A stretch of 64,000 bases of DNA, from the IMG/VR virus record IMGVR_UViG_3300008227_000004; one strand, given 5' to 3'. This document shows, one piece after another, positions 1 to 64,000 of the stretch. The position numbers and the translations under genes are program-made. The notes under the pieces were generated by a model. The model was given only the letters and a program-made list of their open reading frames with translations, did not search any database and was not told the DNA's origin. Every line of letters starts with the position of its first letter. Within the stretch, counting starts at the first letter, position 1. The DNA is from a virus.

Positions 1-22
1 ATGTAATGTCCCGTCTTTTTTT

Positions 23-319
23 TTGTATTATATAACGAGTAGCATAATGACATTCGAAGAAAGAGTTAGTGCATTGAGTATTAGTATTGGTAGGGCTATG
101 TTATGTGGTCGAGCATATCGTGTGGTTGGATTTCCGCGTGATAAAACGGGTCGTATATTAGTTGATGTTGGTACCGCTAATGATTGGCTGGATGTTGATG
201 ATGTATTATCAAGTGCGAAGAAGTTATTGATTGATAGTATTAGTGATGATGAGGTATCGAAGCCGGTTAGTGTATATAACATTAATCGTATTCATGGTGT
301 GTTAGATAGGGGTGTATAG
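23..319 (+). CDS. hypothetical protein
   Basis: 98-aa ORF at window start; first in a + strand array, overlaps next ORF. Confidence 0.4.
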   Translation: MYYITSSIMTFEERVSALSISIGRAMLCGRAYRVVGFPRDKTGRILVDVGTANDWLDVDDVLSSAKKLLIDSISDDEVSKPVSVYNINRIHGVLDRGV

Positions 320-677
320 ATTGGATATTAATGAGTTATTGAACATGCCATTGCATGAGCAGAAGTCTCTCAATACCAACAGACGTGTAATGAGGGTACC
401 TGGGGGATGGATATATACATTTCATGATTGTAATGGGTGGACCTTATCGTCGCAGTTTGTTGGTGAAGTTGTGGAAGAAGTTGATCGGTTAGCTGTACCG
501 GAGCCACCTCCTATTCGATTTTTGCCAGATGTTCCTGTTCCTAAGAGGCCAGTTGGTAAGATAATTAAGGAGGGTTGCACTAATTTTTGTTCCGAATGTG
601 GTAGTTCTGCTGTCAGGGATAGAATATTATTTGGTGATTTAGTTTGTATTAATCCGGAGTGTCATAGTCATGACTGA
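312..677 (+). CDS. hypothetical protein with C-terminal zinc-ribbon (CxxC...CxxC)
   Basis: 121-aa ORF; C-terminal CSECGS...CINPEC motif; stop overlaps next start. Confidence 0.5.
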   Translation: MYRLDINELLNMPLHEQKSLNTNRRVMRVPGGWIYTFHDCNGWTLSSQFVGEVVEEVDRLAVPEPPPIRFLPDVPVPKRPVGKIIKEGCTNFCSECGSSAVRDRILFGDLVCINPECHSHD

Positions 678-1347
678 CACATTATCGATTGAGTGGATGT
701 CCGAACGTAATGCTAATCCAGATCTGATAGATTTTGTTATTAGAAATAAGTTATTGGGTTATCCGCTTCATGACCTTATTAAATTGGATCGACGGAATAT
801 GTTGGTCCGATGGGTAACGAAGGTATTCACTGATGAGTGGTTGCCTGGATGTTTAAGTGAGGTTCGTCCATATATGTATGACCACCCATCAAAGTATTAT
901 GCCGTATATGAATATAATGATTTTGGTTTTTTGAGTTATACAAAAGAATGTGATGGTGTTGAGTCGTGGCGTGAGTATAATGAAGTTGGTAATCTGATTG
1001 GGGTTCGTAGCACCAGGGCGTTTACATCTGATAGCATTGGTACGTTGAGTCGTGTATCTGATGGTGAGCAGGAGCATTGGGATTATGATGCTCGTGGTAA
1101 TAACATCCATTATACGAACATGAATGGTGTTGAGTGTTGGGTTAAATATGATTTAAACAATAAAGTACAACATTATTTGGGTGCTAGTGGTTATGAAGAG
1201 TGGTATGTGTATGATGCTAATGGTAATCAAATCAGTTATCAGAACTCGGATGGTCGAGAACACAACACACCCACCATTTTATATGCTAACGGTCAACTGA
1301 AGAGTGTTGGTGATTGTGTTTTTAATTTTATAGGAAAGTCCAAATGA
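670..1347 (+). CDS. hypothetical protein with YD-repeat-like motifs
   Basis: 225 aa; repeated W/YxYDxxGN motifs (WDYDARGNNIHY, WVKYDLNNKVQHY, WYVYDANGNQISY) resembling Rhs/YD repeats. Confidence 0.5.
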   Translation: MTDTLSIEWMSERNANPDLIDFVIRNKLLGYPLHDLIKLDRRNMLVRWVTKVFTDEWLPGCLSEVRPYMYDHPSKYYAVYEYNDFGFLSYTKECDGVESWREYNEVGNLIGVRSTRAFTSDSIGTLSRVSDGEQEHWDYDARGNNIHYTNMNGVECWVKYDLNNKVQHYLGASGYEEWYVYDANGNQISYQNSDGREHNTPTILYANGQLKSVGDCVFNFIGKSK

Positions 1348-1560
1348 GTTCAAAAGAAAGTGTGCAGGTTGTGAATACAGAGATTGTGACCAATAGGGTA
1401 GGGAACTCTGTTCGTCGTTATATAATTTATACGATGGCGGATGGAACGTATCTTATGGGTGAGTTAGCTGGAATGAATATCCAAGAGCTTTCCGAACGTC
1501 AATGTGATGAGTGGTTAGCGTGATAAATTATATGTTTTGTAAACGACGAGGTATTGCGAT

Positions 1561-1914
1561 ATGAAGATAAACGTATCAAATATGTTACATTACGCGTACA
1601 CAGGTAAAGACAGTAAGCGTGATGGTATGCAACAGATTAAAGACCGATGTATTCGTATGGGTGTTGAGGTTCCACAAGAGGTTGATGAGTATTTAGCCTC
1701 TTGTATAAATTTACCTGGATCAAGAGGCCTACCATACCCACCACACAAATGTGGTAAACGTGTTCCATCTACTGGAATTGAGGATGTTGGTTTAAAACTG
1801 GACACTAATTGGTCAACAACGGGAAAAATCATTACATTAAGTGAAGTGGATCCACAATGCTCACACATACTACTAGTTGATGGGGATTGGAATGAACGGG
1901 GCTTTGTAAAATGA
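1561..1914 (+). CDS. hypothetical protein
   Basis: 117-aa ORF in + array. Confidence 0.45.
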   Translation: MKINVSNMLHYAYTGKDSKRDGMQQIKDRCIRMGVEVPQEVDEYLASCINLPGSRGLPYPPHKCGKRVPSTGIEDVGLKLDTNWSTTGKIITLSEVDPQCSHILLVDGDWNERGFVK

Positions 1915-2041
1915 GATTAACTTTATTGGAATTGATCGAGCAACTAAAAGCTACCACAAATCCTGTAACACAATGGTCACTACGTGTTATCATTGTTGAT
2001 AGATTAGTAAGACGAGATTTTGATCCCATTAAGGAAGACCA

Positions 2042-2413
2042 ATGACAACCACCCCAAGTTTGGAAAACATCAACCAGATAATACATCTAGCCCACTCAAT
2101 TCATCGGTGGAAACAGGTCTCTAGGGGATATAACGATTTGATGGTTGATGATTGTCGGTTATGTAAGATGTATGACACAGATGACAACGATTGTAACGGG
2201 TGTCCTGTGTTTGAGGATAGTGGTCATCGTAATTGTGAAGGGACTCCATATGACGCGTGGTGGGATTATGCTTATCACAATAAGATGGGATATGGATGTA
2301 TGGCTCGTGAAACGAACAAAGAAATTGATGATAGGTATGTATATTTGGCTAAAGCTGAGTTGCATTATTTGGAACGTATACAATATAAAATAATAGCGGG
2401 AGGGTACACATGA
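2042..2413 (+). CDS. Cys-rich hypothetical protein (paralog of 19335-19760)
   Basis: 123 aa; shares a C..C...C(E/D)GTPY(D/T)AW motif with the ORF at 19335. Confidence 0.5.
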   Translation: MTTTPSLENINQIIHLAHSIHRWKQVSRGYNDLMVDDCRLCKMYDTDDNDCNGCPVFEDSGHRNCEGTPYDAWWDYAYHNKMGYGCMARETNKEIDDRYVYLAKAELHYLERIQYKIIAGGYT

Positions 2414-2763
2414 GCGATAAACAATATTTAGAATCAATTCTATCTTTATGCACACCAAAGCAACGGAAGTTGTTTGAACGGATGTATCCGTATGGTGTTA
2501 AGGATGAACAAACCAAACAAGCAATAACGCAGGTTGAAAACACAATTAATGCTCTTAATTGTAAGAATGAGGAATTCAGAGATCTTCAGATTGCGTTCAA
2601 TGCATTTAAAAATGATGTTCATAAAAAAGAAAACCTGGCTGCTAGTACAATAGCAGAACTTGAACAAACGATAAAAACGTTACACGAATCAATTTCACAT
2701 GATCAACTTGATAGTTGGAGAACGAATCTAGACAAACACAGAAACAATACACCATCGGATTAG
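2410..2763 (+). CDS. hypothetical coiled-coil protein
   Basis: 117 aa; start overlaps upstream stop (ATGA). Confidence 0.5.
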   Translation: MSDKQYLESILSLCTPKQRKLFERMYPYGVKDEQTKQAITQVENTINALNCKNEEFRDLQIAFNAFKNDVHKKENLAASTIAELEQTIKTLHESISHDQLDSWRTNLDKHRNNTPSD

Positions 2764-2773
2764 ATAAGCTCGG

Positions 2774-2802
2774 TTGATCTGATAACAGTATTGGGGTATT
2801 AT
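2774..2802 (+). promoter_or_regulatory. sigma70-like early promoter (TTGATC, 17 nt, TATTAT)
   Basis: -35/-10 hexamers with 17-nt spacer about 30 nt upstream of the 2835 start. Confidence 0.4.
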
Positions 2803-2834
2803 GTTATTTTTTGAGATGAAAAGGGTTATACAAC

Positions 2835-3428
2835 ATGAGTAAATTGAGAGATCTTCCAACGACTGTTTGGTCTGGTATTATCGCGTGGGTGATAGGAGCA
2901 CTGATATTGGTGATGCTACTGTCTGTGGATTCTTACCAACACGTTAGTCAGTCGTACGTTGAAACCAAACACAACGATAACGCGTTTACGTATGATTATT
3001 TTCCCAATACTGATCATCAGGTGGAAGATTATATTCACGGTATTAAGACCAGAGACTCAGCAACTGATGAGTGGTATGCACGATTGCAACTGAAATCAAT
3101 CGATCCGGCAGACCAAACGCAACTAGCCGTGAGTTGTTCTGACTCTGTAGGTATGACATTCATAATTGAAGCACCATCCATTGACGAAGCTGATAAGATA
3201 ACCATTGTATACAAAAAGGATGTTATACGGATGTTTGAATTTGATAACAACATTACCAGTGCTGATAGTGTTGGTGTTGTGGATCCAACAGTGACAGAGA
3301 TACTGTACCGCATCATCAGCACATACGATTTTGTTGTGATAATGTATAACGGACAACGAATCCAATTCGATACTTCTGGAGTTGGTGTGATGGATTGGTT
3401 TCCTGCTGTTTGTAAGGCATTAAAATGA
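2835..3428 (+). CDS. membrane-anchored hypothetical protein
   Basis: 197 aa; N-terminal hydrophobic helix; RBS-like AAAAGGG upstream. Confidence 0.55.
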   Translation: MSKLRDLPTTVWSGIIAWVIGALILVMLLSVDSYQHVSQSYVETKHNDNAFTYDYFPNTDHQVEDYIHGIKTRDSATDEWYARLQLKSIDPADQTQLAVSCSDSVGMTFIIEAPSIDEADKITIVYKKDVIRMFEFDNNITSADSVGVVDPTVTEILYRIISTYDFVVIMYNGQRIQFDTSGVGVMDWFPAVCKALK

Positions 3429-3652
3429 GACGATGCAATTTTAAAGAGCCTGATTGGTTTGAAGGGTATGAGTTTTTGGAAGTGACACCTGGTGGTGGTG
3501 ATGCATATTATGACAGCGACGGTGATCGAGCTATAATCGTTTATCACAATAAAATCAAGGTGTACAGTAATCGTAAGAAACACATGTATAGTAAACATGC
3601 ATGTTCCTTTTCTGATTGTAATGTAATTGAATGTAAGCAGAAAGTATCATGA
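3425..3652 (+). CDS. hypothetical protein
   Basis: 75 aa; ATGA overlap with upstream gene. Confidence 0.4.
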   Translation: MRRCNFKEPDWFEGYEFLEVTPGGGDAYYDSDGDRAIIVYHNKIKVYSNRKKHMYSKHACSFSDCNVIECKQKVS

Positions 3653-4089
3653 ATCTAACCAAAGTTGAACGGTTGACGTTGATTAACCAATACAAGTTAT
3701 TGATGGCTGCAGATAAATTTTGTGACCACACCGAAGAGATAAGCATTTTGAAAAACGGATATGCAAATCTATATCACGAATTGTGTGAAGATTTGCAACC
3801 AGATATGGATTTGAATTCTGGGGAGTTTTACATGAACGTGTTGAGAATGCACCAAGATTGTAATATACCTTTTCGAGGTCTTGCTATAGATGATCCGAAT
3901 GTTGACTATGTCGGTCATTTGCTACGAAATAGATTTCATAGTGTTGGTGGTCAAGCTGTATTTCGTACCATCGGATCACCACCTAATTATACTAAGATGT
4001 ATTCAATGTACCTAATGCACAACACTCAATCAGAAGACCCAATAACCAACTCAATTAGAGCCAAAATAATAACTGCAGGAATATTATAA
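3649..4089 (+). CDS. hypothetical protein
   Basis: 146 aa; ATGA overlap. Confidence 0.5.
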   Translation: MNLTKVERLTLINQYKLLMAADKFCDHTEEISILKNGYANLYHELCEDLQPDMDLNSGEFYMNVLRMHQDCNIPFRGLAIDDPNVDYVGHLLRNRFHSVGGQAVFRTIGSPPNYTKMYSMYLMHNTQSEDPITNSIRAKIITAGIL

Positions 4090-4448
4090 TGTGTACAATA
4101 TCAATAGTGGCAATTGGACTGATAATACTGGGTGTTGCATTTTTTTGTTGGGCTTTCATCGCATTGTCCGGAGTTGGGGTAACCAAAACCAACAAGAAAT
4201 ACGGTCTCCGTTTAATGAACGGTGAGAAGATACTGTGGGTTGATGAAATGCATCAAGGTGAATTCGAACCATATACTTACGTTCCGTACCTTGAGTTTTT
4301 CAGAGATTATGAACTCGCGTTGTTCATTCAATTATGTTATGCATATGATTTGAACAACACCCCAGAAGATATTCTCAAATATGTATCAAAAGTAGATGTC
4401 GATAAACTACCAATAAAATTACAACAATATATTGCAAGCAAAAATTAA
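4089..4448 (+). CDS. small membrane protein
   Basis: 119 aa; N-terminal transmembrane helix. Confidence 0.5.
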   Translation: MCTISIVAIGLIILGVAFFCWAFIALSGVGVTKTNKKYGLRLMNGEKILWVDEMHQGEFEPYTYVPYLEFFRDYELALFIQLCYAYDLNNTPEDILKYVSKVDVDKLPIKLQQYIASKN

Positions 4449-4463
4449 AAGAAGGAATGTATT

Positions 4464-4682
4464 ATGGAAATAAGCAAAACCACAGTGTGCAATGGAGTGG
4501 TGGTTGAACCACACTCAACAGATGCGTGGCAGTCTCAACTCGGTGGTGATTACGGTGAGGCTTTCGTATCTTTTAAGGGATTCCGTGATGTATTTGGAGT
4601 TATTCACAAAATCCACCAACTTATACGAAACAGTCCAACGGGGACCAAATTTAAAATAGTATTACACACATATGATAGTTGA
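4464..4682 (+). CDS. hypothetical protein
   Basis: 72 aa; GAAGGAA RBS upstream. Confidence 0.45.
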   Translation: MEISKTTVCNGVVVEPHSTDAWQSQLGGDYGEAFVSFKGFRDVFGVIHKIHQLIRNSPTGTKFKIVLHTYDS

Positions 4683-4707
4683 CATTTAGGGTAACCTAAT
4701 GTATCAT
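4679..4707 (+). promoter_or_regulatory. sigma70-like early promoter (TTGACA, 17 nt, TATCAT)
   Basis: consensus -35 with 17-nt spacer and -10, 35 nt upstream of the 4742 start; overlaps the upstream stop. Confidence 0.55.
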
Positions 4708-4741
4708 ATGTCTTTTATCAAACAAGCAAGAGAGGTACAAC

Positions 4742-5329
4742 ATGGGTTTACAAGATATATTTTGGGTTTCAGGTGATGACGAAACAGCAGATCAAGCTGA
4801 AGTGCACACACAACCAACCAAGATAAGAGCCGAACCGAACACCTCAGCCGTATCATTAACGGATGAGTTCAGTAACAATTTGCCACCAGAGATTGTATAT
4901 TTCGAAGAGCAGTGGGATTTATTTGCGGCAGCGATCAAAGATGATCGTCAGTTAATGGCTATTGTATTGATTAACACGAAGCAGAAATATCCAGATGTGG
5001 ATGCAACAGTATTGTTAGGTTTATATAATGATTGTAAGCAGTCATTGGCTGAATCAGAACAAAAACGCGTTCATGCTGCTGCACAAGAGATGCAGACAGA
5101 TGCAGCTTCGTGTGTGTCTGAATTGGAAGAGATCGAAAATGAAATTGGACTAAAACGAGTAGAAGTTGATAAACTGTTGCATATCCGTGACAATCTATCA
5201 GAAGCACTGGATCGGTTCGAAGACACCAACATCAAGTTCAATAGTGATATCGAAGATGAGTATGATGGTATACTTGCGCAGATAAACAACCAAACCAAAT
5301 TATTAATCAACAACAGTGAGAAAAAATGA
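4742..5329 (+). CDS. acidic coiled-coil hypothetical protein
   Basis: 195 aa; good RBS AGAGAGG upstream. Confidence 0.55.
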   Translation: MGLQDIFWVSGDDETADQAEVHTQPTKIRAEPNTSAVSLTDEFSNNLPPEIVYFEEQWDLFAAAIKDDRQLMAIVLINTKQKYPDVDATVLLGLYNDCKQSLAESEQKRVHAAAQEMQTDAASCVSELEEIENEIGLKRVEVDKLLHIRDNLSEALDRFEDTNIKFNSDIEDEYDGILAQINNQTKLLINNSEKK

Positions 5330-6249
5330 GCAATGAATTAATACCTAGATCATTCTGGGAACGTAAAGAAGGTATCTTCGGTATGGGTATAACAGCCCTT
5401 ATAACATTTGGAGTAGCGTATGGTGCTTGGATGTTGTTACCTTTTATCATCATCATGTTGACCAATACGATACAGACTATATTTTTAGCTATCGCGTTAT
5501 TCCTCATGGTGGCTGTTTTGAGTAATGGAACATTCCATGCAATTGCTTGGCATACTTTTAAAAGTGTTACACGTTTCATTGCTAGTTTATTCGTTACAGT
5601 AGATCCGGTAGGGATTGTAAAGAATCACATCGAGAGTCTAAAAGACAAACGAGATGATATGCAAGCTCACGTTAAGGACCTAAGAGTAAACGCTAAATCG
5701 TTGATGTCAACTATCTCGTCAAGCAAACAGGAAATCGACGACACCTTGCGTATGGCCAAAAAAGCCGAACAAGAGGGTAATGCAGCTGAATTTCGATTAA
5801 GAACCAGAAAAGCTGGTCGTCGTCAAAATTCTGTCGCAGGTTTGCAAGAGTTATATAACAAAATGGAATATTTGTTACGTATCTTAGAGAAGATCTACAT
5901 GAATTCGGGTTACAAGATTGAAGACCTGGAAGATGATGTAAACATCAAGATCAAAGAGTTTGAAGCGAGTAAGGGTGCTAGATCAGCAATATCATCAGCA
6001 TTGTACTTACTGAAAGGTGATAGCAAGCGTGATGAGCTTTTCGAATTATCGATGGATCATATGGCAGATCAAGTTGACTTAATGCTCGGAGAGCTGGATG
6101 ATATGATGTTCGTAACGAATGAAATATCAGCTTCAATAGATTTGGAAAATGGAATGTACGAAGATAAAGGATTTGAACTACTTAAACAACTTGAGCAGAA
6201 CACAAATGGGATGCTTATTACTCAACAAGAATTTATTAACTTAAAATAA
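5326..6249 (+). CDS. membrane protein with long C-terminal coiled coil
   Basis: 307 aa; two predicted TM helices then heptad-rich region; precedes the ABC-transporter-like genes. Confidence 0.55.
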   Translation: MSNELIPRSFWERKEGIFGMGITALITFGVAYGAWMLLPFIIIMLTNTIQTIFLAIALFLMVAVLSNGTFHAIAWHTFKSVTRFIASLFVTVDPVGIVKNHIESLKDKRDDMQAHVKDLRVNAKSLMSTISSSKQEIDDTLRMAKKAEQEGNAAEFRLRTRKAGRRQNSVAGLQELYNKMEYLLRILEKIYMNSGYKIEDLEDDVNIKIKEFEASKGARSAISSALYLLKGDSKRDELFELSMDHMADQVDLMLGELDDMMFVTNEISASIDLENGMYEDKGFELLKQLEQNTNGMLITQQEFINLK

Positions 6250-6265
6250 CAAAGGTATTATAAAC

Positions 6266-8029
6266 ATGGCTAGAAAAGGCAAATTAGGAATCGGATCAAA
6301 ATTCATCTTGATGTTCGTTGGTGTAGGAATTTTTATCTTCGGAGGTCAGTACTTAGTACAAGAGTATGATCCTATCGTAGCAGAAGCTCCAGCAATTCCA
6401 AACAATCTCATTCCGATGGGTAAAGATCTGACAATTTCGACAGCACCGATTACCGAATATGTATCACCGGTAACGGCATCCGGTCCAATGAGTTATCGAT
6501 GGGCCACCATTCCTTGGAATGGTATGTCAGGTGCGATGTTCGCTGTTAGTGGTGAAAACAGCTTAATGAAACAATATGGGCTGGATGTGACAATCTCACG
6601 CCAAGATTCATATTCACAAATGCAAAACGATTTAGTGACATTCGCGGAAGCATATTCCAAAGGTGACACTCACACATCAAAAGGTGTTCAGTTTGTTACC
6701 ATCATGGGTAACGGAGCTCCAGCATTTGTTGCAGAGTTAAATGAACAACTACGAACTAAGTTAGGACCAAACTATATTGCACAGATTGTTGCTGGTGTTG
6801 GGTTCTCACGAGGTGAAGATCAATGTATGGCCTCTCCAGAAGCATTAAAGAACAAATTAAGAGGTTCTTTGATCGCAGCTGTTAAAGCAGATGGTGATGA
6901 AGATATTTGTTTCGCTTACATGGGTAGTAATGGTGTAGCAAACAATCCAGATTCAACAACATACGATCCTGATAAAGTAAACTGGGTTCACGTCGATTCA
7001 TTCGTAGAAGCAGATAACAAGTGGTTAAGCAATTATTGTGAAACACGACCAGTTATCTCTAACGGTGTTAAGACTGGATCTTCTAAGAAAGTATGTGTTG
7101 ATGGTGTTGGTACTTGGTTCCCAGGTGATGATGTTGTAGCACGAGGTGAACGTCCGATTGTTACCGTAGCTTCAACAAAAGATGATTATATGTGGTTGAT
7201 GCCAACTACAGTTATCACCATCAAACAATTTGCAGAAGATAACAGAGCTGATGTAGAAAATATGTTAGCCGCAGTACTTGAAGGTGGTACACGAGTAAAT
7301 GCATCCGATGCAGACTTATTAGTATCAGCAACAACAAGTGCAGCAATCTACAAAGAAGAAAATGGTGCATACTGGGCCAAAGCGTACAAAGGCTATACAG
7401 TAAAAGGTGTCGAGGTTGGTGGTTCATATGCTAACAACTTGGGTGATGCAATCAATACTTTCGGTTTACGAGCTGGTCAAGTAGATGTTATGACAGCAGT
7501 ATTAAATGGTCGTGGTCAAGTTGCTCAGAGTCAATATCCAGATCTGATCAAAGTGTTACCAGATGCGAACGAAGTTATCAACAAATCATTCATCCAAGCT
7601 TTGATGAAACGTGTAGATGATGCTAACATTAATGTTAAACCTTTCACACCAACATTCTCTTCAACCGATACCACTTCAACAGTGGTCGGCAAGAAAGTGT
7701 GGAAGCTAGCATTCAGAACTGGTAGCGCCAACTTTACCGAAGCCTCAAAACCAACATTAGCAAAAATCGTTGAAGAACAAGCACTTACAGGGCTAAAGCT
7801 ACAGATTCATGGATACACTGATAGTACTGGTTCAGCTGCTGGCAATGCAATTCTATCCGGTAAGCGTGCTAATGCAGTCAAGACTTGGGTAACATCAAAC
7901 TACTCCAAGACTTTCCCAGACGCTCGAATCGATACAGTCGCACATGGTCAGGATGATCCAATTGCAACAAATGCAACACCAACTGGAAGAGCTTTGAATC
8001 GTCGTGTTGAGATCTGGTTAGTAAAATAA
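6266..8029 (+). CDS. envelope protein with C-terminal OmpA/MotB-like peptidoglycan-binding domain; central region possibly NMT1/SsuA-like solute-binding
   Basis: 587 aa; N-terminal signal anchor; C-terminus has the OmpA_C signature (HGYTDSTGSAAGNAILSGKRA...NRRVEI). Confidence 0.6.
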   Translation: MARKGKLGIGSKFILMFVGVGIFIFGGQYLVQEYDPIVAEAPAIPNNLIPMGKDLTISTAPITEYVSPVTASGPMSYRWATIPWNGMSGAMFAVSGENSLMKQYGLDVTISRQDSYSQMQNDLVTFAEAYSKGDTHTSKGVQFVTIMGNGAPAFVAELNEQLRTKLGPNYIAQIVAGVGFSRGEDQCMASPEALKNKLRGSLIAAVKADGDEDICFAYMGSNGVANNPDSTTYDPDKVNWVHVDSFVEADNKWLSNYCETRPVISNGVKTGSSKKVCVDGVGTWFPGDDVVARGERPIVTVASTKDDYMWLMPTTVITIKQFAEDNRADVENMLAAVLEGGTRVNASDADLLVSATTSAAIYKEENGAYWAKAYKGYTVKGVEVGGSYANNLGDAINTFGLRAGQVDVMTAVLNGRGQVAQSQYPDLIKVLPDANEVINKSFIQALMKRVDDANINVKPFTPTFSSTDTTSTVVGKKVWKLAFRTGSANFTEASKPTLAKIVEEQALTGLKLQIHGYTDSTGSAAGNAILSGKRANAVKTWVTSNYSKTFPDARIDTVAHGQDDPIATNATPTGRALNRRVEIWLVK

Positions 8030-8052
8030 CACAACACATTTAATTAACACTG

Positions 8053-8076
8053 AAAACCGGAGCAATCCGGTTTTCT
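8053..8076 (+). terminator. rho-independent terminator
   Basis: AAAACCGGA-GCAA-TCCGGTTTT hairpin with U-tract right after the 8029 stop. Confidence 0.55.
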
Positions 8077-8094
8077 CGTATAAGGGCATCAACA

Positions 8095-8895
8095 ATGTTA
8101 AAGTACATACCTAAGTATTTGTATACACCGAACATCAAACCAAGTACAACCACATATATTATAATTGCTATAGCGGAAGTGTTATTGTTGTTGTTGGTTT
8201 GGTGGATGAGTACAGTTAAAATGAACCCATCACCAATTGATATCTTGTTTGCGTTTCCGACGTTATTGGAAATCAATTTTCCACACCACCTATTGATTAG
8301 TTCGATACTAACACTCAAAGCGGTATTGTATTCAGCTACACTATCGTTATTCTTCGCGTACTTTTCCAAGTTTGCTGTTGGTCTACCAATTGGAATGATC
8401 TTCGCTACGTGTCGTTTTATGGGATTGAGTGGGGTAATCTATATATTCACGATGTCATTTGATGGTGGTGAGTCATTGAAGTTAGCGTTGTTAGTATTTT
8501 CAATGAGTGTATTCTTGACAACGAGTATGATTGAAGTTGTGTGGAGTATTCCCCAGAAGAACTTTGACTTAGCTAAGTCGTTAAAGTTTAGCCCTCTGGA
8601 GACGTTGTATGAGGTTGTTATACTTGGAACAGCACACAAGATGTTTGATTGTCTTGGTCAGAACATAGCAATATCATGGATGATGTTGGCTACGGTAGAA
8701 GGAACTGTGAGATCTGGTGGTGGTATTGGTATTTTATTGAAAGACCAAGAGAAACATTTCCACCTAGCAGAAGTTTTTGCAATGCAGATAGTTATCTTAT
8801 TCACCGGAATGGTGTTATACTACTCCATTAAGAATCTCAAATACGTTTTTTGTCCATATGCAGCAATTTCAACAGGAACGCACCATGAATTATGA
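8095..8895 (+). CDS. ABC transporter permease (NitT/TauT-like, EAA-loop region)
   Basis: 266 aa; about 6 TM helices; EAA-like loop DLAKSLKFSPLETLYEVVILGTAHKMF...AISWMMLATVEG. Confidence 0.55.
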   Translation: MLKYIPKYLYTPNIKPSTTTYIIIAIAEVLLLLLVWWMSTVKMNPSPIDILFAFPTLLEINFPHHLLISSILTLKAVLYSATLSLFFAYFSKFAVGLPIGMIFATCRFMGLSGVIYIFTMSFDGGESLKLALLVFSMSVFLTTSMIEVVWSIPQKNFDLAKSLKFSPLETLYEVVILGTAHKMFDCLGQNIAISWMMLATVEGTVRSGGGIGILLKDQEKHFHLAEVFAMQIVILFTGMVLYYSIKNLKYVFCPYAAISTGTHHEL

Positions 8896-9694
8896 ATTAG
8901 GCGATGTTATATTCGAAGCAACAAATGTTAATCATTTCATTGATGGTAAACACATCCTACGGGATATATCATTTGGTGTGAAGAATATTAAACGGACGGG
9001 TGTAAATCAGGGACAAATCATTGCTTTGTTAGGTCCTAGTGGATGTGGTAAGACACAACTGTTTAAAATACTAACAGGCTTGATTACTCCAAAAGAAGGG
9101 ATGGTTGCTATCGATCAGAAGCAAATTGTACCAGGGGATGTTGGTATCATTGCTCAGGATTACCCATTATTCCACAACCGAACAATATACAACAACCTCA
9201 GAATAGCGTTGGAACGCTCACCTGATCCTACCAACATCAAGTCTAAAATAAAATCAGCCTTGGATAGATTCCACATGGCCGATAAAGAAGATTCATATCC
9301 TGGTGAGTTATCTGGTGGTCAGCGTCAACGAATAGCCATTCTACAACAGATTTTAATTGGCCACAAGTTCTTGTTGATGGATGAACCATTTTCCGGCTTG
9401 GATATCGTCATGAAAGATGAAGTCAAAGATATGATCAAAGAAATATCATTGATGGATGAAAAGAATACAACTGTTGTAGTATCTCACAACATCAACGATG
9501 CGGCAAGTATAGCCGATCAAGTGTGGATCATGGGACACGAACGAGATGAATCGGGAAATAAAATACCTGGTGCTGTTATAAGACACAAATTCGACCTGAA
9601 AGCATTAGGGTTGACATGGCGCGAGGACATTATGGTACAACCTGAATTCATTCAATTCGTCCAACGCGTAGAAACAATGTTTAGGGAGTTATGA
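8858..9694 (+). CDS. ABC transporter ATP-binding protein
   Basis: Walker A GPSGCGKT, ABC signature LSGGQRQR, Walker B LLMDEP, H-loop; overlaps the permease end. Confidence 0.85.
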   Translation: MQQFQQERTMNYELGDVIFEATNVNHFIDGKHILRDISFGVKNIKRTGVNQGQIIALLGPSGCGKTQLFKILTGLITPKEGMVAIDQKQIVPGDVGIIAQDYPLFHNRTIYNNLRIALERSPDPTNIKSKIKSALDRFHMADKEDSYPGELSGGQRQRIAILQQILIGHKFLLMDEPFSGLDIVMKDEVKDMIKEISLMDEKNTTVVVSHNINDAASIADQVWIMGHERDESGNKIPGAVIRHKFDLKALGLTWREDIMVQPEFIQFVQRVETMFREL

Positions 9695-9695
9695 T

Positions 9696-9959
9696 ATGAC
9701 GTGCCCACAAGATATATTCAACACCTGTCCGTTTGCTTACACAGACGCTAGCGAAATTGCACAAGGGTATGGGTGCTTACCATCGCCATACGAAATCATT
9801 AAGATGCGAATCGATCACGGAAAAACTTGGGCGTGTCACGATGAGCCAACGAAACCATGCATTGGTGCTATTGCTCACCTGAAAGAAAAAGAGTTGCCAT
9901 ACAAGGTTATCGATCCCAATCTGGTGACGGAAGCTGTTGATTGGAGTGTGTATGTCTGA
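9696..9959 (+). CDS. Cys-rich hypothetical protein
   Basis: 87-aa ORF immediately after the ATPase. Confidence 0.45.
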   Translation: MTCPQDIFNTCPFAYTDASEIAQGYGCLPSPYEIIKMRIDHGKTWACHDEPTKPCIGAIAHLKEKELPYKVIDPNLVTEAVDWSVYV

Positions 9960-10136
9960 CATACGAAACCACGAACTACCATTGTTTGATATCGGAGGGT
10001 GGACTTCTTGCACGCGTTACGGTATGATATGGGTTTTATTCGAAGACGAGGACAAACAAATGAACCCCGAGTTATACGACGAAGCTGTTGGTGTAGTTAA
10101 AGAATGCATTAAAACAGGTGCCCCTCCTTTTGGAGG

Positions 10137-10562
10137 ATGGCGATGAGTGTATCAAATATGCATATTATCCCCTCAGACGACGGGAAAGTTGTTATTAGGA
10201 TCGAATCGAATGAACCAACAATTAAGGACTTTGTTCTTCCGTGTAGCTCATTGGATTGTGTGCTTACGTTAATCACCAACCACTTGACCCCACATTTCAA
10301 TCCACCACCAGTTGCAGAAGCTTTTAGTGAGGAGTGGGGCACTGATACTGAATTGGCAGGCATGAAACATAGTTGTCGAAGTGGAACAAATCCGGCAGGA
10401 CCAGAAGCTAGATTCTCATGCAGTCATTGTGGCTTGGAATTGTTTGGTGACGAAATCGGATATGTAGCAGCAGGAACAAACTACGCCAACGGAGAATTTG
10501 CTCCTTGCCCTAAATGTGGTGAGGAAGGTAGCATTGAAAGAGATGATGAGGAAAACGAATGA
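10137..10562 (+). CDS. hypothetical protein with C-terminal zinc ribbon
   Basis: 141 aa; CSHCG...CPKCG. Confidence 0.5.
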   Translation: MAMSVSNMHIIPSDDGKVVIRIESNEPTIKDFVLPCSSLDCVLTLITNHLTPHFNPPPVAEAFSEEWGTDTELAGMKHSCRSGTNPAGPEARFSCSHCGLELFGDEIGYVAAGTNYANGEFAPCPKCGEEGSIERDDEENE

Positions 10563-11086
10563 ACGTACAACAATTAGTAGCTCTGGGTATGGAAGGTCAA
10601 GAATTTTCGTATGAATTCTTTTGGCGGGTAACTGGTAACTTAGGTTGTGCCAGTCAATGGTATGTTAGTAACACATTTACCGATGGAACCACAGAATACA
10701 CCAGTGCTGAACAATATATGATGGTTAAGAAGGCCATGTTGTTTGAAGATCACACACTAGCGGTACGCATGTTATATGAGCGTGACCCCAGAGAGGTCAA
10801 GAAAATGGGTAGATTGGTCAAAGATTTTGATAATGCAGTGTGGGATGAACACAAGTTTGATATCGTTGTAGCAGGAAATTTGTTGAAATTCTCCCAAGAT
10901 GAGCACATGAAAGAAGCGTTGTTAGCTACTGGAGATAGCATTTTAGTTGAAGCTTCCCCATATGACCACGTGTGGGGGATTGGGTTGATAGCTAGACACC
11001 ACCACGCTAAGATACCAACTAAGTGGCATGGTAAGAATTTATTGGGATTTGCATTAATGGAAGTACGGGAGAAGTTGAAATGTTAG
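10559..11086 (+). CDS. NADAR (DUF1768, YbiA-like) domain protein
   Basis: 175 aa; motifs SAEQYMMVKKA, KFSQDEHMKEALLATGDSILVEASPYDHVWGIG, NLLGFALMEVR typical of NADAR; paralog of 15969-16523. Confidence 0.7.
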   Translation: MNVQQLVALGMEGQEFSYEFFWRVTGNLGCASQWYVSNTFTDGTTEYTSAEQYMMVKKAMLFEDHTLAVRMLYERDPREVKKMGRLVKDFDNAVWDEHKFDIVVAGNLLKFSQDEHMKEALLATGDSILVEASPYDHVWGIGLIARHHHAKIPTKWHGKNLLGFALMEVREKLKC

Positions 11087-11319
11087 ATTGTATGGTATAC
11101 CAGGATGGTAAACTTGGTAGAGGTCGCCCTGGTAAGATTATTAAGAAGAGTGCACAACGAGTGTTAATCGAATTCACATTAACTGAATACGATTGTGATA
11201 TCGATGACTACACTGAAGTTACAAAACCTAGATGGTTTACTAGACGCAGACGGCAACAAGGCGGTGTGTATGAATGTAACAATGGTTGGAATTATTGGTT
11301 TTATGGGAGTATAGAATGA
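11080..11319 (+). CDS. hypothetical protein
   Basis: 79-aa ORF; overlapping start. Confidence 0.4.
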   Translation: MLDCMVYQDGKLGRGRPGKIIKKSAQRVLIEFTLTEYDCDIDDYTEVTKPRWFTRRRRQQGGVYECNNGWNYWFYGSIE

Positions 11320-11513
11320 CCAAATATGTCGTAATTTTAGTGTTGTGTGGATATATTGGTTATGGAGAATATCTAGTCAATCGCATGCACAGTACACTAC
11401 AACAATCTGGTGATGATTATACCGAATTCAAAGAGCAAGGGATTGGTGACTTAGCCAACAACGCTCGTATTGGTATATACAGTGACTATATCGAATTTAG
11501 GATGCAGGAATGA
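11286..11513 (+). CDS. small membrane protein
   Basis: 75 aa; N-terminal TM. Confidence 0.4.
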   Translation: MELLVLWEYRMTKYVVILVLCGYIGYGEYLVNRMHSTLQQSGDDYTEFKEQGIGDLANNARIGIYSDYIEFRMQE

Positions 11514-11857
11514 ACACACTATCATTGTTCGAGCGACTTCCATTGTCGTTGCGATCTGCTCAGATATGTGGGTGTAACTCCCCACGCATCAACATAACAC
11601 AAACATCATTCCGCATGGAGTGGGTGTGCAGGCATACTCCTATATGGGTGGAGTTGACATATAACGAAGATTTGTATACAATGTTGATAAAATCCAACGC
11701 ACCGGATGTTAGTATATTAGTGCGAACGATTCATGACATTGATCGCATTGGTGATCAAATTGAATACATAAGTGAATATTTGACAACCAAACCCAAACCA
11801 ATCTATCCCCCACGGGAACTAACAGAGAACGACTTATTGAATGGGTGGTGTGAATGA
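11510..11857 (+). CDS. hypothetical protein
   Basis: 115 aa; ATGA overlap. Confidence 0.45.
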   Translation: MNTLSLFERLPLSLRSAQICGCNSPRINITQTSFRMEWVCRHTPIWVELTYNEDLYTMLIKSNAPDVSILVRTIHDIDRIGDQIEYISEYLTTKPKPIYPPRELTENDLLNGWCE

Positions 11858-12369
11858 TAAGAGCTAACCTAATTCAATCGATTATAACTAAATTGTTTGT
11901 GTTGGATACGAACAACATCATAACCGGATACCGAACAATGGATAATGAGTCCGTTGTGGTGTGTGCTAGGAATGCTGCAACGTCGACCATAAGGTTTTGT
12001 GATGATGGATCGATTGTGGTGGGAACGGATGTAAACGATCGAGTTCGTTACGATACATCTACCTCAGGTATTAATATTGCGTGCAACAGTGTGATGAGAT
12101 CACTAACGTACTTGTTCGAACAACAACAAATATATGAGCATGGTTACGATATCGAAGGAAATATGGTTACATGGGAACAAAAAGATAACATAGCTATCGT
12201 TAAACACGACACCGAAGAACTGGAATTGCAGTTATGGAAACTGGAAAACGATCGACACCATGTTGTTCGAGTGGTGATTAAGTTTGGAGCCAAGACGTTA
12301 ACAGTACCATTAAAGGATAAACACTTTGGTGTTTTATCAGAAATTTACGATATTACGAGGATAACATGA
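11854..12369 (+). CDS. hypothetical protein
   Basis: 171 aa; ATGA overlap. Confidence 0.5.
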   Translation: MIRANLIQSIITKLFVLDTNNIITGYRTMDNESVVVCARNAATSTIRFCDDGSIVVGTDVNDRVRYDTSTSGINIACNSVMRSLTYLFEQQQIYEHGYDIEGNMVTWEQKDNIAIVKHDTEELELQLWKLENDRHHVVRVVIKFGAKTLTVPLKDKHFGVLSEIYDITRIT

Positions 12370-13052
12370 CATCAAATAACCAAACATTGTCTCTAGGAGA
12401 TTTACGCAACGCAAATGTAACACGGTTAGATCTACAAGTATGTTCTAAAGTGGATCACACTTGGATTCCAGCTCAATGGATGAATGCATTAGTTGGTGAA
12501 ATTGGGGAAGCTGCCAATTTTATAAAAAAAGTTGATCGGGGTGACAGCACCATAGACGAAACGCGTAATGATATAGCCAAAGAATTGGCTGATGCTCAGA
12601 TGTATTTGGACTTATTAGCGTACAAACTGGACATTGACCTTAGTCAAGCCACCGCTGACAAATTCAATGAAGTTAGTGATAGGCACGGATGCGATATTAA
12701 ACTTCGCGTATTACCAAAACAGAGTCGGAACTTACTGTGGTTGTTGATGGAATTTGATATCAACAGGTACCTAATGAGCAACGCCGATGGTAGGTGGGAT
12801 GGTAGTGAAAAAGCATCAAGACATCGGAACCTTGTAAACACATACGTTACAGGAGTAACTGGGTGCGATACCGATAACTGTTTCGATCATATTGAATATT
12901 GGGAAGCTATACACCGAACGACTCAAGCATTGACATCTCATTTGGATGAAGTAATTGACTTCCCCCTATTCGGTAGACCTGATTATGACGCACTTGCCCC
13001 AGAATTCTTTGACAAATTCATTGAATTGTGTGATAGTGTGCCTGTAACTTAA
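12366..13052 (+). CDS. MazG-like nucleoside triphosphate pyrophosphohydrolase
   Basis: 228 aa; EIGEAANF...IAKELADAQMYLDLLAYKLDIDL matches the MazG EExGE...ELADxL helix pair. Confidence 0.6.
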   Translation: MTSNNQTLSLGDLRNANVTRLDLQVCSKVDHTWIPAQWMNALVGEIGEAANFIKKVDRGDSTIDETRNDIAKELADAQMYLDLLAYKLDIDLSQATADKFNEVSDRHGCDIKLRVLPKQSRNLLWLLMEFDINRYLMSNADGRWDGSEKASRHRNLVNTYVTGVTGCDTDNCFDHIEYWEAIHRTTQALTSHLDEVIDFPLFGRPDYDALAPEFFDKFIELCDSVPVT

Positions 13053-13070
13053 CTTAAACAAGAGGATAGC

Positions 13071-13253
13071 ATGGCATCAGATAACACAGAATTCGAAATC
13101 GGTACGGGATACAATTGGGTCAATCAACCAGAACGACTAACGTACATGGGCAAATCTGGGAATTGGCACCAATTTGCAAAAATTGACAACCCGTCAAAAG
13201 TTTGGTGTGAAGTTTTGGATCAAGATCTGCGCTCGATGGAGAAGACGGTATGA
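13071..13253 (+). CDS. hypothetical protein
   Basis: 60 aa; RBS AGAGGA upstream. Confidence 0.4.
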   Translation: MASDNTEFEIGTGYNWVNQPERLTYMGKSGNWHQFAKIDNPSKVWCEVLDQDLRSMEKTV

Positions 13254-13363
13254 CCGAAATCCAAAAGAAAATGATTGAGCAAGCTAAACCAAAATTCATC
13301 CCATTCAAGGTGGTGAAACAATACGAACACCTAACACGAGAAATGTTAAGTCTGGGATAAAAT

Positions 13364-13633
13364 ATGTATACACAACAAACCGGTACCAAATTTGATGGTA
13401 CTGTAACCAGTATTTCATATGGAGCTGCAACACTACATGTTAATCAAGATGTATGTGGGGTTATTGCTATGTATGATGGTAGATCGTGCGAAGTCTGTGC
13501 GTTATACAAACAACAAAAAACTGGCTTTACTCAGTTTGTCTCGTTCTTATCCGAGGGCCACATGCGTGACTTCGAGTCGCGTGAGATAAATAAAGATTTA
13601 GACCGCATTTGGTGCTTAACTGATGACCTTTGA
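13364..13633 (+). CDS. hypothetical protein
   Basis: 89-aa ORF. Confidence 0.4.
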   Translation: MYTQQTGTKFDGTVTSISYGAATLHVNQDVCGVIAMYDGRSCEVCALYKQQKTGFTQFVSFLSEGHMRDFESREINKDLDRIWCLTDDL

Positions 13634-13847
13634 CCTGTTGAGACAAGGCCCACCAGTACCATGCTTGATTGAATTGGATAACATTGATGATCGATTAATC
13701 CTAACACTAACAGGGACCGCTACAATATTACCGAGAAAATAAAATGAATAAACTAAAACAATTAAATAGTGAATACAACATAATTTTAACTTCTGTGTTG
13801 TTTCTTGAGCTGTATATCGCATACCAAGGTGTGTATGGTGGGTAACT

Positions 13848-14033
13848 ATGTTTGAAATGATGTTAGCGTTATCCGTGTATTATATCGCATTGGCGCTCGT
13901 TGTGTGGATTGTTACCTTAATTTTCCAACATTTGTTGGGTGAAATGTTTACACACTGGACATTCGTTGGCTGGATGATATTCATTCCATTCGTGATTGCC
14001 ATCGCGTTGGTGATGGATTACCACCCGATATGA
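13848..14033 (+). CDS. small two-TM membrane protein
   Basis: 61 aa, hydrophobic. Confidence 0.45.
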   Translation: MFEMMLALSVYYIALALVVWIVTLIFQHLLGEMFTHWTFVGWMIFIPFVIAIALVMDYHPI

Positions 14034-14305
14034 CCAAAATAAACCTAAATCAATACCAACCACACCAACACATGGGGAAATCAAAACCAATATTCCCACT
14101 AGATAGAGAGATTGCAAGACTAGTGGTATTGGTATCATCAATAGTTGCTACGATAACCATTGTAGTAGTTGGTGTGATTTGGATAGTGCCACAATTAGAA
14201 AACATAACATCCTACCTCCCTCGCTTACCACAATCGGAATCATTCACTTGTACAGGTGGTGGTCCTGACCTCAACAACATTACCATTCGATGCGTTGCTG
14301 ATTAG
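14030..14305 (+). CDS. small membrane protein
   Basis: 91 aa; ATGA overlap; central TM. Confidence 0.4.
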   Translation: MTKINLNQYQPHQHMGKSKPIFPLDREIARLVVLVSSIVATITIVVVGVIWIVPQLENITSYLPRLPQSESFTCTGGGPDLNNITIRCVAD

Positions 14306-14323
14306 TTTCATATAGGGTATACT
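14295..14323 (+). promoter_or_regulatory. sigma70-like early promoter (TTGCTG, 17 nt, TATACT)
   Basis: GGGTATACT -10 context shared with other promoters in the window; 30 nt upstream of the 14353 start. Confidence 0.45.
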
Positions 14324-14352
14324 ATCTGTTTTTACATCAGACGGAATAACCA

Positions 14353-14988
14353 ATGAACAAACGAAACGACAATATACAAAAAGGTCTGGAAATGATCCGA
14401 GCAGCATACACCTCAGGTGTATATGTTGGTGGATCATACGGTCGACATTTAGTGATGCCCCAATATAACTACAATGACATTGATGTGTTTATTTGTGGTC
14501 CACGACGTATGGAGCAATGGGTAACCGATATACTACTAGCTCAATTATTCGATACAGTCGATAACAAAATTCGATACGACCAAGACGACCCACCCCACCC
14601 CGAAAATCCAGATTCAACCAAATATATGATGGAACACCAACACGGCAGAATCGTATGCACACTGGGTGATGTTACATTTGATCTAATATACTTGGATACG
14701 GATATCAATCACATCTTGGTTGAGCAGACAGCATCATCGTTAAGTTGCTTTTACCACGAGATAACATTTGATACTAATGAGATGCTACATTTAGTTGATC
14801 ACCCAATCACCAGAGAGGCAATAGGGGATTTAATCATTGGTAAAGTCTGTGTCATACACAAAGGCCGGTGCACCGATGAGCATCTTACTAAGATCAAACA
14901 AGTATGTGGAGCTTCAACATCCCCACTACACCTTGACGTAAAACCAGTATCATCAATAGCTGATGTATTAACCGGAACACAAAAATGA
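14353..14988 (+). CDS. hypothetical protein, possible minimal nucleotidyltransferase fold
   Basis: 211 aa; GGSYGR...DIDVF resembles the Pol-beta NTase GS...DxD motif (weak). Confidence 0.45.
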   Translation: MNKRNDNIQKGLEMIRAAYTSGVYVGGSYGRHLVMPQYNYNDIDVFICGPRRMEQWVTDILLAQLFDTVDNKIRYDQDDPPHPENPDSTKYMMEHQHGRIVCTLGDVTFDLIYLDTDINHILVEQTASSLSCFYHEITFDTNEMLHLVDHPITREAIGDLIIGKVCVIHKGRCTDEHLTKIKQVCGASTSPLHLDVKPVSSIADVLTGTQK

Positions 14989-15314
14989 TTGCAACCAAAA
15001 CCATAGAACAAATCATCATCGAAGCCTGCAAAGGTAACACTGCGGACGTATCGTTAAAAGAAGTGTATGCCGCTAGTTACTTTCAAGATGGTACAGAACA
15101 AGAATACTTCAAACACATGGCTAACATTCTTGGAAAAATTCGTGACAAATATATACCTGTTGACGTTTTTAATTTGCTATCTGAGCTCGGTCCCGAAAAC
15201 GACTGGAAATTCGAAGAAGGTGCATCGTATTGGGAAAAAGTCGTAATTTCACACACATCAGCAATACGATTAACCGAAGTTACTGCATTTGGAGATATGT
15301 TCGGTTATGAGTGA
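14985..15314 (+). CDS. hypothetical protein
   Basis: 109 aa; ATGA overlap. Confidence 0.45.
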   Translation: MIATKTIEQIIIEACKGNTADVSLKEVYAASYFQDGTEQEYFKHMANILGKIRDKYIPVDVFNLLSELGPENDWKFEEGASYWEKVVISHTSAIRLTEVTAFGDMFGYE

Positions 15315-15546
15315 TGTACCAATTGAACGGTTCATTGAACAATTGGGGCTTGACTACCATGTGTTACCGGGGTATGATATATACATGGTTGATTGTGGAC
15401 ATGGTATGTTTGCTAGATGCTTCTACGTCGACCAAAAAATACTTGTCATGTTAGCTAGAAGTGAGTGGGTTATCGACACACAACAAGAAGCGGACCAGGC
15501 ATGCAAAGATATACACACTTTTATAGGAAATACTGAAAATGGCTGA
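15289..15546 (+). CDS. hypothetical protein
   Basis: 85 aa. Confidence 0.4.
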   Translation: MEICSVMSDVPIERFIEQLGLDYHVLPGYDIYMVDCGHGMFARCFYVDQKILVMLARSEWVIDTQQEADQACKDIHTFIGNTENG

Positions 15547-15573
15547 ATTTATTGTAGATTTGTTCACAAGCTT

Positions 15574-15969
15574 ATGTTTGACAATTATCGAAACTGTGAT
15601 GTTCTGGAGAACCAAGAAATGAAAACAGAAGAACACGTTAGCGGATTGATGACGTTACTATGCCACAAACTACCACACGACGCTAATGTGGCAGTTTGTG
15701 GCATAAGCACGAACACTCGCATCATCGAATTTCCTACATACAAATTGCAGGTATCACTCGATTACACCGATGGCACGGTGGATATCAGTTTACCATCCGG
15801 CACATTCGTTATAAAGACCGAAGACGATGTCCAACGTTTCATTGACCAACTGGAAGATACTTCACATTCGTTGTTGCCACCTGAATTATCACCACTACCA
15901 GATTCTTACTTGGTGAAGGATTTAACAATCAGACAACTACGTCAACTATTACAAGAATCACGAGGATAA
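15574..15969 (+). CDS. hypothetical protein
   Basis: 131 aa. Confidence 0.45.
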   Translation: MFDNYRNCDVLENQEMKTEEHVSGLMTLLCHKLPHDANVAVCGISTNTRIIEFPTYKLQVSLDYTDGTVDISLPSGTFVIKTEDDVQRFIDQLEDTSHSLLPPELSPLPDSYLVKDLTIRQLRQLLQESRG

Positions 15970-16523
15970 TGATGAACACAAAAAAAGAACTCATCCAAGC
16001 AATACGGAATGGATTTGAACCAACCTTTAGTTATTTTTGGGGTGTTACTGACTTCTATAAACAACCCACACCACTAGGTTGCTTAAATTTGTGGAGTCCA
16101 CACTCTATCACTGATGGTACACGAACATTCAATTGTGGTGAACAAGCAATGGTTGTTACAAAAGCATTGATGTTTGGTGATGTAGCCACAGCAGATGCTA
16201 TTATGAAGATCACCAGACCAATTGACATGAAAGCTAAAGTCGTTGGGATTGATAAAGAACAGTGGAGCGAACACCTATTTAACGTCTTGGTACGTATAAA
16301 TGTGCTCAAGGCTATCCAACACCGTGAAGTTATGGACACTTTGATGGCAACTGGTGAAGATATCCTCGTTGGTGCTAGTACGTATGATACTGTTCTCGGT
16401 ATTGGTACATATGCAGCTCGAGCTAAAAAGCTAACCGTAGAAGAGTGGGAAGGTGAGAACGTGTTAGGCTTCGCATGGATGGCTGTTCGAGATCAATTCA
16501 ATGACAACCCATTACCATTTTAA
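15969..16523 (+). CDS. NADAR (DUF1768) domain protein, second paralog
   Basis: 184 aa; aligns along its length with the 10559 ORF (FSYFWGVT, GEQAMVVTKALMFGD, LMATGEDILVGASTYDTVLGIG, NVLGFAWMAVR). Confidence 0.7.
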   Translation: MMNTKKELIQAIRNGFEPTFSYFWGVTDFYKQPTPLGCLNLWSPHSITDGTRTFNCGEQAMVVTKALMFGDVATADAIMKITRPIDMKAKVVGIDKEQWSEHLFNVLVRINVLKAIQHREVMDTLMATGEDILVGASTYDTVLGIGTYAARAKKLTVEEWEGENVLGFAWMAVRDQFNDNPLPF

Positions 16524-16946
16524 ATGCAAACATTAAATACAAATACAATGAACTCACTAACGTTAGATGCTATATGCTCCACAATACGTGACAACCTAAT
16601 CGACCCAACGGATCTACAAGTAACACACCGAGGTGGACCAGCGACTGATTCAAACACCACACTAATTCTAACACACAACATACAATACCGTTGTATGTTA
16701 CTGCATGATGGTTCTGGTGTTATTGTTACAGTTAGGGGGGTTGATTGTTTTGTTAGTACTCCAACACAGGTACAAGACATTGCATCATCTATATTGCAAG
16801 ATTATCAACAACAACTGGATGAGCTAGACAGTACTACCGATTTAGTGCAATCACGTTCCGAGAAACGACCACCAACACTAACACTAGACCTGACTGGTTT
16901 ATCTCCTGATCAGGTTGCTAGAATATTGATTATCACTAAGGAATAA
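16524..16946 (+). CDS. hypothetical protein
   Basis: 140 aa. Confidence 0.45.
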   Translation: MQTLNTNTMNSLTLDAICSTIRDNLIDPTDLQVTHRGGPATDSNTTLILTHNIQYRCMLLHDGSGVIVTVRGVDCFVSTPTQVQDIASSILQDYQQQLDELDSTTDLVQSRSEKRPPTLTLDLTGLSPDQVARILIITKE

Positions 16947-16948
16947 AA

Positions 16949-17305
16949 ATGAGCGACAATGAGTGTCACTTCGGTAGGCTAATTCCAATCGAACAAAAAG
17001 AAACCCTGGAAGCTACTGCAAAATTTCATTTGGAGGCTCTTGGTGTGACGGATAGAGACTTCGATGATTTTACCACGTCGTGGTTGGATTATATGAAACA
17101 CAACATGGGTGCATTTGATAACAAATTTGCTCACATACACAATGGAAAAATATATCGAATCGAAAACGAACAGCTAGATGAATATGGATTTTCACGCTCA
17201 CAAGAAAAAGAAGATGGAACCATCGAATACCAACTATTATTTTATAACGGCGGTGGCAGCTTCGATGAAGTCCTGGATTCCGCTCTGGCTAGAGTATCCA
17301 CATGA
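16949..17305 (+). CDS. hypothetical protein
   Basis: 118 aa. Confidence 0.45.
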   Translation: MSDNECHFGRLIPIEQKETLEATAKFHLEALGVTDRDFDDFTTSWLDYMKHNMGAFDNKFAHIHNGKIYRIENEQLDEYGFSRSQEKEDGTIEYQLLFYNGGGSFDEVLDSALARVST

Positions 17306-17694
17306 TTGTTGACAATGTAATAATTTTCAAATATGATGATGACACATCTAACTTAAAATTGACTAGATGTCATGCAGAGCATATAGAAGAGTTGTGTCAA
17401 AATGTAGTTCGAGAAGTGTTCATCCAACAAAACCTCAATTCTACTGAAATAGACATATACCGTATAGTCGGTTCAGCTAAAAACGTAAGGTGCACCGATG
17501 ATGCACTGGTATGTGATATGCATCTATACGACACACCAAATGGTGCTATATTCAAGACCCACATTTTAAATCATGGTACGTCTAGCATTGACCTATCGAT
17601 AGCGTTGATCTGCAATAAAGATGCAAATGGTGTGAAATGTGATGGTCACTTAAATGTCATCGGATTATCCATAACTGATAAGGCAACAAAATGA
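17302..17694 (+). CDS. hypothetical protein
   Basis: 130 aa; ATGA overlap. Confidence 0.45.
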   Translation: MIVDNVIIFKYDDDTSNLKLTRCHAEHIEELCQNVVREVFIQQNLNSTEIDIYRIVGSAKNVRCTDDALVCDMHLYDTPNGAIFKTHILNHGTSSIDLSIALICNKDANGVKCDGHLNVIGLSITDKATK

Positions 17695-18881
17695 AAACCA
17701 ATTTATTTATACCTTCAAAAATTCGCGTAGGTTTTAGAAAGCGTAGTGATACGTTTACTGGTATGTTAGCATACGTCATCTATTATGACGAAAAAGGTAA
17801 GATTAGAAAAGAAAAATCGTGGACAGGGTGGTGCGACGATTCTATAACCACACTGGAAATCGACAACGATCCACGCAATGGCTACATTTTCAACAAAGGT
17901 GTCAAGCGGGATGGGCATTGGGGTAGCGGTCGTAGTGTTATCCGTGTGTACGATCCACGCGACTTTGAGTTTGAAATATCAGTTGACAACTTAATCGGTT
18001 TGTTGATGCACAGTGATGTATCAAAACGCGATATCGTCGAAGATTGTGTGTTTGCTTGGAGTGGTGCTGACTTGGTATTACTACCAACAAACTCCGTTGA
18101 ATATACCGAATCAGTCGAGTACACAGCTAAACAATCACTCAAAGTAAGCGCTCGTGATCTTGTTGTTGGTCGACAATACGGTCAAAAGAAACACAGCGGA
18201 ATACTAACATACATTGGTAGGTTTCCATGGCTTACATCAGAATATAAGTATGGTTACAGCTCTGACATCGATCAACAGCGATACCAAAAGGATAAAGGCA
18301 AAAAACACATATTTGTTAATAGTGCTGGTACATTCTTTCCAACCCCTGCAACAACGCTGAGTCACGAAATAAGCACGAGTGAAGTAAGTAACGTCGCCGA
18401 TTTAATCGATAAATACTTCCACACATCAAACTCCCAACGTATAAAATCGTTTGTAGTGAGAAGTGCTGCCACCCAGGATGTTTCCAATCGATCATACGTT
18501 GAACTGCACAAGATTGAAGATGATCGAATTATCAAGGCGTACTTGTACGCGTATGGGCAGAACACAACTAACCTGGAACGACAACCAATCTCGATATCCT
18601 TCGACGACATCAAAACCGACGAAGATGGACATTTGATTCGAGTGTTATTTAATTCAGCTCGGACAAATTATAATTACTACAACCGGATATCCGATAAGCG
18701 ACGGTTGTTGGAAACATACCAACAGAACGTAACACAACAACTGCGTACAATGCTACGAGATGCTGACATTGATGTTACAAAAGCCACACGCGAAAACATA
18801 TTTGCTGGATTGATCGAAATGGGGTATGGTGATCTGCATATCGTATTAGAAAATGGGAACACAATCCCCAACAAAACATAG
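17691..18881 (+). CDS. hypothetical protein (396 aa)
   Basis: long ORF with ATGA overlap; no recognisable motif. Confidence 0.55.
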   Translation: MKTNLFIPSKIRVGFRKRSDTFTGMLAYVIYYDEKGKIRKEKSWTGWCDDSITTLEIDNDPRNGYIFNKGVKRDGHWGSGRSVIRVYDPRDFEFEISVDNLIGLLMHSDVSKRDIVEDCVFAWSGADLVLLPTNSVEYTESVEYTAKQSLKVSARDLVVGRQYGQKKHSGILTYIGRFPWLTSEYKYGYSSDIDQQRYQKDKGKKHIFVNSAGTFFPTPATTLSHEISTSEVSNVADLIDKYFHTSNSQRIKSFVVRSAATQDVSNRSYVELHKIEDDRIIKAYLYAYGQNTTNLERQPISISFDDIKTDEDGHLIRVLFNSARTNYNYYNRISDKRRLLETYQQNVTQQLRTMLRDADIDVTKATRENIFAGLIEMGYGDLHIVLENGNTIPNKT

Positions 18882-19335
18882 GAATAATATTAAAATGGCC
18901 AATGAACAATTAGATAAACAAATAAAAACATTATTCGATACGCTCATGAAGCGCAAAAAAAGCGTAGACGCGGATGAAACAAAAATTAAACGATCATGGA
19001 AAACGAACTGCTCATTCACGCGTGATGGGGTAGCACAACCAATTAACATTCAAGTAGCATGCGAAGCAACCATACTAGACGTATACTCCCAAATGTTAAT
19101 GACGCGTGACTATGAAACAAAAGCAGCCATCATTTTGGGCCTTGATGTATCCTCACAGGTTTGTGGGTTTGAATTGGATGATTGGGTTGATGATTTCAAA
19201 AAACGGATAGCATCTATTCATATCAAATCAAAAAAACGCAAGTTGCTTGAATTGGAAACACGGTTAGAAGCTATCATCTCACCAGAACAACGTCGTGAAA
19301 TGGAATTGGAAGCGATAATGAAAGAGCTGGAATAG
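18853..19335 (+). CDS. hypothetical coiled-coil protein (start may be the ATG at 18895)
   Basis: 160 aa; lysine-rich coiled coil. Confidence 0.45.
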   Translation: MGTQSPTKHRNNIKMANEQLDKQIKTLFDTLMKRKKSVDADETKIKRSWKTNCSFTRDGVAQPINIQVACEATILDVYSQMLMTRDYETKAAIILGLDVSSQVCGFELDDWVDDFKKRIASIHIKSKKRKLLELETRLEAIISPEQRREMELEAIMKELE

Positions 19336-19760
19336 TGGGTATCCTGATATCGTTGTTGTTGGGCTTTGCTGTTGGGTGGTGGATACTTATCATCCATCAT
19401 CGCAGTTCCCAACGGCAAGCGCTACAGTCATCGATAGCCAAATGGAATGGCATCATATTCGAAAATAAAGCGGATGGGGGTCACACCGATTGTGCTTGTT
19501 GCCAAGCATTCATGTTACAACATCAGTCGTTGTGTCAATATTGCCCCATTGCCGAATACGTAGGGGCTGCATCATGTGATGGTACACCATATACTGCCTG
19601 GTACCTCAACAGACAAACAATGGGTGAGCCCAATCGCACCAGAGTTGTATCTGATAAGCAATCGCTATCGTTGGCAATCGATGAATTAGCGTTTTTACAT
19701 ACAGTTCTGGACAATTTAACCAACACACCATGGTGGGCACTCAATGTCGATAAGGCTTAA
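19335..19760 (+). CDS. Cys-rich hypothetical protein (paralog of 2042-2413)
   Basis: 141 aa; N-terminal TM; CACCQ...CQYC...CDGTPYTAW motif shared with the 2042 ORF. Confidence 0.5.
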   Translation: MGILISLLLGFAVGWWILIIHHRSSQRQALQSSIAKWNGIIFENKADGGHTDCACCQAFMLQHQSLCQYCPIAEYVGAASCDGTPYTAWYLNRQTMGEPNRTRVVSDKQSLSLAIDELAFLHTVLDNLTNTPWWALNVDKA

Positions 19761-19811
19761 TGTAGTTGCATCACCCCCAACACAATATTATACACCAACC
19801 GAGAGATAACC

Positions 19812-20114
19812 ATGTTTGAATTTGTAATGCTATGTACAGTAATATTCGCATTGTTGATATTTGTCCAAAGTAAATACTTCCCAATGCAACGCAGTAACAA
19901 GCCTATCGATCCATATTACGAGGATTGGCTTGAAATCGTAGACACAGCTTGGGATTACCGAGATGATCCAGTTGAACGTGGAGTATTATCGGAGTGCTTT
20001 TACTGCAAAACAGTAATACTGCATGATGGTGATGGTGATGATTTCGATACACCTATCCCAGAATCCCACTGTACCCACTGTACAACCGAAGCTACGAGAT
20101 ATTTGTGTGGTTGA
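19812..20114 (+). CDS. membrane-anchored Cys-rich hypothetical protein
   Basis: 100 aa; N-terminal TM; CFYC...CTHC. Confidence 0.45.
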   Translation: MFEFVMLCTVIFALLIFVQSKYFPMQRSNKPIDPYYEDWLEIVDTAWDYRDDPVERGVLSECFYCKTVILHDGDGDDFDTPIPESHCTHCTTEATRYLCG

Positions 20115-20574
20115 TTTGATCACATCGCTAGATGAGCTAGAGAAGACATATTTGTGGACGGCGATATGTTCCACAAATATGCTATCCGAATCGTTTATGC
20201 GAGAACATGCAGATGTTATTGATTGGACCACTGTTAGCAAATTTCAAACGCTATCTATTGATTTTATAATAGAATTCGAAGATAGCGTTAATTGGGAATT
20301 GGTTAGTCAGTACCAAACACTAACAGAAGATGTGATTGCTCAAAATTACCACCGCGTTACGTGGTGTTTCATATCACAATACCAAGTGATGTCGGACGAT
20401 TTCATACGCAAGTGGCATTTTAATATATGGTGGGAACGGTTGCCAATGGGTAAAAACAAACTATCCCACGACTTGATTCGAGAGTACGCTCACAAAATAC
20501 CGTGGACGTGTCTGGTATTCTACGGACACGTCCACGATAAGCACGAAGCAGCCAAACTTGGTTGCGATACATAA
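20023..20574 (+). CDS. hypothetical protein with internal repeats (start uncertain, possibly the ATG at 20179)
   Basis: 183 aa; repeated W..VSQYQTL..D(F/V)I motifs; 5-prime end overlaps previous ORF in another frame. Confidence 0.45.
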   Translation: MMVMVMISIHLSQNPTVPTVQPKLRDICVVDLITSLDELEKTYLWTAICSTNMLSESFMREHADVIDWTTVSKFQTLSIDFIIEFEDSVNWELVSQYQTLTEDVIAQNYHRVTWCFISQYQVMSDDFIRKWHFNIWWERLPMGKNKLSHDLIREYAHKIPWTCLVFYGHVHDKHEAAKLGCDT

Positions 20575-20597
20575 AGGCCTCACGGCCTTTTTTTTCG
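20573..20597 (+). terminator. rho-independent terminator
   Basis: AAAGGCC-TCAC-GGCCTTT hairpin followed by T8. Confidence 0.65.
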
Positions 20598-20610
20598 TCT
20601 ATTGGAATTG

Positions 20611-20639
20611 TTGACCCATATCAGTTTTTTTGGTATGAT
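20611..20639 (+). promoter_or_regulatory. sigma70-like early promoter (TTGACC, 17 nt, TATGAT)
   Basis: directly downstream of the terminator. Confidence 0.55.
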
Positions 20640-20672
20640 GGGGGTCTTTACTTTTACTAATCACGAATACAC

Positions 20673-20945
20673 ATGATCAAAACAATTTTACTAGACCACA
20701 CAAATCCAAGTCTCTCTCGCACGATCGAAAACCACCAACTTGGTATTCATTTATACCGCAAGCGTCTATCGGACATTACCATAGTAGTATACAATGGTAC
20801 GACTATCACTACGGTGAGTCCCGATCAAATCAAAGGCGGTCCAATAGAACTTCAACGGACCATTGATTTGCTAGTAAAACCCATGGGAGCAACCAAACCA
20901 ACAACTCCAAAGAAAAAGACTTACGATCCATTCAGTTTTCGTTAG
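20673..20945 (+). CDS. hypothetical protein
   Basis: 90-aa ORF downstream of the promoter. Confidence 0.45.
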   Translation: MIKTILLDHTNPSLSRTIENHQLGIHLYRKRLSDITIVVYNGTTITTVSPDQIKGGPIELQRTIDLLVKPMGATKPTTPKKKTYDPFSFR

Positions 20946-21354
20946 ACGCAGCCCTCCTACTCCTTAACCTTCCCATCAGAGGAACTGTGGCTCCTGACTG
21001 TATGTTTATAGTTAAAAGTCATCATATATTATTATGATGGCTGAATTTGCGTTTATCAGACCTCCGTATCGTGGATGAGTCGCATCGTCATAAGATGGTA
21101 TAGGTTAATGTCTGTTTATTCCTGAGCTGATTCAGCTAGCATCGGAGGACCGAGCACCCACATATCTGATTCCATCTACAATAAGCTATTGCTCCCAAAG
21201 ATGGTGTACGTGGTTAAGTCCCGCTTACAAATTGTCCAGATCTATTGTTTTGTTTTATGTCAGCCAACAATAGTTCTGCAATCCAAATGCTGACAAAAAT
21301 CCAACAGGTAGTATATACGGAACTTCGAATATGGCAAAGTGCCAAAATTACAGT

Positions 21355-21383
21355 TTGACATTTCTCACCCATTAGGGTAATAT
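21355..21383 (+). promoter_or_regulatory. sigma70-like early promoter (TTGACA, 17 nt, TAATAT)
   Basis: ATTAGGGTAATAT -10 context; 32 nt upstream of the 21416 start, which has an AGGAGG RBS. Confidence 0.55.
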
Positions 21384-21415
21384 ACGATTTTATGTTATTA
21401 AATTTAGGAGGATAG

Positions 21416-21835
21416 ATGTCCAACACAAAACCCAACGAAAATCAATCAATGCGAAACTTCATTCACGTCGTTAGTGTTGTGTTGTTGTTTGGTTTGTTTA
21501 TGATTGTTATGCTTGTACCTAGTAATGATATTGTGGCACAAAATACCAAATCAAACAACGATATGGGAATTCACTTACAACAATCAATCGAAAAAATAGA
21601 ACTTGCATTGGTTGATGCTAATGTAGATGTACAATCGCACGCTATAATGATACAAACATATGCGTACGTTCGATCTATATGGTCGAAGCAGTTAGCATAT
21701 CACTATGATGTTACAATTGATTTGAATCAATCCACACTCGCCCTGGTATTATCGAAATGCGTCGAAATGTCGGATAGTGATATCGAATTAACACATTCTT
21801 TTGGCATTCGAACGATTGAATGTCCAACCCTTTAA
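21416..21835 (+). CDS. membrane-anchored hypothetical protein
   Basis: 139 aa; strong RBS TAGGAGGA; N-terminal TM. Confidence 0.6.
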   Translation: MSNTKPNENQSMRNFIHVVSVVLLFGLFMIVMLVPSNDIVAQNTKSNNDMGIHLQQSIEKIELALVDANVDVQSHAIMIQTYAYVRSIWSKQLAYHYDVTIDLNQSTLALVLSKCVEMSDSDIELTHSFGIRTIECPTL

Positions 21836-21859
21836 AAATAAAATTAATTAGGATACAAA

Positions 21860-22336
21860 ATGCAACAATCAGTTTATGAAACATTCGTAGTGGAAATTAT
21901 CCACACAACTTTTTTCGCTCCAGTCGGTTTTTTGGCTTTGATGTTTTTATTTCAGATCATTCACTGGGTAGTTGCTTGGGTCGATGATAGTGATATAGTC
22001 AAAACAAATCTCGTGATGCAATGGACCATGATCCATATATTTGGATATCACATTAACACCAACAATGATTGTCATGGTCGTAGTGTGGGTTTATTCGGGA
22101 AGGACATTGATGGTGTATATCATGCTAGCGATGGAGCCTTGGCTATATTTGTAACTCCAATAGCATTAGCAATGCTACCAATGGTTGTTGCTACGATAGC
22201 GGAATATTGGGTGGTATTGGGCTTTGTTGCTATGGCGATTGCCTTTATGTTTGGGTTGCGAGGCTTGCGACGATTGTCAAAAGTGGTAAGCATTCACGTC
22301 AACGATAACAATGCACATGACAGGAGAAACAAATGA
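21860..22336 (+). CDS. multi-TM membrane protein (tandem paralog 1)
   Basis: 158 aa; 3-4 TM helices; C-terminal RRLSKV...H(D/N)R tail shared with the next ORF. Confidence 0.55.
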   Translation: MQQSVYETFVVEIIHTTFFAPVGFLALMFLFQIIHWVVAWVDDSDIVKTNLVMQWTMIHIFGYHINTNNDCHGRSVGLFGKDIDGVYHASDGALAIFVTPIALAMLPMVVATIAEYWVVLGFVAMAIAFMFGLRGLRRLSKVVSIHVNDNNAHDRRNK

Positions 22337-22743
22337 GTAATACATTGGTAGGTAATATGGCATTCCAAATGGAAATGGCTTTAGTTTGTTGGATCGGGGT
22401 GTTGTTACTCGTATATGGTTGTCAACTGGTATATAAATGGGTGCAAGATGATAAGTCCAAAACACCCAACATGATGATAGTATCAATGATGGGTGCAATA
22501 GGGTATAAACAATCACCATCCGACCCAATATTTCGATACATCAAAGATCCATCGGTAACACTGTGTGCTGACGTTGCACTATTTTGGTCATTCATAGGCG
22601 TGATGTTGATCCCCCCAGTTATTCACTTTTGGTGGGTTACGTTATTTGCAATGTGTTGTGCTGTATTGGTGTATGGTGCTCGGTTTGTAACCAGATTGAG
22701 CAAACAACTAACATCGTTACAGCACGATCGCGCAGATAATTAA
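22333..22743 (+). CDS. multi-TM membrane protein (tandem paralog 2)
   Basis: 136 aa; ATGA overlap; similar topology and C-terminal tail TRLSKQLTSLQHDRADN. Confidence 0.55.
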   Translation: MSNTLVGNMAFQMEMALVCWIGVLLLVYGCQLVYKWVQDDKSKTPNMMIVSMMGAIGYKQSPSDPIFRYIKDPSVTLCADVALFWSFIGVMLIPPVIHFWWVTLFAMCCAVLVYGARFVTRLSKQLTSLQHDRADN

Positions 22744-22892
22744 TCTTCTAATATAGCATCCAGTATCAATAGTTGTTGTTCATACGATAATTCTGTTGAT
22801 ACTGGTTCCGTAGCAACATCATCGTCAGACGTAGGGGTTGCTGATATTAACACAACCATCAGCACGATCAATACAAATACACAAGCTCTCAT
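22740..22892 (-). CDS. small secreted acidic peptide (50 aa) with signal peptide
   Basis: minus-strand ORF MRACVFVLIVLMVVLISATPTSDDD...; GGTGGAG RBS 8 nt upstream of its ATG; convergent with the 22333 gene; below the ORF-track length cutoff. Confidence 0.4.
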   Translation of the reverse strand: MRACVFVLIVLMVVLISATPTSDDDVATEPVSTELSYEQQLLILDAILED

Positions 22893-22982
22893 TTTTTATC
22901 TCCACCAAATATACATTATTATTTAGTTTACTTCCCTGTATGTTTGTGTTATAATTTTCTTTTTTAATACGTTTTTAGGAGT

Positions 22983-23267
22983 ATGGATATGGGTACGAAT
23001 ACACGTGTTGTTGGGTATTGCCAGGCAGATGAAACTTGGGTCAATATGGCAACCATTTGGAGGTCGTGTGAGAAAGCAAACGTAACAATTCCTGATGAGG
23101 TACAAGACTTCTTTGAAGGTGATGACCCAGGTGATGAACCGGGTATGGAGATTAGCATACAAGACGCGGTAACACCGTATAGTGCTGATATGAAAGAAGG
23201 ATACGAAATAGATGTATCTAAACTTCCCAGCAATATTAAAGTTGTTCGAATTTATAACTCTTATTGA
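22983..23267 (+). CDS. hypothetical acidic protein
   Basis: 94 aa; RBS TAGGAG upstream. Confidence 0.5.
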   Translation: MDMGTNTRVVGYCQADETWVNMATIWRSCEKANVTIPDEVQDFFEGDDPGDEPGMEISIQDAVTPYSADMKEGYEIDVSKLPSNIKVVRIYNSY

Positions 23268-23450
23268 TAGGATGTAATTATGTGCATGGTTCCGTATGTA
23301 GTGTTTGCTGTATTGTTGATTGCTTGTTTGTTTGGTGATCCGATCGGTAGAGATGATGTTTAATTACTTGGGTATGGAGATATATTGGGTGGTGAATTTA
23401 CTAGGATGGCCAGCATGTATGGTCGTTGCCTGTGTTAACAAGGGAAACAA

Positions 23451-23978
23451 ATGACAGACTTAAAGACAATATTAAAAGAAATGATTTTTGGGGTAGATTA
23501 CGGAAAATGTAAACTAGCCTACGAATTGTATTTGAATCAGCTGGGTTTACAGCTAATGAAAATAACTCCCATACTGGGCGACTACAACCTAACGAAAGAG
23601 GATGTAACCGATATGTTTGCTAAGCATAACATATTTGGATACCTACCATTTATTCATTTTTCGGTATTATGCCAACAGGGAGTAATATCCAAACGAGAAT
23701 TGGTAGCCATTTTATATCACATGTGCGATTCATCAAACCAACCACCATCTTTGGTACGTCAGATATTCTCATTCATGGATTCGTCGTTGACCACTGATAT
23801 GATATCGGAAGCACATGAACTGGAATTGGAAGAGTATCAACAATTCTTCGAAGAGTATGGCATCTTACCAATATTAATATCCGAGTATCATGATGTGTGT
23901 GAGAATGGTAGTAATATATACGCATCAGTAATTGATCTTATTACGGTAATCGAAGGACAGGCGGTTCCCAATGAGTAA
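23451..23978 (+). CDS. hypothetical protein
   Basis: 175 aa. Confidence 0.5.
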   Translation: MTDLKTILKEMIFGVDYGKCKLAYELYLNQLGLQLMKITPILGDYNLTKEDVTDMFAKHNIFGYLPFIHFSVLCQQGVISKRELVAILYHMCDSSNQPPSLVRQIFSFMDSSLTTDMISEAHELELEEYQQFFEEYGILPILISEYHDVCENGSNIYASVIDLITVIEGQAVPNE

Positions 23979-24291
23979 TTTATACGCGATGACTAATGGT
24001 GGTACGATAGCTCACAGAGTTGGCGAGAATGAATGGTACATCAACAATGGAGCGTGGGGATATAACATACTTACCGATGATAGTGTTGTTATAGCTGGAA
24101 CAAAACCATCACCAACAAACACAATAATGGGTAGCGTATATGTGTTTGAAGCTGATGATGATACAATGCATAACTTTAATCCATTCACGGATGTTGAATC
24201 ATTGAAGGCTAAATGTCCGCAATTGGATTGGAAAAATCTTCCAACATTTGAAGTGGTTACAGATGAAGAAGATGATGACATACGCTTCTAA
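23971..24291 (+). CDS. hypothetical protein
   Basis: 106 aa; overlapping start. Confidence 0.45.
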   Translation: MSNLYAMTNGGTIAHRVGENEWYINNGAWGYNILTDDSVVIAGTKPSPTNTIMGSVYVFEADDDTMHNFNPFTDVESLKAKCPQLDWKNLPTFEVVTDEEDDDIRF

Positions 24292-24486
24292 CATAAATAT
24301 TATTTAAAGAGGAGATCATCATGACGTATCAAAGAATATTAATACTGGTTATCATTTATTTGTTTGGAGTTGCTACACCATACGCATATCGTGGGTATAC
24401 AATCGACCCCTATCAAAACTCCAAACTGGATGGTGCAGGTAGCATAAATACCTCTCAATAGTAAGGTAAACCAGGAGAGCTTTGTC

Positions 24487-24750
24487 ATGGAAGCTAAGAA
24501 AATATTCATATTCATTTTTACAGCATTACTTCTGTTGTGTTGGGGTGATGTATTGTTAACAAACTACATGATACATGTACCAGTAACACCAGATTATACT
24601 GCCGCACACAACGTAGCTAAGGGGTTGTGGGGTTTTTGTTTATCATCATGGACATTCTTGTTGTATTACAACTGGAGGTACCATCGATCGTGTTGTGCAG
24701 CTTGCTTGGTTGACGAAGCCCACTCATGCGCATACGATCATGACGATTAA
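24487..24750 (+). CDS. small membrane protein
   Basis: 87 aa; RBS GGAGAG; N-terminal TM. Confidence 0.45.
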   Translation: MEAKKIFIFIFTALLLLCWGDVLLTNYMIHVPVTPDYTAAHNVAKGLWGFCLSSWTFLLYYNWRYHRSCCAACLVDEAHSCAYDHDD

Positions 24751-25033
24751 ACGTCCGTCAGCGGCTTTAATAAAATTGGCTAGCATCAAACTAGCCACAT
24801 TTGCTTGTCTTGTTATCTGGGGGTTAATACTGTGGAACGATTTACCTGACGCATTGTCGTATATTAGTATTTTGTACGGTATGGCTGTTCAATTGTGGCT
24901 TGGGTGTGTTGTTGGTATAATCTTTGGTCTATCAAAACGCACACACACAATATGCTCTCACACTGAATGTGTATTACACCCTGTATACAGGTCACGGAAA
25001 CAAAATGAAGAAACAGATAAAAACCCTCAATGA
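24695..25033 (+). CDS. membrane protein
   Basis: 112 aa; two TM segments. Confidence 0.45.
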   Translation: MQLAWLTKPTHAHTIMTIKRPSAALIKLASIKLATFACLVIWGLILWNDLPDALSYISILYGMAVQLWLGCVVGIIFGLSKRTHTICSHTECVLHPVYRSRKQNEETDKNPQ

Positions 25034-25190
25034 CATCGCTCGGTTGCGATATGACGTAGTACGACTGTATGATTTACCGGAATTCAATGGTAGCTTAAAA
25101 GCATATGTGACAACACAATTAGACAGTATGATTGCTGGACAAACCAGTCCGACAGACTTTATCGAGATGTATCAACGTATTAATAGTTGA
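25005..25190 (+). CDS. hypothetical protein (start moved to internal ATG to limit overlap)
   Basis: in frame with track ORF 24924-25190. Confidence 0.35.
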   Translation: MKKQIKTLNDIARLRYDVVRLYDLPEFNGSLKAYVTTQLDSMIAGQTSPTDFIEMYQRINS

Positions 25191-25222
25191 TAATTGGATC
25201 GCAATAGGGTATCATTTACGCA

Positions 25223-25750
25223 TTGATAACTAACTGGATAAAGCACATGACTTATATACCAACCACATTGCCCGATAATATTTCTGCACAAATTGACATT
25301 CCAGATGATTTTGTAACGGATATGTTGGAACTGATCAAAGATACGGTGATAATCGAGACAGGCGATCACTTTTCCTTGTCACCGCTGTTGAGTGGTGGTA
25401 TGTGTGATGACTCAAAAACCAAAGACAAAGATACCATCATTATTAGTCACGAATTCTTGGCCAATTTGTTAATTAAAAAATATCCAATCGAGTTGATGAT
25501 TTACTATCAACAAAATAAGGATAATTCACTTAATGTTGACCTAATTTATGTGCTGGTAAAACTTCTCCATGATGATCCCGCCTTCCTGGCAGCACGTAAC
25601 AAAGAGTTACTCCCAACATCTGATTTGTTGGAAGATATGATTACATTTGATGAGCAGATACTCAAGATCCCACCAAATATGTACAATGACATCGCAAGTT
25701 ACAAAACTACCATGGATATAATTGCCTCTCTTTCGCAGAATGACCGTTAG
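25223..25750 (+). CDS. hypothetical protein
   Basis: 175 aa. Confidence 0.5.
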   Translation: MITNWIKHMTYIPTTLPDNISAQIDIPDDFVTDMLELIKDTVIIETGDHFSLSPLLSGGMCDDSKTKDKDTIIISHEFLANLLIKKYPIELMIYYQQNKDNSLNVDLIYVLVKLLHDDPAFLAARNKELLPTSDLLEDMITFDEQILKIPPNMYNDIASYKTTMDIIASLSQNDR

Positions 25751-25757
25751 TAAGCGT

Positions 25758-25786
25758 TTGATTCTTGGTGTATAAGACAATATAAT
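25758..25786 (+). promoter_or_regulatory. sigma70-like early promoter (TTGATT, 17 nt, TATAAT)
   Basis: consensus -10, 30 nt upstream of the endolysin start. Confidence 0.55.
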
Positions 25787-25816
25787 TAAACAACGATATT
25801 ACATCGAGGTGAATAC

Positions 25817-26620
25817 ATGAATATAGAAACAATACAAACAGTACAAACTGGTATGAATAAGCATTGCGCTCAGAACTTGATCGTTGATGGTGATGCTGGT
25901 GCAAAAACAATGGCAGCATTGGATCACGTTCCACAAATCCCATTACCTTGGAAGGATCAACGCAAAATCGTGTGTTTCATCCAGTTGTATGCTTTTATTG
26001 AAGGATTCAATGGAGGACCAATAGATGGATACATGGGACCACAAACATTATACGCATTGGATCAACTAAAGTATTTAATCAAACATGATAAACCAGAACA
26101 AATTTGGCGTGATGGTGATGTTAATGTTCCAGCACCTGGTATTATATCGGATATTCCTTTACAAAATTACAAAGACCTAGTAAAATATTACGGAGAAGTG
26201 GGTACAAATCAAGTAAAAGTTGATTTGCCACATGCTGTACGTCTGGCTTGGGATACTGACACAAAAATCAACAGATTTACTTGTCACGAAAAGGTTGCTG
26301 ATAGTATCGTTCGTGTGTTAGATCGAGTTCTGGATCATTACGGATCCGAACAATACATCGATTTGGGTATGGATCTTTGGGCTGGATGTTTGAATGTTCG
26401 TAAGATGCGTGGTGGTAACAACTACTCCATGCACTCTTGGGGTATTGCTATCGATTGGGATAGTGCCAGAAATCAGTTAAAGTGGGGAAGTCAACGTGCC
26501 AATTTTGCAAATCCAATGTACGACGAGTGGTGGAAAATCTGGGAAGATGAACAATGGACATCTCTTGGACGTGCCACGAATCGTGACTACATGCATGTAC
26601 AACGAGCTAGATTAAAATGA
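25817..26620 (+). CDS. endolysin: two peptidoglycan-binding repeats plus M15-type zinc peptidase
   Basis: 267 aa; N-terminal LIVDGDAGAKTMAAL and GPQTLYALDQL PG_binding_1-like repeats; C-terminal SMHSWGIAIDWD...DYMHVQ matches VanY/M15 SxHxxGxAxD...D..H. Confidence 0.65.
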   Translation: MNIETIQTVQTGMNKHCAQNLIVDGDAGAKTMAALDHVPQIPLPWKDQRKIVCFIQLYAFIEGFNGGPIDGYMGPQTLYALDQLKYLIKHDKPEQIWRDGDVNVPAPGIISDIPLQNYKDLVKYYGEVGTNQVKVDLPHAVRLAWDTDTKINRFTCHEKVADSIVRVLDRVLDHYGSEQYIDLGMDLWAGCLNVRKMRGGNNYSMHSWGIAIDWDSARNQLKWGSQRANFANPMYDEWWKIWEDEQWTSLGRATNRDYMHVQRARLK

Positions 26621-26973
26621 CACAATCAGTCACGCAATACCAAGGTAAACCCTGTCGAAACGGACACAGCGGGATACGATACATAAAATGCAATCGGTGT
26701 GTTGCTTGCATGTCGAAACGATATCAACAACAAAAAAGAGCAACACCTAATTGGATGACACCACTCGAGCGGGTGTGGATCCGTGATACGTATGCGTTAG
26801 CCAAAACGATATCAACAGCCACTTTAATGATACACTCCGTGGATCATTACTATCCCATTAACGGAAAACTCGTGAGTGGATTGCATACCATATCAAACTT
26901 ACGAATAATTCCACATACGGAAAATATGAAAAAGAAAAACAAACACCCAGATGCGTTTTATGCGACTGGGTAA
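26617..26973 (+). CDS. HNH homing endonuclease
   Basis: 118 aa; N-terminal CRNGH...C..C zinc motif; C-terminal HSVDHYYPINGKLVSGLHTISNLRIIPHTEN HNH core. Confidence 0.6.
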   Translation: MTQSVTQYQGKPCRNGHSGIRYIKCNRCVACMSKRYQQQKRATPNWMTPLERVWIRDTYALAKTISTATLMIHSVDHYYPINGKLVSGLHTISNLRIIPHTENMKKKNKHPDAFYATG

Positions 26974-26984
26974 CAATTTTAACA

Positions 26985-27782
26985 TTGGTAACATTGGTGA
27001 AAATACGAATAATGAGTGACCTCCATCTTGAATTTGGAGAATTGGATGTGGCGGTTGGTGAAGATGAACAGAACACCACGTTGGTGTTGGCGGGTGATAT
27101 TGGGATAGCGCACCAACCGGATGTGTATGTTGGATTTTTTACCAAAATGAGCAACAGATTTAAACACATAATATATATAATGGGAAACCATGAGCACTAC
27201 CGTGGTAAATTTCCATTAACGTTGAGCATATTGCAAGACAAATTAAAATCATTGAGCAATGTTAGTGTGGTAGATAAAGATACTGTTATCGTTGATGGTG
27301 TTGCATTCGTGTGTGCCACGTTGTGGACTGATTTCGATGGTGGAAATCCGATGTCAATGTGGTATGCAAAAACTGGTATGAATGATTTCAAACTGATACG
27401 AACAGGCCCGAAAAGTGAGCCGTGGCGTAGGAAATTTGGTCCAGAAGATGCATTTGTTGACTTTACTCATGCAAAAGACTTTATATTCAAAGAAATTCCA
27501 AAACAAAAAGAAATGGGCAACAGCGTTATGGTTGTTACTCATCACGCTCCATCACATGAATCGTCGGCGCCTGAGTGGCGAAATGCTGACACAGCTGGTG
27601 CATATGCTTCAGTATTGGTGGATGAAATACTCGCCGCTGAACCAGATGTGTGGGTTCACGGACACATGCACTCAACTAGTGACTACATGATTGGTAATAC
27701 TAGAATACTAGCAAACCCATTCGGATACATGAAACATGATGTTAATGGAGAATTTAACGACCTGTTGACTGTCGAGTTATAA
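26985..27782 (+). CDS. calcineurin-like metallophosphoesterase
   Basis: 265 aa; SDLHLE, GDIG, GNHE, HHAP and GHMH metallophosphatase motifs. Confidence 0.7.
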   Translation: MVTLVKIRIMSDLHLEFGELDVAVGEDEQNTTLVLAGDIGIAHQPDVYVGFFTKMSNRFKHIIYIMGNHEHYRGKFPLTLSILQDKLKSLSNVSVVDKDTVIVDGVAFVCATLWTDFDGGNPMSMWYAKTGMNDFKLIRTGPKSEPWRRKFGPEDAFVDFTHAKDFIFKEIPKQKEMGNSVMVVTHHAPSHESSAPEWRNADTAGAYASVLVDEILAAEPDVWVHGHMHSTSDYMIGNTRILANPFGYMKHDVNGEFNDLLTVEL

Positions 27783-28134
27783 ATACCAGGATGAAAGTGC
27801 ACGAGGTAGTTCCTGAACCAACTAAAGCAGAAGTTCTCAAACGAATGAGAGCCATGATAAAACGTAAAGCTAAAAACCCAGCAGATCCCGAGTTGAGTGC
27901 TGGATGGAATCAAAGTCCGCATCAAGGTAGTACACCTGGTGCATTTTTGAATAGGTGACATATGAAAGTTGAAGAATTGGTATCATCAAAAGAATACAAA
28001 ACCACGAAAATTAATATTCACACAAGAAAGCGAAAAAGAAAAAGAAACATAAAGGGGGATACCGATCCCCATTTTTCTAACATAGACACCCACTACGGAA
28101 TGACTGGAGCTGGACGGGGAGCTGTTATACAGTC

Positions 28135-29210
28135 CTAAAAGTGGTATACTACTGACACTGCTCCGTAATGCCACAAATCGGCAAATTCTGGGTTGGATGC
28201 TGTTTTGTAATCAATCCAGATACTTCCCTTAGCCACGTGATATTCTGTTTTAACTTCCCATTGGTCGCGGTGTATCGTAATTCCAACACTAGCATCGTTT
28301 GACATGATTGTGTGTGGTGTACGCATTGCAGCTATAGCATCATCCTTAAAGATGGCTTCGTATCTGTTATAATTTGCGTGGACAGATATCAAATCCGACA
28401 CATCATACTGAGCAGTAGCAGAAATACCGTATGATGTATTCAAGTACTTCATCACCGCCATCCCTTCTAGTGATAATGTTACATCACCAAAACGTTTTTC
28501 ACCACCCAGTGATACAATATAATTTTTACCTGCTGCTCCATGCCCCCAATCTTGTAGCGTTATCGCCGTAACAACCCTCCAGTCGTCTCTGATGTAATCA
28601 ATGTTAATCAATTGATGACCACCAAATTTTGTTTCTACTTCTATCGGACGTCCAGAAAACCAAATAACAGACTCTTCTTTCTTATCAACCACGATTGGTG
28701 TGGTGATTGTGTATTTAAACGACCAATTTTCATATGATGTTCCAACTGCTACACCCCAACCGCTTGTCAACGCATATCGCAATTGATCCCAGTACATTGC
28801 TTGTGGAGCAACATTTCCTGGTCGTGTTCGTGGGTTTAAACGGTCTTTGTTGTATAATCCGTAGTGATGTCGTAACTTACCAGCTGTTAGCTCTATTGGA
28901 ACGACATCAGCTATCACGCTGTCGTACTCTACAAATGCATATGCAACTGATTGCTCCATGTGCTCAGTATCCAATCTGAATTGGGTAAAAGCCATCCACT
29001 CAGATGATATGTCGTAATTGATCAACAGTCCAACTTCCGGACTGCTTTCAACCGGTTCCGGTTCGGGTGATCCGTATACAAATTGATATCCAACATATCC
29101 GGATACATCAAAGTGTTTGTCTATGTAACTTCTAGTGTCGTGATCGTGTGCATGTGTAGCAAACGGAACAAAACTAATCAGCAGTAATAATAGTAATTTC
29201 CGAATCATCA
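28135..29210 (-). CDS. predicted outer-membrane beta-barrel protein with signal peptide (start at internal ATGATG; track ORF extends to 29241)
   Basis: signal peptide MMIRKLLLLLLISFVPFATHA; alternating amphipathic beta-strand pattern; C-terminal aromatic terminus ...VSVVYHF typical of OMP barrels. Confidence 0.5.
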
Positions 29211-29602
29211 TTCCATACCATGTAGTCGCCCACATACCCAATTGAATTTGGTGTGGATTTAATTATAATCATCATTTGCTCATCGGAAATGATAGTTTTT
29301 ACGCTTGATGAAATACCAGAGAACGTATTTTGTTGTAATAACTTTTTGTATCGGTAGTTTGATAGGTTTAACCACTGCAAAACAAAAAGTTTGTGCTCGA
29401 TTGAGTTTATTGGACGGATAAACACCGTTATCTTTGCACCTGTTGATACCCATTTTGTTGTTTTTCGGGTAAATATGTTTGTCAATTTAAACGTCTGCGT
29501 TGCTGTTAGTTTTTCAGCAGGCGGAGCAGTGTGTATTACCGTTTCGGCATGCGCGTGTCGAAGCGATGCTACCAGTAGTAGCATTATTAGTATACGAGTC
29601 AC
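29174..29602 (-). CDS. secreted/periplasmic hypothetical protein (GTG start)
   Basis: 142 aa; signal peptide MTRILIMLLLVASLRHAHA; AAGAGA RBS-like sequence upstream. Confidence 0.45.
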   Translation of the reverse strand: MTRILIMLLLVASLRHAHAETVIHTAPPAEKLTATQTFKLTNIFTRKTTKWVSTGAKITVFIRPINSIEHKLFVLQWLNLSNYRYKKLLQQNTFSGISSSVKTIISDEQMMIIIKSTPNSIGYVGDYMVWNDDSEITIITAD

Positions 29603-29607
29603 GTTGT

Positions 29608-29907
29608 TTATCTCTTGTTGGTTGAGTATATGTGTGTAACGGTACGCTCCATATCCGATAACTGCTCTTGTAGCTCAGCATCGGTAGTTTTTATATGTGC
29701 GATCGATTGTTTTATTGTTGTTAGATCTTTTTGCAACTCTTCGATCTTTACCGAGTTGAATTTCTCACTATATTCTTGCTGTATTTGTACTTGAGTTAGC
29801 TCTCCGTTTAGATTCACCCATGCGGTAATAACGCTACCTATCATAGCTAACGCAGGCAAGATATCCCATACAGTTTTTTGATTGCGTCTATCGTGATTAT
29901 CAGCCAT
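29608..29907 (-). CDS. membrane-anchored coiled-coil protein (i-spanin-like topology)
   Basis: 99 aa; strong RBS GAGGAAGGA 7 nt upstream; N-terminal TM then coiled coil. Confidence 0.55.
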   Translation of the reverse strand: MADNHDRRNQKTVWDILPALAMIGSVITAWVNLNGELTQVQIQQEYSEKFNSVKIEELQKDLTTIKQSIAHIKTTDAELQEQLSDMERTVTHIYSTNKR

Positions 29908-30012
29908 GAATTTCCTTCCTCATTCCGTGTAAATGATAACATCATTGTTATCGTGCTTGTCCTGGTATTTATGGTGGTGAATCCTAAATACGTTTTTATC
30001 AGGAGTATAGCA

Positions 30013-30639
30013 ATGGAACAAATTACACACAAAGAATTAGCACGAGCAGCTGCACGTAGCTACGACGCATACACTTTCTCGACAAACGAGTGTGAAGTGT
30101 TAGTGGAACTAAAGAAAGACCAGCAAGTTATAGCAATACGAGGAACAGAAGGAGGCCAATTAATCTCCGGTTTGGGATTTATGGATGTTATACGCGACAT
30201 GCGCTTTATTCCTTGGTACCATCCAGTGTTAGGTTGGGCACATTCTGGTTTTCTCAAAGGCGCTGTACGGATCACTGAAGACTTGAAGTCTCACATATAC
30301 AAAGACAAGCCTGTAGTGCTAACTGGACATTCACTTGGAGCGGCACTAGCACTTATCGTAGGAATGTTATTAAAACATGATGGATATGAGGTTGTTGAAT
30401 ATGTTGGATTTGCTTGTCCTCGTACCTTCGTGTACAATAAACAACGACACAATGAAGATACATCAGTACGATTTCCCATAACAATATACCGTTACGAGGA
30501 TGACATCGTACCAATGGTACCGTTTGCATTTCCTTTCTATTACCACCACCCAGTGGAGTTATCGCAACTTGGTAATGGTGATGGTACTCCATCAATATCA
30601 GACCACAGCATGACCAATTACGAAAATGCTGTGAGTTAA
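30013..30639 (+). CDS. class 3 lipase / alpha-beta hydrolase (start moved to ATG with AGGAG RBS; track ORF begins 29878)
   Basis: Lipase_3 signature VIAIRGTEG...PVVLTGHSLGAALALIVG (GHSLG nucleophile elbow). Confidence 0.65.
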   Translation: MEQITHKELARAAARSYDAYTFSTNECEVLVELKKDQQVIAIRGTEGGQLISGLGFMDVIRDMRFIPWYHPVLGWAHSGFLKGAVRITEDLKSHIYKDKPVVLTGHSLGAALALIVGMLLKHDGYEVVEYVGFACPRTFVYNKQRHNEDTSVRFPITIYRYEDDIVPMVPFAFPFYYHHPVELSQLGNGDGTPSISDHSMTNYENAVS

Positions 30640-31061
30640 GTAATCACACGACCAGCAAAATCAGTATCAGTTGCACTACTAAATGTTATAGTAAACGTAT
30701 TAGTAGTCGTAGCTGTTATACTACTAGACTGAGCAATAGCTACAGCATCAGCTTGCATGATTGCATATCCCAACGTCGAATTGCCCAAGTTGTGTGTTAT
30801 CGTGTATACTCCTGCACTATCACGTACAACAGACCAACCGCCTGGTAATACTGTACCAACACCTGCTCCAGTCACCTCTATGTAATGTGTACCTGGTGCA
30901 GAAATGCTAGACTCCCATTTCGCGTTTGTGTTATTCCACACCAATGCTTCACCATCTGCAGGTCCGGGGGCACTTACATCTTTGATGTCGTTTAAATCTA
31001 TCTTACCTTTCAAGCTCTCTGTTAAGTCAACTTGATAATCGGCTATTGTTGGTTGAGTCAT
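30636..31061 (-). CDS. hypothetical protein (Gly/Thr-rich, fiber-like)
   Basis: 141-aa minus-strand ORF ending just before the 31106 promoter. Confidence 0.4.
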   Translation of the reverse strand: MTQPTIADYQVDLTESLKGKIDLNDIKDVSAPGPADGEALVWNNTNAKWESSISAPGTHYIEVTGAGVGTVLPGGWSVVRDSAGVYTITHNLGNSTLGYAIMQADAVAIAQSSSITATTTNTFTITFSSATDTDFAGRVIT

Positions 31062-31105
31062 TATAATTTCCTATTAGTTAATAATGGTGTATTTATAATG
31101 GTTGG

Positions 31106-31134
31106 TTGACAACAACAACACTTTAACCTATAAT
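31106..31134 (+). promoter_or_regulatory. sigma70-like early promoter (TTGACA, 17 nt, TATAAT)
   Basis: perfect consensus hexamers, 30 nt upstream of the ligase start. Confidence 0.6.
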
Positions 31135-31163
31135 ATACTCAATTACACAAATAAGGGTTACCA

Positions 31164-33140
31164 ATGAGTTTTATCACAGATGCAGCAAAATCCACAACCG
31201 AATTAATTGATACACTGATCGAAGAGCATTCAACCCAGGAATTAATTGATATTCTAATGACTGCCGACGATGAATATGCCAACAGTACTGATGGTGATTT
31301 AACACTAACAGACACACAATACGACATCCTACGCCGCAAATTGCAACTCTCCGTTCCTCACCACGTATATTTTACTGGGGTTGGAAGTGCTGTCCGTGGT
31401 GGTAAAGTAAAACTGCCACATAAAATGGGCAGTCTAAACCAAATATTCGAGAATGATGTAGAAGCTTGGGTTTCTGATAACCGATTAACAACATCACGAT
31501 TTGTTATAACCGACAAACTTGACGGTGTTAGTGCGATGGTAATCTATCCTGGTAACGATGAACCGTTTCAAATTGGTTATAGTCGTGGGGATGGTACGGA
31601 AGGTGCGGATATTTCTCGTCACCTATCAAAAATTGTACCAAAATCAATACCACACCCAACATCGTTGGCTATTCGTGGTGAAATCATTCTAACAAAAGAA
31701 GGGTTTGATGTCCTGAAAACTAAAGTGTTTACTCGTCAGGGCTTAGAATACAAAAACGCTCGCAATATGGTTGCAGGGTTGATGAATTCAAAAACAAATC
31801 CGGATATCGTGTATTCATTTCTCAAATTCGTATCATACCAAATCGTTGGTGTTACTCTTAGTAAAACAGCAATGCTGTATACTCTAATGGAGTACGGCTT
31901 TAAAGTTCCCGTTCTGGCAACGCGGATGGGTAGGGATCTGAATGATCCAGACTTAATTGCATACCTAACAGAACGAAAAGAGAAAGCTGAATATGAAATC
32001 GATGGTATTGTTGTTGATGTTGATGACGAATTAGAGCGTGTGAGACTCAGTCCAAATGCTGCTGCCCTCAATCCATCATATTCATTTAAGTACAAAACGA
32101 CAGATGCTGATAATTACGCAGAAACGGAAGTTACTTGGATTGAACTGAGATTATCCAAACACGGATTCATAAAACCACGATTTCACGTTAAACCTGTTAA
32201 TCTGGTCGGTGTTACTATCGTTCATGCTACAGCCCTAAACGCCAAATACTTACTAGAAAACAAAATCAGACCAGGCACAAAAGTGGCAATCTCTCGTATG
32301 GGGGATGTGGTTCCTAATGTAACAAAGATTTTGGGACAGACCGACGAAATGTCTGATGACGAATACAACTTGTGGTTCAATGATCAAATGGATCAGTTCG
32401 GCGTTTGGACCTGGTCTACCACAGACAAAGGGGACGGTGTGGATGCAAAGGTAGTCGACATTAGCAACCATTCCATCATATTAATCAAGCAGTTATATGA
32501 TTTCTTTGATAAACTAGATATTGCGTTTCTTGGTATGGGCAATGTAACGAAATTAGTTGATAGCAAAATTGACACACCCGAATCGATACTAACAATGACC
32601 GAAGCTGAATTGGTTGGTGTGCTGGGTGAGAATGGGAAAAAAGTATTCAAAAGCATTCACGAAAAGTTAAATGGTATTACACTACACAAGCTAGTAGGTG
32701 CACACTCAAATCAACGTGGAATTGGTATACGAAAGATGCGTAAGGTTGAGCTAGCAGTTGGTGGTAACTTTACCACCAACCAATCAATATCATCGATCAA
32801 ATCGTTGGATGGCTTTGATACCATCACCGCTACGGGCGCCATGGCCGCTATAAACGCATTCAATGACTTTTTCCCCATCGTTAAGCATCTGGTAACACTT
32901 GAAAGTGCAACACCAACCGATGCTAAATTAGCTGGGATGAAAATATGCTTCACCGGCTTTCGTGATAAACCACTTCAAGCTGCTGTGGAGTCGAAAGGTG
33001 GTACAGTACAGAGTGGTGTTAGCAAAACCACCGATCTCGTTGTGACCGTTGATGTGAACGGTGCGAGTGGTAAACTAAAGAAAGCCAGAGATCTAAGCAA
33101 AAAGATCATTACAGTTGAAGACTTCATGCAGTTGTTATAA
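31164..33140 (+). CDS. ligA: NAD+-dependent DNA ligase (LigA-like) with C-terminal BRCT domain
   Basis: 658 aa; adenylation motif TDKLDGVS; OB-fold and HhH-like regions; C-terminal BRCT-like KICFTGFRDKPLQAAVESKGGTVQSGVSKTTDLVV. Confidence 0.8.
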   Translation: MSFITDAAKSTTELIDTLIEEHSTQELIDILMTADDEYANSTDGDLTLTDTQYDILRRKLQLSVPHHVYFTGVGSAVRGGKVKLPHKMGSLNQIFENDVEAWVSDNRLTTSRFVITDKLDGVSAMVIYPGNDEPFQIGYSRGDGTEGADISRHLSKIVPKSIPHPTSLAIRGEIILTKEGFDVLKTKVFTRQGLEYKNARNMVAGLMNSKTNPDIVYSFLKFVSYQIVGVTLSKTAMLYTLMEYGFKVPVLATRMGRDLNDPDLIAYLTERKEKAEYEIDGIVVDVDDELERVRLSPNAAALNPSYSFKYKTTDADNYAETEVTWIELRLSKHGFIKPRFHVKPVNLVGVTIVHATALNAKYLLENKIRPGTKVAISRMGDVVPNVTKILGQTDEMSDDEYNLWFNDQMDQFGVWTWSTTDKGDGVDAKVVDISNHSIILIKQLYDFFDKLDIAFLGMGNVTKLVDSKIDTPESILTMTEAELVGVLGENGKKVFKSIHEKLNGITLHKLVGAHSNQRGIGIRKMRKVELAVGGNFTTNQSISSIKSLDGFDTITATGAMAAINAFNDFFPIVKHLVTLESATPTDAKLAGMKICFTGFRDKPLQAAVESKGGTVQSGVSKTTDLVVTVDVNGASGKLKKARDLSKKIITVEDFMQLL

Positions 33141-33394
33141 TGAATACATTATTGGTCCTTATGGTATTGGTTCTAGGAATCGTTAATGGATTCCTAGTTG
33201 TCTGGTGGGCTACCCTATTTAATGATTACCGAAATGGGTTCATAGGCAAGTATGGTGGTAGATACGAACGAATAGCATCATTGAGCATACAAGGTGTATT
33301 GCCTGTGCTATTTGTTATCGTATTTCTGGTTATGTCGGTGGGTTTGTCTTACGTGATAACGAACGCATACTTCGCCTGGATGGTATTTTCGTAG
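33140..33394 (+). CDS. small two-TM membrane protein
   Basis: 84 aa; start abuts the ligase stop. Confidence 0.5.
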   Translation: MNTLLVLMVLVLGIVNGFLVVWWATLFNDYRNGFIGKYGGRYERIASLSIQGVLPVLFVIVFLVMSVGLSYVITNAYFAWMVFS

Positions 33395-33473
33395 CATGCA
33401 CGTGCACGTATCGAGTATAATTCAGTTTTCTAATGGGACGAATCCCAATTTTATTAACAATAAAGAGAATATT

Positions 33474-33749
33474 ATGAAACAAAAAGGCTTCACATTAATT
33501 GAGATGATGATTGTGGTAACAATCATCGGTATATTAGCATCAATCGTTATCCCTGCGGTGAAGGAAATGGAAGAGCGTAAAGGTACAACTAGTAATCCTC
33601 CCGTATTCAAATCAAAAGAGAATATTGTCCGTGAGTACCTACCAAATAAAAAACGCAGTCACAAAGAAGTTACACTAAAACAACACTCAGATGGAACACT
33701 ATATGCGTGTGATGCCATTGATGTTGATACTTGTTATCGGGTGAAATGA
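33474..33749 (+). CDS. type IV pilin-like (prepilin) protein
   Basis: 91 aa; MKQKG-FTLIEMMIVVTIIGILA is a class III prepilin leader (G-1, F+1, E+5); C-terminal Cys pair YACDAIDVDTCY; AAGAGA RBS-like. Confidence 0.6.
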   Translation: MKQKGFTLIEMMIVVTIIGILASIVIPAVKEMEERKGTTSNPPVFKSKENIVREYLPNKKRSHKEVTLKQHSDGTLYACDAIDVDTCYRVK

Positions 33750-34495
33750 TGGGAACTATGATTCTGCTGTACTTTGCATTAATTGTTGGCACTATGTTTT
33801 TTGATTTCTTACTGGAGTTGGATATGCCATTGATACTGTACGTTATCGGAACTGGTGTGTTCGTTGGGTGGGCTGCTGCGAATATTCACATGGATGCTGT
33901 CATACCGGAAACACCAATCGCTATAACACAAGATATAAAAACCATCCAAGATGACACGAAGCGGGAATTGAATGCCATCAAAGCTGATGTGAAAGCAGAC
34001 ATGAGCAAATTACGACCAGACGTTAAGGCTGACATATCGGAAGTGGTGGAACAAACCACCGATAGTGATGATAGCTCTTCAGTAAACACAGGTTTTGTGT
34101 TGGTTACTTGTGTCATCTTCGTGGTGGTTTGGATATTTACCGAAAGTTTGTTTGTTGGGATATTCGTAGCATTTATGTTCTTTTCGTTTGTCGGTGATAA
34201 CATCAGTGTCACTAGTTCAACTTCAACAAAATCAGAAGATGCAGTCCAAACACTAAAACAAGTGAACACCAAAGGTAGACGGTTTAAAACCGAATACCTA
34301 AGCAATCGCATACGAAGCAAAACACCAATATATCTGTTTAAAGGTGATGATGGACAAATAGCAACAAGCGACCCATCACTAAAAGACGAAGCACCAATAA
34401 TTTTTAAACCAATTAAATTAGTAACACATTCATCGGGGATGCTATATGCCTGTAAAGATTCTAAACAATGTTATCCGGTAGGTCAGTATGAGTAA
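33746..34495 (+). CDS. multi-TM membrane protein with pilin-like C-terminal disulfide domain
   Basis: 250 aa; several TM helices; C-terminus GMLYACKDSKQCYP parallels the pilin C-terminus GTLYACDAIDVDTCY. Confidence 0.5.
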   Translation: MMGTMILLYFALIVGTMFFDFLLELDMPLILYVIGTGVFVGWAAANIHMDAVIPETPIAITQDIKTIQDDTKRELNAIKADVKADMSKLRPDVKADISEVVEQTTDSDDSSSVNTGFVLVTCVIFVVVWIFTESLFVGIFVAFMFFSFVGDNISVTSSTSTKSEDAVQTLKQVNTKGRRFKTEYLSNRIRSKTPIYLFKGDDGQIATSDPSLKDEAPIIFKPIKLVTHSSGMLYACKDSKQCYPVGQYE

Positions 34496-35042
34496 GGTAG
34501 ATCAACACGATATGCTATTGGTGCTTGGAGATTGGTCCAGTGATGGTCACAGTCAAACAACCAACTTTGGTATCAGAACCAACAAAACGGTGGATGATAT
34601 ACAAAAAGCATACAAAGCATCATGCAAGATGACTGGAATATCCTTCAATCACAACGAGGATTATACCGAAGTCGCACGGGACTGGCGAGTGGATAAATTG
34701 TATCGAATTGCAACAGAGTATGACAAACCATTCACATATCAAGAAACGTATGATATATTAGTTGATTTGGATTGTCCTCTTGTTGATAATTTCATCAAAG
34801 GACATTATATGTATGATGGTAATGATGTGTACTACTTCAACGAAGACGATAGATTTAGACACTTTATCGACCTGTGGTTGTGGTTTGTGCAGTTGTCATT
34901 ACCCGATCTTGAGTATATAATGGCTCAAGACATTGCAATTGCTGATCCAGCATTTGCAGCATTTGATCCGCCACCACCTATTAATGGGTTTTGGAATGAG
35001 GGTCTTAACGTACAATTTGGCTATGGCCTGTACTGTCCATAA
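34488..35042 (+). CDS. hypothetical protein
   Basis: 184 aa; overlapping start. Confidence 0.5.
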   Translation: MSKVDQHDMLLVLGDWSSDGHSQTTNFGIRTNKTVDDIQKAYKASCKMTGISFNHNEDYTEVARDWRVDKLYRIATEYDKPFTYQETYDILVDLDCPLVDNFIKGHYMYDGNDVYYFNEDDRFRHFIDLWLWFVQLSLPDLEYIMAQDIAIADPAFAAFDPPPPINGFWNEGLNVQFGYGLYCP

Positions 35043-35048
35043 ATAACA

Positions 35049-35069
35049 GCGATGAGATAGACTCATCGC
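35049..35069 (+). promoter_or_regulatory. conserved hairpin element upstream of natV (GCGATGAG-ATAGA-CTCATCGC)
   Basis: perfect 8-bp stem with ATAGA loop, 27 nt before the natV ATG; same architecture upstream of nadV. Confidence 0.45.
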
Positions 35070-35095
35070 ATAACAATAACCTAGGAGGATTTCCT

Positions 35096-36133
35096 ATGAA
35101 TACAGAAGAACAATACGACTACCTCGTGTACATTGGTAGATTTCAGCCATCTCACTTGGCACACATCGAAACAATCAAAATTGCGTTACAACAATCCAAA
35201 AATGTTATAATACTAATCGGATCGTCATTTCAACCAAAGACAATCAAAAATCCTTGGTCATGGCAAGAACGTGCGGAAATGATCAGCAACTCGCTATCTC
35301 ATAGCGAAAAACTCAGAGTACAATTTGCACCCATTGCGGATGATGCTTACAACAATCAACGTTGGGTTACACAAGTCCAAAAAATGGTCGAAACGTTAAG
35401 CACCGAAGGAAGCCACATCGGAATGATCGGTCACACTAAAGATGACACATCATTCTACTTAAAAATGTTTCCTCAATGGAAGCATGTTGAGGTTCCTAAT
35501 ATCAACGACTTGCACGCAACTGACATCCGTGTCGCTTTGTTTGAACACTCAACAGACTTTTTCAGCAAACAAGTTATGCCAACATTACCAAAAGCTATTC
35601 ACGAATACTTGTTGGCATGGAAGCTAAAACCTATCTTCGAACAACTGAAATATGAATATGAATTTATACAGAAATATAAATCCGCTTGGGCTGTAGCTCC
35701 ATATGAACCAATCTTCGTGACAGTTGATGCTGTAGTGGTGCAATCAGGACACGTGTTATTGGTAAAACGGCGATCGGCTCCAGGAAAAGGATTGTGGGCT
35801 ATTGTCGGGGGGTTTGTAAATCCAAACGAGACTCTCATTGATGCTATGTTACGGGAATTAAGAGAAGAGACTAAAATTAAGGTGCCCGATCCTATATTAC
35901 GGGGGAATATCAAAATACAAGAGGTGTACGATCACCCTGCCCGAAGTTTACGGGGTAGAACTATAACACATGCTTACGGTATCGAATTACCACCAGGTGG
36001 ACTTCCAAAAGTGAAAGGAAGCGATGATGCTGAAAAAGCACAATGGATTCCGATTACCACAATTAAAGAAATGCGCGATCAATTGTTTGAAGATCACTAC
36101 GATATTATTTTTGATATGTTGGGACGGTTGTAA
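35096..36133 (+). CDS. natV: bifunctional NMN adenylyltransferase / Nudix ADP-ribose pyrophosphatase (NatV/NadM-Nudix-like)
   Basis: 345 aa; N-terminal nucleotidyltransferase motif YIGRFQPSHLAH (HxGH-type); C-terminal Nudix box GGFVNPNETLIDAMLRELREETKI; strong RBS TAGGAGGA. Confidence 0.85.
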   Translation: MNTEEQYDYLVYIGRFQPSHLAHIETIKIALQQSKNVIILIGSSFQPKTIKNPWSWQERAEMISNSLSHSEKLRVQFAPIADDAYNNQRWVTQVQKMVETLSTEGSHIGMIGHTKDDTSFYLKMFPQWKHVEVPNINDLHATDIRVALFEHSTDFFSKQVMPTLPKAIHEYLLAWKLKPIFEQLKYEYEFIQKYKSAWAVAPYEPIFVTVDAVVVQSGHVLLVKRRSAPGKGLWAIVGGFVNPNETLIDAMLRELREETKIKVPDPILRGNIKIQEVYDHPARSLRGRTITHAYGIELPPGGLPKVKGSDDAEKAQWIPITTIKEMRDQLFEDHYDIIFDMLGRL

Positions 36134-36177
36134 TAAATAACCTGGAAGAGAGCATTATCTCTTCCAGGAGACCACAC

Positions 36178-36792
36178 ATGGAAATGATAAACTTTAAACA
36201 ACGGTGGGATATATTATATCAAACGACAGACGATGTAGCTGAAACGTTAGTGGAAGCAAAACAACGCAATGCCACATATTATCGCCACATCTGTAAAAAA
36301 CACGGAAAAGTATTATTTTACACAAAAGACAATAGCTGTCCAATTTGTTGTAAGGTTGCTCGTGATATTCGTGTTACCCACAATAGGGTGTTTAATAGAT
36401 CCCGTGAAATATACAATGAAATTAAACAACGGGCAAAAAAAAAGAATGTTTTGTTTTTGTTGACAAAAGAAGAATTTAGAACAATATATGGAACAGTGCA
36501 TCTATGTCCGGTACTTCATATACCGATAGTATATGATAAAATCGAAGGAGTAATGACGGATAATTCTCCGTCCACTGATAGACTCATACCCGAAAACGGA
36601 TATACAATGGATAATATTAACATTATATCGAATCGAGCCAATCGGATAAAAAACAACGGAACACCAACCGAACACATACAAGTTGCTATTTGGCAATTGA
36701 AACAAGAGGGTAATACTGCGGAAGATATATTGGATATAGTAACAACGGCACTAAACTCAACCAACATCGTCAATGCTTTCATTGGTGACTAA
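36178..36792 (+). CDS. HNH homing endonuclease inserted between natV and nadV
   Basis: 204 aa; HNH_3-like DRLIPENGYTMDNINIISNRANRIKNN motif; zinc-binding CPICC. Confidence 0.55.
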   Translation: MEMINFKQRWDILYQTTDDVAETLVEAKQRNATYYRHICKKHGKVLFYTKDNSCPICCKVARDIRVTHNRVFNRSREIYNEIKQRAKKKNVLFLLTKEEFRTIYGTVHLCPVLHIPIVYDKIEGVMTDNSPSTDRLIPENGYTMDNINIISNRANRIKNNGTPTEHIQVAIWQLKQEGNTAEDILDIVTTALNSTNIVNAFIGD

Positions 36793-36850
36793 CAAAACCA
36801 GTTGTCGAGCATTGCAGTTACAGGTGATGCTTTTTATTTTTAACGCACAA

Positions 36851-36873
36851 GGGATATCGATAGACGATATCCC
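36851..36873 (+). promoter_or_regulatory. conserved hairpin element upstream of nadV (GGGATATCG-ATAGA-CGATATCCC)
   Basis: perfect 9-bp stem with ATAGA loop, 24 nt before the nadV ATG; followed by GAGGATTTC RBS block shared with natV. Confidence 0.45.
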
Positions 36874-36897
36874 ACGCAAACATAGAGGATTTCTATA

Positions 36898-38322
36898 ATG
36901 AACTTTTTACAACACGCAGTTTTTAACATTTTACTAAACACAGATTCATATAAAGCGAGCCATTGGTTGCAGTATCCCCCTGGTATTGAGTATGTTCACT
37001 GCTATATTGAATCGCGTGGTGGGGTATACGATGAAACGGTATTCTTCGGATTGCAGATGTTCTTACAAGAATACATGAGCAAACCAATCACACAAGAAAT
37101 GATTGACGAAGCGGAATTGTTCTGGCCTGCTCATGGTGAACCATTCAACAAAGAAGGATGGCAACACATATTAAAAGAGCACAACGGTTACTTACCGTTA
37201 AAAATCAAGTCGGTGGCGGAAGGTACTGTTGTACCGGTAAGCAATGCACTGGTTACTATCGTTAATACTGATCCGAAATGCTTTTGGTTACCATCACACG
37301 TCGAACCATCGATATTACGTGGTGTGTGGTATCCAACTACAGTAGCAACCAACAGCTGGACCACCAGAAAAGTAATTACGAGTTACATGAAATCAACATC
37401 CGACTTAACCGGACAAGAACAGGAAGATGCTATCGATTTTATGTTGCATGACTTCGGATCGCGTGGTGTTAGTTCACTGGAAAGTGCCATGATTGGTGGA
37501 GCTGCACACTTGGTAAATTTCAAAGGATCTGATAATGTACCAGGTATAGTTCACGCAAATAGACAATATTCGCATGAGATGTCAGGAAAATCTGTACCAG
37601 CATCCGAACACAGTTCAATTACTACATGGGGCAAGGGACGGGAGACAGAAGCATATCGCAATATGTTGAAGCAATATGGAGACAAGTTCTTCGCATTCTC
37701 TGTGGTATCCGACTCGTACGATATTTTCAATGCAGTTGAACATATCTGGGGTGATGAGCTGAAAGAATTGGTTATTGAGTGTGATGGGTGGCTAGTTATC
37801 AGACCTGATAGTGGTGATCCAGCAACCGTGGTAACAAAAATTATGTTGTTGCTTGAATCCGCATTCGGTTACATCCGTAATACCAAAGGCTATAAAGTAC
37901 TAAAACATGTTCGAGTGTTGCAAGGTGATGGCATTACAACCAAAAGCATTGATGCTATATTATCGAAGATGGTTGGATACAAGTTCAGTGCGGAAAATGT
38001 ATTATTTGGACAGGGTGGTGCGTTATTACAACAACTGGATCGAGATACTGGCAGATGGGCATATAAAGCAAGTGCTGCATTTATCAATGGTGAGTGGGTC
38101 GATGTATTCAAAGATCCGATTACCGATACCGGTAAACGCTCGAAACGTGGACAATTAATGTTATACCGTTCGGATGCAGGTAAATTTACAACAGATTGTA
38201 TTGGGGCAAAAACAATGGATGAACAAATGCTCACTCCTGTGTACCTAAATGGTAAAATATTGCGAACTACAACATTGGAAGAAGTTCGTACTACTAGATT
38301 CAACACAACTAACACATTATGA
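36898..38322 (+). CDS. nadV: nicotinamide phosphoribosyltransferase (Nampt/NadV)
   Basis: 474 aa; NAMPT hallmarks DSYKASHW, LHDFGSRG, GSDNVPG, RPDSGDP. Confidence 0.9.
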   Translation: MNFLQHAVFNILLNTDSYKASHWLQYPPGIEYVHCYIESRGGVYDETVFFGLQMFLQEYMSKPITQEMIDEAELFWPAHGEPFNKEGWQHILKEHNGYLPLKIKSVAEGTVVPVSNALVTIVNTDPKCFWLPSHVEPSILRGVWYPTTVATNSWTTRKVITSYMKSTSDLTGQEQEDAIDFMLHDFGSRGVSSLESAMIGGAAHLVNFKGSDNVPGIVHANRQYSHEMSGKSVPASEHSSITTWGKGRETEAYRNMLKQYGDKFFAFSVVSDSYDIFNAVEHIWGDELKELVIECDGWLVIRPDSGDPATVVTKIMLLLESAFGYIRNTKGYKVLKHVRVLQGDGITTKSIDAILSKMVGYKFSAENVLFGQGGALLQQLDRDTGRWAYKASAAFINGEWVDVFKDPITDTGKRSKRGQLMLYRSDAGKFTTDCIGAKTMDEQMLTPVYLNGKILRTTTLEEVRTTRFNTTNTL

Positions 38323-38771
38323 TATTAACTTTTTTTATATGTATGATCTTTCTCACTACTATTACGTTCACAATAGTAGCATTGTCAAATCACAACGAAT
38401 GTAGACATTTTCCGGTGATAGGGTACTGGATTAGTTTTGGATGGCAATTTATCAGTTTGGTTGTTAGTGTGCCACACAACCCGAAGGATATCGACAGGCT
38501 TACAGTGATATCAGGGTTTACACAACCCGAAATCATAATTGCCATGATAGGATTGGTAATTGGATTAGTCACATCTTTGGTGATATTTTTTGATTTTGAA
38601 TGGCATGATGACGTAGCCATAGCGAACTCACGAATCAAAAAACGGTGGAGAGAAATGTTTCCCAAGCGAGAGATACAACCAGAGCAAAAGCCAAAAAAAA
38701 GCGTCCATGACGAAAACACACTTGATACTGATGCGACAATAACATTGCGCAATCTAAAATCACACAAATAG
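38319..38771 (+). CDS. membrane protein
   Basis: 150 aa; 3 TM helices; ATGA overlap with nadV. Confidence 0.5.
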   Translation: MILTFFICMIFLTTITFTIVALSNHNECRHFPVIGYWISFGWQFISLVVSVPHNPKDIDRLTVISGFTQPEIIIAMIGLVIGLVTSLVIFFDFEWHDDVAIANSRIKKRWREMFPKREIQPEQKPKKSVHDENTLDTDATITLRNLKSHK

Positions 38772-38781
38772 GAACAACAAT

Positions 38782-39228
38782 ATGTCATTATTATCACAAA
38801 TAGCTGCAGATCGATTGCAATTCCGTAAGGACCGAAATAAAGCTGCCGCAACAACATTAACAACACTGTACGGCGAAGCTGCCATCTTAGGTAAGAATGA
38901 TGGTAATCGTGAGTCAACTGACGATGAAGTTATGAAGGTTGTCAAGAAATTCATTAAGGGCGTTCGAGACAATCAAACATATCGTCCGCTGACTGATGCT
39001 GAAATAAATGAAGTTGCGTTGTACGAGCAATATATTCCAGCTACAATATCAGAAGAAGTGATTACTGAATTCGCGTCGGGATTGTTATCTAGTTTATCAT
39101 CATCGGAAATCTCCATGAAGTTGATGGGTAGAACGATGGGTGCGTTAAACAAAGCCTTTCCGGATCAAGTGGATGGACAAATCGCTGGACCTATCATCAA
39201 ACAGATAATACAGGAGAAAATGGGGTGA
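38782..39228 (+). CDS. GatB/YqeY-domain protein
   Basis: 148 aa; N-terminus MSLLSQIAADRLQFRKDRNKAA...TDDEVMKVVKKFIKGVRD matches the YqeY pattern. Confidence 0.45.
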   Translation: MSLLSQIAADRLQFRKDRNKAAATTLTTLYGEAAILGKNDGNRESTDDEVMKVVKKFIKGVRDNQTYRPLTDAEINEVALYEQYIPATISEEVITEFASGLLSSLSSSEISMKLMGRTMGALNKAFPDQVDGQIAGPIIKQIIQEKMG

Positions 39229-39509
39229 ATGAACTGTTAATGTATGCCTTTATATTTGAGAACAGAATGTATCGCGTAGCACTATCACACGACGATTTAA
39301 CGTCAATATCAAACGAATCACGTATCGCTAGAATGGTTGAACAATCGTTGTTGGTTGTTGATTTACAAACGAACCAAATCAAAGAATGTGGATTTGAACA
39401 TGATGCTGGAAGTATCACCACATCAAATCCATTGTATCATATTTTTATGAGCTTACCATTGATCACACTAAACGATTTAAAAGGCAGAGAGCCTCAACTG
39501 TACCTATGA
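39225..39509 (+). CDS. hypothetical protein
   Basis: 94 aa; overlap. Confidence 0.4.
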   Translation: MNELLMYAFIFENRMYRVALSHDDLTSISNESRIARMVEQSLLVVDLQTNQIKECGFEHDAGSITTSNPLYHIFMSLPLITLNDLKGREPQLYL

Positions 39510-39706
39510 GTGAACATTATAAAATAATTGAAGGTACGCCTTCGTATGTGGCTGATGTGTGTGAAGCGATGATTCAGCAAGGTTGGCAATGCAACGGTGC
39601 GTTGTCAGTGTTCTCTGTAGGGGAGCGTATTATCGCATTCCAAGGTATGGTTCACTCACCAACAAAGACAGAAAAATCAATACCAAGCTTGATGGAGCCA
39701 CAATGA
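39506..39706 (+). CDS. hypothetical protein
   Basis: 66 aa; ATGA overlap. Confidence 0.4.
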   Translation: MSEHYKIIEGTPSYVADVCEAMIQQGWQCNGALSVFSVGERIIAFQGMVHSPTKTEKSIPSLMEPQ

Positions 39707-40023
39707 AAAATCACACACAAGATGAGGTATCGTTCTTAGACTCTCGGATATCAAGCACCAACCGTGTTGTAAAAGATCAAGATGATGAGTTATTACTGAG
39801 CCATGGATGGGAGTTTGCAGGATTGGGTTTATTTTCACACCCAGTGTTGAGTGGAGCTCGCAAACAAACGTGTTTTACGAAAGAACAAGCACTACTAAAC
39901 AACCACAAAGTAATCGGCAAATGTCCGATGTGTGGCATGTGCGAAGATACAGACTGCTGTCCACCGGCCGAATGTAAATGTTTATATGGTATAAATTTTA
40001 AATTACAAGGTAACCAACAATGA
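39703..40023 (+). CDS. Cys-rich hypothetical protein (start at ATG overlapping upstream stop; track ORF begins 39583)
   Basis: 106 aa; CPMCGMCEDTDCCPPAECKC cluster. Confidence 0.45.
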   Translation: MKNHTQDEVSFLDSRISSTNRVVKDQDDELLLSHGWEFAGLGLFSHPVLSGARKQTCFTKEQALLNNHKVIGKCPMCGMCEDTDCCPPAECKCLYGINFKLQGNQQ

Positions 40024-40463
40024 TTAACGAGATACATAAAGATATCACAACTGCAACAACTGGAATCGTAGCGCACGGTGTAAACTGTCAGAAAAAAATG
40101 GGATCAGGTGTTGCATTAGCAATTAAAAACAAATGGCCCATCATATACGAAGTATATATGGACAGTAAATCAACTTTAGGAATGGTGGATACCATTGAAG
40201 TTGGTGATCTATTATATGTTGCCAATTGTTATACTCAAGATGAGTGTGGTACAGATCAAAAGAAATATGCGTCACCCAGTGCAATCAGAACAGCACTTAT
40301 GAGTGTTTATGAGTTTGCTGAACAATATGGTATTGACGTACAATTGCCGAAAATCGGATCAGATCGTGGTGGTTTGGATTGGGATACAGAAGTGTTTCCT
40401 ATTATTCAAATGCTCGATGGTGTATTCGATACAGTAACAACAAATATACATTTATGGGACTAA
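40020..40463 (+). CDS. macro-domain-like protein (ADP-ribose binding/hydrolase fold)
   Basis: 147 aa; GIVAHGVNCQKKMGSGVALAI resembles the macro VNAAN...GGGVxGAI motif; later LPKIGSDRGGLDWD resembles the macro FPxISTGxYG segment. Confidence 0.45.
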   Translation: MINEIHKDITTATTGIVAHGVNCQKKMGSGVALAIKNKWPIIYEVYMDSKSTLGMVDTIEVGDLLYVANCYTQDECGTDQKKYASPSAIRTALMSVYEFAEQYGIDVQLPKIGSDRGGLDWDTEVFPIIQMLDGVFDTVTTNIHLWD

Positions 40464-40467
40464 AATC

Positions 40468-40659
40468 ATGAACAACGACATAGATCAAATGTCTGGGGCA
40501 ACTCAGTACTACGCAGCAAAAATTAACGGACAACTAATGGGTGGACAGTTTTTATCTGAATCCATCGCATCCGACCACGGATCGAAAATGTGCAAGGAAG
40601 GGGACCAAATGGTAATCGTTCCTGTAACATCATCTGGTCAAGAAATTTTACTAGGATAG
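40468..40659 (+). CDS. hypothetical protein
   Basis: 63 aa. Confidence 0.35.
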   Translation: MNNDIDQMSGATQYYAAKINGQLMGGQFLSESIASDHGSKMCKEGDQMVIVPVTSSGQEILLG

Positions 40660-40661
40660 TA

Positions 40662-40928
40662 ATGGAGCTATCATCAATTATGAGTGCAATGCCAATGGAT
40701 TGGCGGTACAGATGGTGCGAATCGGGTGCGTGTGGATGTCTTGGTTGTGCCAATGCCAGTGGTGGTGTTGGTGCAGCTGGATACTCAAAACAAGACTGGG
40801 AAGGGTGGGTTACGGATAACCCAAATCCAACTTCTAACAATCCCCAACCATACATACATCATGATTTACAAAATTACCTCATACTCAACGGAGAATTAAA
40901 CGTATGCAAGGACGAAACGAATTCCTAA
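40662..40928 (+). CDS. Cys/Gly-rich hypothetical protein (internal ATG of track ORF 40590)
   Basis: 88 aa. Confidence 0.35.
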   Translation: MELSSIMSAMPMDWRYRWCESGACGCLGCANASGGVGAAGYSKQDWEGWVTDNPNPTSNNPQPYIHHDLQNYLILNGELNVCKDETNS

Positions 40929-41125
40929 TCCATGTTTTGGAACTAACCGACGAACTATTACTAGCGTTGGAGGAGCGAGAAGAAATCGAACCCGACATCA
41001 ATATAGCTAGAGAAGCAGCAGAAGTTTTACGGGACGAACTTCGAGCATTGTGATAAATACTACACCAAGTATATAAACTTACGATGCCTTCATTGTTATT
41101 GCCGAGCATTAACACGAACAACAAA

Positions 41126-41168
41126 AACTTCACGTGGAAGCAGATAATGTTACCACGTGAAGTTTTTT
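41126..41168 (+). terminator. rho-independent terminator
   Basis: 12-bp stem AACTTCACGTGG/CCACGTGAAGTT with T-run. Confidence 0.6.
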
Positions 41169-41234
41169 CGTTATATTTGGGTTAATAAATCGAGACCAAC
41201 GCTCCAATTGAGCGATAAATCAAGGACAATACCA

Positions 41235-41609
41235 ATGGACAATGAATCACTATCTTTCAAGCAATTTTTAATCGAATATGATCACAGCGACTTACAACTT
41301 CGCCACGATCTCAACAAACAAAAAGCTGACAAACAATCAATTACCCAAGATTCAGCTAACTTCCAACGCAAAATGGATGCAGATCACGCCAAACAAACTG
41401 GGACACAATCACAAGACGGTGAACCAAATAAAGGTGATGTTCTTCACTCCCCTAGTGGTAAACAATTTCAAGTTATTGCTAGAAACAACGACGGGTTTCG
41501 AGTTCGCGAATTGGGTGGCGATCGCAAAGAAGGAACACTACCCCATGGTAGAAAATATACCGCTGTCGGAAAAACACCACTTAACAAGACCATATTTAAA
41601 ATCGCATGA
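41235..41609 (+). CDS. hypothetical protein (start moved downstream of the terminator)
   Basis: 124 aa; AAGGA RBS 9 nt upstream of the ATG at 41235. Confidence 0.5.
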   Translation: MDNESLSFKQFLIEYDHSDLQLRHDLNKQKADKQSITQDSANFQRKMDADHAKQTGTQSQDGEPNKGDVLHSPSGKQFQVIARNNDGFRVRELGGDRKEGTLPHGRKYTAVGKTPLNKTIFKIA

Positions 41610-42097
41610 TGAAACATTTAATATTAATCGCTATACTTTTCGGGATTACCCACACAGCGCAAGCTGATAGTGGAGAGCTGATTCTACCCATTATTCGGGT
41701 GTATGATGGAGACACCATTGTAACAAATTTATCGTTACCAGCACCACTGAATAAAGTTAGTGTCCGTATACGCGGAATCGATACTCCAGAAAATCCAGCT
41801 GCCAGTTATGTGGTCACCGGAAAGCTAGGACGAGCAAAGTGCAGACTGGAAGCTAAGCGAGCAAGAGCGGCTACAGCGTATCTGCGATTACTACACTCCA
41901 GACATGGCGGAACAATGACAGTAAAAAACCTTGAATATGGTGCTTACGCTGGTAGAATTGTTGGTGATGTGTATATTGGTGGTGTAAATGTTGGTCAACG
42001 GATGTTGGAGAGGGGATACGCTGTTCCATACGATGGTAAATCAAAACGGAACAATGATTGGTGTGTGCCTGATGTTGATATCCACCGTAAAAGGTAG
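41606..42097 (+). CDS. secreted thermonuclease (SNase-like)
   Basis: 163 aa; signal peptide; SNc motif VYDGDTIV...VRIRGIDTPE. Confidence 0.65.
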   Translation: MMKHLILIAILFGITHTAQADSGELILPIIRVYDGDTIVTNLSLPAPLNKVSVRIRGIDTPENPAASYVVTGKLGRAKCRLEAKRARAATAYLRLLHSRHGGTMTVKNLEYGAYAGRIVGDVYIGGVNVGQRMLERGYAVPYDGKSKRNNDWCVPDVDIHRKR

Positions 42098-42136
42098 TAT
42101 CATCACAAAATTACAACCACACACGAGAATTAAATA

Positions 42137-43231
42137 ATGTTAATATATGTAGTTGGTGGTGCCGTTAGAGACACCTTACTAAACCAACCAGTAAACGATA
42201 TCGATTATGTTGTTGTCGGTTCAACGCCCGAAGAGATGGAGTCGTTAGGCTACAAGCAAGTTGGAGCGGACTTTCCCGTATTCTTATGCCCCAATGGCGA
42301 TGAATACGCATTAGCTAGAACCGAGCGGAAAAACGGTAACGGTTACAATGGGTTCGAAACGAACTTCAATCCCACCGTTACCTTAGCCGAAGATCTACTA
42401 CGCCGTGACCTAACTATTAACTCAATGGCAGTATTGCTATCTGATTGGGATCAGTTCAAAACAACACATGATGTTACCAAAGTGATCGATCCATGTGGTG
42501 GGTTGCAAGATCTTGTTAACAAAACACTAAAACACACATCCGAGCATTTCGCGGATGATCCAGTACGATTGTTGCGAATAGCTAGATTCAACGCTAAGTA
42601 TGGGTTCAATGTAACCAGACAAACAATGCAATTGATGACAACAATGACCACAAACGGTGAAGTGGATCATTTGGTACCCGAACGTGTGTGGGCTGAAACA
42701 GCTAAAGCAATCGAGCTACCAAATGCAATGGAGTTTTTTTGGATACTCCATCGATGTGGAGCATTGAATGTTATCATACCAGGGCTAACAAAAACTCTGG
42801 TAGCAAATGGAAAATCGTTTAGATCGGCAACACTCAGAAATTGCAGCACCGCCATCCGAATGATGATATTATTTGGACCGATGCTGGATGCTTCTGACGC
42901 ATTAACAAAGCTACGAGCACCATCATCAGTAATCAGAGATGTGCTAGCATTTCAACATGCTATGCAATTGGTGAGCAACGATGTAACACCAGAGGCTGTA
43001 TTGGGATTTTTAAAAACAATAAAAACTTCTGAATTGCTCTACGATATTTCAACCGCCATTAGTGTAGTGAATCCATCAGGGGCGTTGATATACGATCGCG
43101 TTATACAAGGACACAACCTCATCAGATTTATATCGTTTCGTTCGCTACCGGCCAATCATACGTTGGAAGGTAAGCAAATTGGTGTAGCAATCGATAATCT
43201 TCGCATCGCAGTTATTGCTGACCTATTATGA
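42137..43231 (+). CDS. cca: tRNA nucleotidyltransferase (CCA-adding enzyme)
   Basis: 364 aa; VGGAVRDTLLNQPVNDIDYVV and RRDLTINSMA are class II CCA/poly(A) polymerase head motifs. Confidence 0.8.
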   Translation: MLIYVVGGAVRDTLLNQPVNDIDYVVVGSTPEEMESLGYKQVGADFPVFLCPNGDEYALARTERKNGNGYNGFETNFNPTVTLAEDLLRRDLTINSMAVLLSDWDQFKTTHDVTKVIDPCGGLQDLVNKTLKHTSEHFADDPVRLLRIARFNAKYGFNVTRQTMQLMTTMTTNGEVDHLVPERVWAETAKAIELPNAMEFFWILHRCGALNVIIPGLTKTLVANGKSFRSATLRNCSTAIRMMILFGPMLDASDALTKLRAPSSVIRDVLAFQHAMQLVSNDVTPEAVLGFLKTIKTSELLYDISTAISVVNPSGALIYDRVIQGHNLIRFISFRSLPANHTLEGKQIGVAIDNLRIAVIADLL

Positions 43232-43479
43232 CTACATCAAACGCAAAAGTAACAAAAGCATTATCAGAGTTGGGGCTTCGACAAGAAGCTCCACTTACTG
43301 CCGAACAAGAAGCAGTATTCAAACGGGCTACCGATTCTGATGAAGCCTATCTATATCAAGTAGAGCAGCTATTTCAACAACCAGAAAAAGAATAGGTTGA
43401 TATATCTAAGTTCCATAGTATAATATGGTTAACATCTTATGTAAGATGTAATTTTAATTTTAACTTTGGAGATTTACAT

Positions 43480-44979
43480 ATGTCATTATTTTTAACGATA
43501 GTTTGTTTTGCGGCTATCATTGGTGTTTCCGTCTGGAAACGCATCCACAACAACAACTTAGCGAAAATGCGAGCTACTGGCAAAGAGCGGGGGTACGATG
43601 ACGAAAAAATCGAAGCCTTGTTGGAATCAGAAGTGTTTCCGCTACCAGCCTGGTCTGGTTCAGCGTTATTTGGTTTGGGTTCACTTTCATTATCAGTTTT
43701 CGTATTCAACTTCATGTTGTTTTATGCTCAACCGACACATATGTATCACGTAAGAACAATGTTCAACCAGGAACGTGTGGTTGATGGTATTGGGTGGTCG
43801 TATTATGGTGGTGGTCAGATTGAACCTTGGAAAAAAGCTGTATCTGTTCAAGCAGCTAACAACACTGGTGCTGGCAATGCAGATCAAATTTCACAAAACG
43901 AAAATGCTATTAGTGCCAACTTACTACCACAAAATATCGTATTCTTGGACAACGTAGATGCTGATGCTTCCGCTTCTGTACGTTTTAGACTACCAACCGA
44001 TAAAGAAACATTTTTGCATTTAGCACACGAATATCGAAACCCAGCTAACTTCTTACGTACTGCACTAATTCCTGCATTTAAAGAGACGTTGCAAGCTACC
44101 GCATCATTAATGAGTGCCGAAGAATACTTTGCTGGTGCTCGTACAGAATTCGCTACCGAGTTCGAAAACCAAATGAATAACGGTATATACTTGGTTCGTC
44201 GTGAAGAGTTCGTTGTTGCTGATAAAACACAATCAACCAAAAGTTCCGCAAACGCATCTAAAGGTGACAAGCAAGACGATTACGAAGATAACAAAAAAGT
44301 CATTTTCAAAGTTGTTAAGGTTATGGAAGCTGATGGTGTGACACCAGTTCGTAAGAAACAAGCGTTTACCAATTATGGTGTGTCTGTTATCGAAGCTCGT
44401 ATTCCCAACATGGATCCTAATAGTGAGTTTATCACTCGAATGCAGAAAAAACAAAAAGCTTCTGCTGACCGTGCCATCGCTCGTGAGAGTCGAATCCAAG
44501 AAGAAGAACAGAAGTTGTTAGCAATCGCCAAAGGTGATCGCGAAGTAGCTGAAAGACAAGCTGTTTGGAGAGCTGATCAAATCGAACAAACAACTAAAGC
44601 GGAAACAGCTAAACAGCTAACAATCACAGTTGCCAACCAATTAAAAGAACAAGCGGAAATCGACAAGAAAACTGCTGACATCTTACTTGAAAAGGCACAG
44701 GTGGACGCTAAAGCGACAGTTGTTACTGCTCAAGCGGAAGCAAAGAGTCGTAAGCTTAAAATCTTAGCAGATAACGGGTTGAAGCTGAAAACAGATGCAA
44801 TCGTCCAAATGAATAAGGACAACGCAGAAGCATTCGCCAAACGTAAAGTACCAACAACAGTAGTGTATAGTGGTAACGCCAAAGGACAACTTGGTAGTAG
44901 CAGTGATATGGACACAGTCGTAACCAGTCAAATGTTAAAGAACTTAAAAGCGCTTGACTTGGATATGTCAGTAAAGTAA
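43480..44979 (+). CDS. membrane protein, SPFH/band-7 (flotillin)-like with coiled-coil tail
   Basis: 499 aa; N-terminal TM; central region with SPFH-like pattern; long Ala/Lys/Glu coiled coil. Confidence 0.4.
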   Translation: MSLFLTIVCFAAIIGVSVWKRIHNNNLAKMRATGKERGYDDEKIEALLESEVFPLPAWSGSALFGLGSLSLSVFVFNFMLFYAQPTHMYHVRTMFNQERVVDGIGWSYYGGGQIEPWKKAVSVQAANNTGAGNADQISQNENAISANLLPQNIVFLDNVDADASASVRFRLPTDKETFLHLAHEYRNPANFLRTALIPAFKETLQATASLMSAEEYFAGARTEFATEFENQMNNGIYLVRREEFVVADKTQSTKSSANASKGDKQDDYEDNKKVIFKVVKVMEADGVTPVRKKQAFTNYGVSVIEARIPNMDPNSEFITRMQKKQKASADRAIARESRIQEEEQKLLAIAKGDREVAERQAVWRADQIEQTTKAETAKQLTITVANQLKEQAEIDKKTADILLEKAQVDAKATVVTAQAEAKSRKLKILADNGLKLKTDAIVQMNKDNAEAFAKRKVPTTVVYSGNAKGQLGSSSDMDTVVTSQMLKNLKALDLDMSVK

Positions 44980-45007
44980 CAATGGTGTAACCACCAGTAA
45001 CACAAAG

Positions 45008-45031
45008 AAGCCGGCTTATGTCGGTTTTTTT
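45008..45031 (+). terminator. rho-independent terminator
   Basis: AAGCCG-GCTTATGT-CGGTTT stem with T7 run after the 44979 stop. Confidence 0.45.
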
Positions 45032-45039
45032 GTGTTACC

Positions 45040-45047
45040 TATAAATA
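45040..45047 (+). promoter_or_regulatory. T4-type late promoter TATAAATA
   Basis: exact TATAAATA, then AAGGAG RBS and ATG at 45076. Confidence 0.5.
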
Positions 45048-45075
45048 CAAGCAAATACACAAGGAGAACTTGCAC

Positions 45076-45336
45076 ATGGCAGGCACAATCAATTATCTAT
45101 ACGATCCAAAGCAACTAGTGTGGGTTATCAAACCATCGATATGTAACACATACGAAGTGTTATCCGTAGAGGCTGGATCTATCATACAAGTGGGTTCTAC
45201 TACAAATGCGATTGAATCAACACTATCGTACGATGTACGTATCACTGGACAGGCAGGGGTAACAACATTTGTGGAAGCTGATGTATTCCCATCGCTAGCA
45301 GCAGCAACAACCGAATATGAGATTAGATTAACATGA
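45076..45336 (+). CDS. hypothetical late protein
   Basis: 86 aa; RBS AAGGAG 9 nt upstream. Confidence 0.55.
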   Translation: MAGTINYLYDPKQLVWVIKPSICNTYEVLSVEAGSIIQVGSTTNAIESTLSYDVRITGQAGVTTFVEADVFPSLAAATTEYEIRLT

Positions 45337-45875
45337 GACTATCCGAAATAAAACCATTAACAGAAGCAGCAAAAACAGTAGCACAATTAGAACAAGAATT
45401 GGGTGATGCACGATCAAAGTATTCCGCTTTCAGACGGGATAACAGCATCAAAAGCAAATCAGAAGTTCCACATCACCTACAAAATAAGTTCCGTGGATTC
45501 GTTGATAAGATCGCTGCAATTAACGAGCAAATAAAAATTGCAAAAGAAAATGCACAGGATAGTGGTGACAAAAGCACAACAAAAGACTTCAATCAAAAAT
45601 TAGCATCACGACACGATGACAAAGAAGCGTCCGATGCTCGTAAAGGGAAAGCTCTGAGTGCTGGTAGTGGTGCTGCAAAAGCTTGGGTTGAAAAGCAAGG
45701 TGGGTATGCTGGAGCTGGCAAAGAAATGGAGCGAATTGCTAAAGAACAGACTAACGATGGTCAAGAACCTTTCGATGCTCAAGAAATTGCTGATAAAATC
45801 GGCATCACCAAAGGTAGCGTATTACGCTGGATCAACACTCGTAAAGAGTTTTATGGTGTAAAAAAATACAAATAA
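45333..45875 (+). CDS. hypothetical protein (Lys/Ala-rich)
   Basis: 180 aa; ATGA overlap. Confidence 0.5.
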   Translation: MRLSEIKPLTEAAKTVAQLEQELGDARSKYSAFRRDNSIKSKSEVPHHLQNKFRGFVDKIAAINEQIKIAKENAQDSGDKSTTKDFNQKLASRHDDKEASDARKGKALSAGSGAAKAWVEKQGGYAGAGKEMERIAKEQTNDGQEPFDAQEIADKIGITKGSVLRWINTRKEFYGVKKYK

Positions 45876-46057
45876 TTGTTGCCCTTTAGGGGACCAGCAT
45901 ATATACTTACATCTTTAACACTTTTTGAGACTATTATGAAAACAATTAAGAACACCACAACGAATACCGCGAATGCAGTGGCAATTAATATTGCCACAAA
46001 GCACGAGTGGGCTGAGTTTGGATTTTAATTGTAGTAATAACTAGTTTTAAAATAAAA

Positions 46058-46091
46058 AACCTCAGCTCAGAAATGACCTGGGGTTTTTTTA
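46058..46091 (+). terminator. rho-independent terminator
   Basis: CCTCAG...CTGGGG stem followed by T7. Confidence 0.5.
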
Positions 46092-46164
46092 TGCTCTTTA
46101 AAAATGTGGATTGAAATAAAAAACGAAGTATAGTATAATATGTTTTTTTGATAGGAAACAGATT

Positions 46165-46515
46165 ATGGCACTTCGGATAACAGATCCAACACTGATGGTA
46201 CTCAAAGAAAAAGATTACCCAGCATATTTTTTGCTGCGGGGTAACGAAGATTACTTTAAGGTGTTGGCTCAAATTGCGACCGAACGAGTCAAGCAAGGTT
46301 ACTGGTATGAAAAGAAACCAGCCAAAGCCCAAACTGACTTATTCGCGGACAATAGTTCTCAACATGACAGAATCGAAGCTATTTTAAAAATGGATAGGTC
46401 CACCAAACAATTCAGAACCGAAATACACCACTTTATGCAAGATCGGATGTATGATGGTTACGAATATGAAGGGTGGGAATTTGAACGATTTGAAACAATA
46501 AAAGAGCAAAAATGA
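46165..46515 (+). CDS. hypothetical protein
   Basis: 116 aa; RBS-like GGAAACAG. Confidence 0.5.
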   Translation: MALRITDPTLMVLKEKDYPAYFLLRGNEDYFKVLAQIATERVKQGYWYEKKPAKAQTDLFADNSSQHDRIEAILKMDRSTKQFRTEIHHFMQDRMYDGYEYEGWEFERFETIKEQK

Positions 46516-46991
46516 TTAATATAGAAAAAGGTAGTATCTGGTATCGATTGGCACTGTATGGAGTCTTCTTTGAGGAAATACACATGACATCAAATTTATG
46601 CCCATTCATGCGACGTGTGATGTTTGGGGTGGTCTTAATTGCTGGATATGTGTTCCTTGGATCCTTGGTTACGATGTGCATCGGTACACCACCACTACAA
46701 GTGATGATGGCTATTATGCATGGCGGTGAGTATATCATCCCCAACTTAGCGATGGTTATTGGATCAGCAATCTGGATAACAGGCGCACTTATAGTTGTGT
46801 TTTGGTTTTTTGCTGATACAGAAAGTGGTGAAGCAATACGAGCAACTGTTAACAAAGCTTATGATAAGCTTGACATGGACGACTGGATTATAGTACAATA
46901 CTATCAAGCCATTCACGATAAAATATGTCCACAATTAAACTTTGGTGGTAGCATCGAAGATGGACACATTAAAGCACTAAATGAGGAATAG
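46512..46991 (+). CDS. multi-TM membrane protein
   Basis: 159 aa; ATGA overlap. Confidence 0.5.
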   Translation: MINIEKGSIWYRLALYGVFFEEIHMTSNLCPFMRRVMFGVVLIAGYVFLGSLVTMCIGTPPLQVMMAIMHGGEYIIPNLAMVIGSAIWITGALIVVFWFFADTESGEAIRATVNKAYDKLDMDDWIIVQYYQAIHDKICPQLNFGGSIEDGHIKALNEE

Positions 46992-47109
46992 ATGGATTTA
47001 ACTTGGATATACGTTTTTGGAATAGTTTTATTTGCTGGCTCTGTCGCACTGTGCCTAGGTATAATAACCTATAAAGTGCGGAGAGACAAAGCAAGTTGGA
47101 AGTAATATT

Positions 47110-47186
47110 GGGGTTGTAGCTCAGCTGGAACGAGCATCTGCCTTGCAAGTAGAGGGTCGGGGGTTCGAATCCCCCCAGCTCCACCA
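47110..47186 (+). tRNA. tRNA-Ala (anticodon UGC)
   Basis: cloverleaf: acceptor GGGGTTG/CAGCTCC, D-arm GCTCAGCTGGAACGAGC, anticodon loop CTTGCAA, T-arm GGGGGTTCGAATCCCCC, CCA encoded. Confidence 0.8.
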
Positions 47187-47622
47187 ATAAGAACAACATG
47201 CACGAGGATGGGTTGATGATGTGTAACACGCGGTCAACTTAAAGGAGCCTAGATCGTAGCCTAAGCTACTACGAACATTCCCACCGCAACCTTGTGCGGA
47301 AGATAGACGCAACCTTTTATAGTAAGGATTATAAGGCAGGTTAGTACGCCTGTGGCATCGCAAGTACTCGAGTGAAGTCTGAAAGGTGTTTTACCGTGCC
47401 AAACACTCGTTAATCAAAGTCGGAAACGGTTTTCACTATATACGGATATATGAAAAAGAAAATACGGATAATTTCAAAAATAAACAAGCAACACAGACGA
47501 GTAATCGAACATGGTGTTGCGGAATGTGGTTCCATAATCGTTATGAAAAAGGAACCTTTAAGCTCACTACATCCTAACCTACATTTTGATAATGACGGTT
47601 GGTATATGTGGTGTGATAATAA

Positions 47623-47695
47623 GCCTTAGTAGCTCCAATGGTAGAGCTCTAATTTCGTAATTTAGATGTTGCTGGTTCGACTCCAGTCTAAGGCT
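47623..47695 (+). tRNA. tRNA (anticodon CGU, Thr by rule)
   Basis: acceptor GCCTTAG/CTAAGGC perfect; D-arm GCTCCAATGGTAGAGC; T-arm GCTGGTTCGACTCCAGT; anticodon loop TTCGTAA. Confidence 0.65.
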
Positions 47696-47699
47696 CACA

Positions 47700-48158
47700 A
47701 TGGATTTGTATTTGTGGGTGATGGTTCGACTCGTAAATATGGGCATGAAAAAATGTACTAAGTGTGATAGTGATAAACCGTTAACTGAATTCTACAAAGC
47801 TGTTAGAATGAAGGATGGGTACCAATCTAGTTGTAAATCGTGTGCTGATGTAAGCACCAAAGGATCCAGGGCTAAAAACCCAAAGAAATATCACAACATG
47901 CGATATTCGTATGCAAAACAACGCCAGGCATACATAACGTCGTTGAAGATGCAATCAGGGTGTGTGTGTTGTGGTGAAGATGAATTGTGTTGCTTAGATT
48001 TCCACCACTTAGATCCGACACAAAAAAAATTCAACATTAGCAGCGCTGCCACGAAATGTGGATGGGGGGTGTTACTGGAAGAAATACAAAAGTGTGTTAT
48101 CGTGTGTGCTAATTGCCACAGAAAGATACACAACAATTTAATAACAATAAGCTCTTGA
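47700..48158 (+). CDS. HNH endonuclease embedded in the tRNA cluster
   Basis: 152 aa; zinc-finger CTKCDS...CKSC and HNH core CVCCGEDELCCLDFHHLDP...CANCHRKIH; its stop overlaps the next tRNA 5-prime end. Confidence 0.65.
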   Translation: MDLYLWVMVRLVNMGMKKCTKCDSDKPLTEFYKAVRMKDGYQSSCKSCADVSTKGSRAKNPKKYHNMRYSYAKQRQAYITSLKMQSGCVCCGEDELCCLDFHHLDPTQKKFNISSAATKCGWGVLLEEIQKCVIVCANCHRKIHNNLITISS

Positions 48159-48227
48159 AGCATTTATCTGGATGATGTCAACTCTTGTAAAGTTGGGAAT
48201 ACGGTTCGATTCCGTACTGGAGCTCCA
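48151..48227 (+). tRNA. tRNA (anticodon UGU, Thr by rule) with atypical D-arm
   Basis: acceptor GCTCTTG/CTGGAGC (one mismatch); anticodon arm CAACT-CTTGTAA-AGTTG perfect; T-arm TACGGTTCGATTCCGTA; CCA encoded. Confidence 0.5.
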
Positions 48228-48242
48228 CAATAAGGAAGTAAC

Positions 48243-48476
48243 ATGACTTTTAGTATTAAAGATATTGTAAAAAATAATGTAGCTAACATGCTATACTATA
48301 GACACCAAGTAGTGTATTATAGTGTATTGGTTCCAGGTGAAAACATTGAGTATTCATTTCCGGTTCCATTGGATGATGTACAGGATGCTACCCTTCACCA
48401 CGAAGAGAAGGCAATACTGTTGATGAGATACATCCGCAAAGCTGTTAAAGATGGCACGTTCGTAAAGGTAATATAA
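48243..48476 (+). CDS. hypothetical protein
   Basis: 77 aa; RBS AAGGAAG upstream. Confidence 0.5.
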   Translation: MTFSIKDIVKNNVANMLYYRHQVVYYSVLVPGENIEYSFPVPLDDVQDATLHHEEKAILLMRYIRKAVKDGTFVKVI

Positions 48477-48670
48477 TGAAAGACAAACGGTCGATTGAAC
48501 TAACTGGAACAGATATTGTGTTGGAGCTATCAAAAGCAACTGCGGTAAAAACACAAAAGAACATGATACATTTGGATGAACTTGATGATGGAACCTGGAG
48601 ATTGATTTATAATGGTAACTTAATCCCTGATTTTTCCCAAATCTCAGCACTAACAATGGTGCGACAATAA
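48476..48670 (+). CDS. hypothetical protein
   Basis: 64 aa; overlapping start. Confidence 0.4.
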   Translation: MKDKRSIELTGTDIVLELSKATAVKTQKNMIHLDELDDGTWRLIYNGNLIPDFSQISALTMVRQ

Positions 48671-48903
48671 TGTATATGACATATGGTGTGATAACTAGAG
48701 GTGGGTATAGTGGTGGTGAGTGGAGCGAGACTTCACGCACCATCAACATACAAGCTAAAACTAGAAAGAAATTGCAAGCAAAGAAAGATGAAGCTACAAA
48801 AACGCACACGAGTGCTGGCAGTCCAATCGACTTTGGGTATGTATCAGGGACATCAGAAATCGAGTGGTCATCACAACTGTGGAAGTTAGTTTCTTCCACC
48901 TAA
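48670..48903 (+). CDS. hypothetical protein
   Basis: 77 aa; overlapping start. Confidence 0.4.
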   Translation: MYMTYGVITRGGYSGGEWSETSRTINIQAKTRKKLQAKKDEATKTHTSAGSPIDFGYVSGTSEIEWSSQLWKLVSST

Positions 48904-48914
48904 TTTTAATAATA

Positions 48915-48986
48915 GCGGATTAACTCAATTGGTAGAGTGCTCACCTGATAAGTGGGAAGTTTTGGGTTCGAATCCCAAATCTGCTA
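48915..48986 (+). tRNA. tRNA-Ile (anticodon GAU)
   Basis: acceptor GCGGATT/AATCTGC; D-arm CTCAATTGGTAGAG; anticodon arm CTCAC-CTGATAA-GTGGG; T-arm TTGGGTTCGAATCCCAA. Confidence 0.75.
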
Positions 48987-49004
48987 CAAACAAAAAGGAT
49001 AATA

Positions 49005-49451
49005 ATGATAGGTACATTAACAATTTCGCAAGCTGTAATAGGATTCCTAGGATTCCTGGGTATCAACAATTTCAAAGAACTTACCAACGCCATATATGGA
49101 TTGGTTGGGATGAAAAGGGATGGTGTTGAGATAATCCAGACGGATAACGATGTTGAGATTCGTAAGAATGGCAAGCTGATTATCAAGTTTGATGTTGACT
49201 CCATAGAAGAAATGTTTGATAATACGTTACCAGTTCCGGACTTCTCATACAACTCGTATGAGGCGTTTATTGTTAACCAATGGGATGTGTTGGACCCGAA
49301 GCCAACCATTATAAAATTGTGGCGTGAAGATGCTGCCATTTTGATTAAAATAAAATATCCAGGTACTGGACAAGAAGCAACAACGAAAATAGAACACGGT
49401 GACTTAGCTGAACAACGATTAACAATCTTAGCTGAACTACATCGAGAATAG
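49005..49451 (+). CDS. hypothetical protein
   Basis: 148 aa; follows tRNA-Ile. Confidence 0.5.
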   Translation: MIGTLTISQAVIGFLGFLGINNFKELTNAIYGLVGMKRDGVEIIQTDNDVEIRKNGKLIIKFDVDSIEEMFDNTLPVPDFSYNSYEAFIVNQWDVLDPKPTIIKLWREDAAILIKIKYPGTGQEATTKIEHGDLAEQRLTILAELHRE

Positions 49452-49456
49452 ATTAT

Positions 49457-49531
49457 TCCCACTGGGCCGCAAGGTGTGGCACCTCCCTGTTAAGGAGATT
49501 TAGCGAGGTTCGATTCCTCGAGTGGGAGCCA
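49457..49531 (+). tRNA. tRNA-Asn (anticodon GUU)
   Basis: acceptor TCCCACT/AGTGGGA perfect; anticodon loop CTGTTAA; T-arm CGAGGTTCGATTCCTCG; CCA encoded. Confidence 0.65.
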
Positions 49532-49546
49532 AATAAGGAAAAAGCA

Positions 49547-49759
49547 ATGGATACATTAGGGGAATTAGCGAAGATCATGGGCATCGAGAATCAAACCAGA
49601 TACTGTATAACATACGGTGAAGGTGATAACAAATGTAGCTGTGAATTTTCTGCAAGAATGTCAAATTCGGAAGAAGAATTAGCTGACCTGCTTGAGGAAT
49701 TTGTCTCTCATTTACGAGCTGACAAAACCGAAGTGACAACGAAGGATGGGATATTCTGA
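49547..49759 (+). CDS. hypothetical acidic protein
   Basis: 70 aa; RBS AAGGAAAAAG. Confidence 0.45.
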   Translation: MDTLGELAKIMGIENQTRYCITYGEGDNKCSCEFSARMSNSEEELADLLEEFVSHLRADKTEVTTKDGIF

Positions 49760-49869
49760 ATGTGTGCAATGCTGGACTTGGATGAGTGGCTTGACGAGAT
49801 GAAGCCAACCGATAGAGAACGCAATGTAAAAAGATTTAAAGATTTATATGTAGCACAATTTCAACAACT

Positions 49870-49937
49870 GGGGGTGTATACGGTTAGACTGGATGGTTTG
49901 CAACCAACCGGGCGGAGTTCAACTCTCCGTACCTCCA
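49870..49937 (+). ncRNA. tRNA-like element with truncated D-arm (possible tRNA or pseudo-tRNA)
   Basis: acceptor GGGGGTG/TACCTCC with G-U pairs; canonical T-arm CGGAGTTCAACTCTCCG; anticodon-like arm GATGG-TTTGCAA-CCAAC; only 12 nt for the D-region; lies inside ORF 49760-49960. Confidence 0.3.
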
Positions 49938-49956
49938 CAAAAAACAACGAGGATGC

Positions 49957-50313
49957 ATGATGTCTGATAGAAAACCTGGAATAGGCAACTTTTTTAAGTG
50001 GCCGGTATTTGAGCTGGATCCGAATGATAGCAACACCACGGTGTTCACAGTATCTAAAGATCGTGACAAAGAACCAGGAACAATCTCCGGATTTGATATG
50101 TCACCATCAGATACGCTACTGATTAATGATTGGTTAGCAGATCACAACAAAACATGCAAATTTTACGATGACGGGAGCACAGCTTCTAATCCTTGTGGTG
50201 CAATAGGTGGTAGACTAACGTACAGCTTCACTCCAACGGGGTTGGGTACTGTAGTTGTGGTTATGTGTGCTTGTGGTGCTAAACTTGATTTAACAGACGT
50301 GGATAATTGGTAA
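49957..50313 (+). CDS. hypothetical protein
   Basis: 118 aa; ATGATG overlap upstream. Confidence 0.5.
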   Translation: MMSDRKPGIGNFFKWPVFELDPNDSNTTVFTVSKDRDKEPGTISGFDMSPSDTLLINDWLADHNKTCKFYDDGSTASNPCGAIGGRLTYSFTPTGLGTVVVVMCACGAKLDLTDVDNW

Positions 50314-50588
50314 TGTTTATAGTAGAGAGTGAGATTGATAGATCCGAACAACACAATCCTGTTTTACGGGTTGTTGTCTTTCAAACCGCCGACGATCAGC
50401 AACAATTCGATACGAGGACATATAGCATGTCTCTTCGATCGGTAGATGCAGATATGCACCAATGGTGCGAACAAGTGATGGTTGCAAATGTTACAGATAT
50501 TGTCACCCAAGTAGAACAGGGTACTAAAGCTAACATCAAAAAAATGATTGCCAAGACATTTAACTTTCTTGGCCTAGACTTTTCATAA
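50307..50588 (+). CDS. hypothetical protein
   Basis: 93 aa. Confidence 0.45.
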   Translation: MVMFIVESEIDRSEQHNPVLRVVVFQTADDQQQFDTRTYSMSLRSVDADMHQWCEQVMVANVTDIVTQVEQGTKANIKKMIAKTFNFLGLDFS

Positions 50589-50771
50589 ATAACTAAATGA
50601 AACATATACAATTTATAGTGTGGTTTTCTGATTCATCATATGACCCCCAAAAGGTTGAAGTTTGGGCGTTAACCAAAGAGCAAGCAGTCATATTGGCACA
50701 AGCTGAGCGAATCAAAGCTGGTGACGATTATACATTGCATAGTATTAGTTTTTGAGAGTTTTAAGGGCAAC

Positions 50772-50963
50772 ATGGCCAGAGATTTTGGGGTTACAAACAA
50801 GAAGTACAAAAAAGCGTTATCAGATATGCGTGATATCGAATTGACAACAGAACATCTGGAATCAGTAAAATTGTTGTTAGCGGCCGAGGATGCAAGAGCT
50901 GCATTAGCGATAAAAAATCAACAAGTCAGTGAAGGAGATCTTCACCGACGGTTTAATTTATAG
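50772..50963 (+). CDS. hypothetical protein (internal ATG of track ORF 50721)
   Basis: 63 aa. Confidence 0.4.
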   Translation: MARDFGVTNKKYKKALSDMRDIELTTEHLESVKLLLAAEDARAALAIKNQQVSEGDLHRRFNL

Positions 50964-51420
50964 GTACTTTTGGTGGTAATAAATGGAAGCGATATATCAT
51001 TGCAGTGAATGCTCATTTCGATGGAGACAAAAACCTGATATGGTTGTGTGTCCAAAATGTAAACACAAATACGTAAAGTGGATAAATTTTAGCGACTGTG
51101 AAAAAAACAAATTTAGATAGATCAGCAGAACGTGTCAGCAACTATGCGCAGCTTGACACCTACCGGACATTGGGGGTTCGACTCCTCCCTGTTGAGCAAA
51201 ATAACAATTTTGTGTTATTCCCATCCCGTACCCAACACCTGACACTATCGGGAACCATACATGCTACGGCATATGGGGGAACAACATAAGAATGGTGACG
51301 AATCCACATCTGTGCACGGAGGTGGAGGAAAGATAAGAATGGTAGTCACACCTCCCCTCCCGACACAAGCCACAAAGTGGCACTATCGGGAACCATCCGT
51401 GTTACGACACGAGGGAACAA

Positions 51421-51496
51421 TGGATCGCTAGCTCAATCGGCAGAGCATTCGACTTTTAATCGAAGGGTACTGGGTTCAAATCCCAGGCGGTCCACC
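51421..51496 (+). tRNA. tRNA-Lys (anticodon UUU)
   Basis: acceptor GGATCGC/GCGGTCC; D-arm GCTCAATCGGCAGAGC; anticodon arm TTCGA-CTTTTAA-TCGAA perfect; T-arm CTGGGTTCAAATCCCAG; CCA encoded. Confidence 0.8.
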
Positions 51497-51676
51497 AATT
51501 AATTTTAACTATTTTGAAGGTAAAAAAATGACAGCTTTTGTCGCTATTGTAACATTAATTGTAGTTTGGGTATTAACGTGGTTTTTAAATAAACGATACG
51601 ATGATGACCCAATAAAAGATTTCTTGCGTTATATTGGAGCCACCTTTGCATCAATGGCTATTGTATTCTTCTGGCA

Positions 51677-52045
51677 TTGGATGTGATAAGCAACAGAAAC
51701 ATCGCTGAATATGATCAGTTGTGTAAGTGGAGATCTGCTTGGTACGCTGCGTTGAACCGACCAGTTGCAGATTCACAGAACAACCAAGATAAGATAATTC
51801 GTCGTATTCACATCGCAAATATGAAAATCAGCGGTATGTTACAACGATGCAACGATGTAACCACTGATGATACTTATTACCATCCAAGAGATGATAACGA
51901 TCAGCGGTGGATTATAATATTCGAAGACGCAGATGTTGGTAATCAAATATACTTCGATGAACAGGAAGCTATCGCTGCATATGAGCGGTTAGAATGTAAC
52001 TGGAATTGTCATTTATTTCAATCCGTACAACGCAACACAAAATAG
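51677..52045 (+). CDS. hypothetical protein
   Basis: 122-aa ORF ending at the next tRNA. Confidence 0.45.
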   Translation: MDVISNRNIAEYDQLCKWRSAWYAALNRPVADSQNNQDKIIRRIHIANMKISGMLQRCNDVTTDDTYYHPRDDNDQRWIIIFEDADVGNQIYFDEQEAIAAYERLECNWNCHLFQSVQRNTK

Positions 52046-52118
52046 TCCCGAGTCCGAATGGCGAGGAACCTCTTTTACACAGAGGCCGTATACGGTTCGA
52101 TTCCGTACGGGACTACCA
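52044..52118 (+). tRNA. tRNA-Val (anticodon UAC)
   Basis: acceptor AGTCCCG/CGGGACT perfect; anticodon arm CCTCT-TTTACAC-AGAGG perfect; T-arm TACGGTTCGATTCCGTA perfect; CCA encoded. Confidence 0.7.
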
Positions 52119-52120
52119 AT

Positions 52121-52333
52121 TTAATTAGGCACTGTTATGGTTATGGTCCTATCTGTTATTTCTTCGCACCCATCGGAAAACATCAATGTTATGTGATCTT
52201 TCACAGTATCGTGGTCAATGCTCACTAATTTGTTTTTGTATCCATCCAATCCACCTTCCGATATTATCATTGCTTGCCCCGATTTTGTTAGTACATCTAC
52301 CAAAAATTCAGCAGAGAGTGTAATTCGTATCAT
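52121..52333 (-). CDS. hypothetical protein on the minus strand after the tRNA cluster
   Basis: 70 aa; AGGATGG RBS-like 7 nt upstream of the ATG; opposite orientation to its neighbours. Confidence 0.5.
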   Translation of the reverse strand: MIRITLSAEFLVDVLTKSGQAMIISEGGLDGYKNKLVSIDHDTVKDHITLMFSDGCEEITDRTITITVPN

Positions 52334-52402
52334 GTTACCATCCTATATTATTGTATTTTGTATTTATGGGTGGGTATTACCTCATAAATACCCAATTAAC
52401 AC

Positions 52403-53185
52403 ATGGAGATTTTAATGAAAGTTAGTGATATATTATATGAAAGTCATGCAAATGAGCGCATCATCAGTGCCTTGGCCGATGCGATAGCCACCAACATCAT
52501 GGATGGTATAAAAAATGGAACTCTACCTTCGATGAAGTTGGGCGATCACGAAATCCCACATACGGGTGTGATTGGTACTGTTGCTAAATTAGCAGGTTCA
52601 AAACTAACAGGTTCATTATATAACAGATTGGGTAAAGTTAAAGTGGAGGTGTTTAATTCCAAAGCATCTAACAACGCTGGTGAAGCACAACAAGGGATGG
52701 TTGCAGTCAATACCCACGCATTAAGATCAAAAACAAAATTAGCTAGCACACTGGTGCATGAGTTGAAACACGTTCTGGAATACTCACAAACGAAGGGCGA
52801 TCACAAAGGAATGACATCCAAACACAAAGAAACAAATGAGCCAGATTCACAAGGTGATCAGGACCACACCAAACAATATCACCGTCGTCGTACGGAAATT
52901 AACGCTAGATTATCTCAAGCAATGAAAGGGTTAACTGCAGAGTTGGATAAGGTTGATGGAAAAAAGATTACAAATGAGCAGCTTTCGGAATTAATTTTTA
53001 AACAACTGTCTAAGTATGAGCTGCAGATGATTTTCAAATCAGGCAAATCAACAATCATGTCATCTATATTTGGAAGCACCCCTCCACCTAAGTCCATTTT
53101 TCATCCAACGGACAACAAGTATTACCAGAAACTAATATCACGCTTATATTCATATGCAAAAGAGCATATCGATCGAGTACAATAA
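52403..53185 (+). CDS. hypothetical protein with HExxH zinc-metallopeptidase motif
   Basis: 260 aa; LVHELKHVLEY; RBS-like ACATGGAG upstream. Confidence 0.45.
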   Translation: MEILMKVSDILYESHANERIISALADAIATNIMDGIKNGTLPSMKLGDHEIPHTGVIGTVAKLAGSKLTGSLYNRLGKVKVEVFNSKASNNAGEAQQGMVAVNTHALRSKTKLASTLVHELKHVLEYSQTKGDHKGMTSKHKETNEPDSQGDQDHTKQYHRRRTEINARLSQAMKGLTAELDKVDGKKITNEQLSELIFKQLSKYELQMIFKSGKSTIMSSIFGSTPPPKSIFHPTDNKYYQKLISRLYSYAKEHIDRVQ

Positions 53186-53200
53186 CCAACGGAGAATTAC

Positions 53201-53452
53201 ATGACTGACCAAAGAGAACCAATCGCATCCATCATGGATATGAACGAGGAAGTAGAAAACCTCGAACAACACCGATTAGCAAATGCTACATATTTCCCAT
53301 GCTACATCAACACAAAAGACGACACTGTCGCTCCAGCGTTGTTTACTGAACGCGAATTGCAAGTAGCAATGGACCGCGCTCGAAAGAATCCTGAAGATAT
53401 AACCAGTCAGTATGAAGAAGAAAAAACGTGGCTAGAGAGCATTTTCGGATAA
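53201..53452 (+). CDS. hypothetical acidic protein
   Basis: 83 aa; RBS ACGGAGAA. Confidence 0.5.
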   Translation: MTDQREPIASIMDMNEEVENLEQHRLANATYFPCYINTKDDTVAPALFTERELQVAMDRARKNPEDITSQYEEEKTWLESIFG

Positions 53453-53483
53453 ATACCAACAATTATAAAGGAGATCTACCTAA

Positions 53484-53690
53484 ATGAACACATTAATGAG
53501 AAAGCGTGCAGCACGCTTAGCTAAAATCGCCAACACAGAAATTAAAGAAGCTACAATCCCAGTTGTTGAAGCTCCTGTGGATACAGTCGAAGAAGTTGAA
53601 GACGTTAAAGAACCAACCCCATCACAATCCGTAGCTGCTAAAGTTGTATCAGCAGTTAAGAAAAAAACATCCACAAAGAAGAAAAAATAA
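53484..53690 (+). CDS. small Lys-rich hypothetical protein
   Basis: 68 aa; RBS AAAGGAGA; C-terminal KKKTSTKKKK tail. Confidence 0.5.
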   Translation: MNTLMRKRAARLAKIANTEIKEATIPVVEAPVDTVEEVEDVKEPTPSQSVAAKVVSAVKKKTSTKKKK

Positions 53691-53693
53691 CAC

Positions 53694-53722
53694 TTGACCA
53701 CCTTTTGTTGATGTGTTATACT
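53694..53722 (+). promoter_or_regulatory. sigma70-like early promoter (TTGACC, 17 nt, TATACT)
   Basis: near-consensus hexamers, 29 nt upstream of the 53751 start. Confidence 0.55.
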
Positions 53723-53750
53723 ATTATATCACTACAACAAAAGGTGTTTC

Positions 53751-54185
53751 ATGCTTGATAAAGCTATAGCCATCGTCGCACAGGCATTCGAAGGTAAATT
53801 CGATAAAGGTGGGCAACCATACATATTACACTGCTTGGCAGTTATGTATCAAATTCCAGAAAATGACACACAAGGACGTATAGCAGCTGTTATGCATGAC
53901 TTGATTGAAGATTGTCCTGAGTGGTATTATGAACGATTGATCAACGAAGGATTTGAACCGGAAACTGTGATGGTTGTTGAAGCTGTCACACACCTGAAAG
54001 ATGAGACGTACGATGATTACATCAAGCGAGTTTACGCATCGCCACACCTAGATTTTCGCGCACGCGACATCAAAAAAGCTGACTTACGACACAACTCGGA
54101 TATTCTTCGCATGAAAGGTATTAGAGCAAAAGACTTCACCCGTTTGGAAAAATATCACAAAGCTTTTCTATTTCTAAGCGACTGA
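53751..54185 (+). CDS. HD-domain phosphohydrolase resembling the (p)ppGpp hydrolase domain of RelA/SpoT
   Basis: 144 aa; GGQPYILHCLAV...AAVMHDLIEDC matches the SpoT/Mesh1 HD pattern (H..H...AALLHDxxED). Confidence 0.5.
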   Translation: MLDKAIAIVAQAFEGKFDKGGQPYILHCLAVMYQIPENDTQGRIAAVMHDLIEDCPEWYYERLINEGFEPETVMVVEAVTHLKDETYDDYIKRVYASPHLDFRARDIKKADLRHNSDILRMKGIRAKDFTRLEKYHKAFLFLSD

Positions 54186-54221
54186 GGTTGCAATAATTCA
54201 CACACCAGGTATAATAGTCAC

Positions 54222-54416
54222 ATGTATTTAATATTATTTTGTTTATTTCTTGTAATTGGAATGGATATGGGCATCCTTGCCTATGTTATTGGTTTCTTTT
54301 GCATGTTTCACCCAGTAACACTCATTATCTTTGGTGTGTCGGTAGCTGTAATAACCGGTGCCCCGATTTGGGTGTATGTTGTTGGTATTATTTGTACACT
54401 TTCGGAGATAAAATGA
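54222..54416 (+). CDS. small two-TM membrane protein
   Basis: 64 aa; hydrophobic. Confidence 0.45.
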   Translation: MYLILFCLFLVIGMDMGILAYVIGFFCMFHPVTLIIFGVSVAVITGAPIWVYVVGIICTLSEIK

Positions 54417-54682
54417 GCACAACTAAAACAATTTTGGAATTGGCTGCAGGCTATGCTGCAGGCACGTATACAGAAGACGCACTGATGGAAGTATGTGGGG
54501 ACGATAGTATCGTTTCTGACATCATATCGATTGCTGGTGGTCTGGTTGGAGCTGGCTTAGTTGCTGGTGCTACTAGCATGCTACTGGATACTGAAATCGC
54601 AACAGACGTAACGGATGTTGTAGACGAAGCACTGGATGGTATCGGTGAAGCTGTATCGGGGTTAAACCCATTTAGTTGGTAA
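54413..54682 (+). CDS. hypothetical acidic Gly/Ala-rich protein (ATGA-overlap start; track ORF begins 54239)
   Basis: 89 aa. Confidence 0.45.
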   Translation: MSTTKTILELAAGYAAGTYTEDALMEVCGDDSIVSDIISIAGGLVGAGLVAGATSMLLDTEIATDVTDVVDEALDGIGEAVSGLNPFSW

Positions 54683-54846
54683 CGCGTGTTAACTGTTCCG
54701 AATCGATAAGTATAGCAAAGTGGTGGTTACACGTTAAAACAACCACCACATTAAGACAAACCCAATAACATACGATTTTTCAATATTATGATAAAACATT
54801 TTAAAAGTGGGTTTCATTAGTTATATTTTAACTAAAGGAACCCAAA

Positions 54847-55383
54847 ATGAAAGAAACAAAACCGTACCAAAACCGTATCCATATCTTCCATCACACTGAT
54901 GGCAAATTGTGGACATTTGAAAATATACAAGAAGCTTGCCGATATATCACATCAATACGAGCTATTGGTGAAGTTGGAAGCCAATTCACTACATTTTCTT
55001 ACCATCAAGAATTTGCGGATGAGCACTATGGCATACAAATATATCGCCACAGTGAAGTCATAATACGTGATGATTATGGAGAAATAGTCCACTTGCAAGA
55101 TCTGATAGACGAGTGGAATAAACGATTCAAAAGCAAGTACCGTTGGAAAGGACCTCGTAGATTATCGGGATCTAAGTACTCCAGCTATCGTTGGTTTAGA
55201 GCACTACGCACCACGAATGAGCGCAGACAGGCAGTAGAAAACTGGGATGCGTATGACGATTATGGTATCGTTGTTAAACCGAGAGGTAAACGCAACGTGA
55301 ATAGTCTACCAAATTCGTGGGATGACTATTGTCGTTCACAAAACCATAGTTGGAAAAAGCATCGTAAGACACAGTGGCGTTGA
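54847..55383 (+). CDS. hypothetical basic protein
   Basis: 178 aa; RBS AAAGGAAC. Confidence 0.5.
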   Translation: MKETKPYQNRIHIFHHTDGKLWTFENIQEACRYITSIRAIGEVGSQFTTFSYHQEFADEHYGIQIYRHSEVIIRDDYGEIVHLQDLIDEWNKRFKSKYRWKGPRRLSGSKYSSYRWFRALRTTNERRQAVENWDAYDDYGIVVKPRGKRNVNSLPNSWDDYCRSQNHSWKKHRKTQWR

Positions 55384-55440
55384 AATAATTGGGTATTGTC
55401 TGTATACTAAAGGTTCACATTTAATCGTTTAGGAACAGTA

Positions 55441-56913
55441 ATGTCTAAAAAATCTAAGTTACAAAAACAAAAGTCACAACAACACAAGCAAGTCGCACAG
55501 CAAAAGAAAGACACTGCTGCCATTCTGGCTGAACACCACAAAAACCCCCCACCTGACTTTGAATTGCAGGTGGGGGATAATAATCAAGAAATCCTTAACG
55601 GTGACATCCAAGTTCGTTGGTGTATTACAGAAGAGCTGATAGACGCCCTAAACGAATCAAATGTTGTCGATCCACACATCCTACTGATATCAGCACAAAA
55701 AGGTAGCAGACAGGAAATGCAACGTCAGTTAATACCATTAACACAACTAAAAACATTCGTACGCTGCACCAAAGCGGGAGACGTAATTCTACACGCTTGG
55801 ATTATAAACGCTGTTGGTGGTCGCAAAGAAATCAATAAAAAATTCATGCGTAAGTTGCACGGTGATTTCGCAACAGATATGTTGGATTATGCAGGTGAGG
55901 GATACACCGCTGGTCGTGAGATCGCAAAATATACATCATTACCTGTGGTAATCCCAGCAGGCGTGTTTGGTAAAGAGCCTGGACCTCGCATGAAGAGATT
56001 CGTCAATATGTGGCACTCAAACAAAGCGGTGGATGAATGCAACTACAGACAGCGATTGATAATTGCGTGTACCATAAAGTGGGAAGCTATGATTGTGTAT
56101 GCGTTGGTGGCTATGACCCTTAGATTGATGCTATCATTTTTTGTGGCAGGGTGTGGTTATAGAAAAAACGTCAACTGGAACTTGGTTCTGCAGGTGTTCG
56201 AATTCGATGCTGCGGATATTTTCAGCGATGAATACGGTGGTAATTGGCTCGCCAACGACTACCTGCCGAAAATCACACACAAACACACCGATGGATACAG
56301 CACACTGAACCAATATTTCTTTTCATTTGTGCCACTAATACCATCGGTCGTAGCCTTCATATATAGTATCATTTATATGGGCTCGGATTTGGATAGTGTT
56401 GATAGTGTTGTGTTGACTAGTTTGACGGTAATAGCATTGGTGAAGATTGGTGTAGTCGTTGATGTGCTGGCATCGTTGATATTGTGGGCTGCTCACACCA
56501 CGATGTGGGATAGACTGGATAAATACATTAAGTATATCGACCGATTGTTGTGTAAGCGTCAGAACTTAGGGTGGCGCATTGTTAACACCATCGGTATTGT
56601 GGGTCTTGTTATGATGTTTGGATATGTTGCATATGTAATGTGGAGTATGATACAATGGGCAGTGTTATTGGTTGGGTCATTGGCTCTGTTGTTTGTTTTT
56701 ATGTACGCTATGTTAACATTATTTTACAAGTTCTTCACGATCGATGAAAAACACAACAACATCAATGATGTTAAAGAATTGCTATGTAATGATTGTGATG
56801 GGGCTGTGTTGAAAGGTGAGAGCCGAATAGTACCATTCCCAAGCAGACAGCGTCGAATCAAGCTTTTATATCTTGAGACAAAAAACAAAGTCTGTAAACC
56901 AATGCAACAATAA
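55441..56913 (+). CDS. large multi-TM membrane protein with hydrophilic N-terminal domain
   Basis: 490 aa; about 6 TM helices in the C-terminal half. Confidence 0.55.
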   Translation: MSKKSKLQKQKSQQHKQVAQQKKDTAAILAEHHKNPPPDFELQVGDNNQEILNGDIQVRWCITEELIDALNESNVVDPHILLISAQKGSRQEMQRQLIPLTQLKTFVRCTKAGDVILHAWIINAVGGRKEINKKFMRKLHGDFATDMLDYAGEGYTAGREIAKYTSLPVVIPAGVFGKEPGPRMKRFVNMWHSNKAVDECNYRQRLIIACTIKWEAMIVYALVAMTLRLMLSFFVAGCGYRKNVNWNLVLQVFEFDAADIFSDEYGGNWLANDYLPKITHKHTDGYSTLNQYFFSFVPLIPSVVAFIYSIIYMGSDLDSVDSVVLTSLTVIALVKIGVVVDVLASLILWAAHTTMWDRLDKYIKYIDRLLCKRQNLGWRIVNTIGIVGLVMMFGYVAYVMWSMIQWAVLLVGSLALLFVFMYAMLTLFYKFFTIDEKHNNINDVKELLCNDCDGAVLKGESRIVPFPSRQRRIKLLYLETKNKVCKPMQQ

Positions 56914-56972
56914 ATAAGATCACCACGATGGTTGGTTTATCGCCAACCATCATCAATTACAAGGATACTAAA

Positions 56973-57149
56973 ATGGCAGAAGAAAAACTATTAGGCGATA
57001 TCGTCGAAGAGCAATTAAAAAAGGTACATGCTGACAAAATTGCAGCAGCAGTATCTAAGGTCACAAAAAAACCGTGTGGGTGTGAAAAACGTAAGGAAGC
57101 ATTGAATAACATGCACCAACGTATTAAAAACAGCCTGCACAACAAATAA
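56973..57149 (+). CDS. small hypothetical protein
   Basis: 58 aa; internal ATG of track ORF 56928. Confidence 0.35.
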   Translation: MAEEKLLGDIVEEQLKKVHADKIAAAVSKVTKKPCGCEKRKEALNNMHQRIKNSLHNK

Positions 57150-57247
57150 CCAATGATAAGCAACACAACAAAAACGTTACACACGATATAGCTCACACAT
57201 CTACCAACAATTCCGTTGGATGGTGATGTGGGTATTGAGTGTGAACT

Positions 57248-57523
57248 ATGAACAAAAAACGAGCTTTTCGTCGCCACCAAACGCAAAAAAAATATAAAGC
57301 TGCACTTCTGTTGGTGCGAGATCGGTGGTATAGTGATGATTATACCACCGATCAGATACATGAACAAGCATCCCGAATTCGTGACAATATGAAAGATTGT
57401 TCGTGCTCGATGTGTTGCAATCCACGTCACAATGGGTGGGTGTCCAACGCTGAGCAATTAACAATGCAAGAGCGACGAAATTTTGACAAATACAACCAAT
57501 GGGAATTACATGAAACACATTAG
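57248..57523 (+). CDS. hypothetical basic protein
   Basis: 91 aa. Confidence 0.45.
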   Translation: MNKKRAFRRHQTQKKYKAALLLVRDRWYSDDYTTDQIHEQASRIRDNMKDCSCSMCCNPRHNGWVSNAEQLTMQERRNFDKYNQWELHETH

Positions 57524-57962
57524 AACACCAGACGAGTACGAAAATCACGGATGTGCATTTTCGGTATTTTTGGCAGGATCGATATCATCAGACGAAGCAA
57601 TCGATTGGCAACAAATGATAGCAGATTCAATGCAGAATAGTAGCGTTGCTCTACTCAATCCAAGGTCGTCAAATTGGATTGAACCGGAAACCACCGAAGC
57701 GTTTAAGATGTTGGTTGATTGGGATTGGGACGCTATGTTGTTTGCGGATTATGTGGTTGTGTATTTCGATGCCAACACACAATCTCCTGTTTCGATGATG
57801 GAGCTGGGGATGTTAGTCATGGCAAAACCAGACAAAACTGTTGTTGTGTGTCCAGATGAGTTCTGGAGATCTAAGCACGTGAATGCGTTGTGTGAGCGTC
57901 ATGGTATCCATACGGTGAAAGACATATACGGTGTGTTGGATTTTTTCAATGAATCAACCTAA
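57483..57962 (+). CDS. nucleoside 2-deoxyribosyltransferase-like (NDT/Rcl fold) protein
   Basis: 159 aa; VFLAGSI near the N-terminus and SPVSMMELGMLVMAKPDKTVVV (catalytic Glu context) resemble the NDT family. Confidence 0.4.
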   Translation: MTNTTNGNYMKHIRTPDEYENHGCAFSVFLAGSISSDEAIDWQQMIADSMQNSSVALLNPRSSNWIEPETTEAFKMLVDWDWDAMLFADYVVVYFDANTQSPVSMMELGMLVMAKPDKTVVVCPDEFWRSKHVNALCERHGIHTVKDIYGVLDFFNEST

Positions 57963-58263
57963 ATGTCCTATCTGTGGACGAGAAGCAGGTGGTCAAATGC
58001 AATCCCATCACCTGCTCCCCCGTACATTCCGCAACCGTACATCTGATGTACACTTGGGTGAAAATCGTGTAGACATACACAAAATGTGCCACCAAAAGAT
58101 CCATGCTACATTTTCGGAGCATGAACTGTTTAGTTTCTATCACACAACAGATAGGATTATCGAACACCCTGAAATGAAAAAGTTTGTTTCGTGGATGAAA
58201 AAGAAGCCGTTAGACTTCTATAGTAAAAACAACGACACCTCTAGTAGGAAGCGCAAAAGGTAA
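57931..58263 (+). CDS. HNH endonuclease
   Basis: 110 aa; CPICG...SHHLLPR...HKMCHQKIH. Confidence 0.55.
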   Translation: MCWIFSMNQPKCPICGREAGGQMQSHHLLPRTFRNRTSDVHLGENRVDIHKMCHQKIHATFSEHELFSFYHTTDRIIEHPEMKKFVSWMKKKPLDFYSKNNDTSSRKRKR

Positions 58264-58277
58264 CCATAAATATTAAC

Positions 58278-58484
58278 ATGGATATACAAACCCAAAAAGA
58301 ACTAATCGAGATGAGACGATTGCTACAGGAACAAACCAAGCAAAACGATAATTTGCGGACTGCAGTGGCAAAGCTACATCAAGAGCTAATACGCACCAAA
58401 ACTCAACTAAAACGAACCACTGAAAATGGTAACCGATCACGAAAAGATCTAAATAATATTTTGCAAACCCTATCCAAGCGTTAA
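58278..58484 (+). CDS. hypothetical coiled-coil protein
   Basis: 68 aa. Confidence 0.4.
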   Translation: MDIQTQKELIEMRRLLQEQTKQNDNLRTAVAKLHQELIRTKTQLKRTTENGNRSRKDLNNILQTLSKR

Positions 58485-58563
58485 AAAAGCCAAAACCACC
58501 AAGGTTTGTAGCCTTTTCAATAAATAATAGATAAATAAAAACAACCACAAGGGTTCAAATACT

Positions 58564-58872
58564 ATGGAAAAGACATTCAAGCAATTTTTGGTTGAAGATG
58601 CCAAAACAAGAGCATCCACCAAACGCATTGCGGACATGATAAACAGTGCCACATCTGGTAAGTTTAACGCTACAGTAGCAACTAAAACTGGCGGCACGAA
58701 TTCTGTGTTGGCAATCACAACCAAAGATGGTAAAATCCCTGCTGCGGTAGATAACGTATTCAGACAGCACAAGATCGGTGTTGGTGATAAAGAATCTGTC
58801 AAAAATAAGGATGGAACAGTTACCATCAAATTTACCACAATGGAAATGAAATGCGGTTTACCGAATACTTAG
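58564..58872 (+). CDS. hypothetical protein (small tandem family, member 1)
   Basis: 102 aa; N-terminus MEKTFKQFLVED shared with the next two ORFs. Confidence 0.5.
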   Translation: MEKTFKQFLVEDAKTRASTKRIADMINSATSGKFNATVATKTGGTNSVLAITTKDGKIPAAVDNVFRQHKIGVGDKESVKNKDGTVTIKFTTMEMKCGLPNT

Positions 58873-59126
58873 CCGAAGCATCTGCATTTAAAGTGTTGAC
58901 TAAACATAAGGTTGAGTTGTCACCCGAAGAACGGGCTACTGTAATGAAAGAAAAAGCCGTTTGGCACCATGGACCAAATGGTAGCCCATCTCCAGCAGTG
59001 TGGAAATCGACAGACAAATCCGGTAAGACAACATATATAACAAATACACACAGAGCGTACAATACAGCGACCACATTAAAAGGCGCGATTGGACGATATC
59101 ACAAATTTATTAAAGGAACGGCGTGA
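58851..59126 (+). CDS. hypothetical protein (family member 2)
   Basis: 91 aa; N-terminus MRFTEYLAEA. Confidence 0.45.
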   Translation: MRFTEYLAEASAFKVLTKHKVELSPEERATVMKEKAVWHHGPNGSPSPAVWKSTDKSGKTTYITNTHRAYNTATTLKGAIGRYHKFIKGTA

Positions 59127-59740
59127 TGGATTTAACATTCAAAGAATTTTTAACAGAGAGCGACACTCACAATTGGGTTCGTAATCCTAGTTCATGGAGC
59201 CAAATATCCTCCAGTCAGGGTAGCAAAGTAGCAAAGAGTACGATAGCCGATGTACCAGTTGTTACTGCTCAAGAATTGTGGGGGAAAGCTTCACCCAAAC
59301 CTATGGATAAGATTGTAAAACATCCCAATCAACGCCGTGTCGTTGTTAAAGTAGGACGGAATACATATCTGGTAGATGTTGGTTTTGAAGGAAGCCGTAG
59401 CCGTAGCTTCAAATTGGTCACTTCTGGATCCATGCTTGGTGATGAACAACGAAAAATAACTTCATCAACAGCACGATCGTGGAGTGATATCCATGGTAGT
59501 GTACCAGCATCGGAAGCTAAAGATTTACCTGTATATTCTGCAGATGCTTTGTGGGATGATGGTGGTAAAGCTACACCAAAGTCACCTTTCAAACAAACAC
59601 CAAAAGAAAAAGCATTTGTTGCAAAGATCGCCAATGCTAAATATTTAATACGTTTGGGTGATAAACCATCTGATAGATCGATTTCACGCGTAAGCCCAGG
59701 TTCGGTTGGTATTTTGGGTTCAAGCTCGAGAAGACGATAA
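59123..59740 (+). CDS. hypothetical protein (family member 3, internally duplicated)
   Basis: 205 aa; N-terminus MMDLTFKEFLTE; two repeats of a (V/L)P(V)...A(Q/D)(E/A)LWG..(A/G)(S/T)PK unit. Confidence 0.5.
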   Translation: MMDLTFKEFLTESDTHNWVRNPSSWSQISSSQGSKVAKSTIADVPVVTAQELWGKASPKPMDKIVKHPNQRRVVVKVGRNTYLVDVGFEGSRSRSFKLVTSGSMLGDEQRKITSSTARSWSDIHGSVPASEAKDLPVYSADALWDDGGKATPKSPFKQTPKEKAFVAKIANAKYLIRLGDKPSDRSISRVSPGSVGILGSSSRRR

Positions 59741-59741
59741 T

Positions 59742-60293
59742 ATGACGTTCCTTCAAGATTTACACGTGCTATCAGAAGCCGGTGATCCTCTTGATGCAAT
59801 ACCAGAAGATGCTTTTGCAGAAGTGCAAAAAAATATCAAAAACGGTGCTAAAGATTTGGATCAAGATTGGGCAAATGCACTAGATTTAGTGCATAAAGCG
59901 TATGATGTGTCGGGTGTGCAACGCCCGACCCCTGATCTAAAGAATGCATGGAAACAATACGAAACAAATTTGCAGTTTGCTGTTGAGCAGTTAGCTAAAT
60001 TTCGTGGTATGGAAGCCGATTGGCGGATGTCATCAGCTATGTTTCACGAAGCATTGGAGCGCAAATTCACATTTCGTGTTGTTGAATTGGGTGGGGATCA
60101 CAGTAAAAGTCATGACGTCGAAGCTACTAGCATGGATGACATCATCGACAAAATTGTTGCTCGCACGAAAGATTCGCATGACGTAAAACGTAAAAAATCC
60201 CGCGACAAAGAAAACCCAAATACTGTAACGTTGGTGTTTTCTAAGTGGGGAATACGCAAAAACTACCAAATCAAAATATCTCAATTATCATGA
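59742..60293 (+). CDS. hypothetical protein
   Basis: 183 aa; first ATG after the upstream stop. Confidence 0.5.
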   Translation: MTFLQDLHVLSEAGDPLDAIPEDAFAEVQKNIKNGAKDLDQDWANALDLVHKAYDVSGVQRPTPDLKNAWKQYETNLQFAVEQLAKFRGMEADWRMSSAMFHEALERKFTFRVVELGGDHSKSHDVEATSMDDIIDKIVARTKDSHDVKRKKSRDKENPNTVTLVFSKWGIRKNYQIKISQLS

Positions 60294-60706
60294 AATTAGT
60301 TGACTTATTCGAAAACGCAAACAACATCAAGTGGGCAACTGGTAAACACGTCGACAAAGGGTTGAGTGTGCACCAACACAACATTAATAGTGGTGACTTC
60401 ACCATGATTAATGTTGATATTAAAAAACTATTTTCTAAAACAATCGATATGCAACAATTGAATCCTGATGTTGCTGATGGCGGATCTAACGCAAAAAATT
60501 TCAGAATTGTCAACGCAAAAAAGTTTTGGGAAGATGGTGGGTACATGGATCTTGCTGTTATCAGTTTTGACTCACACCACAAACTAATCCAATTTACAGA
60601 CGGTCGTCACCGTTTGGTTGCTGCATACCAATTAGGACAGAAAACCGCTCCGGTTCTAGCATACAACAAAAACTTAGATAAACTAAAGGGTTTACTAAAC
60701 ATGTAA
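60290..60706 (+). CDS. ParB-like nuclease domain protein
   Basis: 138 aa; ATGA overlap; FTDGRHRLVAAYQLG resembles the ParB N-terminal DGHHR motif. Confidence 0.4.
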   Translation: MKLVDLFENANNIKWATGKHVDKGLSVHQHNINSGDFTMINVDIKKLFSKTIDMQQLNPDVADGGSNAKNFRIVNAKKFWEDGGYMDLAVISFDSHHKLIQFTDGRHRLVAAYQLGQKTAPVLAYNKNLDKLKGLLNM

Positions 60707-60725
60707 TCCGTAGTATAGTTCTGGT

Positions 60726-61310
60726 TTACACATCTGCCATCACGTGATGTGTGTTACTCTTAGTTTTGTTTTCCGCTTCGGTGATGATACGTAGATTGGC
60801 ATAGCAATGTAGCCCACAAACCAATTCGTGTTGTAGTGGTATAATATGATCCACTTGATAGTTGGTCATTCCGCCGTGTGATAATGCAGCAGCCCTTTTG
60901 TATATAGCTGCTATCAATTCAGCTTCATACCAAGTTGGAGTGGCATTCAATTTTGCTGCCCGTCTGTTAGCAGCATATAGTCTAAACAATTCTTGGTGAT
61001 CGATCCTATATTGTATTGCGTGGTCCGGATTCCGATCCCGCCACATTTGTTGGTATTTGTGATATGATAGTCGGTTCTGACGTTGTCGTTGTTTTTGTTT
61101 CATCAAATATGATTCCCGATTTTTTTGATAATGTTCTTTTTGGTATGTTGGATCTGCCGAATACCGCCGGCGCTCCCGTTCTTGTTTGCACGATGTGCAT
61201 TCACCCGACGACGTCAATCGTTCTGATGTGTGTCCATTTCTGCACACCAGTCCACTAAAATACCTAGTAAGCGTTAACTGTTTTGCTTCAACTCTTGATA
61301 TAATTTTCAT
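60726..61310 (-). CDS. HNH homing endonuclease (minus strand, between + strand genes)
   Basis: 194 aa; N-terminal CRNGH...C..C zinc motif like the 26617 ORF; C-terminal YQVDHIIPLQHELVCGLHCYANLRIITEAENKTKSN HNH core. Confidence 0.6.
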   Translation of the reverse strand: MKIISRVEAKQLTLTRYFSGLVCRNGHTSERLTSSGECTSCKQERERRRYSADPTYQKEHYQKNRESYLMKQKQRQRQNRLSYHKYQQMWRDRNPDHAIQYRIDHQELFRLYAANRRAAKLNATPTWYEAELIAAIYKRAAALSHGGMTNYQVDHIIPLQHELVCGLHCYANLRIITEAENKTKSNTHHVMADV

Positions 61311-61355
61311 ATTGTTGTATTGTTATTGTTTTTAATCATATGTGGATATTTACTA

Positions 61356-62468
61356 ATGAACCAATACCAACAAACTTTATACGATCAATTGATAGCCCTA
61401 ACATCAACCACCGATGCCTTCTTTTTCGCTGATCACACACACGAACGCATTAAATACCGAATTTTCAACTATCGATTAGCATCATATTCGTTGTTTTGTT
61501 TACCGTCAGCGCAAGAATGTCGAGGTATTATGTTTGAATTGGATGAATGTGGGGATGCCATTAGATTAGCTGCACTTCCTATGCACAAATTCTACAATTT
61601 GCACGAAAATCCATTTACTATGGATGTTGACCTAACAACTGTTGATCGAATTATGGTTAAGTCGGATGGTTCGTTAATCTCAACGTACATGCATGGCAGT
61701 GAAATGCGGCTAAAATCCAAAGGATCGTTAGCTTCTGTCCAAGCGATTGATGCTATGGAGTGGTTGAACAAATACGAGAACATCGACTTCAAAATGGACT
61801 TGTTGCACTTCACCCTAAACGGTCACACTGTAAACTTGGAATGGGTGGGACCCGACAATCGAATCGTGTTAGGATACGAGCAGTCAGCATTGATTGTATT
61901 GAATATCCGCGATACTGCCACAGGATTGTATCGCCCTGCCTCTATGTCAACGTTCATCGACTACTCATACCCCAACGTAAAAACAGATGATGTGGTATCG
62001 TTCGTTGAATCTGTACCACGCATGACAGATAGCATTGAAGGCTTCGTTTGTATTACTACAGATGGTTTGTGGTTCAAATTGAAAACAGAAAAATACTTGT
62101 CGTTGCACCGCACGAAAGATTCGATTAACTGCCCACGTAGATTATTCGATGCTTGTGTTGATGATGCTGTTGACGATATGCGCTCAATGTTCTATGATGA
62201 CCCTCAAGCGATCGTGCTTATCGATGAAATGCAAGAATTTGTTGATACACGATACAACCACATGGTTTCCACCGTTGAAACTTTTTTTGCAACAAATGAA
62301 CGATACGATCGCAAAGATTTCGCAATTACAGCTGGTCAAGAGTTAACCAAACAAGAGTTCGGCTTGGTGATGAACCTGTACATGCAACGTCCCGTAGATT
62401 ACAAGGCTTCCATGAAGAAAAATTGGAAGAACTACGGTATTTCAAACGAAAAAACGGAAACAAAATGA
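61356..62468 (+). CDS. rnlA: RNA ligase 1 (T4 RnlA-like)
   Basis: 370 aa; motif I KSDGSLISTYMHG (T4: KEDGSLVSTYLDG); conserved ECRGIMFE, FNLHENPFTM, RIVLGYEQ blocks matching T4 Rnl1. Confidence 0.85.
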   Translation: MNQYQQTLYDQLIALTSTTDAFFFADHTHERIKYRIFNYRLASYSLFCLPSAQECRGIMFELDECGDAIRLAALPMHKFYNLHENPFTMDVDLTTVDRIMVKSDGSLISTYMHGSEMRLKSKGSLASVQAIDAMEWLNKYENIDFKMDLLHFTLNGHTVNLEWVGPDNRIVLGYEQSALIVLNIRDTATGLYRPASMSTFIDYSYPNVKTDDVVSFVESVPRMTDSIEGFVCITTDGLWFKLKTEKYLSLHRTKDSINCPRRLFDACVDDAVDDMRSMFYDDPQAIVLIDEMQEFVDTRYNHMVSTVETFFATNERYDRKDFAITAGQELTKQEFGLVMNLYMQRPVDYKASMKKNWKNYGISNEKTETK

Positions 62469-63052
62469 TGAGAGAACCAGAAATAACAAACAAATCAGAA
62501 TACTTGGCTGCTATGGCTAGTGCATCTGCAGCAATAGGAACCGCAGTCGTTAAACGATCAGGTAAACCGTTTAAGTCATCTAATACACAAAACACGGTGG
62601 TTGGAGTGTGCATTAATCCTAATTCACGAAAAATTGCATACATCTTCGATGAAGATGAATCGATTGTCGATTGTTTCAGATGCAAACCAGCCACCATAGC
62701 ATGTAAAAAGCGGAAGCGTTCCATTACTATTACCGACAAACAACACGGGGATTACTCCGATTATGATTGTGAGGTAACAGCAAACGAGCAAGGTGGGTTG
62801 GAAGTTCTTTGGAACCAACGATTTGAAGTTACTTACGGATACCTATCGGGGTGGCATGACCACATCAAAGGTACCACCGCAGGTACATTCCATGATGATG
62901 GTAGTGGTATTAACATCACTGTTGGTGATAGTAACACAATCATGGTTGATTATTCACAATTATCCGTTTTATATGCCATGCTCAAATACCACAACGAACA
63001 CAGCAAATTTGAGCCTGCACCACTAACTTACACAATACACAAAACCAAATGA
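62465..63052 (+). CDS. hypothetical protein
   Basis: 195 aa; ATGA overlap with rnlA. Confidence 0.5.
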   Translation: MMREPEITNKSEYLAAMASASAAIGTAVVKRSGKPFKSSNTQNTVVGVCINPNSRKIAYIFDEDESIVDCFRCKPATIACKKRKRSITITDKQHGDYSDYDCEVTANEQGGLEVLWNQRFEVTYGYLSGWHDHIKGTTAGTFHDDGSGINITVGDSNTIMVDYSQLSVLYAMLKYHNEHSKFEPAPLTYTIHKTK

Positions 63053-63519
63053 AACATATTATAACATCAATAGCTCTACAAGTAGTAGCAATATTCACAT
63101 TCATGTACGATCCATCAGCATTAAACATGGGTGGTTCCATTCACCCATTGCCAAACTGGCTCGTTGGGATTGCTACCATTTTTGGTAATGTCATGTGGAT
63201 ATGGGGATTGCTACTCATGTTACTTGCATGCATTTTCACAATCTCATCGTTCGTCGATGATGGTGCTGCTGTGGTGCAAGCTAGTCATGACTCCGCCAAC
63301 GAAACCACAATAACACCATCCACGCAATGGTTAGCCACTTTGCTGTTGTATACCTCAGGTATAGTAGGTATCATAGGATTGGGATCGGGGTTTTGGTTCA
63401 CAGGTATTTGGTGGCTTATTGCATTGGTGGCCATGACTAAGTACCGTCGGGAATTCTGGAAACAAGTCCACTTAAATCACAACAACCTAAAAGACAATGA
63501 AGAGCATCCACTCAAGTAA
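63049..63519 (+). CDS. multi-TM membrane protein
   Basis: 156 aa; 4 TM helices; ATGA overlap. Confidence 0.5.
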   Translation: MKHIITSIALQVVAIFTFMYDPSALNMGGSIHPLPNWLVGIATIFGNVMWIWGLLLMLLACIFTISSFVDDGAAVVQASHDSANETTITPSTQWLATLLLYTSGIVGIIGLGSGFWFTGIWWLIALVAMTKYRREFWKQVHLNHNNLKDNEEHPLK

Positions 63520-63865
63520 CGATTTGCGGTTAGTGCAGGTCAATGCACTAACCGTTATATGTACCGCCACACCTGGAATTAATCCCGTCCATGAGTTTAA
63601 CACAATTGGACAAGATTTGAAGGCGGTTGGTTTTAATGGTACTATCATATTCGACCTATTGTGCTGCAATGGGTTGAGTACCAACCGATTCATTCGGGCC
63701 CACATCAGCGACGGTGTTATTGATCGATCATCGCTTGAAGTTGCGAGTAATCTAGCAGATGACTTGCTGAACCATCAAAACGAATACATGCGTGCACACC
63801 CATCGTTCGTTAGACACAGTGTGCTATCTAGTGTTCAGGTTAAGCAGTTCCTCGGTCACGCTTGA
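63497..63865 (+). CDS. hypothetical protein
   Basis: 122 aa. Confidence 0.45.
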   Translation: MKSIHSSNDLRLVQVNALTVICTATPGINPVHEFNTIGQDLKAVGFNGTIIFDLLCCNGLSTNRFIRAHISDGVIDRSSLEVASNLADDLLNHQNEYMRAHPSFVRHSVLSSVQVKQFLGHA

Positions 63866-63891
63866 CACTCCATCCCACTTTAGGGTATACT
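63862..63891 (+). promoter_or_regulatory. sigma70-like early promoter (TTGACA, 18 nt, TATACT)
   Basis: TTTAGGGTATACT -10 context identical to the promoters at 14295 and 4679. Confidence 0.45.
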
Positions 63892-64000
63892 TTACGTTCT
63901 TTCAACAAATCAATAGGTAACAACTGTGGATATCACATTAATATTACTATTGGGTGGCGCATTACTGATCCCTTTAGTATCCAAGCAAATTTTTAATACC

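Follow-up and report, generated by a model that had tools for sequence, protein, structure and literature searches.

Phage pilins and anti-pilus proteins

Pilus-dependent adsorption is a major entry route of phages, and type IV pili (T4P) power motility, adhesion and DNA uptake. The phage proteins Tip and Aqs1 inhibit T4P by binding PilB, and Imm and Sp of phage T4 are superinfection exclusion proteins. Zip is described in a preprint as acting via PilZ in the cytoplasm (bioRxiv 10.1101/2024.03.05.583538). All of these are produced either early or from prophages, and they disable pili or block the entry of competitors, but none of them is pilin-like. Phage-encoded proteins with a type IV pilin N-terminus are also known. 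The P-FimU pilins of F10-like Pseudomonas phages have the full size of minor pilins plus additional loops; they are expressed from prophages, enter the host pilus, which stays functional, and block phages (Sztanko et al., Cell Rep 2026; PMC12952977). In the same paper, PilA-like ORFs, some of them truncated, were found in virulent phages and the same roles were proposed for them; the idea of a phage mini-pilin acting on host T4P is already published there (PMC12952977).

Small pilin-like ORFs are present in more than 100 virulent phages of Pseudomonas, Vibrio, Aeromonas, Acinetobacter and cyanobacteria, and they have also been noted in the Aeromonas phages 44RR and Aeh1 (Nolan 2006, PMC1524935). 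We found headless or small N_methyl ORFs in 134 phage records, among them NVP1081O_058 of Vibrio phage 1.081.O (82 aa), gp97 of Acinetobacter phage Acibel004 (107 aa), gp139 of Pseudomonas phage PAK_P3 (59 aa) and p038 of Aeromonas phage PX29 (PX29p038; 31 aa). Their occurrence suggests that alpha1-N itself is the active part. The small N_methyl ORFs of virulent myoviruses are all uncharacterised, and pilins are not mentioned in two reviews of jumbo phages (PMC7824862, PMC13282480). A works-like analogy is offered by TcpB of Vibrio cholerae, a low-abundance pilin whose Glu5-dependent incorporation has been proposed to stall assembly and to trigger retraction (PMC5207764); T4aP dynamics are controlled by pilin stoichiometry (PMC13249403). 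TcpB has a class III signal peptide in common with the protein described below, but it is a large T4b host protein that is required for normal pilus function. Phage pilin-like genes are known already, but a conserved two-gene arrangement with a module-sharing membrane partner is not. Such an arrangement is present in the window, the 64,000-nucleotide stretch of viral DNA analysed here.

ORF1 and its prepilin-type N-terminus

The window encodes a T4 RnlA-like RNA ligase, a tRNA nucleotidyltransferase, an endolysin, NAD-salvage enzymes and 7 tRNAs, which bears out the view of an earlier note that the pilin-like ORF is phage encoded. The proteins have been recorded from a contig of 324,905 bp, and the source is an uncultured lytic-type jumbo phage, one of a small clade. 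A megablast search with positions 31000-37000 against GenBank phages gave no match, and the ligase of the window is at most 39% identical to the ligases of Phosso, XacN1 and Atu_ph07-type jumbo phages; judged by these comparisons, the phage is without a close cultured relative.

ORF1 (33474..33749, plus strand) encodes a prepilin-like "mini-pilin" of 91 aa that reads MKQKGFTLIEMMIVVTIIGILASIVIPA... in translation. The short basic leader MKQKG (33474-33488, plus strand) is followed by alpha1-N (FTLIEMMIVVTIIGILASIVIPA; 33489-33557, plus strand) with ~20 hydrophobic residues, a Gly/Ser/Pro-rich linker and a C-terminal module (residues 51-91; 33624-33746, plus strand). Gly-1, Phe+1, Glu+5, Gly+14 and Pro+22 are all present in the N-terminus MKQKG/FTLIEMMIVV. 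Indeed, ORF1 matched Pfam N_methyl (PF07963) with an E value of 2.5e-10 and 39.9 bits (curated cut-off, 21.2) and TIGR02532 with 39.6 bits (curated cut-off, 16.3), and it was the only prepilin-type ORF in a six-frame translation of the window. The prepilin peptidase site and the hydrophobic helix that had been read from this ORF before were thus confirmed at the sequence level. By these scores, ORF1 is an authentic phage protein with a class III (prepilin-type) signal peptide. No prepilin peptidase was found among ten membrane ORFs of the window. An alternative in-frame start upstream (ATG 33396) is unlikely because the homologues all begin with M-K-x-K-G and a GAG-containing ribosome-binding site is kept before 33474. 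ORF1 has exactly two cysteines, C79 (33708-33710) and C87 (33732-33734), both in the C-terminal module; the loop is Cys-x7-Cys and not, as stated earlier, Cys-x8-Cys. An AF2 model of low confidence (pLDDT 62) gave a helix at residues 8-37, a second helix at residues 50-55 and three short strands, with a linker that is disordered, and a Foldseek search with this model against the PDB gave no match below E=0.68. Therefore, structural claims are limited to secondary structure.

In a profile search against the PDB, the top matches of ORF1 were T4a major pilins (P. aeruginosa PilA 8tum, 1.7e-13; 1oqw, 7e-13), whereas GspG was matched with 1.2e-4, about nine orders of magnitude more weakly than PilA. 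The T2SS equivalog models were matched only over the N-terminal ~30 residues and with scores far below cut-off (TIGR01710 GspG, 34.2 bits versus 88.85; TIGR01708 GspH, 36.2 bits versus 80; TIGR01707 GspI, 14.5 bits versus 44.35), and the models and domains of GspG/H/I/J/K do not place ORF1 among the T2SS pseudopilins. On the other side of this comparison stand a leader of under 10 aa, Gly14, Pro22 and a best likeness to major pilins, as in a T4a-type alpha1-N. The term "phage pseudopilin" was used earlier, but since the helix is nearest to T4a major pilins and the equivalog models stay below cut-off, "pseudopilin" is the weaker label. It seems quite doubtful on these scores that ORF1 targets a T2SS pseudopilus or a competence pilus instead of T4aP and shuts down secretion or DNA uptake during infection, or that it simply titrates PilD as a competitive substrate. 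PilD and the alpha1-N design are, however, common to all prepilin-type substrates, ORF1 has weak matches to GspG, GspH and ComGC models, the headless alpha1-N peptides of other phages would fit a competitor for PilD or the platform, and such an action would be compatible with the explanation preferred below.

ORF1 shares with PilA of strains PAK and PAO1 (1OQW, 8TUM) a five-residue basic leader ending in Gly and the residues F1, E5, G14 and P22. The invariant Cys pair near the C-terminus of ORF1 might correspond to the disulfide-bonded D-region of PilA: an aromatic-x-Cys comes before the loop in both (Tyr-Ala-Cys in ORF1, Trp-x-Cys in bacterial pilins), but the loop of ORF1 is the shorter one, and comparison with PDB sequences and bacterial pilin heads did not establish homology. 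The PilA-type motif IPAY(K/Q)(D/E)(F/Y) is kept by the homologues of ORF1, but the Tyr24/Tyr27-type residues are lost from ORF1 of the window. ORF1 differs from PilA in its mature length (86 aa versus about 140-160), in a predicted helix that ends at mature residue ~32 and gives way to a flexible linker (alpha1 of PilA has about 53 residues), in three predicted short strands instead of a 4-stranded sheet and in a loop of 7 residues, compared with the 8-30 that were used as the selection range for 58 bacterial pilins. PF00114 was not matched, and a full alpha-beta-roll head was not found.

The small N_methyl ORFs of virulent myoviruses resemble ORF1 in leader and alpha1-N (M-K-x-K-G-F-T-L-I-E-L-M-I), in size and in their setting among early or nucleotide-metabolism genes, and that of 1.081.O has a short C-terminal Cys loop as well (...GKQMLC-x6-CVPVK). 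However, only their first 30-45 residues align with ORF1, and both the EYxxNxxRS...HxxGxLYAC module and an ORF2-like partner downstream are absent. In Pfam, ORF1 matched N_methyl only, and Pfam and NCBIfam models gave no likeness to FimU/GspH-type minor pilins beyond alpha1-N. Judged by these family models, it is not a P-FimU-type pilin with a FimU/GspH-like head from a prophage but a major-pilin-like stub of a lytic jumbo phage, paired with a membrane-anchored paralogue; P-FimU has no such partner.

ORF2 and the shared C-terminal module

ORF2 (33746..34495, plus strand; best start, ATG 33746) encodes a multi-pass membrane partner of 249 aa, and its start overlaps the stop codon of ORF1 (ATGA). 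A hydrophobic hairpin (residues 2-45; 33749-33880, plus strand) that contains D20 is followed by an acidic coiled linker (residues 46-112), a second hydrophobic block (residues 113-152; 34082-34201, plus strand) that contains E133, a Ser/Thr-rich spacer and a C-terminal module (residues 181-249; 34286..34492, plus strand) that contains C236 and C242. The AF2 secondary structure comes from a low-confidence model (pLDDT 47). The topology is ambiguous: the hydrophobic blocks are flanked by Lys/Arg on neither side, and the second one, with only 35 residues, could form one or two spans. The module would lie in the periplasm.

The module of ORF2 is composed of TEYLSNRIRS, an insertion of 28-31 aa with two extra strands and IKLVTHSSGMLYAC-x5-CYPV, and the protein ends with ...HSSGMLYACKDSKQCYPVGQYE. 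The C-termini of ORF1 and ORF2 matched each other in BLASTP with 13/28 identities (E=1e-4) and in a second segment, EYLxNxxRS (E=5e-4), and the two families were aligned by profile-profile comparison with hhalign at a probability of 95.7% (E=1e-8). The similarity that had been noticed earlier is thus real; the loop spacing had to be corrected to C-x5-C in ORF2. The columns E, Y, N, R, S ... L, H, G, A, C ... C, Y are invariant in both families, and the consensus EY[LIM]xNxxRS ... [LV]xLxxHxxGxL[YFH]AC-x5-7-CY[PRE][VI] is found in both genes of every lineage. On the strength of these alignments, we regard the two modules as paralogous, and the invariant Cys pair is consistent with a periplasmic disulfide. 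A profile of the module did not match any PDB sequence even at E<=10, and comparison with the heads of 58 bacterial T4a pilins in hhalign gave a probability of <1%. In view of the missing similarity to the 58 heads, the tempting idea that the module is a remnant of pilin beta4 plus the D-region is no more than a lead; it came from an insignificant co-linear alignment together with an insignificant second match to PilA. The module represents a new, clade-specific family shared by ORF1 and ORF2.

Seven related metagenomic phage lineages were found, and the pair was present in all of them. In every lineage with both gene ends visible, the pilin gene precedes ORF2 with an overlap of 1-4 nt, and in the partial seventh lineage (L015) a pilin C-terminus lies just upstream of ORF2; an NAD-ligase gene is always located upstream of the pair. 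The architecture of ORF2 and its module are kept in all relatives. The five full-length homologues of ORF1 are 58-65% identical to it, and G, F and E of the signature G-F-x-x-x-E, on which the earlier reading hinged, are invariant in all homologues. Moreover, neither the homologues nor unrelated phage mini-pilins show any change in K4, G5, F6, T7, L8, I9, E10 and P27. The hydrophobic blocks of ORF2 from the same six lineages served as an internal control for the conservation of the ORF1 helix. Mean pairwise identity was 76% for residues 1-28 of ORF1 but only 26% and 32% for the two blocks of ORF2. The ORF1 helix is therefore under sequence-specific selection that goes beyond hydrophobicity, which points to prepilin processing or assembly, and not simply anchoring, as the selected property.

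Within ORF2, conservation is highest in the module (55% versus 26-32% for the anchors). As it is duplicated on a non-pilin anchor, the module, and not the pilin helix, could carry the function. The pilin-like N-terminus might then be only a signal-anchor for a periplasmic Cys module, and ORF1, ORF2 and perhaps a conserved 84-aa neighbour would assemble into an envelope complex that has nothing to do with pili, for example one that blocks DNA injection or incoming lysozyme as Imm/Sp do, or a superinfection sensor of the RI/T type. In phage T4, lysis inhibition depends on RI/T, a small N-terminally anchored protein and a larger membrane protein with a disulfide-containing periplasmic domain, and the pairing of ORF1 with ORF2 resembles this pair. 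The occurrence of one module on two different anchors, the early-looking operon and the T4 Imm-like size of the small two-TM neighbour also fit. We nevertheless consider this explanation rather unlikely: in a generic anchor, Gly-1, Phe+1, Thr+2, Leu+3, Ile+4 and Glu+5 would not stay invariant, nor would identity remain at 76% when it has fallen to about 30% in the TM helices next to it, and many other phages retain the pilin helix without any module.

The distribution of the family is narrow. Only 5 clusters of ORF2 were present among 1.84 billion representative proteins, and a scan of JGI metagenomes yielded three loci only, all from one already known lineage. In a scan of the genomes of 185,579 species, matches were confined to the N-terminal 30-67 residues of ORF1; a bacterial full-length homologue was not found, and the scan gave no clue to the host. 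An IMG/VR scan with the ORF2 family gave no match, nor did tblastn searches of GenBank phages with ORF2 and the 84-aa protein or comparisons of ORF2, the 84-aa protein and a downstream protein of 184 aa with PADLOC and NCBIfam. ORF1, ORF2 and the 84-aa protein had no similarity to Tip/Aqs1/Zip/Imm/Sp-type proteins in PHROGs and PADLOC, and in these searches relatives of the C-terminal module, ORF2 and the 84-aa protein were not detected outside the clade.

Possible action on host pili and gene context

The explanation that we put first, as possible rather than probable, is a coupled inner-membrane cassette that stems from the type IVa major pilin of a host and interferes with the assembly of host T4P. 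The cassette would comprise two translationally coupled genes, or three if the 84-aa protein counts. ORF1 would insert into the inner membrane N-in/C-out and be cleaved after Gly5 by the host prepilin peptidase (PilD), and its near-canonical alpha1-N (Phe1, Glu5, Gly14, Pro22) would admit it to the T4P assembly site of the host; T2SS is the less likely target machine. The head of ORF1 is predicted to be a disulfide-stapled beta-module of ~40 residues that replaces a full pilin head. With a head of merely this size, ORF1 would be a defective or "poison" subunit or a competitor, whose incorporation would stall or destabilise pilus extension. ORF2 would display a slightly larger, paralogous head module on a polytopic, non-extractable membrane anchor, would most likely pair head-to-head with ORF1 or with host pilins, and would lock the complex at or near the machine. 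If pili were removed or blocked in this way, pilus-dependent competitors would be excluded and fewer progeny would be lost on infected cells. Our best guess for the function of the pair is interference with host T4P, that is, superinfection exclusion, in which ORF2 would tether the head of the pilin or present it, and most plausibly the locus sabotages host pili early in infection. At present, this anti-pilus role is deduced from sequence in an uncultured phage.

Alternatively, ORF1 could be a non-inhibitory, P-FimU-like mimic that is built into otherwise functional host pili, or at their tip or base, and alters the surface such that pilus-binding phages no longer adsorb, with ORF2 as an assembly helper. 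There is a direct precedent in P-FimU (PMC12952977), and Glu5, Gly14 and Pro22 are fully conserved, which suggests that the protein does become part of filaments. This possibility is quite improbable, however, since a mature protein of 86 aa with a ~40-aa head is too small to cover the surface of a PilA of 140-160 aa, ORF1 is unlike FimU/GspH-type minor pilins beyond its N-terminus, the source is a lytic jumbo phage rather than a prophage, and a membrane-locked paralogue would be left without a role.

Interference with T4P assembly may also be thought of as a "tethered-pilin plug", in which the PilD-processed mini-pilin occupies the assembly site of T4P or T2SS while its head is held by ORF2, such that the machine is jammed irreversibly. 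The conserved intramembrane residues D20 and E133 of ORF2 might capture the positively charged N-terminus of the pilin, by analogy to Glu5 in the filament. We regard this version as clearly unlikely; if true, it would be the first case in which the head domain of a pilin has been transferred to a membrane anchor of another kind, receptor shutdown by phages would have a new mechanism, and the pair would be a two-component anti-pilus device that has not been described before. The locus offers a sharper handle than most, with a pilin helix under visible sequence-specific selection, an obligate, translationally coupled partner with the same head module and an apparently early gene. The action of the pair, once shown, would explain how a surface organelle is shut off by lytic phages in a matter of minutes, and it might yield minimal peptides that block the assembly of T4P or T2SS.

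The likely timing is early because the gene string of the cassette starts behind a perfect match to the sigma-70 promoter consensus (TTGACA-17-TATAAT; 31106..31134, plus strand), which is conserved in most lineages. The promoter is located 30 nt upstream of the gene for the NAD-dependent DNA ligase, with which the string begins, and the 64 kb window has no other perfect match (0.07 expected). The same perfect promoter is found upstream of the ligase region in the relatives L002, L003, L007 and L016-L018. This conservation suggests early expression, and early transcription of the cassette would be driven from this promoter.

The 84-aa two-TM protein (33140..33394, plus strand) has the conserved loop WWxTLFxDYxxGFIGxYGGxYEKxAS. 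It did not match Pfam, PHROG, NCBIfam or PADLOC, but homologues (36-43% identity) are encoded upstream of the pilin gene in five relatives, either directly adjoining it or with one inserted ORF between, and the protein is possibly a third member of the cassette. If it were a class II holin, the locus could be a lysis cassette with ORF1 and ORF2 as spanin-like or antiholin proteins that span the periplasm. ORF2 indeed has a membrane anchor, a coiled acidic segment and conserved Cys, and PHROG gave weak, composition-driven matches of ORF2 to an Rz-like spanin (E=0.017) and of ORF1 to a holin (E=0.13), but these E values are insignificant. ORF1 is not an o-spanin because a lipobox Cys is absent. 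Furthermore, the endolysin gene (25817-26620) is about 7 kb away and has its own small TM ORFs just upstream, whereas the cassette lies behind a sigma-70 promoter amid ligase and NAD-salvage genes, an early-type context. A lysis cassette is thus very improbable; it was rejected on gene context, and neither spanin nor holin membership was found. Closer to the pair, a TATAAT hexamer resembling a -10 element (33416..33421, plus strand) is located 52 nt upstream of the ORF1 start. It is a consensus match only and could be part of an internal promoter; TATAAT, TATAGT or TATACT aligns there upstream of the pilin gene in the relatives L004, L005, L007 and L012.

A prepilin-type gene and its overlapping membrane partner

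ORF1 (33474-33749, + strand) encodes a 91-aa mini-pilin whose N-terminus, MKQKG followed by FTLIEMMIVVTIIGILASIVIPA, had been read in the earlier note as a prepilin peptidase site. The prepilin-type N-terminus was confirmed by the Pfam N_methyl model (PF07963), which matched with an E value of 2.5e-10 and 39.9 bits (gathering score, 21.2), and by TIGR02532 with 39.6 bits (cut-off, 16.3). When all six frames of the window were scanned with the relaxed motif G-[FM..]-x-x-x-E, a basic leader together with a hydrophobic helix after the motif was found in ORF1 only. The ATG at 33396 would give a longer ORF1 but is an unlikely start, since every homologue begins with M-K-x-K-G and the DNA upstream aligns as noncoding, with a conserved GAG ribosome-binding site. 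C79 and C87 are the sole cysteines of the protein, and therefore, the C-terminal loop is C-x7-C and not C-x8-C as had been stated.

ORF2 (33746-34495, + strand; 249 aa) has its best start at the ATG at 33746, in an ATGA overlap with the ORF1 stop. Its two hydrophobic blocks (residues 2 to 45 and 113 to 152, of which the second may be one or two spans) are joined by an acidic helical linker, and its C-terminal domain terminates with HSSGMLYAC-KDSKQ-CYPV. The membrane segments are unusual in having no Lys/Arg flanks on either side, and topology is ambiguous; the acidic residues D20 and E133, in the middle of the hydrophobic segments, are invariant in a seven-sequence alignment. The likeness between the C-termini of ORF1 and ORF2 noticed earlier does hold: BLASTP aligned them with 13/28 identities (E = 1e-4) and also a second segment, EYLPNKKRS versus EYLSNRIRS (E = 5e-4), and profile-profile comparison of the two families gave a probability of 95.7% (E = 1e-8). 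The module common to both runs from EY[LIM]xNxxRS (a short helix) to [LV]xLxxHxxGxLYAC, a loop of 5 to 7 residues and CY[PR]V; between its halves ORF2 has an insertion of 28 to 31 residues, predicted to form two extra strands.

Conservation of the pair

The contigs of ORF1 homologues and those reached via ORF2 relatives represent seven lineages (the window and, among fetched contigs of related metagenomic phages, L001-L003, L004-L006, L007-L009, L010-L012, L015 and L016-L018). In every lineage with both gene ends visible, an ORF2 homologue of 244 to 279 aa lies directly 3' of the pilin-like gene, with an overlap of 1 or 4 nt. L015 is a partial lineage; there, the 139 nt 5' of ORF2 encode ...YLPNNSRSATIVTLKQHSDGTVFACKVDGKKTCYEVR and a stop, the C-terminus of a pilin-like gene. 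All five full-length ORF1 homologues (58 to 65% identity) are N_methyl positive and keep the Cys pair; the ORF2 homologues are only 27 to 45% identical and retain the layout, the module and the mid-block acidic residues. HMMER, run exhaustively over 1.84 billion representative proteins, returned just five ORF2-family clusters and no other module-bearing proteins. A scan of JGI metagenomes found three ORF2-family loci from one lineage, already known, and no member was found in a scan of IMG/VR or among GenBank phages. One JGI contig (Ga0164310_10013542; L102 85-306) has a frameshift in the pilin-like gene past ...ERKEGK and an intact ORF2 homologue downstream, which points to a pseudogene or to an error of assembly.

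A two-transmembrane protein of 84 aa (33140-33394, + strand), whose helices are joined by a strongly conserved loop, WWxTLFxDYxxGFIGxYGGxYEKxAS, is encoded 5' of the pilin gene in most lineages, in synteny. Searches of Pfam, PHROGs, NCBIfam, PADLOC and GenBank phages gave no relatives of it; it is as clade-specific as ORF2 and possibly belongs to the cassette as its third member. What appears to be new, judged from sequence, is a conserved, translationally coupled mini-pilin and polytopic protein with a paralogous head module, and this arrangement with its small transmembrane neighbour appears limited to uncultured jumbo phages of a rare clade.

Pilin class and the N-terminal helix

When the ORF1-family profile was checked against pilin structures by a search of all PDB sequences, type IVa (T4a) major pilins matched best (P. 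aeruginosa PilA 8tum, 1.7e-13, and 1oqw, 7e-13, with Neisseria and Dichelobacter pilins also ranked), and GspG reached only 1.2e-4. Like PilA, the ORF1 relatives keep an IPAY(K/Q)(D/E)(F/Y) motif. NCBIfam equivalog models (ComGC, GspG, GspH, PilA and others) matched ORF1 far below their cut-offs and only N-terminally, and a scan of 185,579 species genomes likewise gave matches at the N-terminus only. The module alone had zero matches in the PDB, and its profile comparison with the heads of 58 bacterial T4a pilins gave nothing significant. An AF2 model (6 sequences, pLDDT 62) has a helix at residues 8 to 37, a short helix at 50 to 55, three strands and a low-confidence Gly/Ser/Pro linker; the modeled head is a stub without the full alpha-beta-roll, and a Foldseek search with the model gave no informative match. 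Since only the N-terminus matches known families, ORF1 can be filed as a prepilin-type protein whose N-terminal hydrophobic helix (alpha1-N) is T4a major-pilin-like. It cannot be placed in the PilA family or, given the GspG and equivalog scores, among the pseudopilins, the weaker label used earlier.

One alternative reading is a pilus-independent envelope complex of the Imm/Sp or RI/T kind, in which the pilin helix would be an anchor and nothing more. As an internal control, mean pairwise identity was calculated by region over the same six lineages for both proteins: it was 76% for ORF1 residues 1 to 28, 26% and 32% for the two hydrophobic blocks of ORF2, and 67% and 55% for the module copies of ORF1 and ORF2. 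The G-F-x-x-x-E signature, whose loss would have spoken against the earlier claim, is kept in the homologues, and Gly-1, Phe+1, Thr+2, Leu+3, Ile+4 and Glu+5 are invariant even when unrelated phage mini-pilins are included. Because this conservation is tighter than a plain signal anchor needs, it favours selection of the N-terminus for recognition by the prepilin peptidase and for assembly contacts that depend on Glu5. N_methyl-type N-termini were found by tblastn in 134 phage records (49 of Synechococcus phages, 37 of Pseudomonas phages, 29 of Vibrio phages, 10 of Aeromonas phages and 4 of Acinetobacter phages). PAK_P3 gp139 (L099 1495-1674; 59 aa) and PX29 p038 (L100 1501-1596; 31 aa) are essentially alpha1-N alone, and both run into the start of a soluble-looking ORF downstream. 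Such ORFs in virulent phages support a functional helix over a plain anchor, and these two, being in cultured phages, offer easy entry to the function of phage alpha1-N peptides. Vibrio phage 1.081.O gp058 (82 aa) has a short C-terminal Cys loop comparable to that of ORF1; no ORF2-like partner lies beside the virulent-phage mini-pilins compared.

Expression context and a possible effect on host pili

The gene order is ligase, 84-aa protein, ORF1, ORF2, a 184-aa protein and the NAD-salvage genes, and the string is headed by a perfect sigma-70 promoter, TTGACA-17-TATAAT (31106-31134, + strand), the single occurrence in the window (expected, 0.07). The identical promoter lies 5' of the ligase region in L002 (3960-3988), L003 (472-500), L007 (439-467), L016 (3432-3460), L017 and L018 (1859-1887), and a TATAAT-like hexamer is found about 50 nt 5' of the pilin start in the window, L004, L005, L007 and L012. 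The perfect promoter is probably a strong early one for host RNA polymerase, and since it and the hexamer are shared with relatives, early transcription of the cassette by that polymerase is likely. A lysis cassette is the weakest of the alternatives because ORF1 lacks a lipobox, PHROG spanin and holin matches are insignificant, the context looks early, and the endolysin (25817-26620, + strand; phrog_17001, 1e-79) lies about 7 kb upstream with three small transmembrane ORFs of its own (24321-24461, 24487-24750 and 24740-25033, + strand); the region 24321-26620 is more likely the phage's lysis cassette.

The best-supported reading, still tentative, is that ORF1 and ORF2 shut down or destabilise host pili early. 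ORF1 would insert N-in/C-out, be cleaved by the host prepilin peptidase PilD and, as a defective subunit, rival host pilin at the machine of the type IVa pili (T4aP); ORF2 would show the paralogous head on a membrane-locked anchor, probably pairing with ORF1 or host pilins, and both would jointly disable or destabilise pili at an early infection stage. There are precedents: prophage-encoded P-FimU pilins enter host pili and block phages, and the paper on them mentions that virulent phages have PilA-like ORFs, some of them truncated, for which it proposes the same roles (PMC12952977); TcpB is proposed to act by Glu5-dependent incorporation that stalls assembly and sets off retraction (PMC5207764); and T4aP dynamics are set by minor-to-major pilin stoichiometry (PMC13249403). 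ORF1 could instead be a noninhibitory mimic like P-FimU. A further alternative is that it acts on the T2SS or the competence pilus, or titrates PilD. The earlier idea of a PilD-processed phage pilin acting on host machinery stands at the sequence level and in part, and it is not original (PMC12952977). The pairing of mini-pilin and ORF2 is readily testable by heterologous expression.

Gene content identifies the window as phage DNA; encoded are a T4 RnlA-like RNA ligase (61320-62468), a tRNA nucleotidyltransferase (42137-43231), the endolysin, the NAD genes, the DNA ligase and seven tRNAs (Ala, Thr x2, Ile, Asn, Lys and Val; 47110-52118, + strand, with small ORFs interspersed). The NAD-dependent DNA ligase has its best matches in jumbo phages (≤39% identity); no nucleotide-level relative was found among 50,697 GenBank phage records, and ORF1 and ORF2 are recorded on a 324,905-bp JGI contig. 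For NAD+ salvage, a NadR-like NMN adenylyltransferase/Nudix protein (35096-36133, + strand) and a nicotinamide phosphoribosyltransferase (36898-38322, + strand) are encoded, split by an HNH/endonuclease VII-like gene (36178-36792, + strand) that is probably a homing endonuclease insertion. An AAA ATPase gene lies directly 3' of ORF2 in L016 (6770-8833), L017, L018, L001 (2017-2976) and L003 (4138-5151), contains an intein (Hom_end_hint/Hom_end) in L016-L018 and is missing between ORF2 and the 184-aa protein gene in the window. The NAD ligase of L010 and L011 (1513-3715), from one lineage, was called as two ORFs (228 and 465 aa, 118-nt gap), and in L004-L006 and L010-L012 a DUF4419 gene is inserted between ligase and pilin cassette.

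A 307-aa membrane protein (5326-6249, + strand) and a 587-aa protein with an N-terminal transmembrane helix and a C-terminal OmpA-type peptidoglycan-binding domain (PF00691, 3e-16; 6266-8029, + strand) look like a phage-encoded envelope-tethering pair. A 499-aa membrane protein (43480-44979, + strand) has an SPFH/Band-7 domain (5e-13); in Aeromonas phage 44RR, an N_methyl ORF adjoins an SPFH ORF (Nolan et al. 2006, PMC1524935), so that genes of both types are found together in other large myoviruses as well.

Follow-up and report, generated by a model that had tools for sequence, protein, structure and literature searches.

Vibrio phage KVP40 reportedly carries a Nampt (NadV) and an Nmnat-Nudix protein (NatV), both ascribed to work by Lee et al. 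in 2017. The KVP40 Nampt and Nmnat pair has been named NARP2; it abolishes the type I Thoeris and DSR2 defences, and its effect of increasing NAD+ extends to defence-free cells (Osterman et al. 2024, bioRxiv 10.1101/2024.02.11.579819). Two further points of background concern the gene that separates such a pair in the DNA described here, namely the T4 paradigm, in which free-standing homing endonucleases are controlled by a late promoter and a hairpin at the ribosome-binding site (PMC2988022), and PacI, which binds its metal through an Asp and an Asn and uses a Tyr for the general base (PMC4081073; PMC5714182).

We analysed a 64,000-nt stretch of the virus record IMGVR_UViG_3300008227_000004 (the window), in which three open reading frames follow one another on the + strand: natV (35096-36133), a middle ORF (36178-36792), and nadV (36898-38322). 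The intergenic gaps are 44 nt (natV to the middle ORF) and 105 nt (the middle ORF to nadV), so that natV and nadV lie 764 bp apart on one strand. All three frames, their coordinates, and the motifs quoted in an earlier note on this DNA were found in the sequence. The surroundings are phage-like, with a T4 Rnl1-like ligase, PHROG-family genes, and homologues of jumbo-phage proteins, and the presence of Nampt and Nmnat homologues in one phage genome gives the gene content of NARP2. Taken together, the locus can with fair confidence be read as a module of NARP2 type by which an uncultured jumbo phage would reconstitute NAD+, with an insert that most likely acts as a natV-specialised, free-standing homing endonuclease. 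The salvage pair itself is already-known biology in a new phage.

Judged by its profile matches and motifs, NadV (474 aa) is a bona fide member of the NAMPT family. It scores 596.5 bits against NCBIfam NF006629 (cutoff 405) and 1e-155 against phrog_448, and its Pfam matches, PF18127 (4.7e-31) and PF04095 (5.4e-51), place a NAMPT_N domain (residues 10-103) ahead of a type II phosphoribosyltransferase domain (residues 181-419). Among solved structures, PDB 7yqo is matched with an E value of 1.6e-155 and mammalian NAMPT structures with values of ∼1e-121; homologues were found in 2016 phage records. We checked the NAMPT motif set comprising the Tyr of DSYK, the Phe and Arg of HDFG-x-R, the Asp of GxD, the His of EHS, RPDSG, GDG, and GGG/ALLQ. 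DSYKASHW occupies residues 16-23 (36943-36966), LHDFGSRG residues 183-190 (37444-37467), and RPDSGDP residues 302-308 (37801-37821). The active-site residues Tyr18, Phe186, Arg189, Asp212, His238, Arg302, Asp304, Gly343-Asp344, and Gly373-Gly374 are all kept and, in the alignment, are identical to those of Xanthomonas NAMPT (7yqo). The human NAMPT counterparts of the first seven are Tyr18, Phe193, Arg196, Asp219, His247, Arg311, and Asp313; the GxD Asp selects nicotinamide, and the EHS His is autophosphorylated. Nampt prefers PRPP over ADPR-PP, which sets it apart from the NARP1 enzyme Namat. No Adps gene was present among the ORFs scanned, and this, with the adjoining Nmnat gene, gives indirect support to the predicted use of PRPP by NadV.

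NatV (345 aa) is identified by the same kinds of match as a NadM-type NMNAT (residues ∼11-190) fused to a Nudix ADP-ribose pyrophosphatase domain (residues ∼208-338). It exceeds the cutoffs of three NCBIfam models, namely NF003786 (440.2 bits; cutoff 397), NF003791 (415.9; 409), and NF003788 (381.5; 354), and matches PF01467 (CTP_transf_like; 2.8e-10) at its N terminus and PF00293 (NUDIX; 1.3e-18) at its C terminus. Its best structural matches are PDB 2qjo (E 1.6e-98 over residues 5-341) and 2qjt (4.7e-75), and 484 phage records contain homologues. The nucleotidyltransferase motif GRFQPSHLAH (residues 14-23) keeps both His residues, with the Gly of HxGH changed to Ala (HLAH); the HxAH form also occurs in NatV of Synechococcus phage B23, and NatV is probably active despite this change. 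The second motif, HATDIR (residues 140-145), aligns with SSTAIR of 2qjo. The Nudix box GGFVNPNETLIDAMLRELREETKI (residues 238-261) agrees with the consensus GX5EX7REUXEEXGU as G239-x5-E245-x7-R253-E254-L-R-E257-E258-T-K-I; its penultimate Gly is a Lys in NatV and an Arg in the solved enzyme 2qjo. Both natV and nadV are full length relative to their solved homologues, and the insert has therefore truncated neither gene.

These results bear out the earlier note where it named nadV a NAMPT gene and natV an NMNAT head joined to a Nudix box. For NadV, the curated equivalog model, the homologues of solved structure, and the intact active-site motifs agree, and for NatV, NF003786, the PF01467 and PF00293 pair, and PDB 2qjo do so. 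The NF006629 and NF003786 scores lie well outside what chance would give. The profile and structure searches that it had suggested as a check gave strong NAMPT matches (NF006629 and PDB 7yqo) with no catalytic residue missing in the alignment, as well as NadM-Nudix equivalog models above their cutoffs, the catalytic His pair being present next to the Gly to Ala change in HxGH. Its two-gene route from nicotinamide through NMN to NAD+, likened to that of KVP40, likewise holds at the level of enzyme families and domain architectures. By analogy with KVP40, NadV would convert nicotinamide and host PRPP to NMN, the NMNAT domain of NatV would convert NMN and ATP to NAD+, and its Nudix domain could split ADP-ribose into AMP and ribose-5-phosphate. 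The module would keep NAD+ available during infection, also after NAD+-depleting immunity. The note had called this counter-defence "proposed", a wording now outdated, in that the type I Thoeris and DSR2 part is experimental, albeit for the KVP40 genes only.

Across 63 related loci, the natV-nadV spacer ranges from 39 bp to 3.4 kb, and the two genes are no more than 150 bp apart in 18 of them. The cargo of the spacer consists mostly of NAD/ADP-ribose accessory genes (macro, NADAR, and kinase), with endonucleases making up only some of it. Hence, of the view that the pair marks a hotspot for mobile insertions, the great variability of the spacer stands, whereas its usual contents are accessory genes, with endonucleases a minority. 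In 15 of the 63 loci, the spacer contains members of the phrog_335 macro family. In the window, a phrog_335 macro-domain gene (40020-40463, + strand; Pfam Macro 8e-5, phrog_335 1.6e-29) is found outside the core pair and probably serves the NAD/ADP-ribose module as an accessory.

The middle ORF (204 aa) encodes a PacI-like His-Me-finger protein, PacI being its nearest fold. Neither it nor 48 members of its family matched any Pfam or NCBIfam model; PHROG endonuclease families, in turn, were matched at 6e-24 (phrog_3322), 4e-18 (phrog_1035), and 1e-7 (phrog_3118). A zinc-ribbon-like CxxH...CxxC element near the N terminus (Cys39, His42, Cys54, and Cys57; 36292-36348) precedes the nuclease domain (residues 69-182; 36382-36723), in which the catalytic-type motif SPSTDRL...GY...N...ISNRANRIK spans residues 130-158 (36565-36651). 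In a motif-level alignment, Asp134, Tyr142, and Asn155 correspond to PacI VDR..EGY..CNRIK, and 97-100% of 261 domains from unrelated contexts conserve them. The sequence-profile match to PacI alone is borderline (E 0.076), and the Cys4 zinc sites of PacI are mostly lost, with Cys110 alone conserved in the domain and Ser151 and Ala154 replacing a CxxC. Foldseek also matches T4-type Srd "anti-sigma" proteins (∼E 1e-4), and the fold is therefore not exclusive to nucleases. In canonical HNH enzymes, the general-base His directly follows the metal-binding Asp (Asp74-His75 of I-HmuI). Asp134 is followed by Arg in 85% of the family, the remaining members having Lys, Gln, or Glu there. A canonical HNH assignment was rejected, there being neither a Pfam HNH match nor a catalytic His; thus, of the label "HNH homing endonuclease" that the earlier note had used, the endonuclease part agrees with the PHROG families and the HNH part gives way to a PacI-like one.

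Full-length relatives of the middle ORF occur in seven other metagenomic lineages, always ∼40-110 nt downstream of natV, and the eight endonuclease-bearing lineages (the window, L001-3, L004-5, L006-7, L095, L096, L097, and L098) have NatV identities of 31-62% to the window NatV. What follows the endonuclease varies: L098 has nadV at some distance downstream; L001-3, L004-5, and L006-7 have an AAA_28 kinase or other genes next; and the contigs of L095, L096, and L097 stop too early to tell. The endonuclease thus keeps to the 3' flank of natV and is not bound to the natV/nadV junction itself. Its placement precisely between the two genes, stressed in the earlier note, is correct for the window but is not what the other seven lineages share. 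The comparison of relatives with and without the insert, which that note had also called for, showed natV and nadV near-adjacent in the 18 loci mentioned above and the ORF in none of the 80 closest IMG/VR natV loci. In a neighbour-joining NatV tree (153 residues, without support values), each of four endonuclease-bearing lineages has an endonuclease-less sister; in one such pair, L001 and L025, identity is ∼70% in both halves of NatV. Endonuclease-bearing lineages showed no excess similarity at the natV 3' end (66-69% among themselves, versus a mean of 65% for bearing/less pairs), and thus no co-conversion signal, in sequences too far diverged for this comparison to be decisive. A further 76 domain-only relatives have no natV nearby, and a more distant one adjoins thyX, a classic homing target. 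The intergenic site and the sporadic presence are those of a free-standing homing endonuclease.

Directly upstream of the middle ORF, the box AATAAATA (36132-36139, + strand), which overlaps the natV stop codon and lies 1 nt before a hairpin, matches the T4 late-promoter consensus TATAAATA at 7 of 8 positions. All eight endonuclease-bearing lineages keep a box in this place, with TATAAATA exact in L001, L004, L095, and L098 and a 7/8 match in the window, L006, L096, and L097, and the extended motif TAAATA[AC]CNGG was found in none of 80 endonuclease-less natV loci. It is a putative late promoter; the window contains no excess of TATAAATA (4 occurrences versus 5.4 expected), and the consensus is that of T4 and may not be this phage's. 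The RNA hairpin (36141-36168, + strand) has an 11-bp stem, CCUGGAAGAGA / UCUCUUCCAGG, and a 6-nt loop (MFE -21 kcal/mol; z-score -3.9). Part of the Shine-Dalgarno AGGAGA (36166-36171), ahead of the ATG at 36178, falls in the 3' arm of the hairpin. Each of the seven other lineages has an equivalent hairpin, and the predicted fold sequesters the ribosome-binding site in seven of the eight. Box and hairpin alike are lacking at natV loci that have no endonuclease. In a four-lineage hairpin alignment, 88.6% of cells are paired and both bases vary in 4 of 11 pairs, values that only 5-6 of 500 shuffles reached; at the base of the stem, L098 carries a swap from U-A to C-G. At the other end of the gene, just 3' of its stop codon, a consensus scan and folding point to a putative terminator-like hairpin with a 9-bp stem and a T-run (36807-36842, + strand). 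It is followed, upstream of the nadV ribosome-binding site, by a second hairpin of a perfect 9 bp, GGGATATCG-ATAGA-CGATATCCC (36851-36873, + strand), contained in a predicted fold of 36785-36905 (MFE -28.9 kcal/mol, z -3.5).

A natV-linked gene of patchy distribution most likely represents a free-standing homing endonuclease specialised on natV, and from its motifs and surroundings we infer how it may cleave, where, how it moves, and when it is expressed. The TATAAATA-like box, the hairpin that sequesters the ribosome-binding site, and the endonuclease gene would form a self-contained cassette. In the active site, the Asp/Asn pair would hold the metal, and the invariant Tyr, not a His, would act as the general base, while the N-terminal zinc-ribbon region may guide the enzyme to a site in or beside natV alleles that have no cassette. 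Repair of the break from an endonuclease-bearing genome would then copy the cassette in, possibly together with flanking natV sequence. On early read-through transcripts, we propose, the endonuclease gene would go untranslated because the hairpin hides the Shine-Dalgarno, whereas the Shine-Dalgarno would be exposed on transcripts that begin within the 5' arm.

Several of these observations could be read otherwise. The middle ORF might be a domesticated partner of natV, perhaps a regulator that controls the NAD module by sequence-specific binding to DNA or RNA, perhaps a co-working nuclease, inherited vertically and lost repeatedly. A functional partner would show the same linkage to natV in all eight lineages, down to a NatV identity of 31%, and the regulatory element that travels with the ORF, the missing co-conversion signal, and the Srd proteins among the structural neighbours would all suit it. 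We nevertheless think it improbable, given that the ORF is missing at all 80 nearest natV loci, sister lineages included, that 18 of 63 loci have natV and nadV side by side, that the catalytic-type residues are invariant in domains from unrelated contexts, that domain-only relatives adjoin other classic homing targets such as thyX, and that the GC content of the gene is low and atypical for the window. More doubtful still, and in our estimate very unlikely, is a PacI-like restriction-type nuclease acting against host DNA or competing phages, with no homing to natV. PacI is indeed a restriction enzyme that has no companion methyltransferase (PMC5714182), the homologues in Ralstonia phages bear the annotation "restriction endonuclease", and HNH endonucleases of phages are able to keep out related phages (PMC12724721), but an incidental position leaves unexplained why eight independent lineages with differing downstream genes share the same natV 3' junction, and exclusion of related genomes and homing are two sides of one activity.

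A different question is whether NadV and NatV benefit the phage chiefly through metabolism, by supplying NAD+ to phage enzymes such as an NAD-dependent DNA ligase, and not through counter-defence. A gene for such a ligase lies at 31164-33140, 2 kb upstream, ADP-ribose-handling genes (macro, and NADAR in relatives) surround the module, and the KVP40 pathway lifts NAD+ without any defence system. That the same enzymes, when transplanted, abolish Thoeris and DSR2 defence speaks against a chiefly metabolic benefit, which we consider possible, though the less probable account; the two roles are, moreover, compatible, and the sequence favours neither.

Among known systems, the NARP2 pair of KVP40 has the same two enzyme families, domain architectures, and predicted route as the window pair, with NadV of the KVP40 group ∼46-48% identical to the window NadV. 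Unlike NARP2 of KVP40, the window pair is interrupted by an endonuclease cassette. Its clustered order, natV then nadV, is shared with LucasX and RTH11, two jumbo phages of Xanthomonas; in the annotation of phage nt-1, which is KVP40-like, nadV has no natV within 5 kb. NatV aligns over its full length with the NadM-Nudix enzymes of Synechocystis (slr0787; PDB 2qjo) and Francisella (PDB 2qjt/2r5w) and conserves GRFQPxHxxH, (S/A)TxIR, and the Nudix box, but, in contrast to them, it is phage-encoded and reads HLAH at HxGH.

The middle ORF shares its Asp/Asn and Tyr positions with PacI (PDB 3ldy/3m7k; His-Me finger group 20, Jablonska et al. 2017), from which it differs in the loss of most Cys4 zinc residues, in an extra N-terminal zinc-ribbon region and C-terminal helix, and in its phage intergenic position. 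The free-standing HNH endonucleases of lactococcal Skunavirus resemble it in being phage-encoded, PacI-like by profile, inserted at one location, and variably present, a likeness drawn from their description; they belong to a different phage group and insert in the morphogenesis module (PMC12724721). In its layout, the cassette is like the late-promoter and ribosome-binding-site hairpin arrangement known for T4 I-TevI, segB, and Aeh1 mobE. The free-standing homing endonucleases of T4-like phages (seg and mob, including Aeh1 mobE between nrdA and nrdB) also lie sporadically between conserved genes, are linked to one target-gene neighbourhood, and carry a late-promoter-like box and a hairpin that sequesters the ribosome-binding site upstream (PMC2988022). 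They are GIY-YIG or canonical HNH enzymes with host genes for replication or nucleotide synthesis, whereas the middle ORF is PacI-like, would home by analogy with them, and has a host gene of anti-defence and NAD function.

The window carries natV (35096-36133; 345 residues), an intervening open reading frame (the middle ORF; 36178-36792; 204 residues), and nadV (36898-38322; 474 residues), all on the plus strand and separated by spacers of 44 nt and 105 nt, respectively, and the insert truncates neither natV nor nadV. This co-directional layout matches, to the exact coordinate, that in an earlier note made from the sequence alone, and the NAMPT and NMNAT-Nudix assignments proposed there were borne out by significant profile and solved-structure hits for both proteins. 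NadV contains the three motifs that had been pointed out (DSYKASHW, residues 16-23; LHDFGSRG, 183-190; and RPDSGDP, 302-308), matches Pfam NAMPT_N (4.7e-31) and NAPRTase (5.4e-51), scores 596 bits against NCBIfam NF006629 (cutoff, 405), and aligns end to end with a Xanthomonas NAMPT (7yqo; E 1.6e-155), as well as with mammalian NAMPT structures at about 1e-121. The catalytic residues of human NAMPT (Y18, F193/R196, D219, H247, R311/D313, and the GDG and GGG motifs) all have counterparts in NadV (Y18, F186/R189, D212, H238, R302/D304, G343-D344, and G373-G374), which are identical in the alignment to 7yqo. NatV comprises CTP_transf_like and NUDIX domains (Pfam), scores above the thresholds of three 'bifunctional NMN adenylyltransferase/Nudix hydrolase' equivalogs (440 bits for the top one, NF003786, whose cutoff is 397), and aligns through residues 5-341 with Synechocystis slr0787 (2qjo; E 1.6e-98), as well as with the Francisella NadM-Nudix protein (2qjt). 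Its Nudix box is intact, and its HxGH motif reads H-L-A-H, a variant also present in Synechococcus phage B23. As judged from sequence, the natV-nadV pair is NARP2, the phage NAD+ reconstitution pathway 2.

An NAD-dependent DNA ligase with adenylation, OB, and BRCT domains is encoded at 31164-33140, 2 kb upstream of natV, and the phage thus owns an NAD+-consuming replication enzyme beside its NAD+ salvage genes. A small ORF at 33396-33749 has a type IV pilin/pseudopilin-leader-like N-terminus (FTLIEMMIVV; phrog_3433 'pilin', 1.2e-7), and its homologue lies near natV in the related locus L017. The region also encodes the RNA-repair/tRNA-type proteins CCA-adding/poly(A) polymerase-family enzyme, T4 Rnl1-like RNA ligase, and YqeY-like protein, as well as another endonuclease-family ORF (phrog_452), these ORFs together occupying 42137-43231, 61320-62468, 38782-39228, and 41606-42097.

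The biochemistry of NARP2 was solved with the enzymes of Vibrio phage KVP40, in work that also named the pathway, found it in about 1.1% of sequenced phages, and reported that the KVP40 genes raise NAD+ and abolish type I Thoeris and DSR2 defence (bioRxiv 10.1101/2024.02.11.579819); a third pathway, NARP3 (PnuC plus NadR), was described later (PMC13464706). The window pair is therefore an additional member of a known system, and the earlier statement that a counter-defence role 'has been proposed' was too weak, because the KVP40 genes have already been shown to defeat Thoeris and DSR2. In tblastn searches, 2016 of 50,697 phage records contained NadV homologues and 484 contained NatV homologues; the best phage matches reached 55% identity for NadV and 46.7% for NatV (to Ruegeria phage RpAliso), with the Xanthomonas jumbo phages RTH11 and LucasX among the best for the two proteins. 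Megablast of the 4.5-kb locus found no DNA-level match among the same 50,697 records, and single-protein IMG/VR scans with NadV or the middle ORF returned no matches. According to cluster metadata, JGI contigs as long as 324,905 bp encode a protein with 100% identity to the middle ORF, although exact-sequence look-ups of the ORF and of this cluster representative matched no contig. The NAD-dependent ligase and the Rnl1-like RNA ligase of the window have their nearest relatives in jumbo phages such as XacN1, Xoo-sp13, Phosso, and Atu_ph07 (35-43% identity). From these large contigs and jumbo-phage-like ligases, together with the lack of a DNA match to known phages, we conclude that the source is an uncultured jumbo phage.

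The middle ORF matched no Pfam or NCBIfam model and gave only noise against PDB sequences by phmmer, its matches being confined to PHROG 'endonuclease' families; Pfam scans of 48 family members likewise showed no consistent family, and no paralogue was found within the window. An exhaustive phmmer search retrieved 11,049 cluster representatives (50% identity clusters; E <=1e-3), most of which align only to residues about 70-175. Conserved across 261 domains are C110-P111, S130-P-S/T-x-D134-R135, G141-Y142, N146, S151, A154-N155, and K158, and the residue following D134 is Arg, Lys, Gln, or Glu across the family, whereas canonical HNH enzymes carry the general-base His after the Asp, as in D74-H75 of I-HmuI (PMC12724721). 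A 48-domain profile singled out PacI among PDB sequences, at a borderline E of 0.076, aligning 'slDridpekGYvkgNiaviSnrANriK' with PacI 'VDRSDSFEGYSPQNARLACFICNRIK'. PacI is a His-Me finger enzyme without the His, in which Asp and Asn bind the metal and a loop Tyr is placed as the general base (PMC4081073; PMC5714182). D134, N155, and Y142 of the middle ORF align to these Asp, Asn, and Tyr residues. The Cys4 zinc sites of PacI are mostly lost; a CxxH...CxxC element near the N-terminus, which does not vary within the close clade, probably helps in DNA recognition. The nuclease domain occurs twice, in tandem on one chain, in many family members (P0018, P0022, P0024, P0029, and many more). Since PacI acts as a homodimer, such proteins could be pseudo-dimers formed by one chain, much like the single-chain LAGLIDADG enzymes.

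The PHROG labels would make the middle ORF an Endonuclease VII or a canonical HNH enzyme, and we rejected both, since it lacks the catalytic His and its best structural match is clearly PacI. Of the 'HNH homing endonuclease' described earlier, the endonuclease assignment stands, through the PHROG families and the PacI alignment, but the canonical HNH class does not, there being neither the His nor a Pfam match. Foldseek against viral models returned mostly uncharacterised proteins, together with a single 'HNH endonuclease' and, at weaker scores, 'anti-sigma' proteins of the T4 Srd type, so that the ORF might conceivably have a non-nuclease role. The PacI-like nuclease assignment is the one we retain for the middle ORF.

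Close full-length homologues of this nuclease (46-51% identity) occur in three further metagenomic lineages, where each begins about 40 nt beyond a natV orthologue whose product is 55-62% identical to the window NatV; the genes that come next encode an AAA_28 (NRK-like) kinase or Metallophos proteins rather than NadV. Scanning metagenomes with the family alignment recovered 80 loci, of which four (L095-L098) contained full-length matches, each with natV directly upstream; the L097 NatV is just 31% identical to the window protein, and in L098 nadV lies 1.3 kb further downstream. The other 76 loci had domain-only matches, none with natV nearby, and a more distant relative adjoins thyX. Since the endonuclease follows natV in all eight lineages while the downstream genes vary, the clade is tied to the natV 3' flank. 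Its reported position between the two genes accordingly holds in the window, but the linkage does not depend on a downstream nadV. In L018 and L019, which lack a natV-adjacent copy, a distant paralogue (110-598, minus strand), which shares 28% identity with the L001 protein (E 4e-9), is encoded ~3.4 kb upstream of natV in the opposite orientation.

The reverse association is nearly absent. An IMG/VR scan with a NatV alignment gave 80 closest loci (NatV 44-61% identical), all of them without a gene related to the middle ORF. A neighbour-joining tree built on the 153 C-terminal residues that the NatVs share groups the endonuclease-bearing ones in one clade and gives each an endonuclease-less sister (window with L014, L004 with L017, L006/7 with L015/16, and L001/3 with L025); L001 and L025 share about 70% identity in both NatV halves. 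An endonuclease-less sister for each bearing lineage is suggestive and not proven, because the tree has no support values. Comparison of loci with and without the insert, as proposed in the earlier note, thus found the endonuclease to be sporadic among natV relatives. The resulting asymmetry, with natV accompanying every copy of this endonuclease gene yet itself almost always occurring without it, is what would be expected of a selfish element that has specialised on one host gene. The middle ORF has a GC content of 0.353 (z -2.1), second lowest of the 78 window ORFs. Among endonuclease-bearing lineages, identity of the natV 3' half was not raised, giving no sign of co-conversion, a result of limited weight between sequences this diverged.

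The natV-endonuclease spacer has the same layout in all eight lineages, namely (i) a TATAAATA-like box (exact in four and matching at 7/8 positions in the other four; at 36132-36139 in the window, overlapping the natV stop), followed 1-3 nt later by (ii) a hairpin of 7-12 bp with CCNGG...CCNGG at the stem base. In seven lineages the 3' arm of the hairpin contains a Shine-Dalgarno sequence (AGGAG or GGGAG) at 7-9 nt from the ATG; for L097, neither a Shine-Dalgarno nor an ATG start could be clearly recognised. The window hairpin (36141-36168) has an MFE of -21 kcal/mol (z -3.9). In a four-lineage alignment, 88.6% of cells pair and 4 of the 11 pairs change on both sides, which 5-6 of 500 shuffles matched, and L098 carries a U-A to C-G swap in the stem base, invariant elsewhere. 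The extended motif TAAATA[AC]CNGG was found in none of 80 endonuclease-less loci. The arrangement resembles that of T4 I-TevI, I-TevII, I-TevIII, and segB and of Aeh1 mobE, where the hairpin hides the RBS on early read-through transcripts and late-promoter transcription that starts inside the hairpin frees it (PMC2988022). By this analogy we infer that the box is a late promoter; an operator or a sequence related to the target would be just as plausible, and TATAAATA is not enriched in the window.

A second motif of the cassette type, TATAAATACCAGG, lies at 27778-27790, exactly at the stop of a Metallophos gene (26985-27782), and no endonuclease remnant was detectable near it by tblastn; in L001 and L004, Metallophos homologues are found beside natV and its endonuclease gene. 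Past the endonuclease stop and ahead of nadV, a hairpin resembling a terminator, with a T-run (36807-36842), precedes a perfect 9-bp hairpin (36851-36873); through these elements, the insert may make transcription of nadV independent of that of natV.

In the 63 loci where nadV comes after natV in the same orientation, the spacer was 150 bp or less in 18, 150-400 bp in 6, 400-1000 bp in 17, and >1 kb in 22. The commonest cargo was a phrog_335 macro-type protein (15/63 loci; IMG/VR), followed by NADAR-domain proteins (7 loci), with Nuc_deoxyri_tr2, DUF1937, Nudix, and AAA_28 genes also present. True endonucleases were a minority; counted as such are an HNH_3+NUMOD4 ORF in L082 and a DUF723 protein cluster in four loci, with three of its four ORFs on the opposite strand. 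Given these variable spacers and mostly accessory cargo with some nucleases, the junction is best described as a flexible island: the claim of a 'hotspot for mobile insertions' holds only in that the spacer is highly variable, and although mobile nucleases are attracted, most inserts are functionally related accessory genes. The nadV gene itself is split in L058 (3852-4367 and 5294-6112) and L082 (5818-6333 and 7249-8079), in both at residue ~188, inside the LHDFG active-site motif, by ~0.9-kb inserts of the same size and nadV position, that of L082 containing an HNH_3+NUMOD4 ORF (6525-7250); in L086 (5133-5825 and 7063-7716) the break is at residue ~247 and the insert is ~1.2 kb. These splits are probably group I introns or split genes.

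The macro and NADAR cargo suggests a wider NAD/ADP-ribose island around NARP2. In the window, 1.7 kb beyond nadV, a macro-domain protein is encoded (40020-40463; phrog_335, Pfam Macro 8e-5) whose PHROG family also includes, for example, L089 5541-6074. Many relatives, whether or not they carry the endonuclease, have an AAA_28 (NadR ribosylnicotinamide-kinase-like) gene downstream of natV (L001 5179-5820; L004 2216-2773; L006 1995-2555; L014 ~5597-6070; L016 ~6381-6905; and L018-L021), which hints at an NR-kinase plus NatV route; no such homologue was found within the window. With macro, NADAR, Nudix, and NRK-like kinase genes recurring as cargo, this broader phage island may merit study.

Taken together, the earlier observation was confirmed and its interpretation is supported with refinements, in that the pair is NARP2 and the insert is PacI-like and natV-linked. 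The insert also reveals PacI-like, histidine-less His-Me finger nucleases as a big unmodelled phage family. A broader reading, which we regard as tentative and rather doubtful, is that the natV-linked ORFs are the first recognisable clade of a very large, Pfam-less, PacI-type homing endonuclease family with a Tyr general base (~11,000 clusters at 50% identity, many of them tandem pseudo-dimers), and that the cassette of box, hairpin, and middle ORF, with its own late promoter and RBS-hairpin switch, drives NARP2 spread and reshuffling among jumbo phages by cutting natV. The cassette would cut natV alleles and so force repair from its own genome, and such repair would bring about horizontal spread and reshuffling of the anti-defence module. 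If so, selfish homing would be linked to the dissemination of counter-immunity genes, homing would be one route of NARP2 recombination between phages, and homing endonucleases would have anti-defence metabolic genes among their targets, besides nrd, td, and thyX. The natV-nadV pair itself is an ordinary, further example of NARP2 in an uncultured jumbo phage, and what is modestly new is that one endonuclease clade is strictly specialised on natV, that its promoter-hairpin cassette is conserved, and that the unmodelled family is so large. Because NARP2 is known and free-standing PacI-like endonucleases have previously been reported in phages (PMC12724721), the finding is an additional case of known kinds.

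Follow-up and report, generated by a model that had tools for sequence, protein, structure and literature searches.

A covarying two-hairpin mRNA leader precedes NAD-synthesis genes in phages and some bacteria and probably switches them together

Introduction

How are natV and nadV, two NAD-synthesis genes carried by the same phage DNA, controlled, and are they controlled together? We know of nothing on the control of phage nadV and nadM/natV, and NAD+ belongs, to our knowledge, to a small group of universal cofactors for which hardly any RNA sensor has been described. Two NAD+ riboswitch classes have been described, both rare and confined to Acidobacteria and Streptococcus (PMC7749635), and the NadV and NadM/NatV enzymes of phages have been proposed to restore NAD+ that host NADase effectors have depleted (PMC9503650). 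The locus considered here lies in a window of 64 kb (the whole stretch of DNA analysed) from a contig of about 325 kb. An earlier note on this DNA had reported two matched cassettes, each formed by a hairpin with an ATAGA loop and a ribosome-binding site (RBS), before natV and nadV, and had taken them for a control element linking both NAD genes, rather than a terminator, possibly acting through RegB or RNase processing.

The two leaders of the window

Both cassettes have the sequences and positions originally described (Table 1). The nadV hairpin ends 24 nt before its ATG, as had been given; the natV hairpin does precede its ATG, at 26 nt and not at the 27 nt claimed. What had been called a near-identical RBS block (as DNA, TAGGA-GGATT-TCCTA for natV and ATAGA-GGATT-TCTAT for nadV) is itself a second covarying hairpin (P2) around the Shine-Dalgarno (SD) sequence and the AUG, which had been missed. 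Nor had the earlier note remarked on the probable position of the mRNA 5' end, or on a regulon that extends, in both phages and bacteria, to nadA and small ORFs.

Table 1. Features of the natV and nadV leaders and their surroundings (positions in the 64-kb window)
Feature	Position	Strand	Sequence or structure	Remarks
Sigma-70-like promoter	34893..34921	+	TTGTCA-17-TATAAT, 11/12	Inside the upstream ORF; alternative natV promoter; consensus match only
CATAAATA box	35038..35045	+	CATAAATA	3 nt upstream of natV P1; candidate promoter -10 or late-type element, tentative
natV leader, P1 hairpin	35049..35069	+	GCGATGAG-ATAGA-CTCATCGC; 8-bp stem	Loop AUAGA 35057-35061; G-C closing pair
natV leader, linker	35070..35081	+	AUAACAAUAACC	No G, single-stranded; possible 30S standby site
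natV leader, P2 hairpin	35082..35098	+	UAGGA/UCCUA stem; loop GGAUU 35087-35091	SD GGAGG 35084-35088; ATG 35096-35098 overlaps the final stem base
natV	35096..36133	+		Bifunctional NMN adenylyltransferase + Nudix (NadM-Nudix); Pfam CTP_transf_like, NUDIX; first gene proposed as regulated
nadV leader, P1 hairpin	36851..36873	+	GGGATATCG-ATAGA-CGATATCCC; 9-bp stem	Loop AUAGA 36860-36864; G-C closing pair
nadV leader, linker	36874..36881	+	ACGCAAAC	
nadV leader, P2 hairpin	36882..36900	+	AUAGA/UCUAU stem, 36882-36886 with 36892-36896; loop GGAUU 36887-36891	ATG 36898-36900
nadV	36898..38322	+		Nicotinamide phosphoribosyltransferase; Pfam NAMPT_N, NAPRTase; homologues found; second gene proposed as regulated

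A scan of the window for perfect hairpins (stem of at least 7 bp, loop of 3-8 nt) returned only these two with an ATAGA loop, and none of the eight further GATAGAC heptamers, checked for hairpin context, lies in a hairpin. The 9-mer GAGGATTTC, at the RBS, occurs exactly twice (35085-35093 and 36885-36893), where about 0.5 exact matches would be expected by chance according to our own estimate. Compared with shuffled sequences, both leaders fold stably, at -17.0 kcal/mol for natV (z = -4.9) and -16.5 kcal/mol for nadV (z = -4.7). The minimum-energy fold includes P2 for natV and not for nadV, whose P2 is weak and is supported by covariation across homologous leaders.

Architecture and conservation of the motif

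When homologous leaders are aligned, P1 appears as a stem of 4-11 bp with an almost invariant apical loop (L1), G-AUAGA-C, and P2 as a hairpin of 5-8 bp with the Shine-Dalgarno GGA in its loop (L2) and the AUG at its 3' foot, from -4 to +2 relative to it. The covariation that the earlier note had proposed to look for is present, with 92-95% of stem cells paired against 31-51% in slid controls: 93.2% against 39-47% in alignment A1 (covariation score 0.865), 95.0% against 36-51% in A2 (81 sequences, with 11 of 11 pairs changing on both sides), and 91.9% against 31-49% in A4 (score 0.903), which comprises 89 distinct sequences from loci fetched by protein homology. The predicted fold of P1 and P2 is supported by this covariation in both stems, and the two cassettes of the window are copies of one structured RNA motif, far from chance.

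L1 reads GATAGAC in 92 of 104 distinct instances by automatic parsing, about four more being parse errors when inspected by eye, and its positions G4 and A5 show no change in any of the 104; in L2, conservation is limited to GGA followed by two free positions. The linker is poor in G (9% over 183 instances) and not conserved in sequence, the distance from L1 to L2 is 20-29 nt in 93% of instances, and P2 is marginally stable, with a mean energy of -3.2 kcal/mol across instances. Stem and linker turn over, whereas very strong purifying selection acts on the P1 loop, G-A-N-A-G-A-C. Position 3 of L1 deviates in two genomes, in each case in both copies: GUGGA twice in Sulfurirhabdus, and AGUGA and AACGA in contig L222.

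No conserved internal loop, junction or pseudoknot was found in the motif. Among the contacts considered was a pseudoknot pairing AUAGA of the P1 loop with UCUAU beside the nadV AUG. It fits only the nadV copy of the window, in which the 5' arm of P2 equals the loop, and was rejected because other copies combine an unchanged loop with UCCAA, UCUUU, UCCUA or further sequences in place of UCUAU. A link by covariation of loop position 3 with the closing pair of P2 is contradicted by the L040 nadM leader and by L108; kissing of the two loops would give at most 2-3 weak pairs, and L2 varies; mimicry of a GNRA loop, K-turn, anticodon loop or D-loop does not fit by inspection.

Distribution and associated genes

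Covariance models, run with filters off, single out the two sites of the window. The first model, R1, gave 63.1 and 54.4 bits (next best in the window, 11.5), but was too narrow, missing the variants of Xanthomonas phages and Sulfurirhabdus, and was therefore rebuilt as R2 and R3. R2 gave 49.6 and 44.2 bits, with nothing further in the window at E<=5, and R3, trained on other contigs only, without sequence from the window, gave 45.7 bits (E 6e-9) and 40.5 bits (E 1e-7), the next best reaching 10.8 bits.

Protein homology alone was used to fetch 80 viral natV loci. The motif is present in 76 of them, ending at the natV start in 61 and lying nearby in 15, and is missing from 4; in this survey of viral NatV loci, all 127 matches are on the gene strand. 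The 186 ORFs downstream of the motif encode NatV in 79 cases, NadV in 69 and NadA in 8 (together about 84%), NadA being confirmed by Pfam (E 1.6e-79). Several copies per contig occur, as in L014 (nadA, natV and nadV), and L031 has a tandem copy; in the same genomes the motif also stands on unrelated genes (nadA and several small ORF families). The small ORFs have no relatives in Pfam or PDB, and in PHROGs they fall only into families of unknown function or under a weak 'kinase' label. No other gene of the 64-kb window or of the flanks of the fetched loci carries the motif; it is confined to the sense strand and, as to genes, to natV, nadV, nadA and a few small ORFs.

The carriers are hundreds of phage contigs, including the cultured Xanthomonas phages RTH11 and LucasX, and bacterial chromosomes (Methylococcales, Sulfurirhabdus), that is, phages of probably diverse hosts together with Beta- and Gammaproteobacteria. 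In two relatives of the window locus (L001 and L007, 77-78% NadV identity), GATAGAC is kept in both leaders with compensatory changes in the stems, and the leaders follow the orthology of their genes and have no look of recent copying. The proposed link between both NAD genes is thus borne out by conservation of the motif upstream of natV and nadV homologues; it is neither scattered through the genome nor absent from these genes in relatives, the two outcomes that the earlier note had named as contrary to its reading.

A nadM/natV gene adjoins the motif in L040, L050, L180, L262 and the phage loci, while none is visible beside the motif-bearing nadV of two Methylococcales loci. Phages of the KVP40 type have natV and nadV and lack the motif in the 9.3-kb stretch examined around nadV; ACP17, XacN1 and RsoM2USA lack the P1 loop, yet an SD-in-loop hairpin precedes their nadV. 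In the neighbourhoods examined there is no conserved regulator gene near the motif. Megablast of the locus against 50,697 phage records, IMG/VR searches with single NadV and NatV proteins, and an exact look-up of the window's own NadV gave no match.

Promoters and the mRNA 5' end

Among 101 instances, promoter matches of at least 10/12 have their -10 element ending 11-30 nt before the closing G of L1 in 56 cases, with only 8 such matches elsewhere in the 250-nt span. Since strong promoters end just upstream of it, P1 is probably the mRNA 5' end; transcription would start a few nucleotides before it, making P1 a 5'-terminal structure. The promoter position in the window itself is uncertain. Of 104 instances, 31 have ATAAATA upstream of L1, mostly ending 7-16 nt ahead of the G that closes the loop, and CATAAATA is kept in L001 and L007 despite diverged flanks; however, the window holds 21 ATAAATA where 22 are expected, so that the assignment of this box as a promoter is tentative, and the idea that T4-type late promoters are used generally across the window was rejected.

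The overlap of P1 with the predicted transcription start region, a frequent site of operators, could point to an element acting as DNA: an operator for a dimeric repressor such as NrtR, a cruciform, an N4-type hairpin promoter or a terminator of the upstream gene. A T-rich run after natV P1 on the minus strand, called terminator-like, also speaks for an element of this kind. Such readings are hardly credible, and are already largely refuted by the divergence of the arms and the strand bias. The P1 arms differ wholly between the two copies of one genome and covary to keep pairing, natV and nadV sharing no half-site of the kind that NrtR-type operators conserve; conservation is confined to the asymmetric centre GATAGAC, whereas a DNA palindrome bound by a protein would show the reverse; and every one of the 127 matches is co-oriented with its gene, at a fixed distance from SD and AUG. 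Two copies in 64 kb are too few for a general type of promoter. Intrinsic terminators combine a G+C-rich stem with a U-tract, and here the stems are followed by AUAACAAU and ACGCAAAC, without a sense-strand U-tract, and no plus-strand terminator was called at either P1. A control element rather than a terminator, as first proposed, agrees with these results and with the covarying stems and the constant loop and spacing.

The idea that RegB, RNase E or RNase III cuts the leader, inactivating or maturing both NAD mRNAs, draws on the GGAGG within natV P2 and on the T4-like RNA enzymes encoded in the window (an RnlA-like RNA ligase and a CCA-adding enzyme). The target of RegB in T4 is GGAG, expected at the SD of every target, and the window's nadV leader lacks it (AGAGGA), as do many further copies (AAGGAUU, AAGGAAC). 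Taking into account this gap and the presence of the motif in bacterial chromosomes, the RegB/RNase mechanism of the earlier note is unsupported. Moreover, RNase III needs stems longer than the 4-11 bp found, and P1 appears to lie at a primary 5' end; processing as the shared mechanism is very improbable.

How the leader may act

The leader has the features generally expected of a structured cis-regulatory mRNA leader, namely a sense-strand position in the 5' UTR, covariation and a set of related genes. Since hundreds of phage contigs, and some bacteria too, carry it before genes of NAD synthesis, it probably switches these genes on and off together. As to the mechanism, we tentatively favour shared control of translation initiation in which a protein reads the P1 loop. 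P2 alone would lower 30S access, and P1, 20-29 nt upstream of the SD and beside the G-poor standby linker, would lie at the edge of the 30S footprint, so that a trans-acting macromolecule, most likely an RNA-binding protein, bound there could gate ribosome loading on every mRNA bearing the leader. A first candidate is the NadM/NatV enzyme itself, which accompanies the motif wherever the neighbourhood is readable; we know of no RNA-binding activity in it. We would guess that the genes are repressed as long as NAD is plentiful and released once it falls, for instance under attack by an NAD-degrading defence.

The paired deviations of L1 within two genomes hint at a co-evolving macromolecular partner, an argument that concerns those two genomes only. 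Four observations run against reading by a protein: the KVP40-type result, the two Methylococcales loci without a visible nadM, the tandem copy of L031, and the spread of the motif over phages of probably diverse hosts and over Beta- and Gammaproteobacteria.

The leader might also sense nothing and simply travel with NAD genes as a constitutive cassette, with the 5'-terminal P1 blocking 5'-end-dependent decay and linker plus P2 enhancing translation. Here the location of P1 directly downstream of strong promoters would fit, as would the SD-in-loop hairpin found before nadV without the P1 loop in ACP17, XacN1 and RsoM2USA, and linkers that are often like UUAACUUU, the epsilon enhancer of T7 gene 10. 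We consider this improbable: a stabilising hairpin needs no fixed loop, and this motif keeps its loop almost unchanged through complete replacement of stems and linkers; besides, the motif reaches unrelated genes (nadA, small ORF families) and is absent from all other genes of the window and of the locus flanks, and its leaders track orthology.

A further possibility, which we hold to be somewhat unlikely, is that the leader directly binds NAD+, NMN, nicotinamide or ADP-ribose and, with no protein involved, stabilises or destabilises P2 and thereby sets access to SD and AUG, as a third class of NAD riboswitch. The tight link to one metabolic pathway, the separate copy for each cistron with one tandem arrangement (L031), and an output hairpin that encloses SD and AUG and is only marginally stable are in line with it, as is the likeness to the architecture of guanidine-II. 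A metabolite explains more easily than a host protein why the motif is portable between phages and chromosomes in two classes of Proteobacteria, where no conserved regulator gene lies beside it. NAD+ is a millimolar metabolite, so that a small and weak aptamer could be enough. The known NAD+ classes are rare and of narrow taxonomic range (Acidobacteria, about 101 representatives; Streptococcus, about 130; PMC7749635), and further classes are therefore to be expected. On the other side, the conserved core is very small, a pentaloop with 4-5 fixed bases; the second loop is just GGA and two variable positions, which makes a fixed two-loop pocket unlikely; no internal loop, junction or pseudoknot is conserved, and the L1:P2 pairing of the window's nadV copy is not kept elsewhere; and the concerted L1 deviations suggest a macromolecular partner. 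It is doubtful, in particular, that the leader is a structurally minimal third NAD class of Proteobacteria and their large phages, through which the phage would sense a collapse of NAD+ brought about by NAD-degrading defence systems, or a rise in nicotinamide or ADP-ribose, and turn on translation of NadV, NatV and accessory proteins; if so, it would be an RNA sensor within a counter-defence pathway.

Significance

A compact leader marks NAD salvage and synthesis genes in many uncultured large phages, two cultured Xanthomonas phages and some Beta- and Gammaproteobacteria, and makes the control of these genes directly testable with a 55-nt RNA and simple reporters. In addition, about ten families of small phage proteins that lack annotation share the leader and are therefore candidates for new NAD-related or anti-defence functions.

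Comparison with known systems

The two-hairpin leader is apparently undescribed so far. Over the whole window, Rfam 15 at gathering score returned four tRNA matches only, and a search of 34900-37000 at E<=10 gave only five weak matches, to unrelated families and attributable to chance, none overlapping either leader; the literature searches yielded nothing that ties nadV, nadM or NARP2 to an RNA motif or a riboswitch.

The described NAD+ riboswitches, NAD+-I (nadA motif) and NAD+-II (pnuC motif), are likewise cis-acting leaders before genes of NAD biosynthesis or transport. Their build is unrelated (tandem bulged stem-loops, or P1-P1a and a pseudoknot), and they occur in Acidobacteria and Streptococcus on nadA and pnuC. 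Over the 2.1 kb that surround the two leaders, the NAD+-I model gave no match even at E<=10, nor did NAD+-II match, whose family model is presumably in Rfam. NAD+-II also involves the ribosome-binding site (PMC7749635); its P1-P1a-pseudoknot architecture (PMC7749635) is absent here, and the genes downstream are natV, nadV and nadA, not pnuC.

Guanidine-II (mini-ykkC) has two identical ACGR tetraloops and serves guanidine export or carboxylase genes. The motif resembles it in its two short covarying hairpins with stems of variable length, its variable, unconserved linker, the RBS at the second hairpin, conservation confined to the loops and very small size, but has the pentaloops A-N-A-G-A and GGA-N-N, the second not fixed, NAD genes and no Rfam match; the likeness is one of shared architecture only, not of membership.

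With targets of CsrA/RsmA the leader shares a GGA in the loop of a small hairpin overlapping the SD and a second hairpin 20-30 nt upstream. In those targets GGA stands in both loops, whereas the upstream loop here has AGA and not GGA in about 97% of copies (AUAGA in about 92%; GGA only in the GUGGA of the Sulfurirhabdus type), conservation extends far beyond GGA, and the regulon is one pathway, not global. ANTAR targets have two hairpins whose hexaloops carry A at position 1 and G at position 4; L1 has both bases but is a pentaloop, L2 (GGA-N-N) does not fit, and there is no Rfam match.

Lambda boxB, the N target, is also a short stem with a purine-rich pentaloop (GAAGA in nutL, AUAGA here) just after a promoter in a phage transcript. 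However, it acts in transcription antitermination and not in the translation of single genes, whereas the present motif has no boxA-like conserved sequence that we could see, stands at a fixed place next to an SD and AUG, keeps to NAD genes and is found in bacterial chromosomes as well.

In outline, a parallel to the reading favoured here, a protein bound at the P1 loop, is the IRE/IRP system of animals, in which a hairpin with a fixed loop and free stem recurs in several 5' leaders of one pathway and the reader, itself an enzyme of the pathway, blocks ribosome loading. This is an analogy only, as loop, organisms and translation machinery differ and the reader in our case is only a candidate. 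With a protein as effector, the leader would be the counterpart of IRE/IRP logic in bacteria and phages; with a metabolite, it would be a new riboswitch class.

Architecture of the Leader

The leader that precedes natV and nadV is real, specific and conserved. The hairpin sequences, the ATAGA loops and the repeated ribosome-binding (RBS) blocks described in an earlier note are all borne out by the sequence of the window, the distance from stem to start codon being 26 nt for natV and 24 nt for nadV. In a scan of all perfect hairpins of the 64 kb (stem 7 bp or longer, loop of 3-8 nt) these are the only two looped by ATAGA, and the 9-mer GAGGATTTC has two exact occurrences in the window, one at each leader site. 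The repeated block that was said to hold the RBS and start codon exists, but that description overlooked that it is itself a small inverted repeat, TAGGA-GGATT-TCCTA before natV and ATAGA-GGATT-TCTAT before nadV. Thus, the leader consists in both copies of an upstream hairpin (P1), a linker and a second hairpin (P2), whose 5' arm and loop hold the Shine-Dalgarno (SD) purines and whose foot holds the AUG. The fold energy is -17.0 kcal/mol for the natV leader and -16.5 kcal/mol for the nadV leader, with z about -4.8 relative to shuffles; the optimal fold contains P2 for natV, and for nadV P2 is weak.

Features of the window, with positions on its given strand
Feature	Position	Strand	Remarks
Promoter match	34893-34921		11/12
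CATAAATA	35038-35045		Conserved in relatives
natV P1, GCGATGAG-ATAGA-CTCATCGC	35049-35069	+	natV ATG at 35096
natV, NadM-type NMN adenylyltransferase fused to Nudix	35096-36133		Pfam
ATAAATA box	36133-36139
Perfect 11-bp hairpin	36141-36168		-21 kcal/mol, z = -6
HNH/endonuclease VII-like nuclease ORF, between natV and nadV	36178-36792		204 aa; phrog_3322, E 6e-24
Terminator-like hairpin and T-run (TTTTTATTTTT)	36807-36842		Between endonuclease ORF and nadV P1
nadV P1, GGGATATCG-ATAGA-CGATATCCC	36851-36873	+	nadV ATG at 36898
nadV, nicotinamide phosphoribosyltransferase	36898-38322		Pfam
DNA ligase; CCA-adding enzyme; tRNA genes; RNA ligase	31164-33140; 42137-43231; 47110-51494; 61320-62468

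Across about 180 instances collected, the P1 loop with its closing pair reads GATAGAC in 92 of 104 distinct cases by automatic parse, about four of the others being parse errors by eye. The variants are GACAGAC, GAAAGAC, GAGAGAC, GAGTGAC, GAACGAC, AATAGAT, GGTAGAC and GGTGGAC; G4 and A5 of the loop are invariant and position 2 is free. The loop of P2 is GGA followed by two free bases (GGATT in 42%, GGAGT in 25%, GGAAC in 14%), a conservation that is little beyond the SD requirement. P2 itself has 5-8 bp (mean -3.2 kcal/mol), is frequently extended as CAU...AUG, and places the AUG at -4 to +2 relative to its 3' end. The two loops lie 20-29 nt apart in 93% of instances, separated by a linker with 9% G and no sequence conservation. 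In one viral contig, L222, both P1 loops are deviant, AGUGA for natV and AACGA for nadV, in otherwise canonical leaders (2441-2497 and 3563-3617).

Conservation and Covariation

No near relative of the window was found among 50,697 phage records, and its NadV shares no more than 55% identity with proteins of cultured phages, the best being from Xanthomonas jumbo phages. A search of 5.8 billion proteins retrieved identical NadV on contigs of up to 324,905 bp, as well as relatives at 72-78% identity, whose contigs are syntenic with the window. The absence of the motif before natV and nadV homologues in relatives had been named as grounds for rejecting it; these relatives keep both leaders, with GATAGAC and the GAGGATTTC block unchanged. 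Their stems differ by compensatory changes, from GCGATGAG/CTCATCGC to GCAACGAG/CTTGTTGC or GCAATGAG/CTTGTTGC at natV, and from GGGATATCG/CGATATCCC to AAATTGTTG/CGACAATTT or GATTGTTG/CGACAATC at nadV. The P2 arms, of natV type or nadV type, track the gene, indicating that the two leaders are maintained separately, with no recent copying.

Covariation in the stems, which the earlier note had proposed to check, is strong against slid controls in three alignments of leader instances.

Pairing and covariation in the alignments; A1 and A2 are plain MAFFT alignments, and A4 is model-fitted, its counts being biased slightly towards structure
Alignment	Sequences	Cells paired	Slid controls	Covariation score
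A1	20	93.2%	39-47%	0.865 (controls 0.10-0.18)
A2	81	95.0%	36-51%	0.819; both sides change at all 11 pairs
A4	111 hits, 89 distinct	91.9%	31-49%	0.903

Thirteen NatV proteins were aligned and used to collect, by protein homology alone, the 80 best NatV loci from IMG/VR, which are the nearest relatives of the query proteins, since these came from motif-bearing contigs. The covariance model R2 gives 127 matches in these 80 loci, all 127 on the gene strand. The match ends at the natV start in 61 loci; in 15 it lies nearby, often before a small ORF preceding natV, or before nadV, and in four R2 finds no match. A further model, R3, trained solely on matches from these loci, recognises exactly two sites in the window, one scoring 45.7 bits (E 6e-9) and the other 40.5 bits (E 1e-7), against 10.8 bits for the next best, and the models R1 and R2 find the same two and no others, so that the motif is not common and scattered there. 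The divergence of the arms, the strand bias and the missing U-tract make it scarcely credible that the element acts at the DNA level or as a terminator, the latter having already been discounted for want of a U-tract.

Distribution in Viruses and Bacteria

Searching IMG/VR with a pattern in which the loop and SD block were fixed and the stems unconstrained gave 18 stretches. A real stem of 4-11 bp surrounds the loop in 15 of them, each of different sequence; their P2 arms covary (TAGGA/TCCTA, AAAGA/TCTTT, TTGGA/TCCAA, TAAGA/TCTTA, ATAGA/TCTAT), and the ATG follows P2 by 0-2 nt. The remaining three are stemless, and there the gene is likewise absent. The same kind of search in JGI metagenomes gave more than 119 stretches among the matches listed. 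Two cultured Xanthomonas phages, RTH11 and LucasX, have the leader ahead of both natV and nadV; among other cultured phages, it was not found in a KVP40-like Vibrio phage, an Aeromonas phage, ACP17 or XacN1, and RsoM2USA is borderline. In ACP17, XacN1 and RsoM2USA, which lack the P1 loop, a small hairpin whose loop contains GGAG ends at the nadV AUG (L179:2940-2985, L178:2950-3005 and L177:2918-2985); therefore, placing the SD in a hairpin loop may be a broader habit of these phages, independent of P1.

The GTDB search gave 23 stretches, near a rough chance estimate, of which seven are real by covariance model. These seven, from Methylococcales MAGs, Crenothrix and a Pseudomonadales MAG, lie upstream of nadV in ordinary chromosomal surroundings (TamB, glyoxalase, methyltransferases), in two cases between nadM and nadV. 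One Methylococcales nadV has two tandem leaders about 125 nt apart (L031:2245-2297 and 2065-2121, minus strand), the first followed by a 10-codon mini-ORF and no gene. In Sulfurirhabdus autotrophica and a related genome, a variant leader with a GUGGA loop and an additional hairpin within the linker stands before nadA and nadV of a nadA-nadM-nadV operon. The presence of the motif in bacteria, together with the absence of GGAG from the nadV leader of the window and from many other copies, renders very improbable the suggestion of the earlier note that RegB or RNase processing controls the two NAD genes.

Genes under the Leader

In a gene-agnostic set derived from the pattern (91 distinct instances), the downstream ORFs encode NadV in 30 cases, NatV in 28, NadA in seven, and several small unknown families. 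The pooled sets comprise 186 downstream ORFs, with 79 NatV, 69 NadV and eight NadA; the others are small families of 62-99, 96-98, 108, 113-118, 117-124 and 113-152 aa, one ORF that appears radical-SAM-like by eye, and a 346-aa protein whose DnaJ-like match is weak, as is its PHROGs 'kinase' match. Up to four copies occur per contig, as before nadA, natV and nadV in L014, and several copies on single contigs are the signature of a regulon. A constitutive cassette that stabilises the message and enhances its translation would leave both this gene specificity and the invariant loop unexplained, and is improbable.

The NadA concerned is a quinolinate synthase (Pfam, E 1.6e-79), found under the leader in viral contigs and Sulfurirhabdus (L014:9338-9392, L017:4924-4978, L020:480-538, L082:1517-1574, L180:842-1807); neither nadB nor nadC was seen adjoining it. 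The leader is also shared by small phage ORFs without annotation, which form about ten families (62-152 aa, plus the 346-aa protein; L111:1579-1876, L126:1052-1463, L022:9708-9763, L023:1157-1213, L082:5204-5259, L250:2112-2166, L186:2143-2201). The small ORFs have no relatives in Pfam or PDB, and their families are candidates for NAD-related or anti-defence functions. Directly downstream of the motif-bearing operon of S. autotrophica lies a RES-Xre toxin-antitoxin pair (L180:4615-5721); RES toxins degrade NAD+.

Promoters and Position in the Transcript

Many copies have a full sigma-70-type promoter (TTGACA-17-TATACT or TATAAT) and/or an ATAAATA box upstream of P1. In 101 instances, 56 promoter matches of at least 10/12 have a -10 element ending 11-30 nt before the loop-closing G, and only eight such matches lie elsewhere in the 250-nt span. 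Taking into account that the 5' arm has 6-10 nt, transcription would start at or just before P1; judging from these consensus matches, the mRNA most likely has P1 as its 5'-terminal structure. Promoter position is less clear in the window itself than across instances, and ATAAATA is not enriched over the window as a whole. Should the terminator-like hairpin before nadV work, the gene would depend on read-through or on a separate promoter within the 8 nt preceding P1, where none was recognised.

Proposed Mechanism

The structure of the leader, its restriction to the sense strand, its fixed relation to SD and AUG and its association with NAD genes are established, as is the near-invariance of the P1 loop in contrast to the complete turnover of stems and linker. 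P2 would lower the access of ribosomes, and an effector may recognise the P1 loop; lying at the 5' edge of the 30S footprint and beside a G-poor standby stretch, P1 could, when occupied, gate initiation.

We tentatively favour a protein as effector, as a possibility short of an even chance. Recognition by a protein classically involves a fixed apical loop carried by a stem of free sequence, as in P1, and the variable second loop runs contrary to a two-loop pocket. Loop position 3 is other than A only in L222 and Sulfurirhabdus (GUGGA twice), among the genomes seen, and in each of these the two copies, otherwise unrelated, both deviate, suggesting a co-evolving partner. NadM/NatV, found with the motif in every neighbourhood that was readable, is the obvious candidate, as a guess. 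Direct binding of a ligand, as in a riboswitch, would fit a motif that is portable between phages and two classes of Proteobacteria, lacks an adjacent regulator gene and is present in one copy per cistron, occasionally in tandem, and very small aptamers for abundant ligands have precedent; we consider this reading somewhat less likely than a protein effector.

Gene Neighbourhood

The natV-nadV gap, occupied in the window by the nuclease ORF, holds a 191-aa ORF and another of 97-131 aa in the syntenic relatives L001 and L007, which marks it as a site of variable insertion. The perfect 11-bp hairpin lies immediately past the natV stop codon; its 3' arm contains most of the SD (CCAGGAG) of the nuclease ORF, and the ATAAATA box ends 2 nt before the stem. 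In T4, read-through transcripts mask the RBS of a homing endonuclease, and transcripts starting inside the hairpin free it; the arrangement at 36133-36180 looks like this case. Two genes upstream of natV lies an AAA ATPase gene that contains an intein (Hom_end_hint, Hom_end; 687 aa) in one group of relatives (L007:1261-3324) and is intein-free, with 319 aa, in another (L001:2017-2976). The DNA ligase encoded 2 kb upstream of natV is NAD-dependent, an NAD consumer without the leader. The window further encodes a CCA-adding tRNA nucleotidyltransferase, four tRNA genes and a T4 RnlA-like RNA ligase.

Comparison with Known Systems

The leader has no match among the curated families of Rfam 15, and the two NAD+ riboswitch classes differ from it in architecture, genes and taxa (PMC7749635). 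In the literature searched, which included few subscription journals, we found no leader RNA described for nadV, nadM or natV; the word 'riboswitch' is absent from a survey of viral NAD systems, and no discussion of the regulation of these genes was found in the parts of it consulted (PMC9503650). Nearest in architecture is guanidine-II and nearest in logic is IRE/IRP, the leader differing from both in the loops that define them. Thus, within the bounds of the open literature and of Rfam's curated families, we class it as a new family of structured cis-regulatory mRNA leader, and one that extends well beyond the window.
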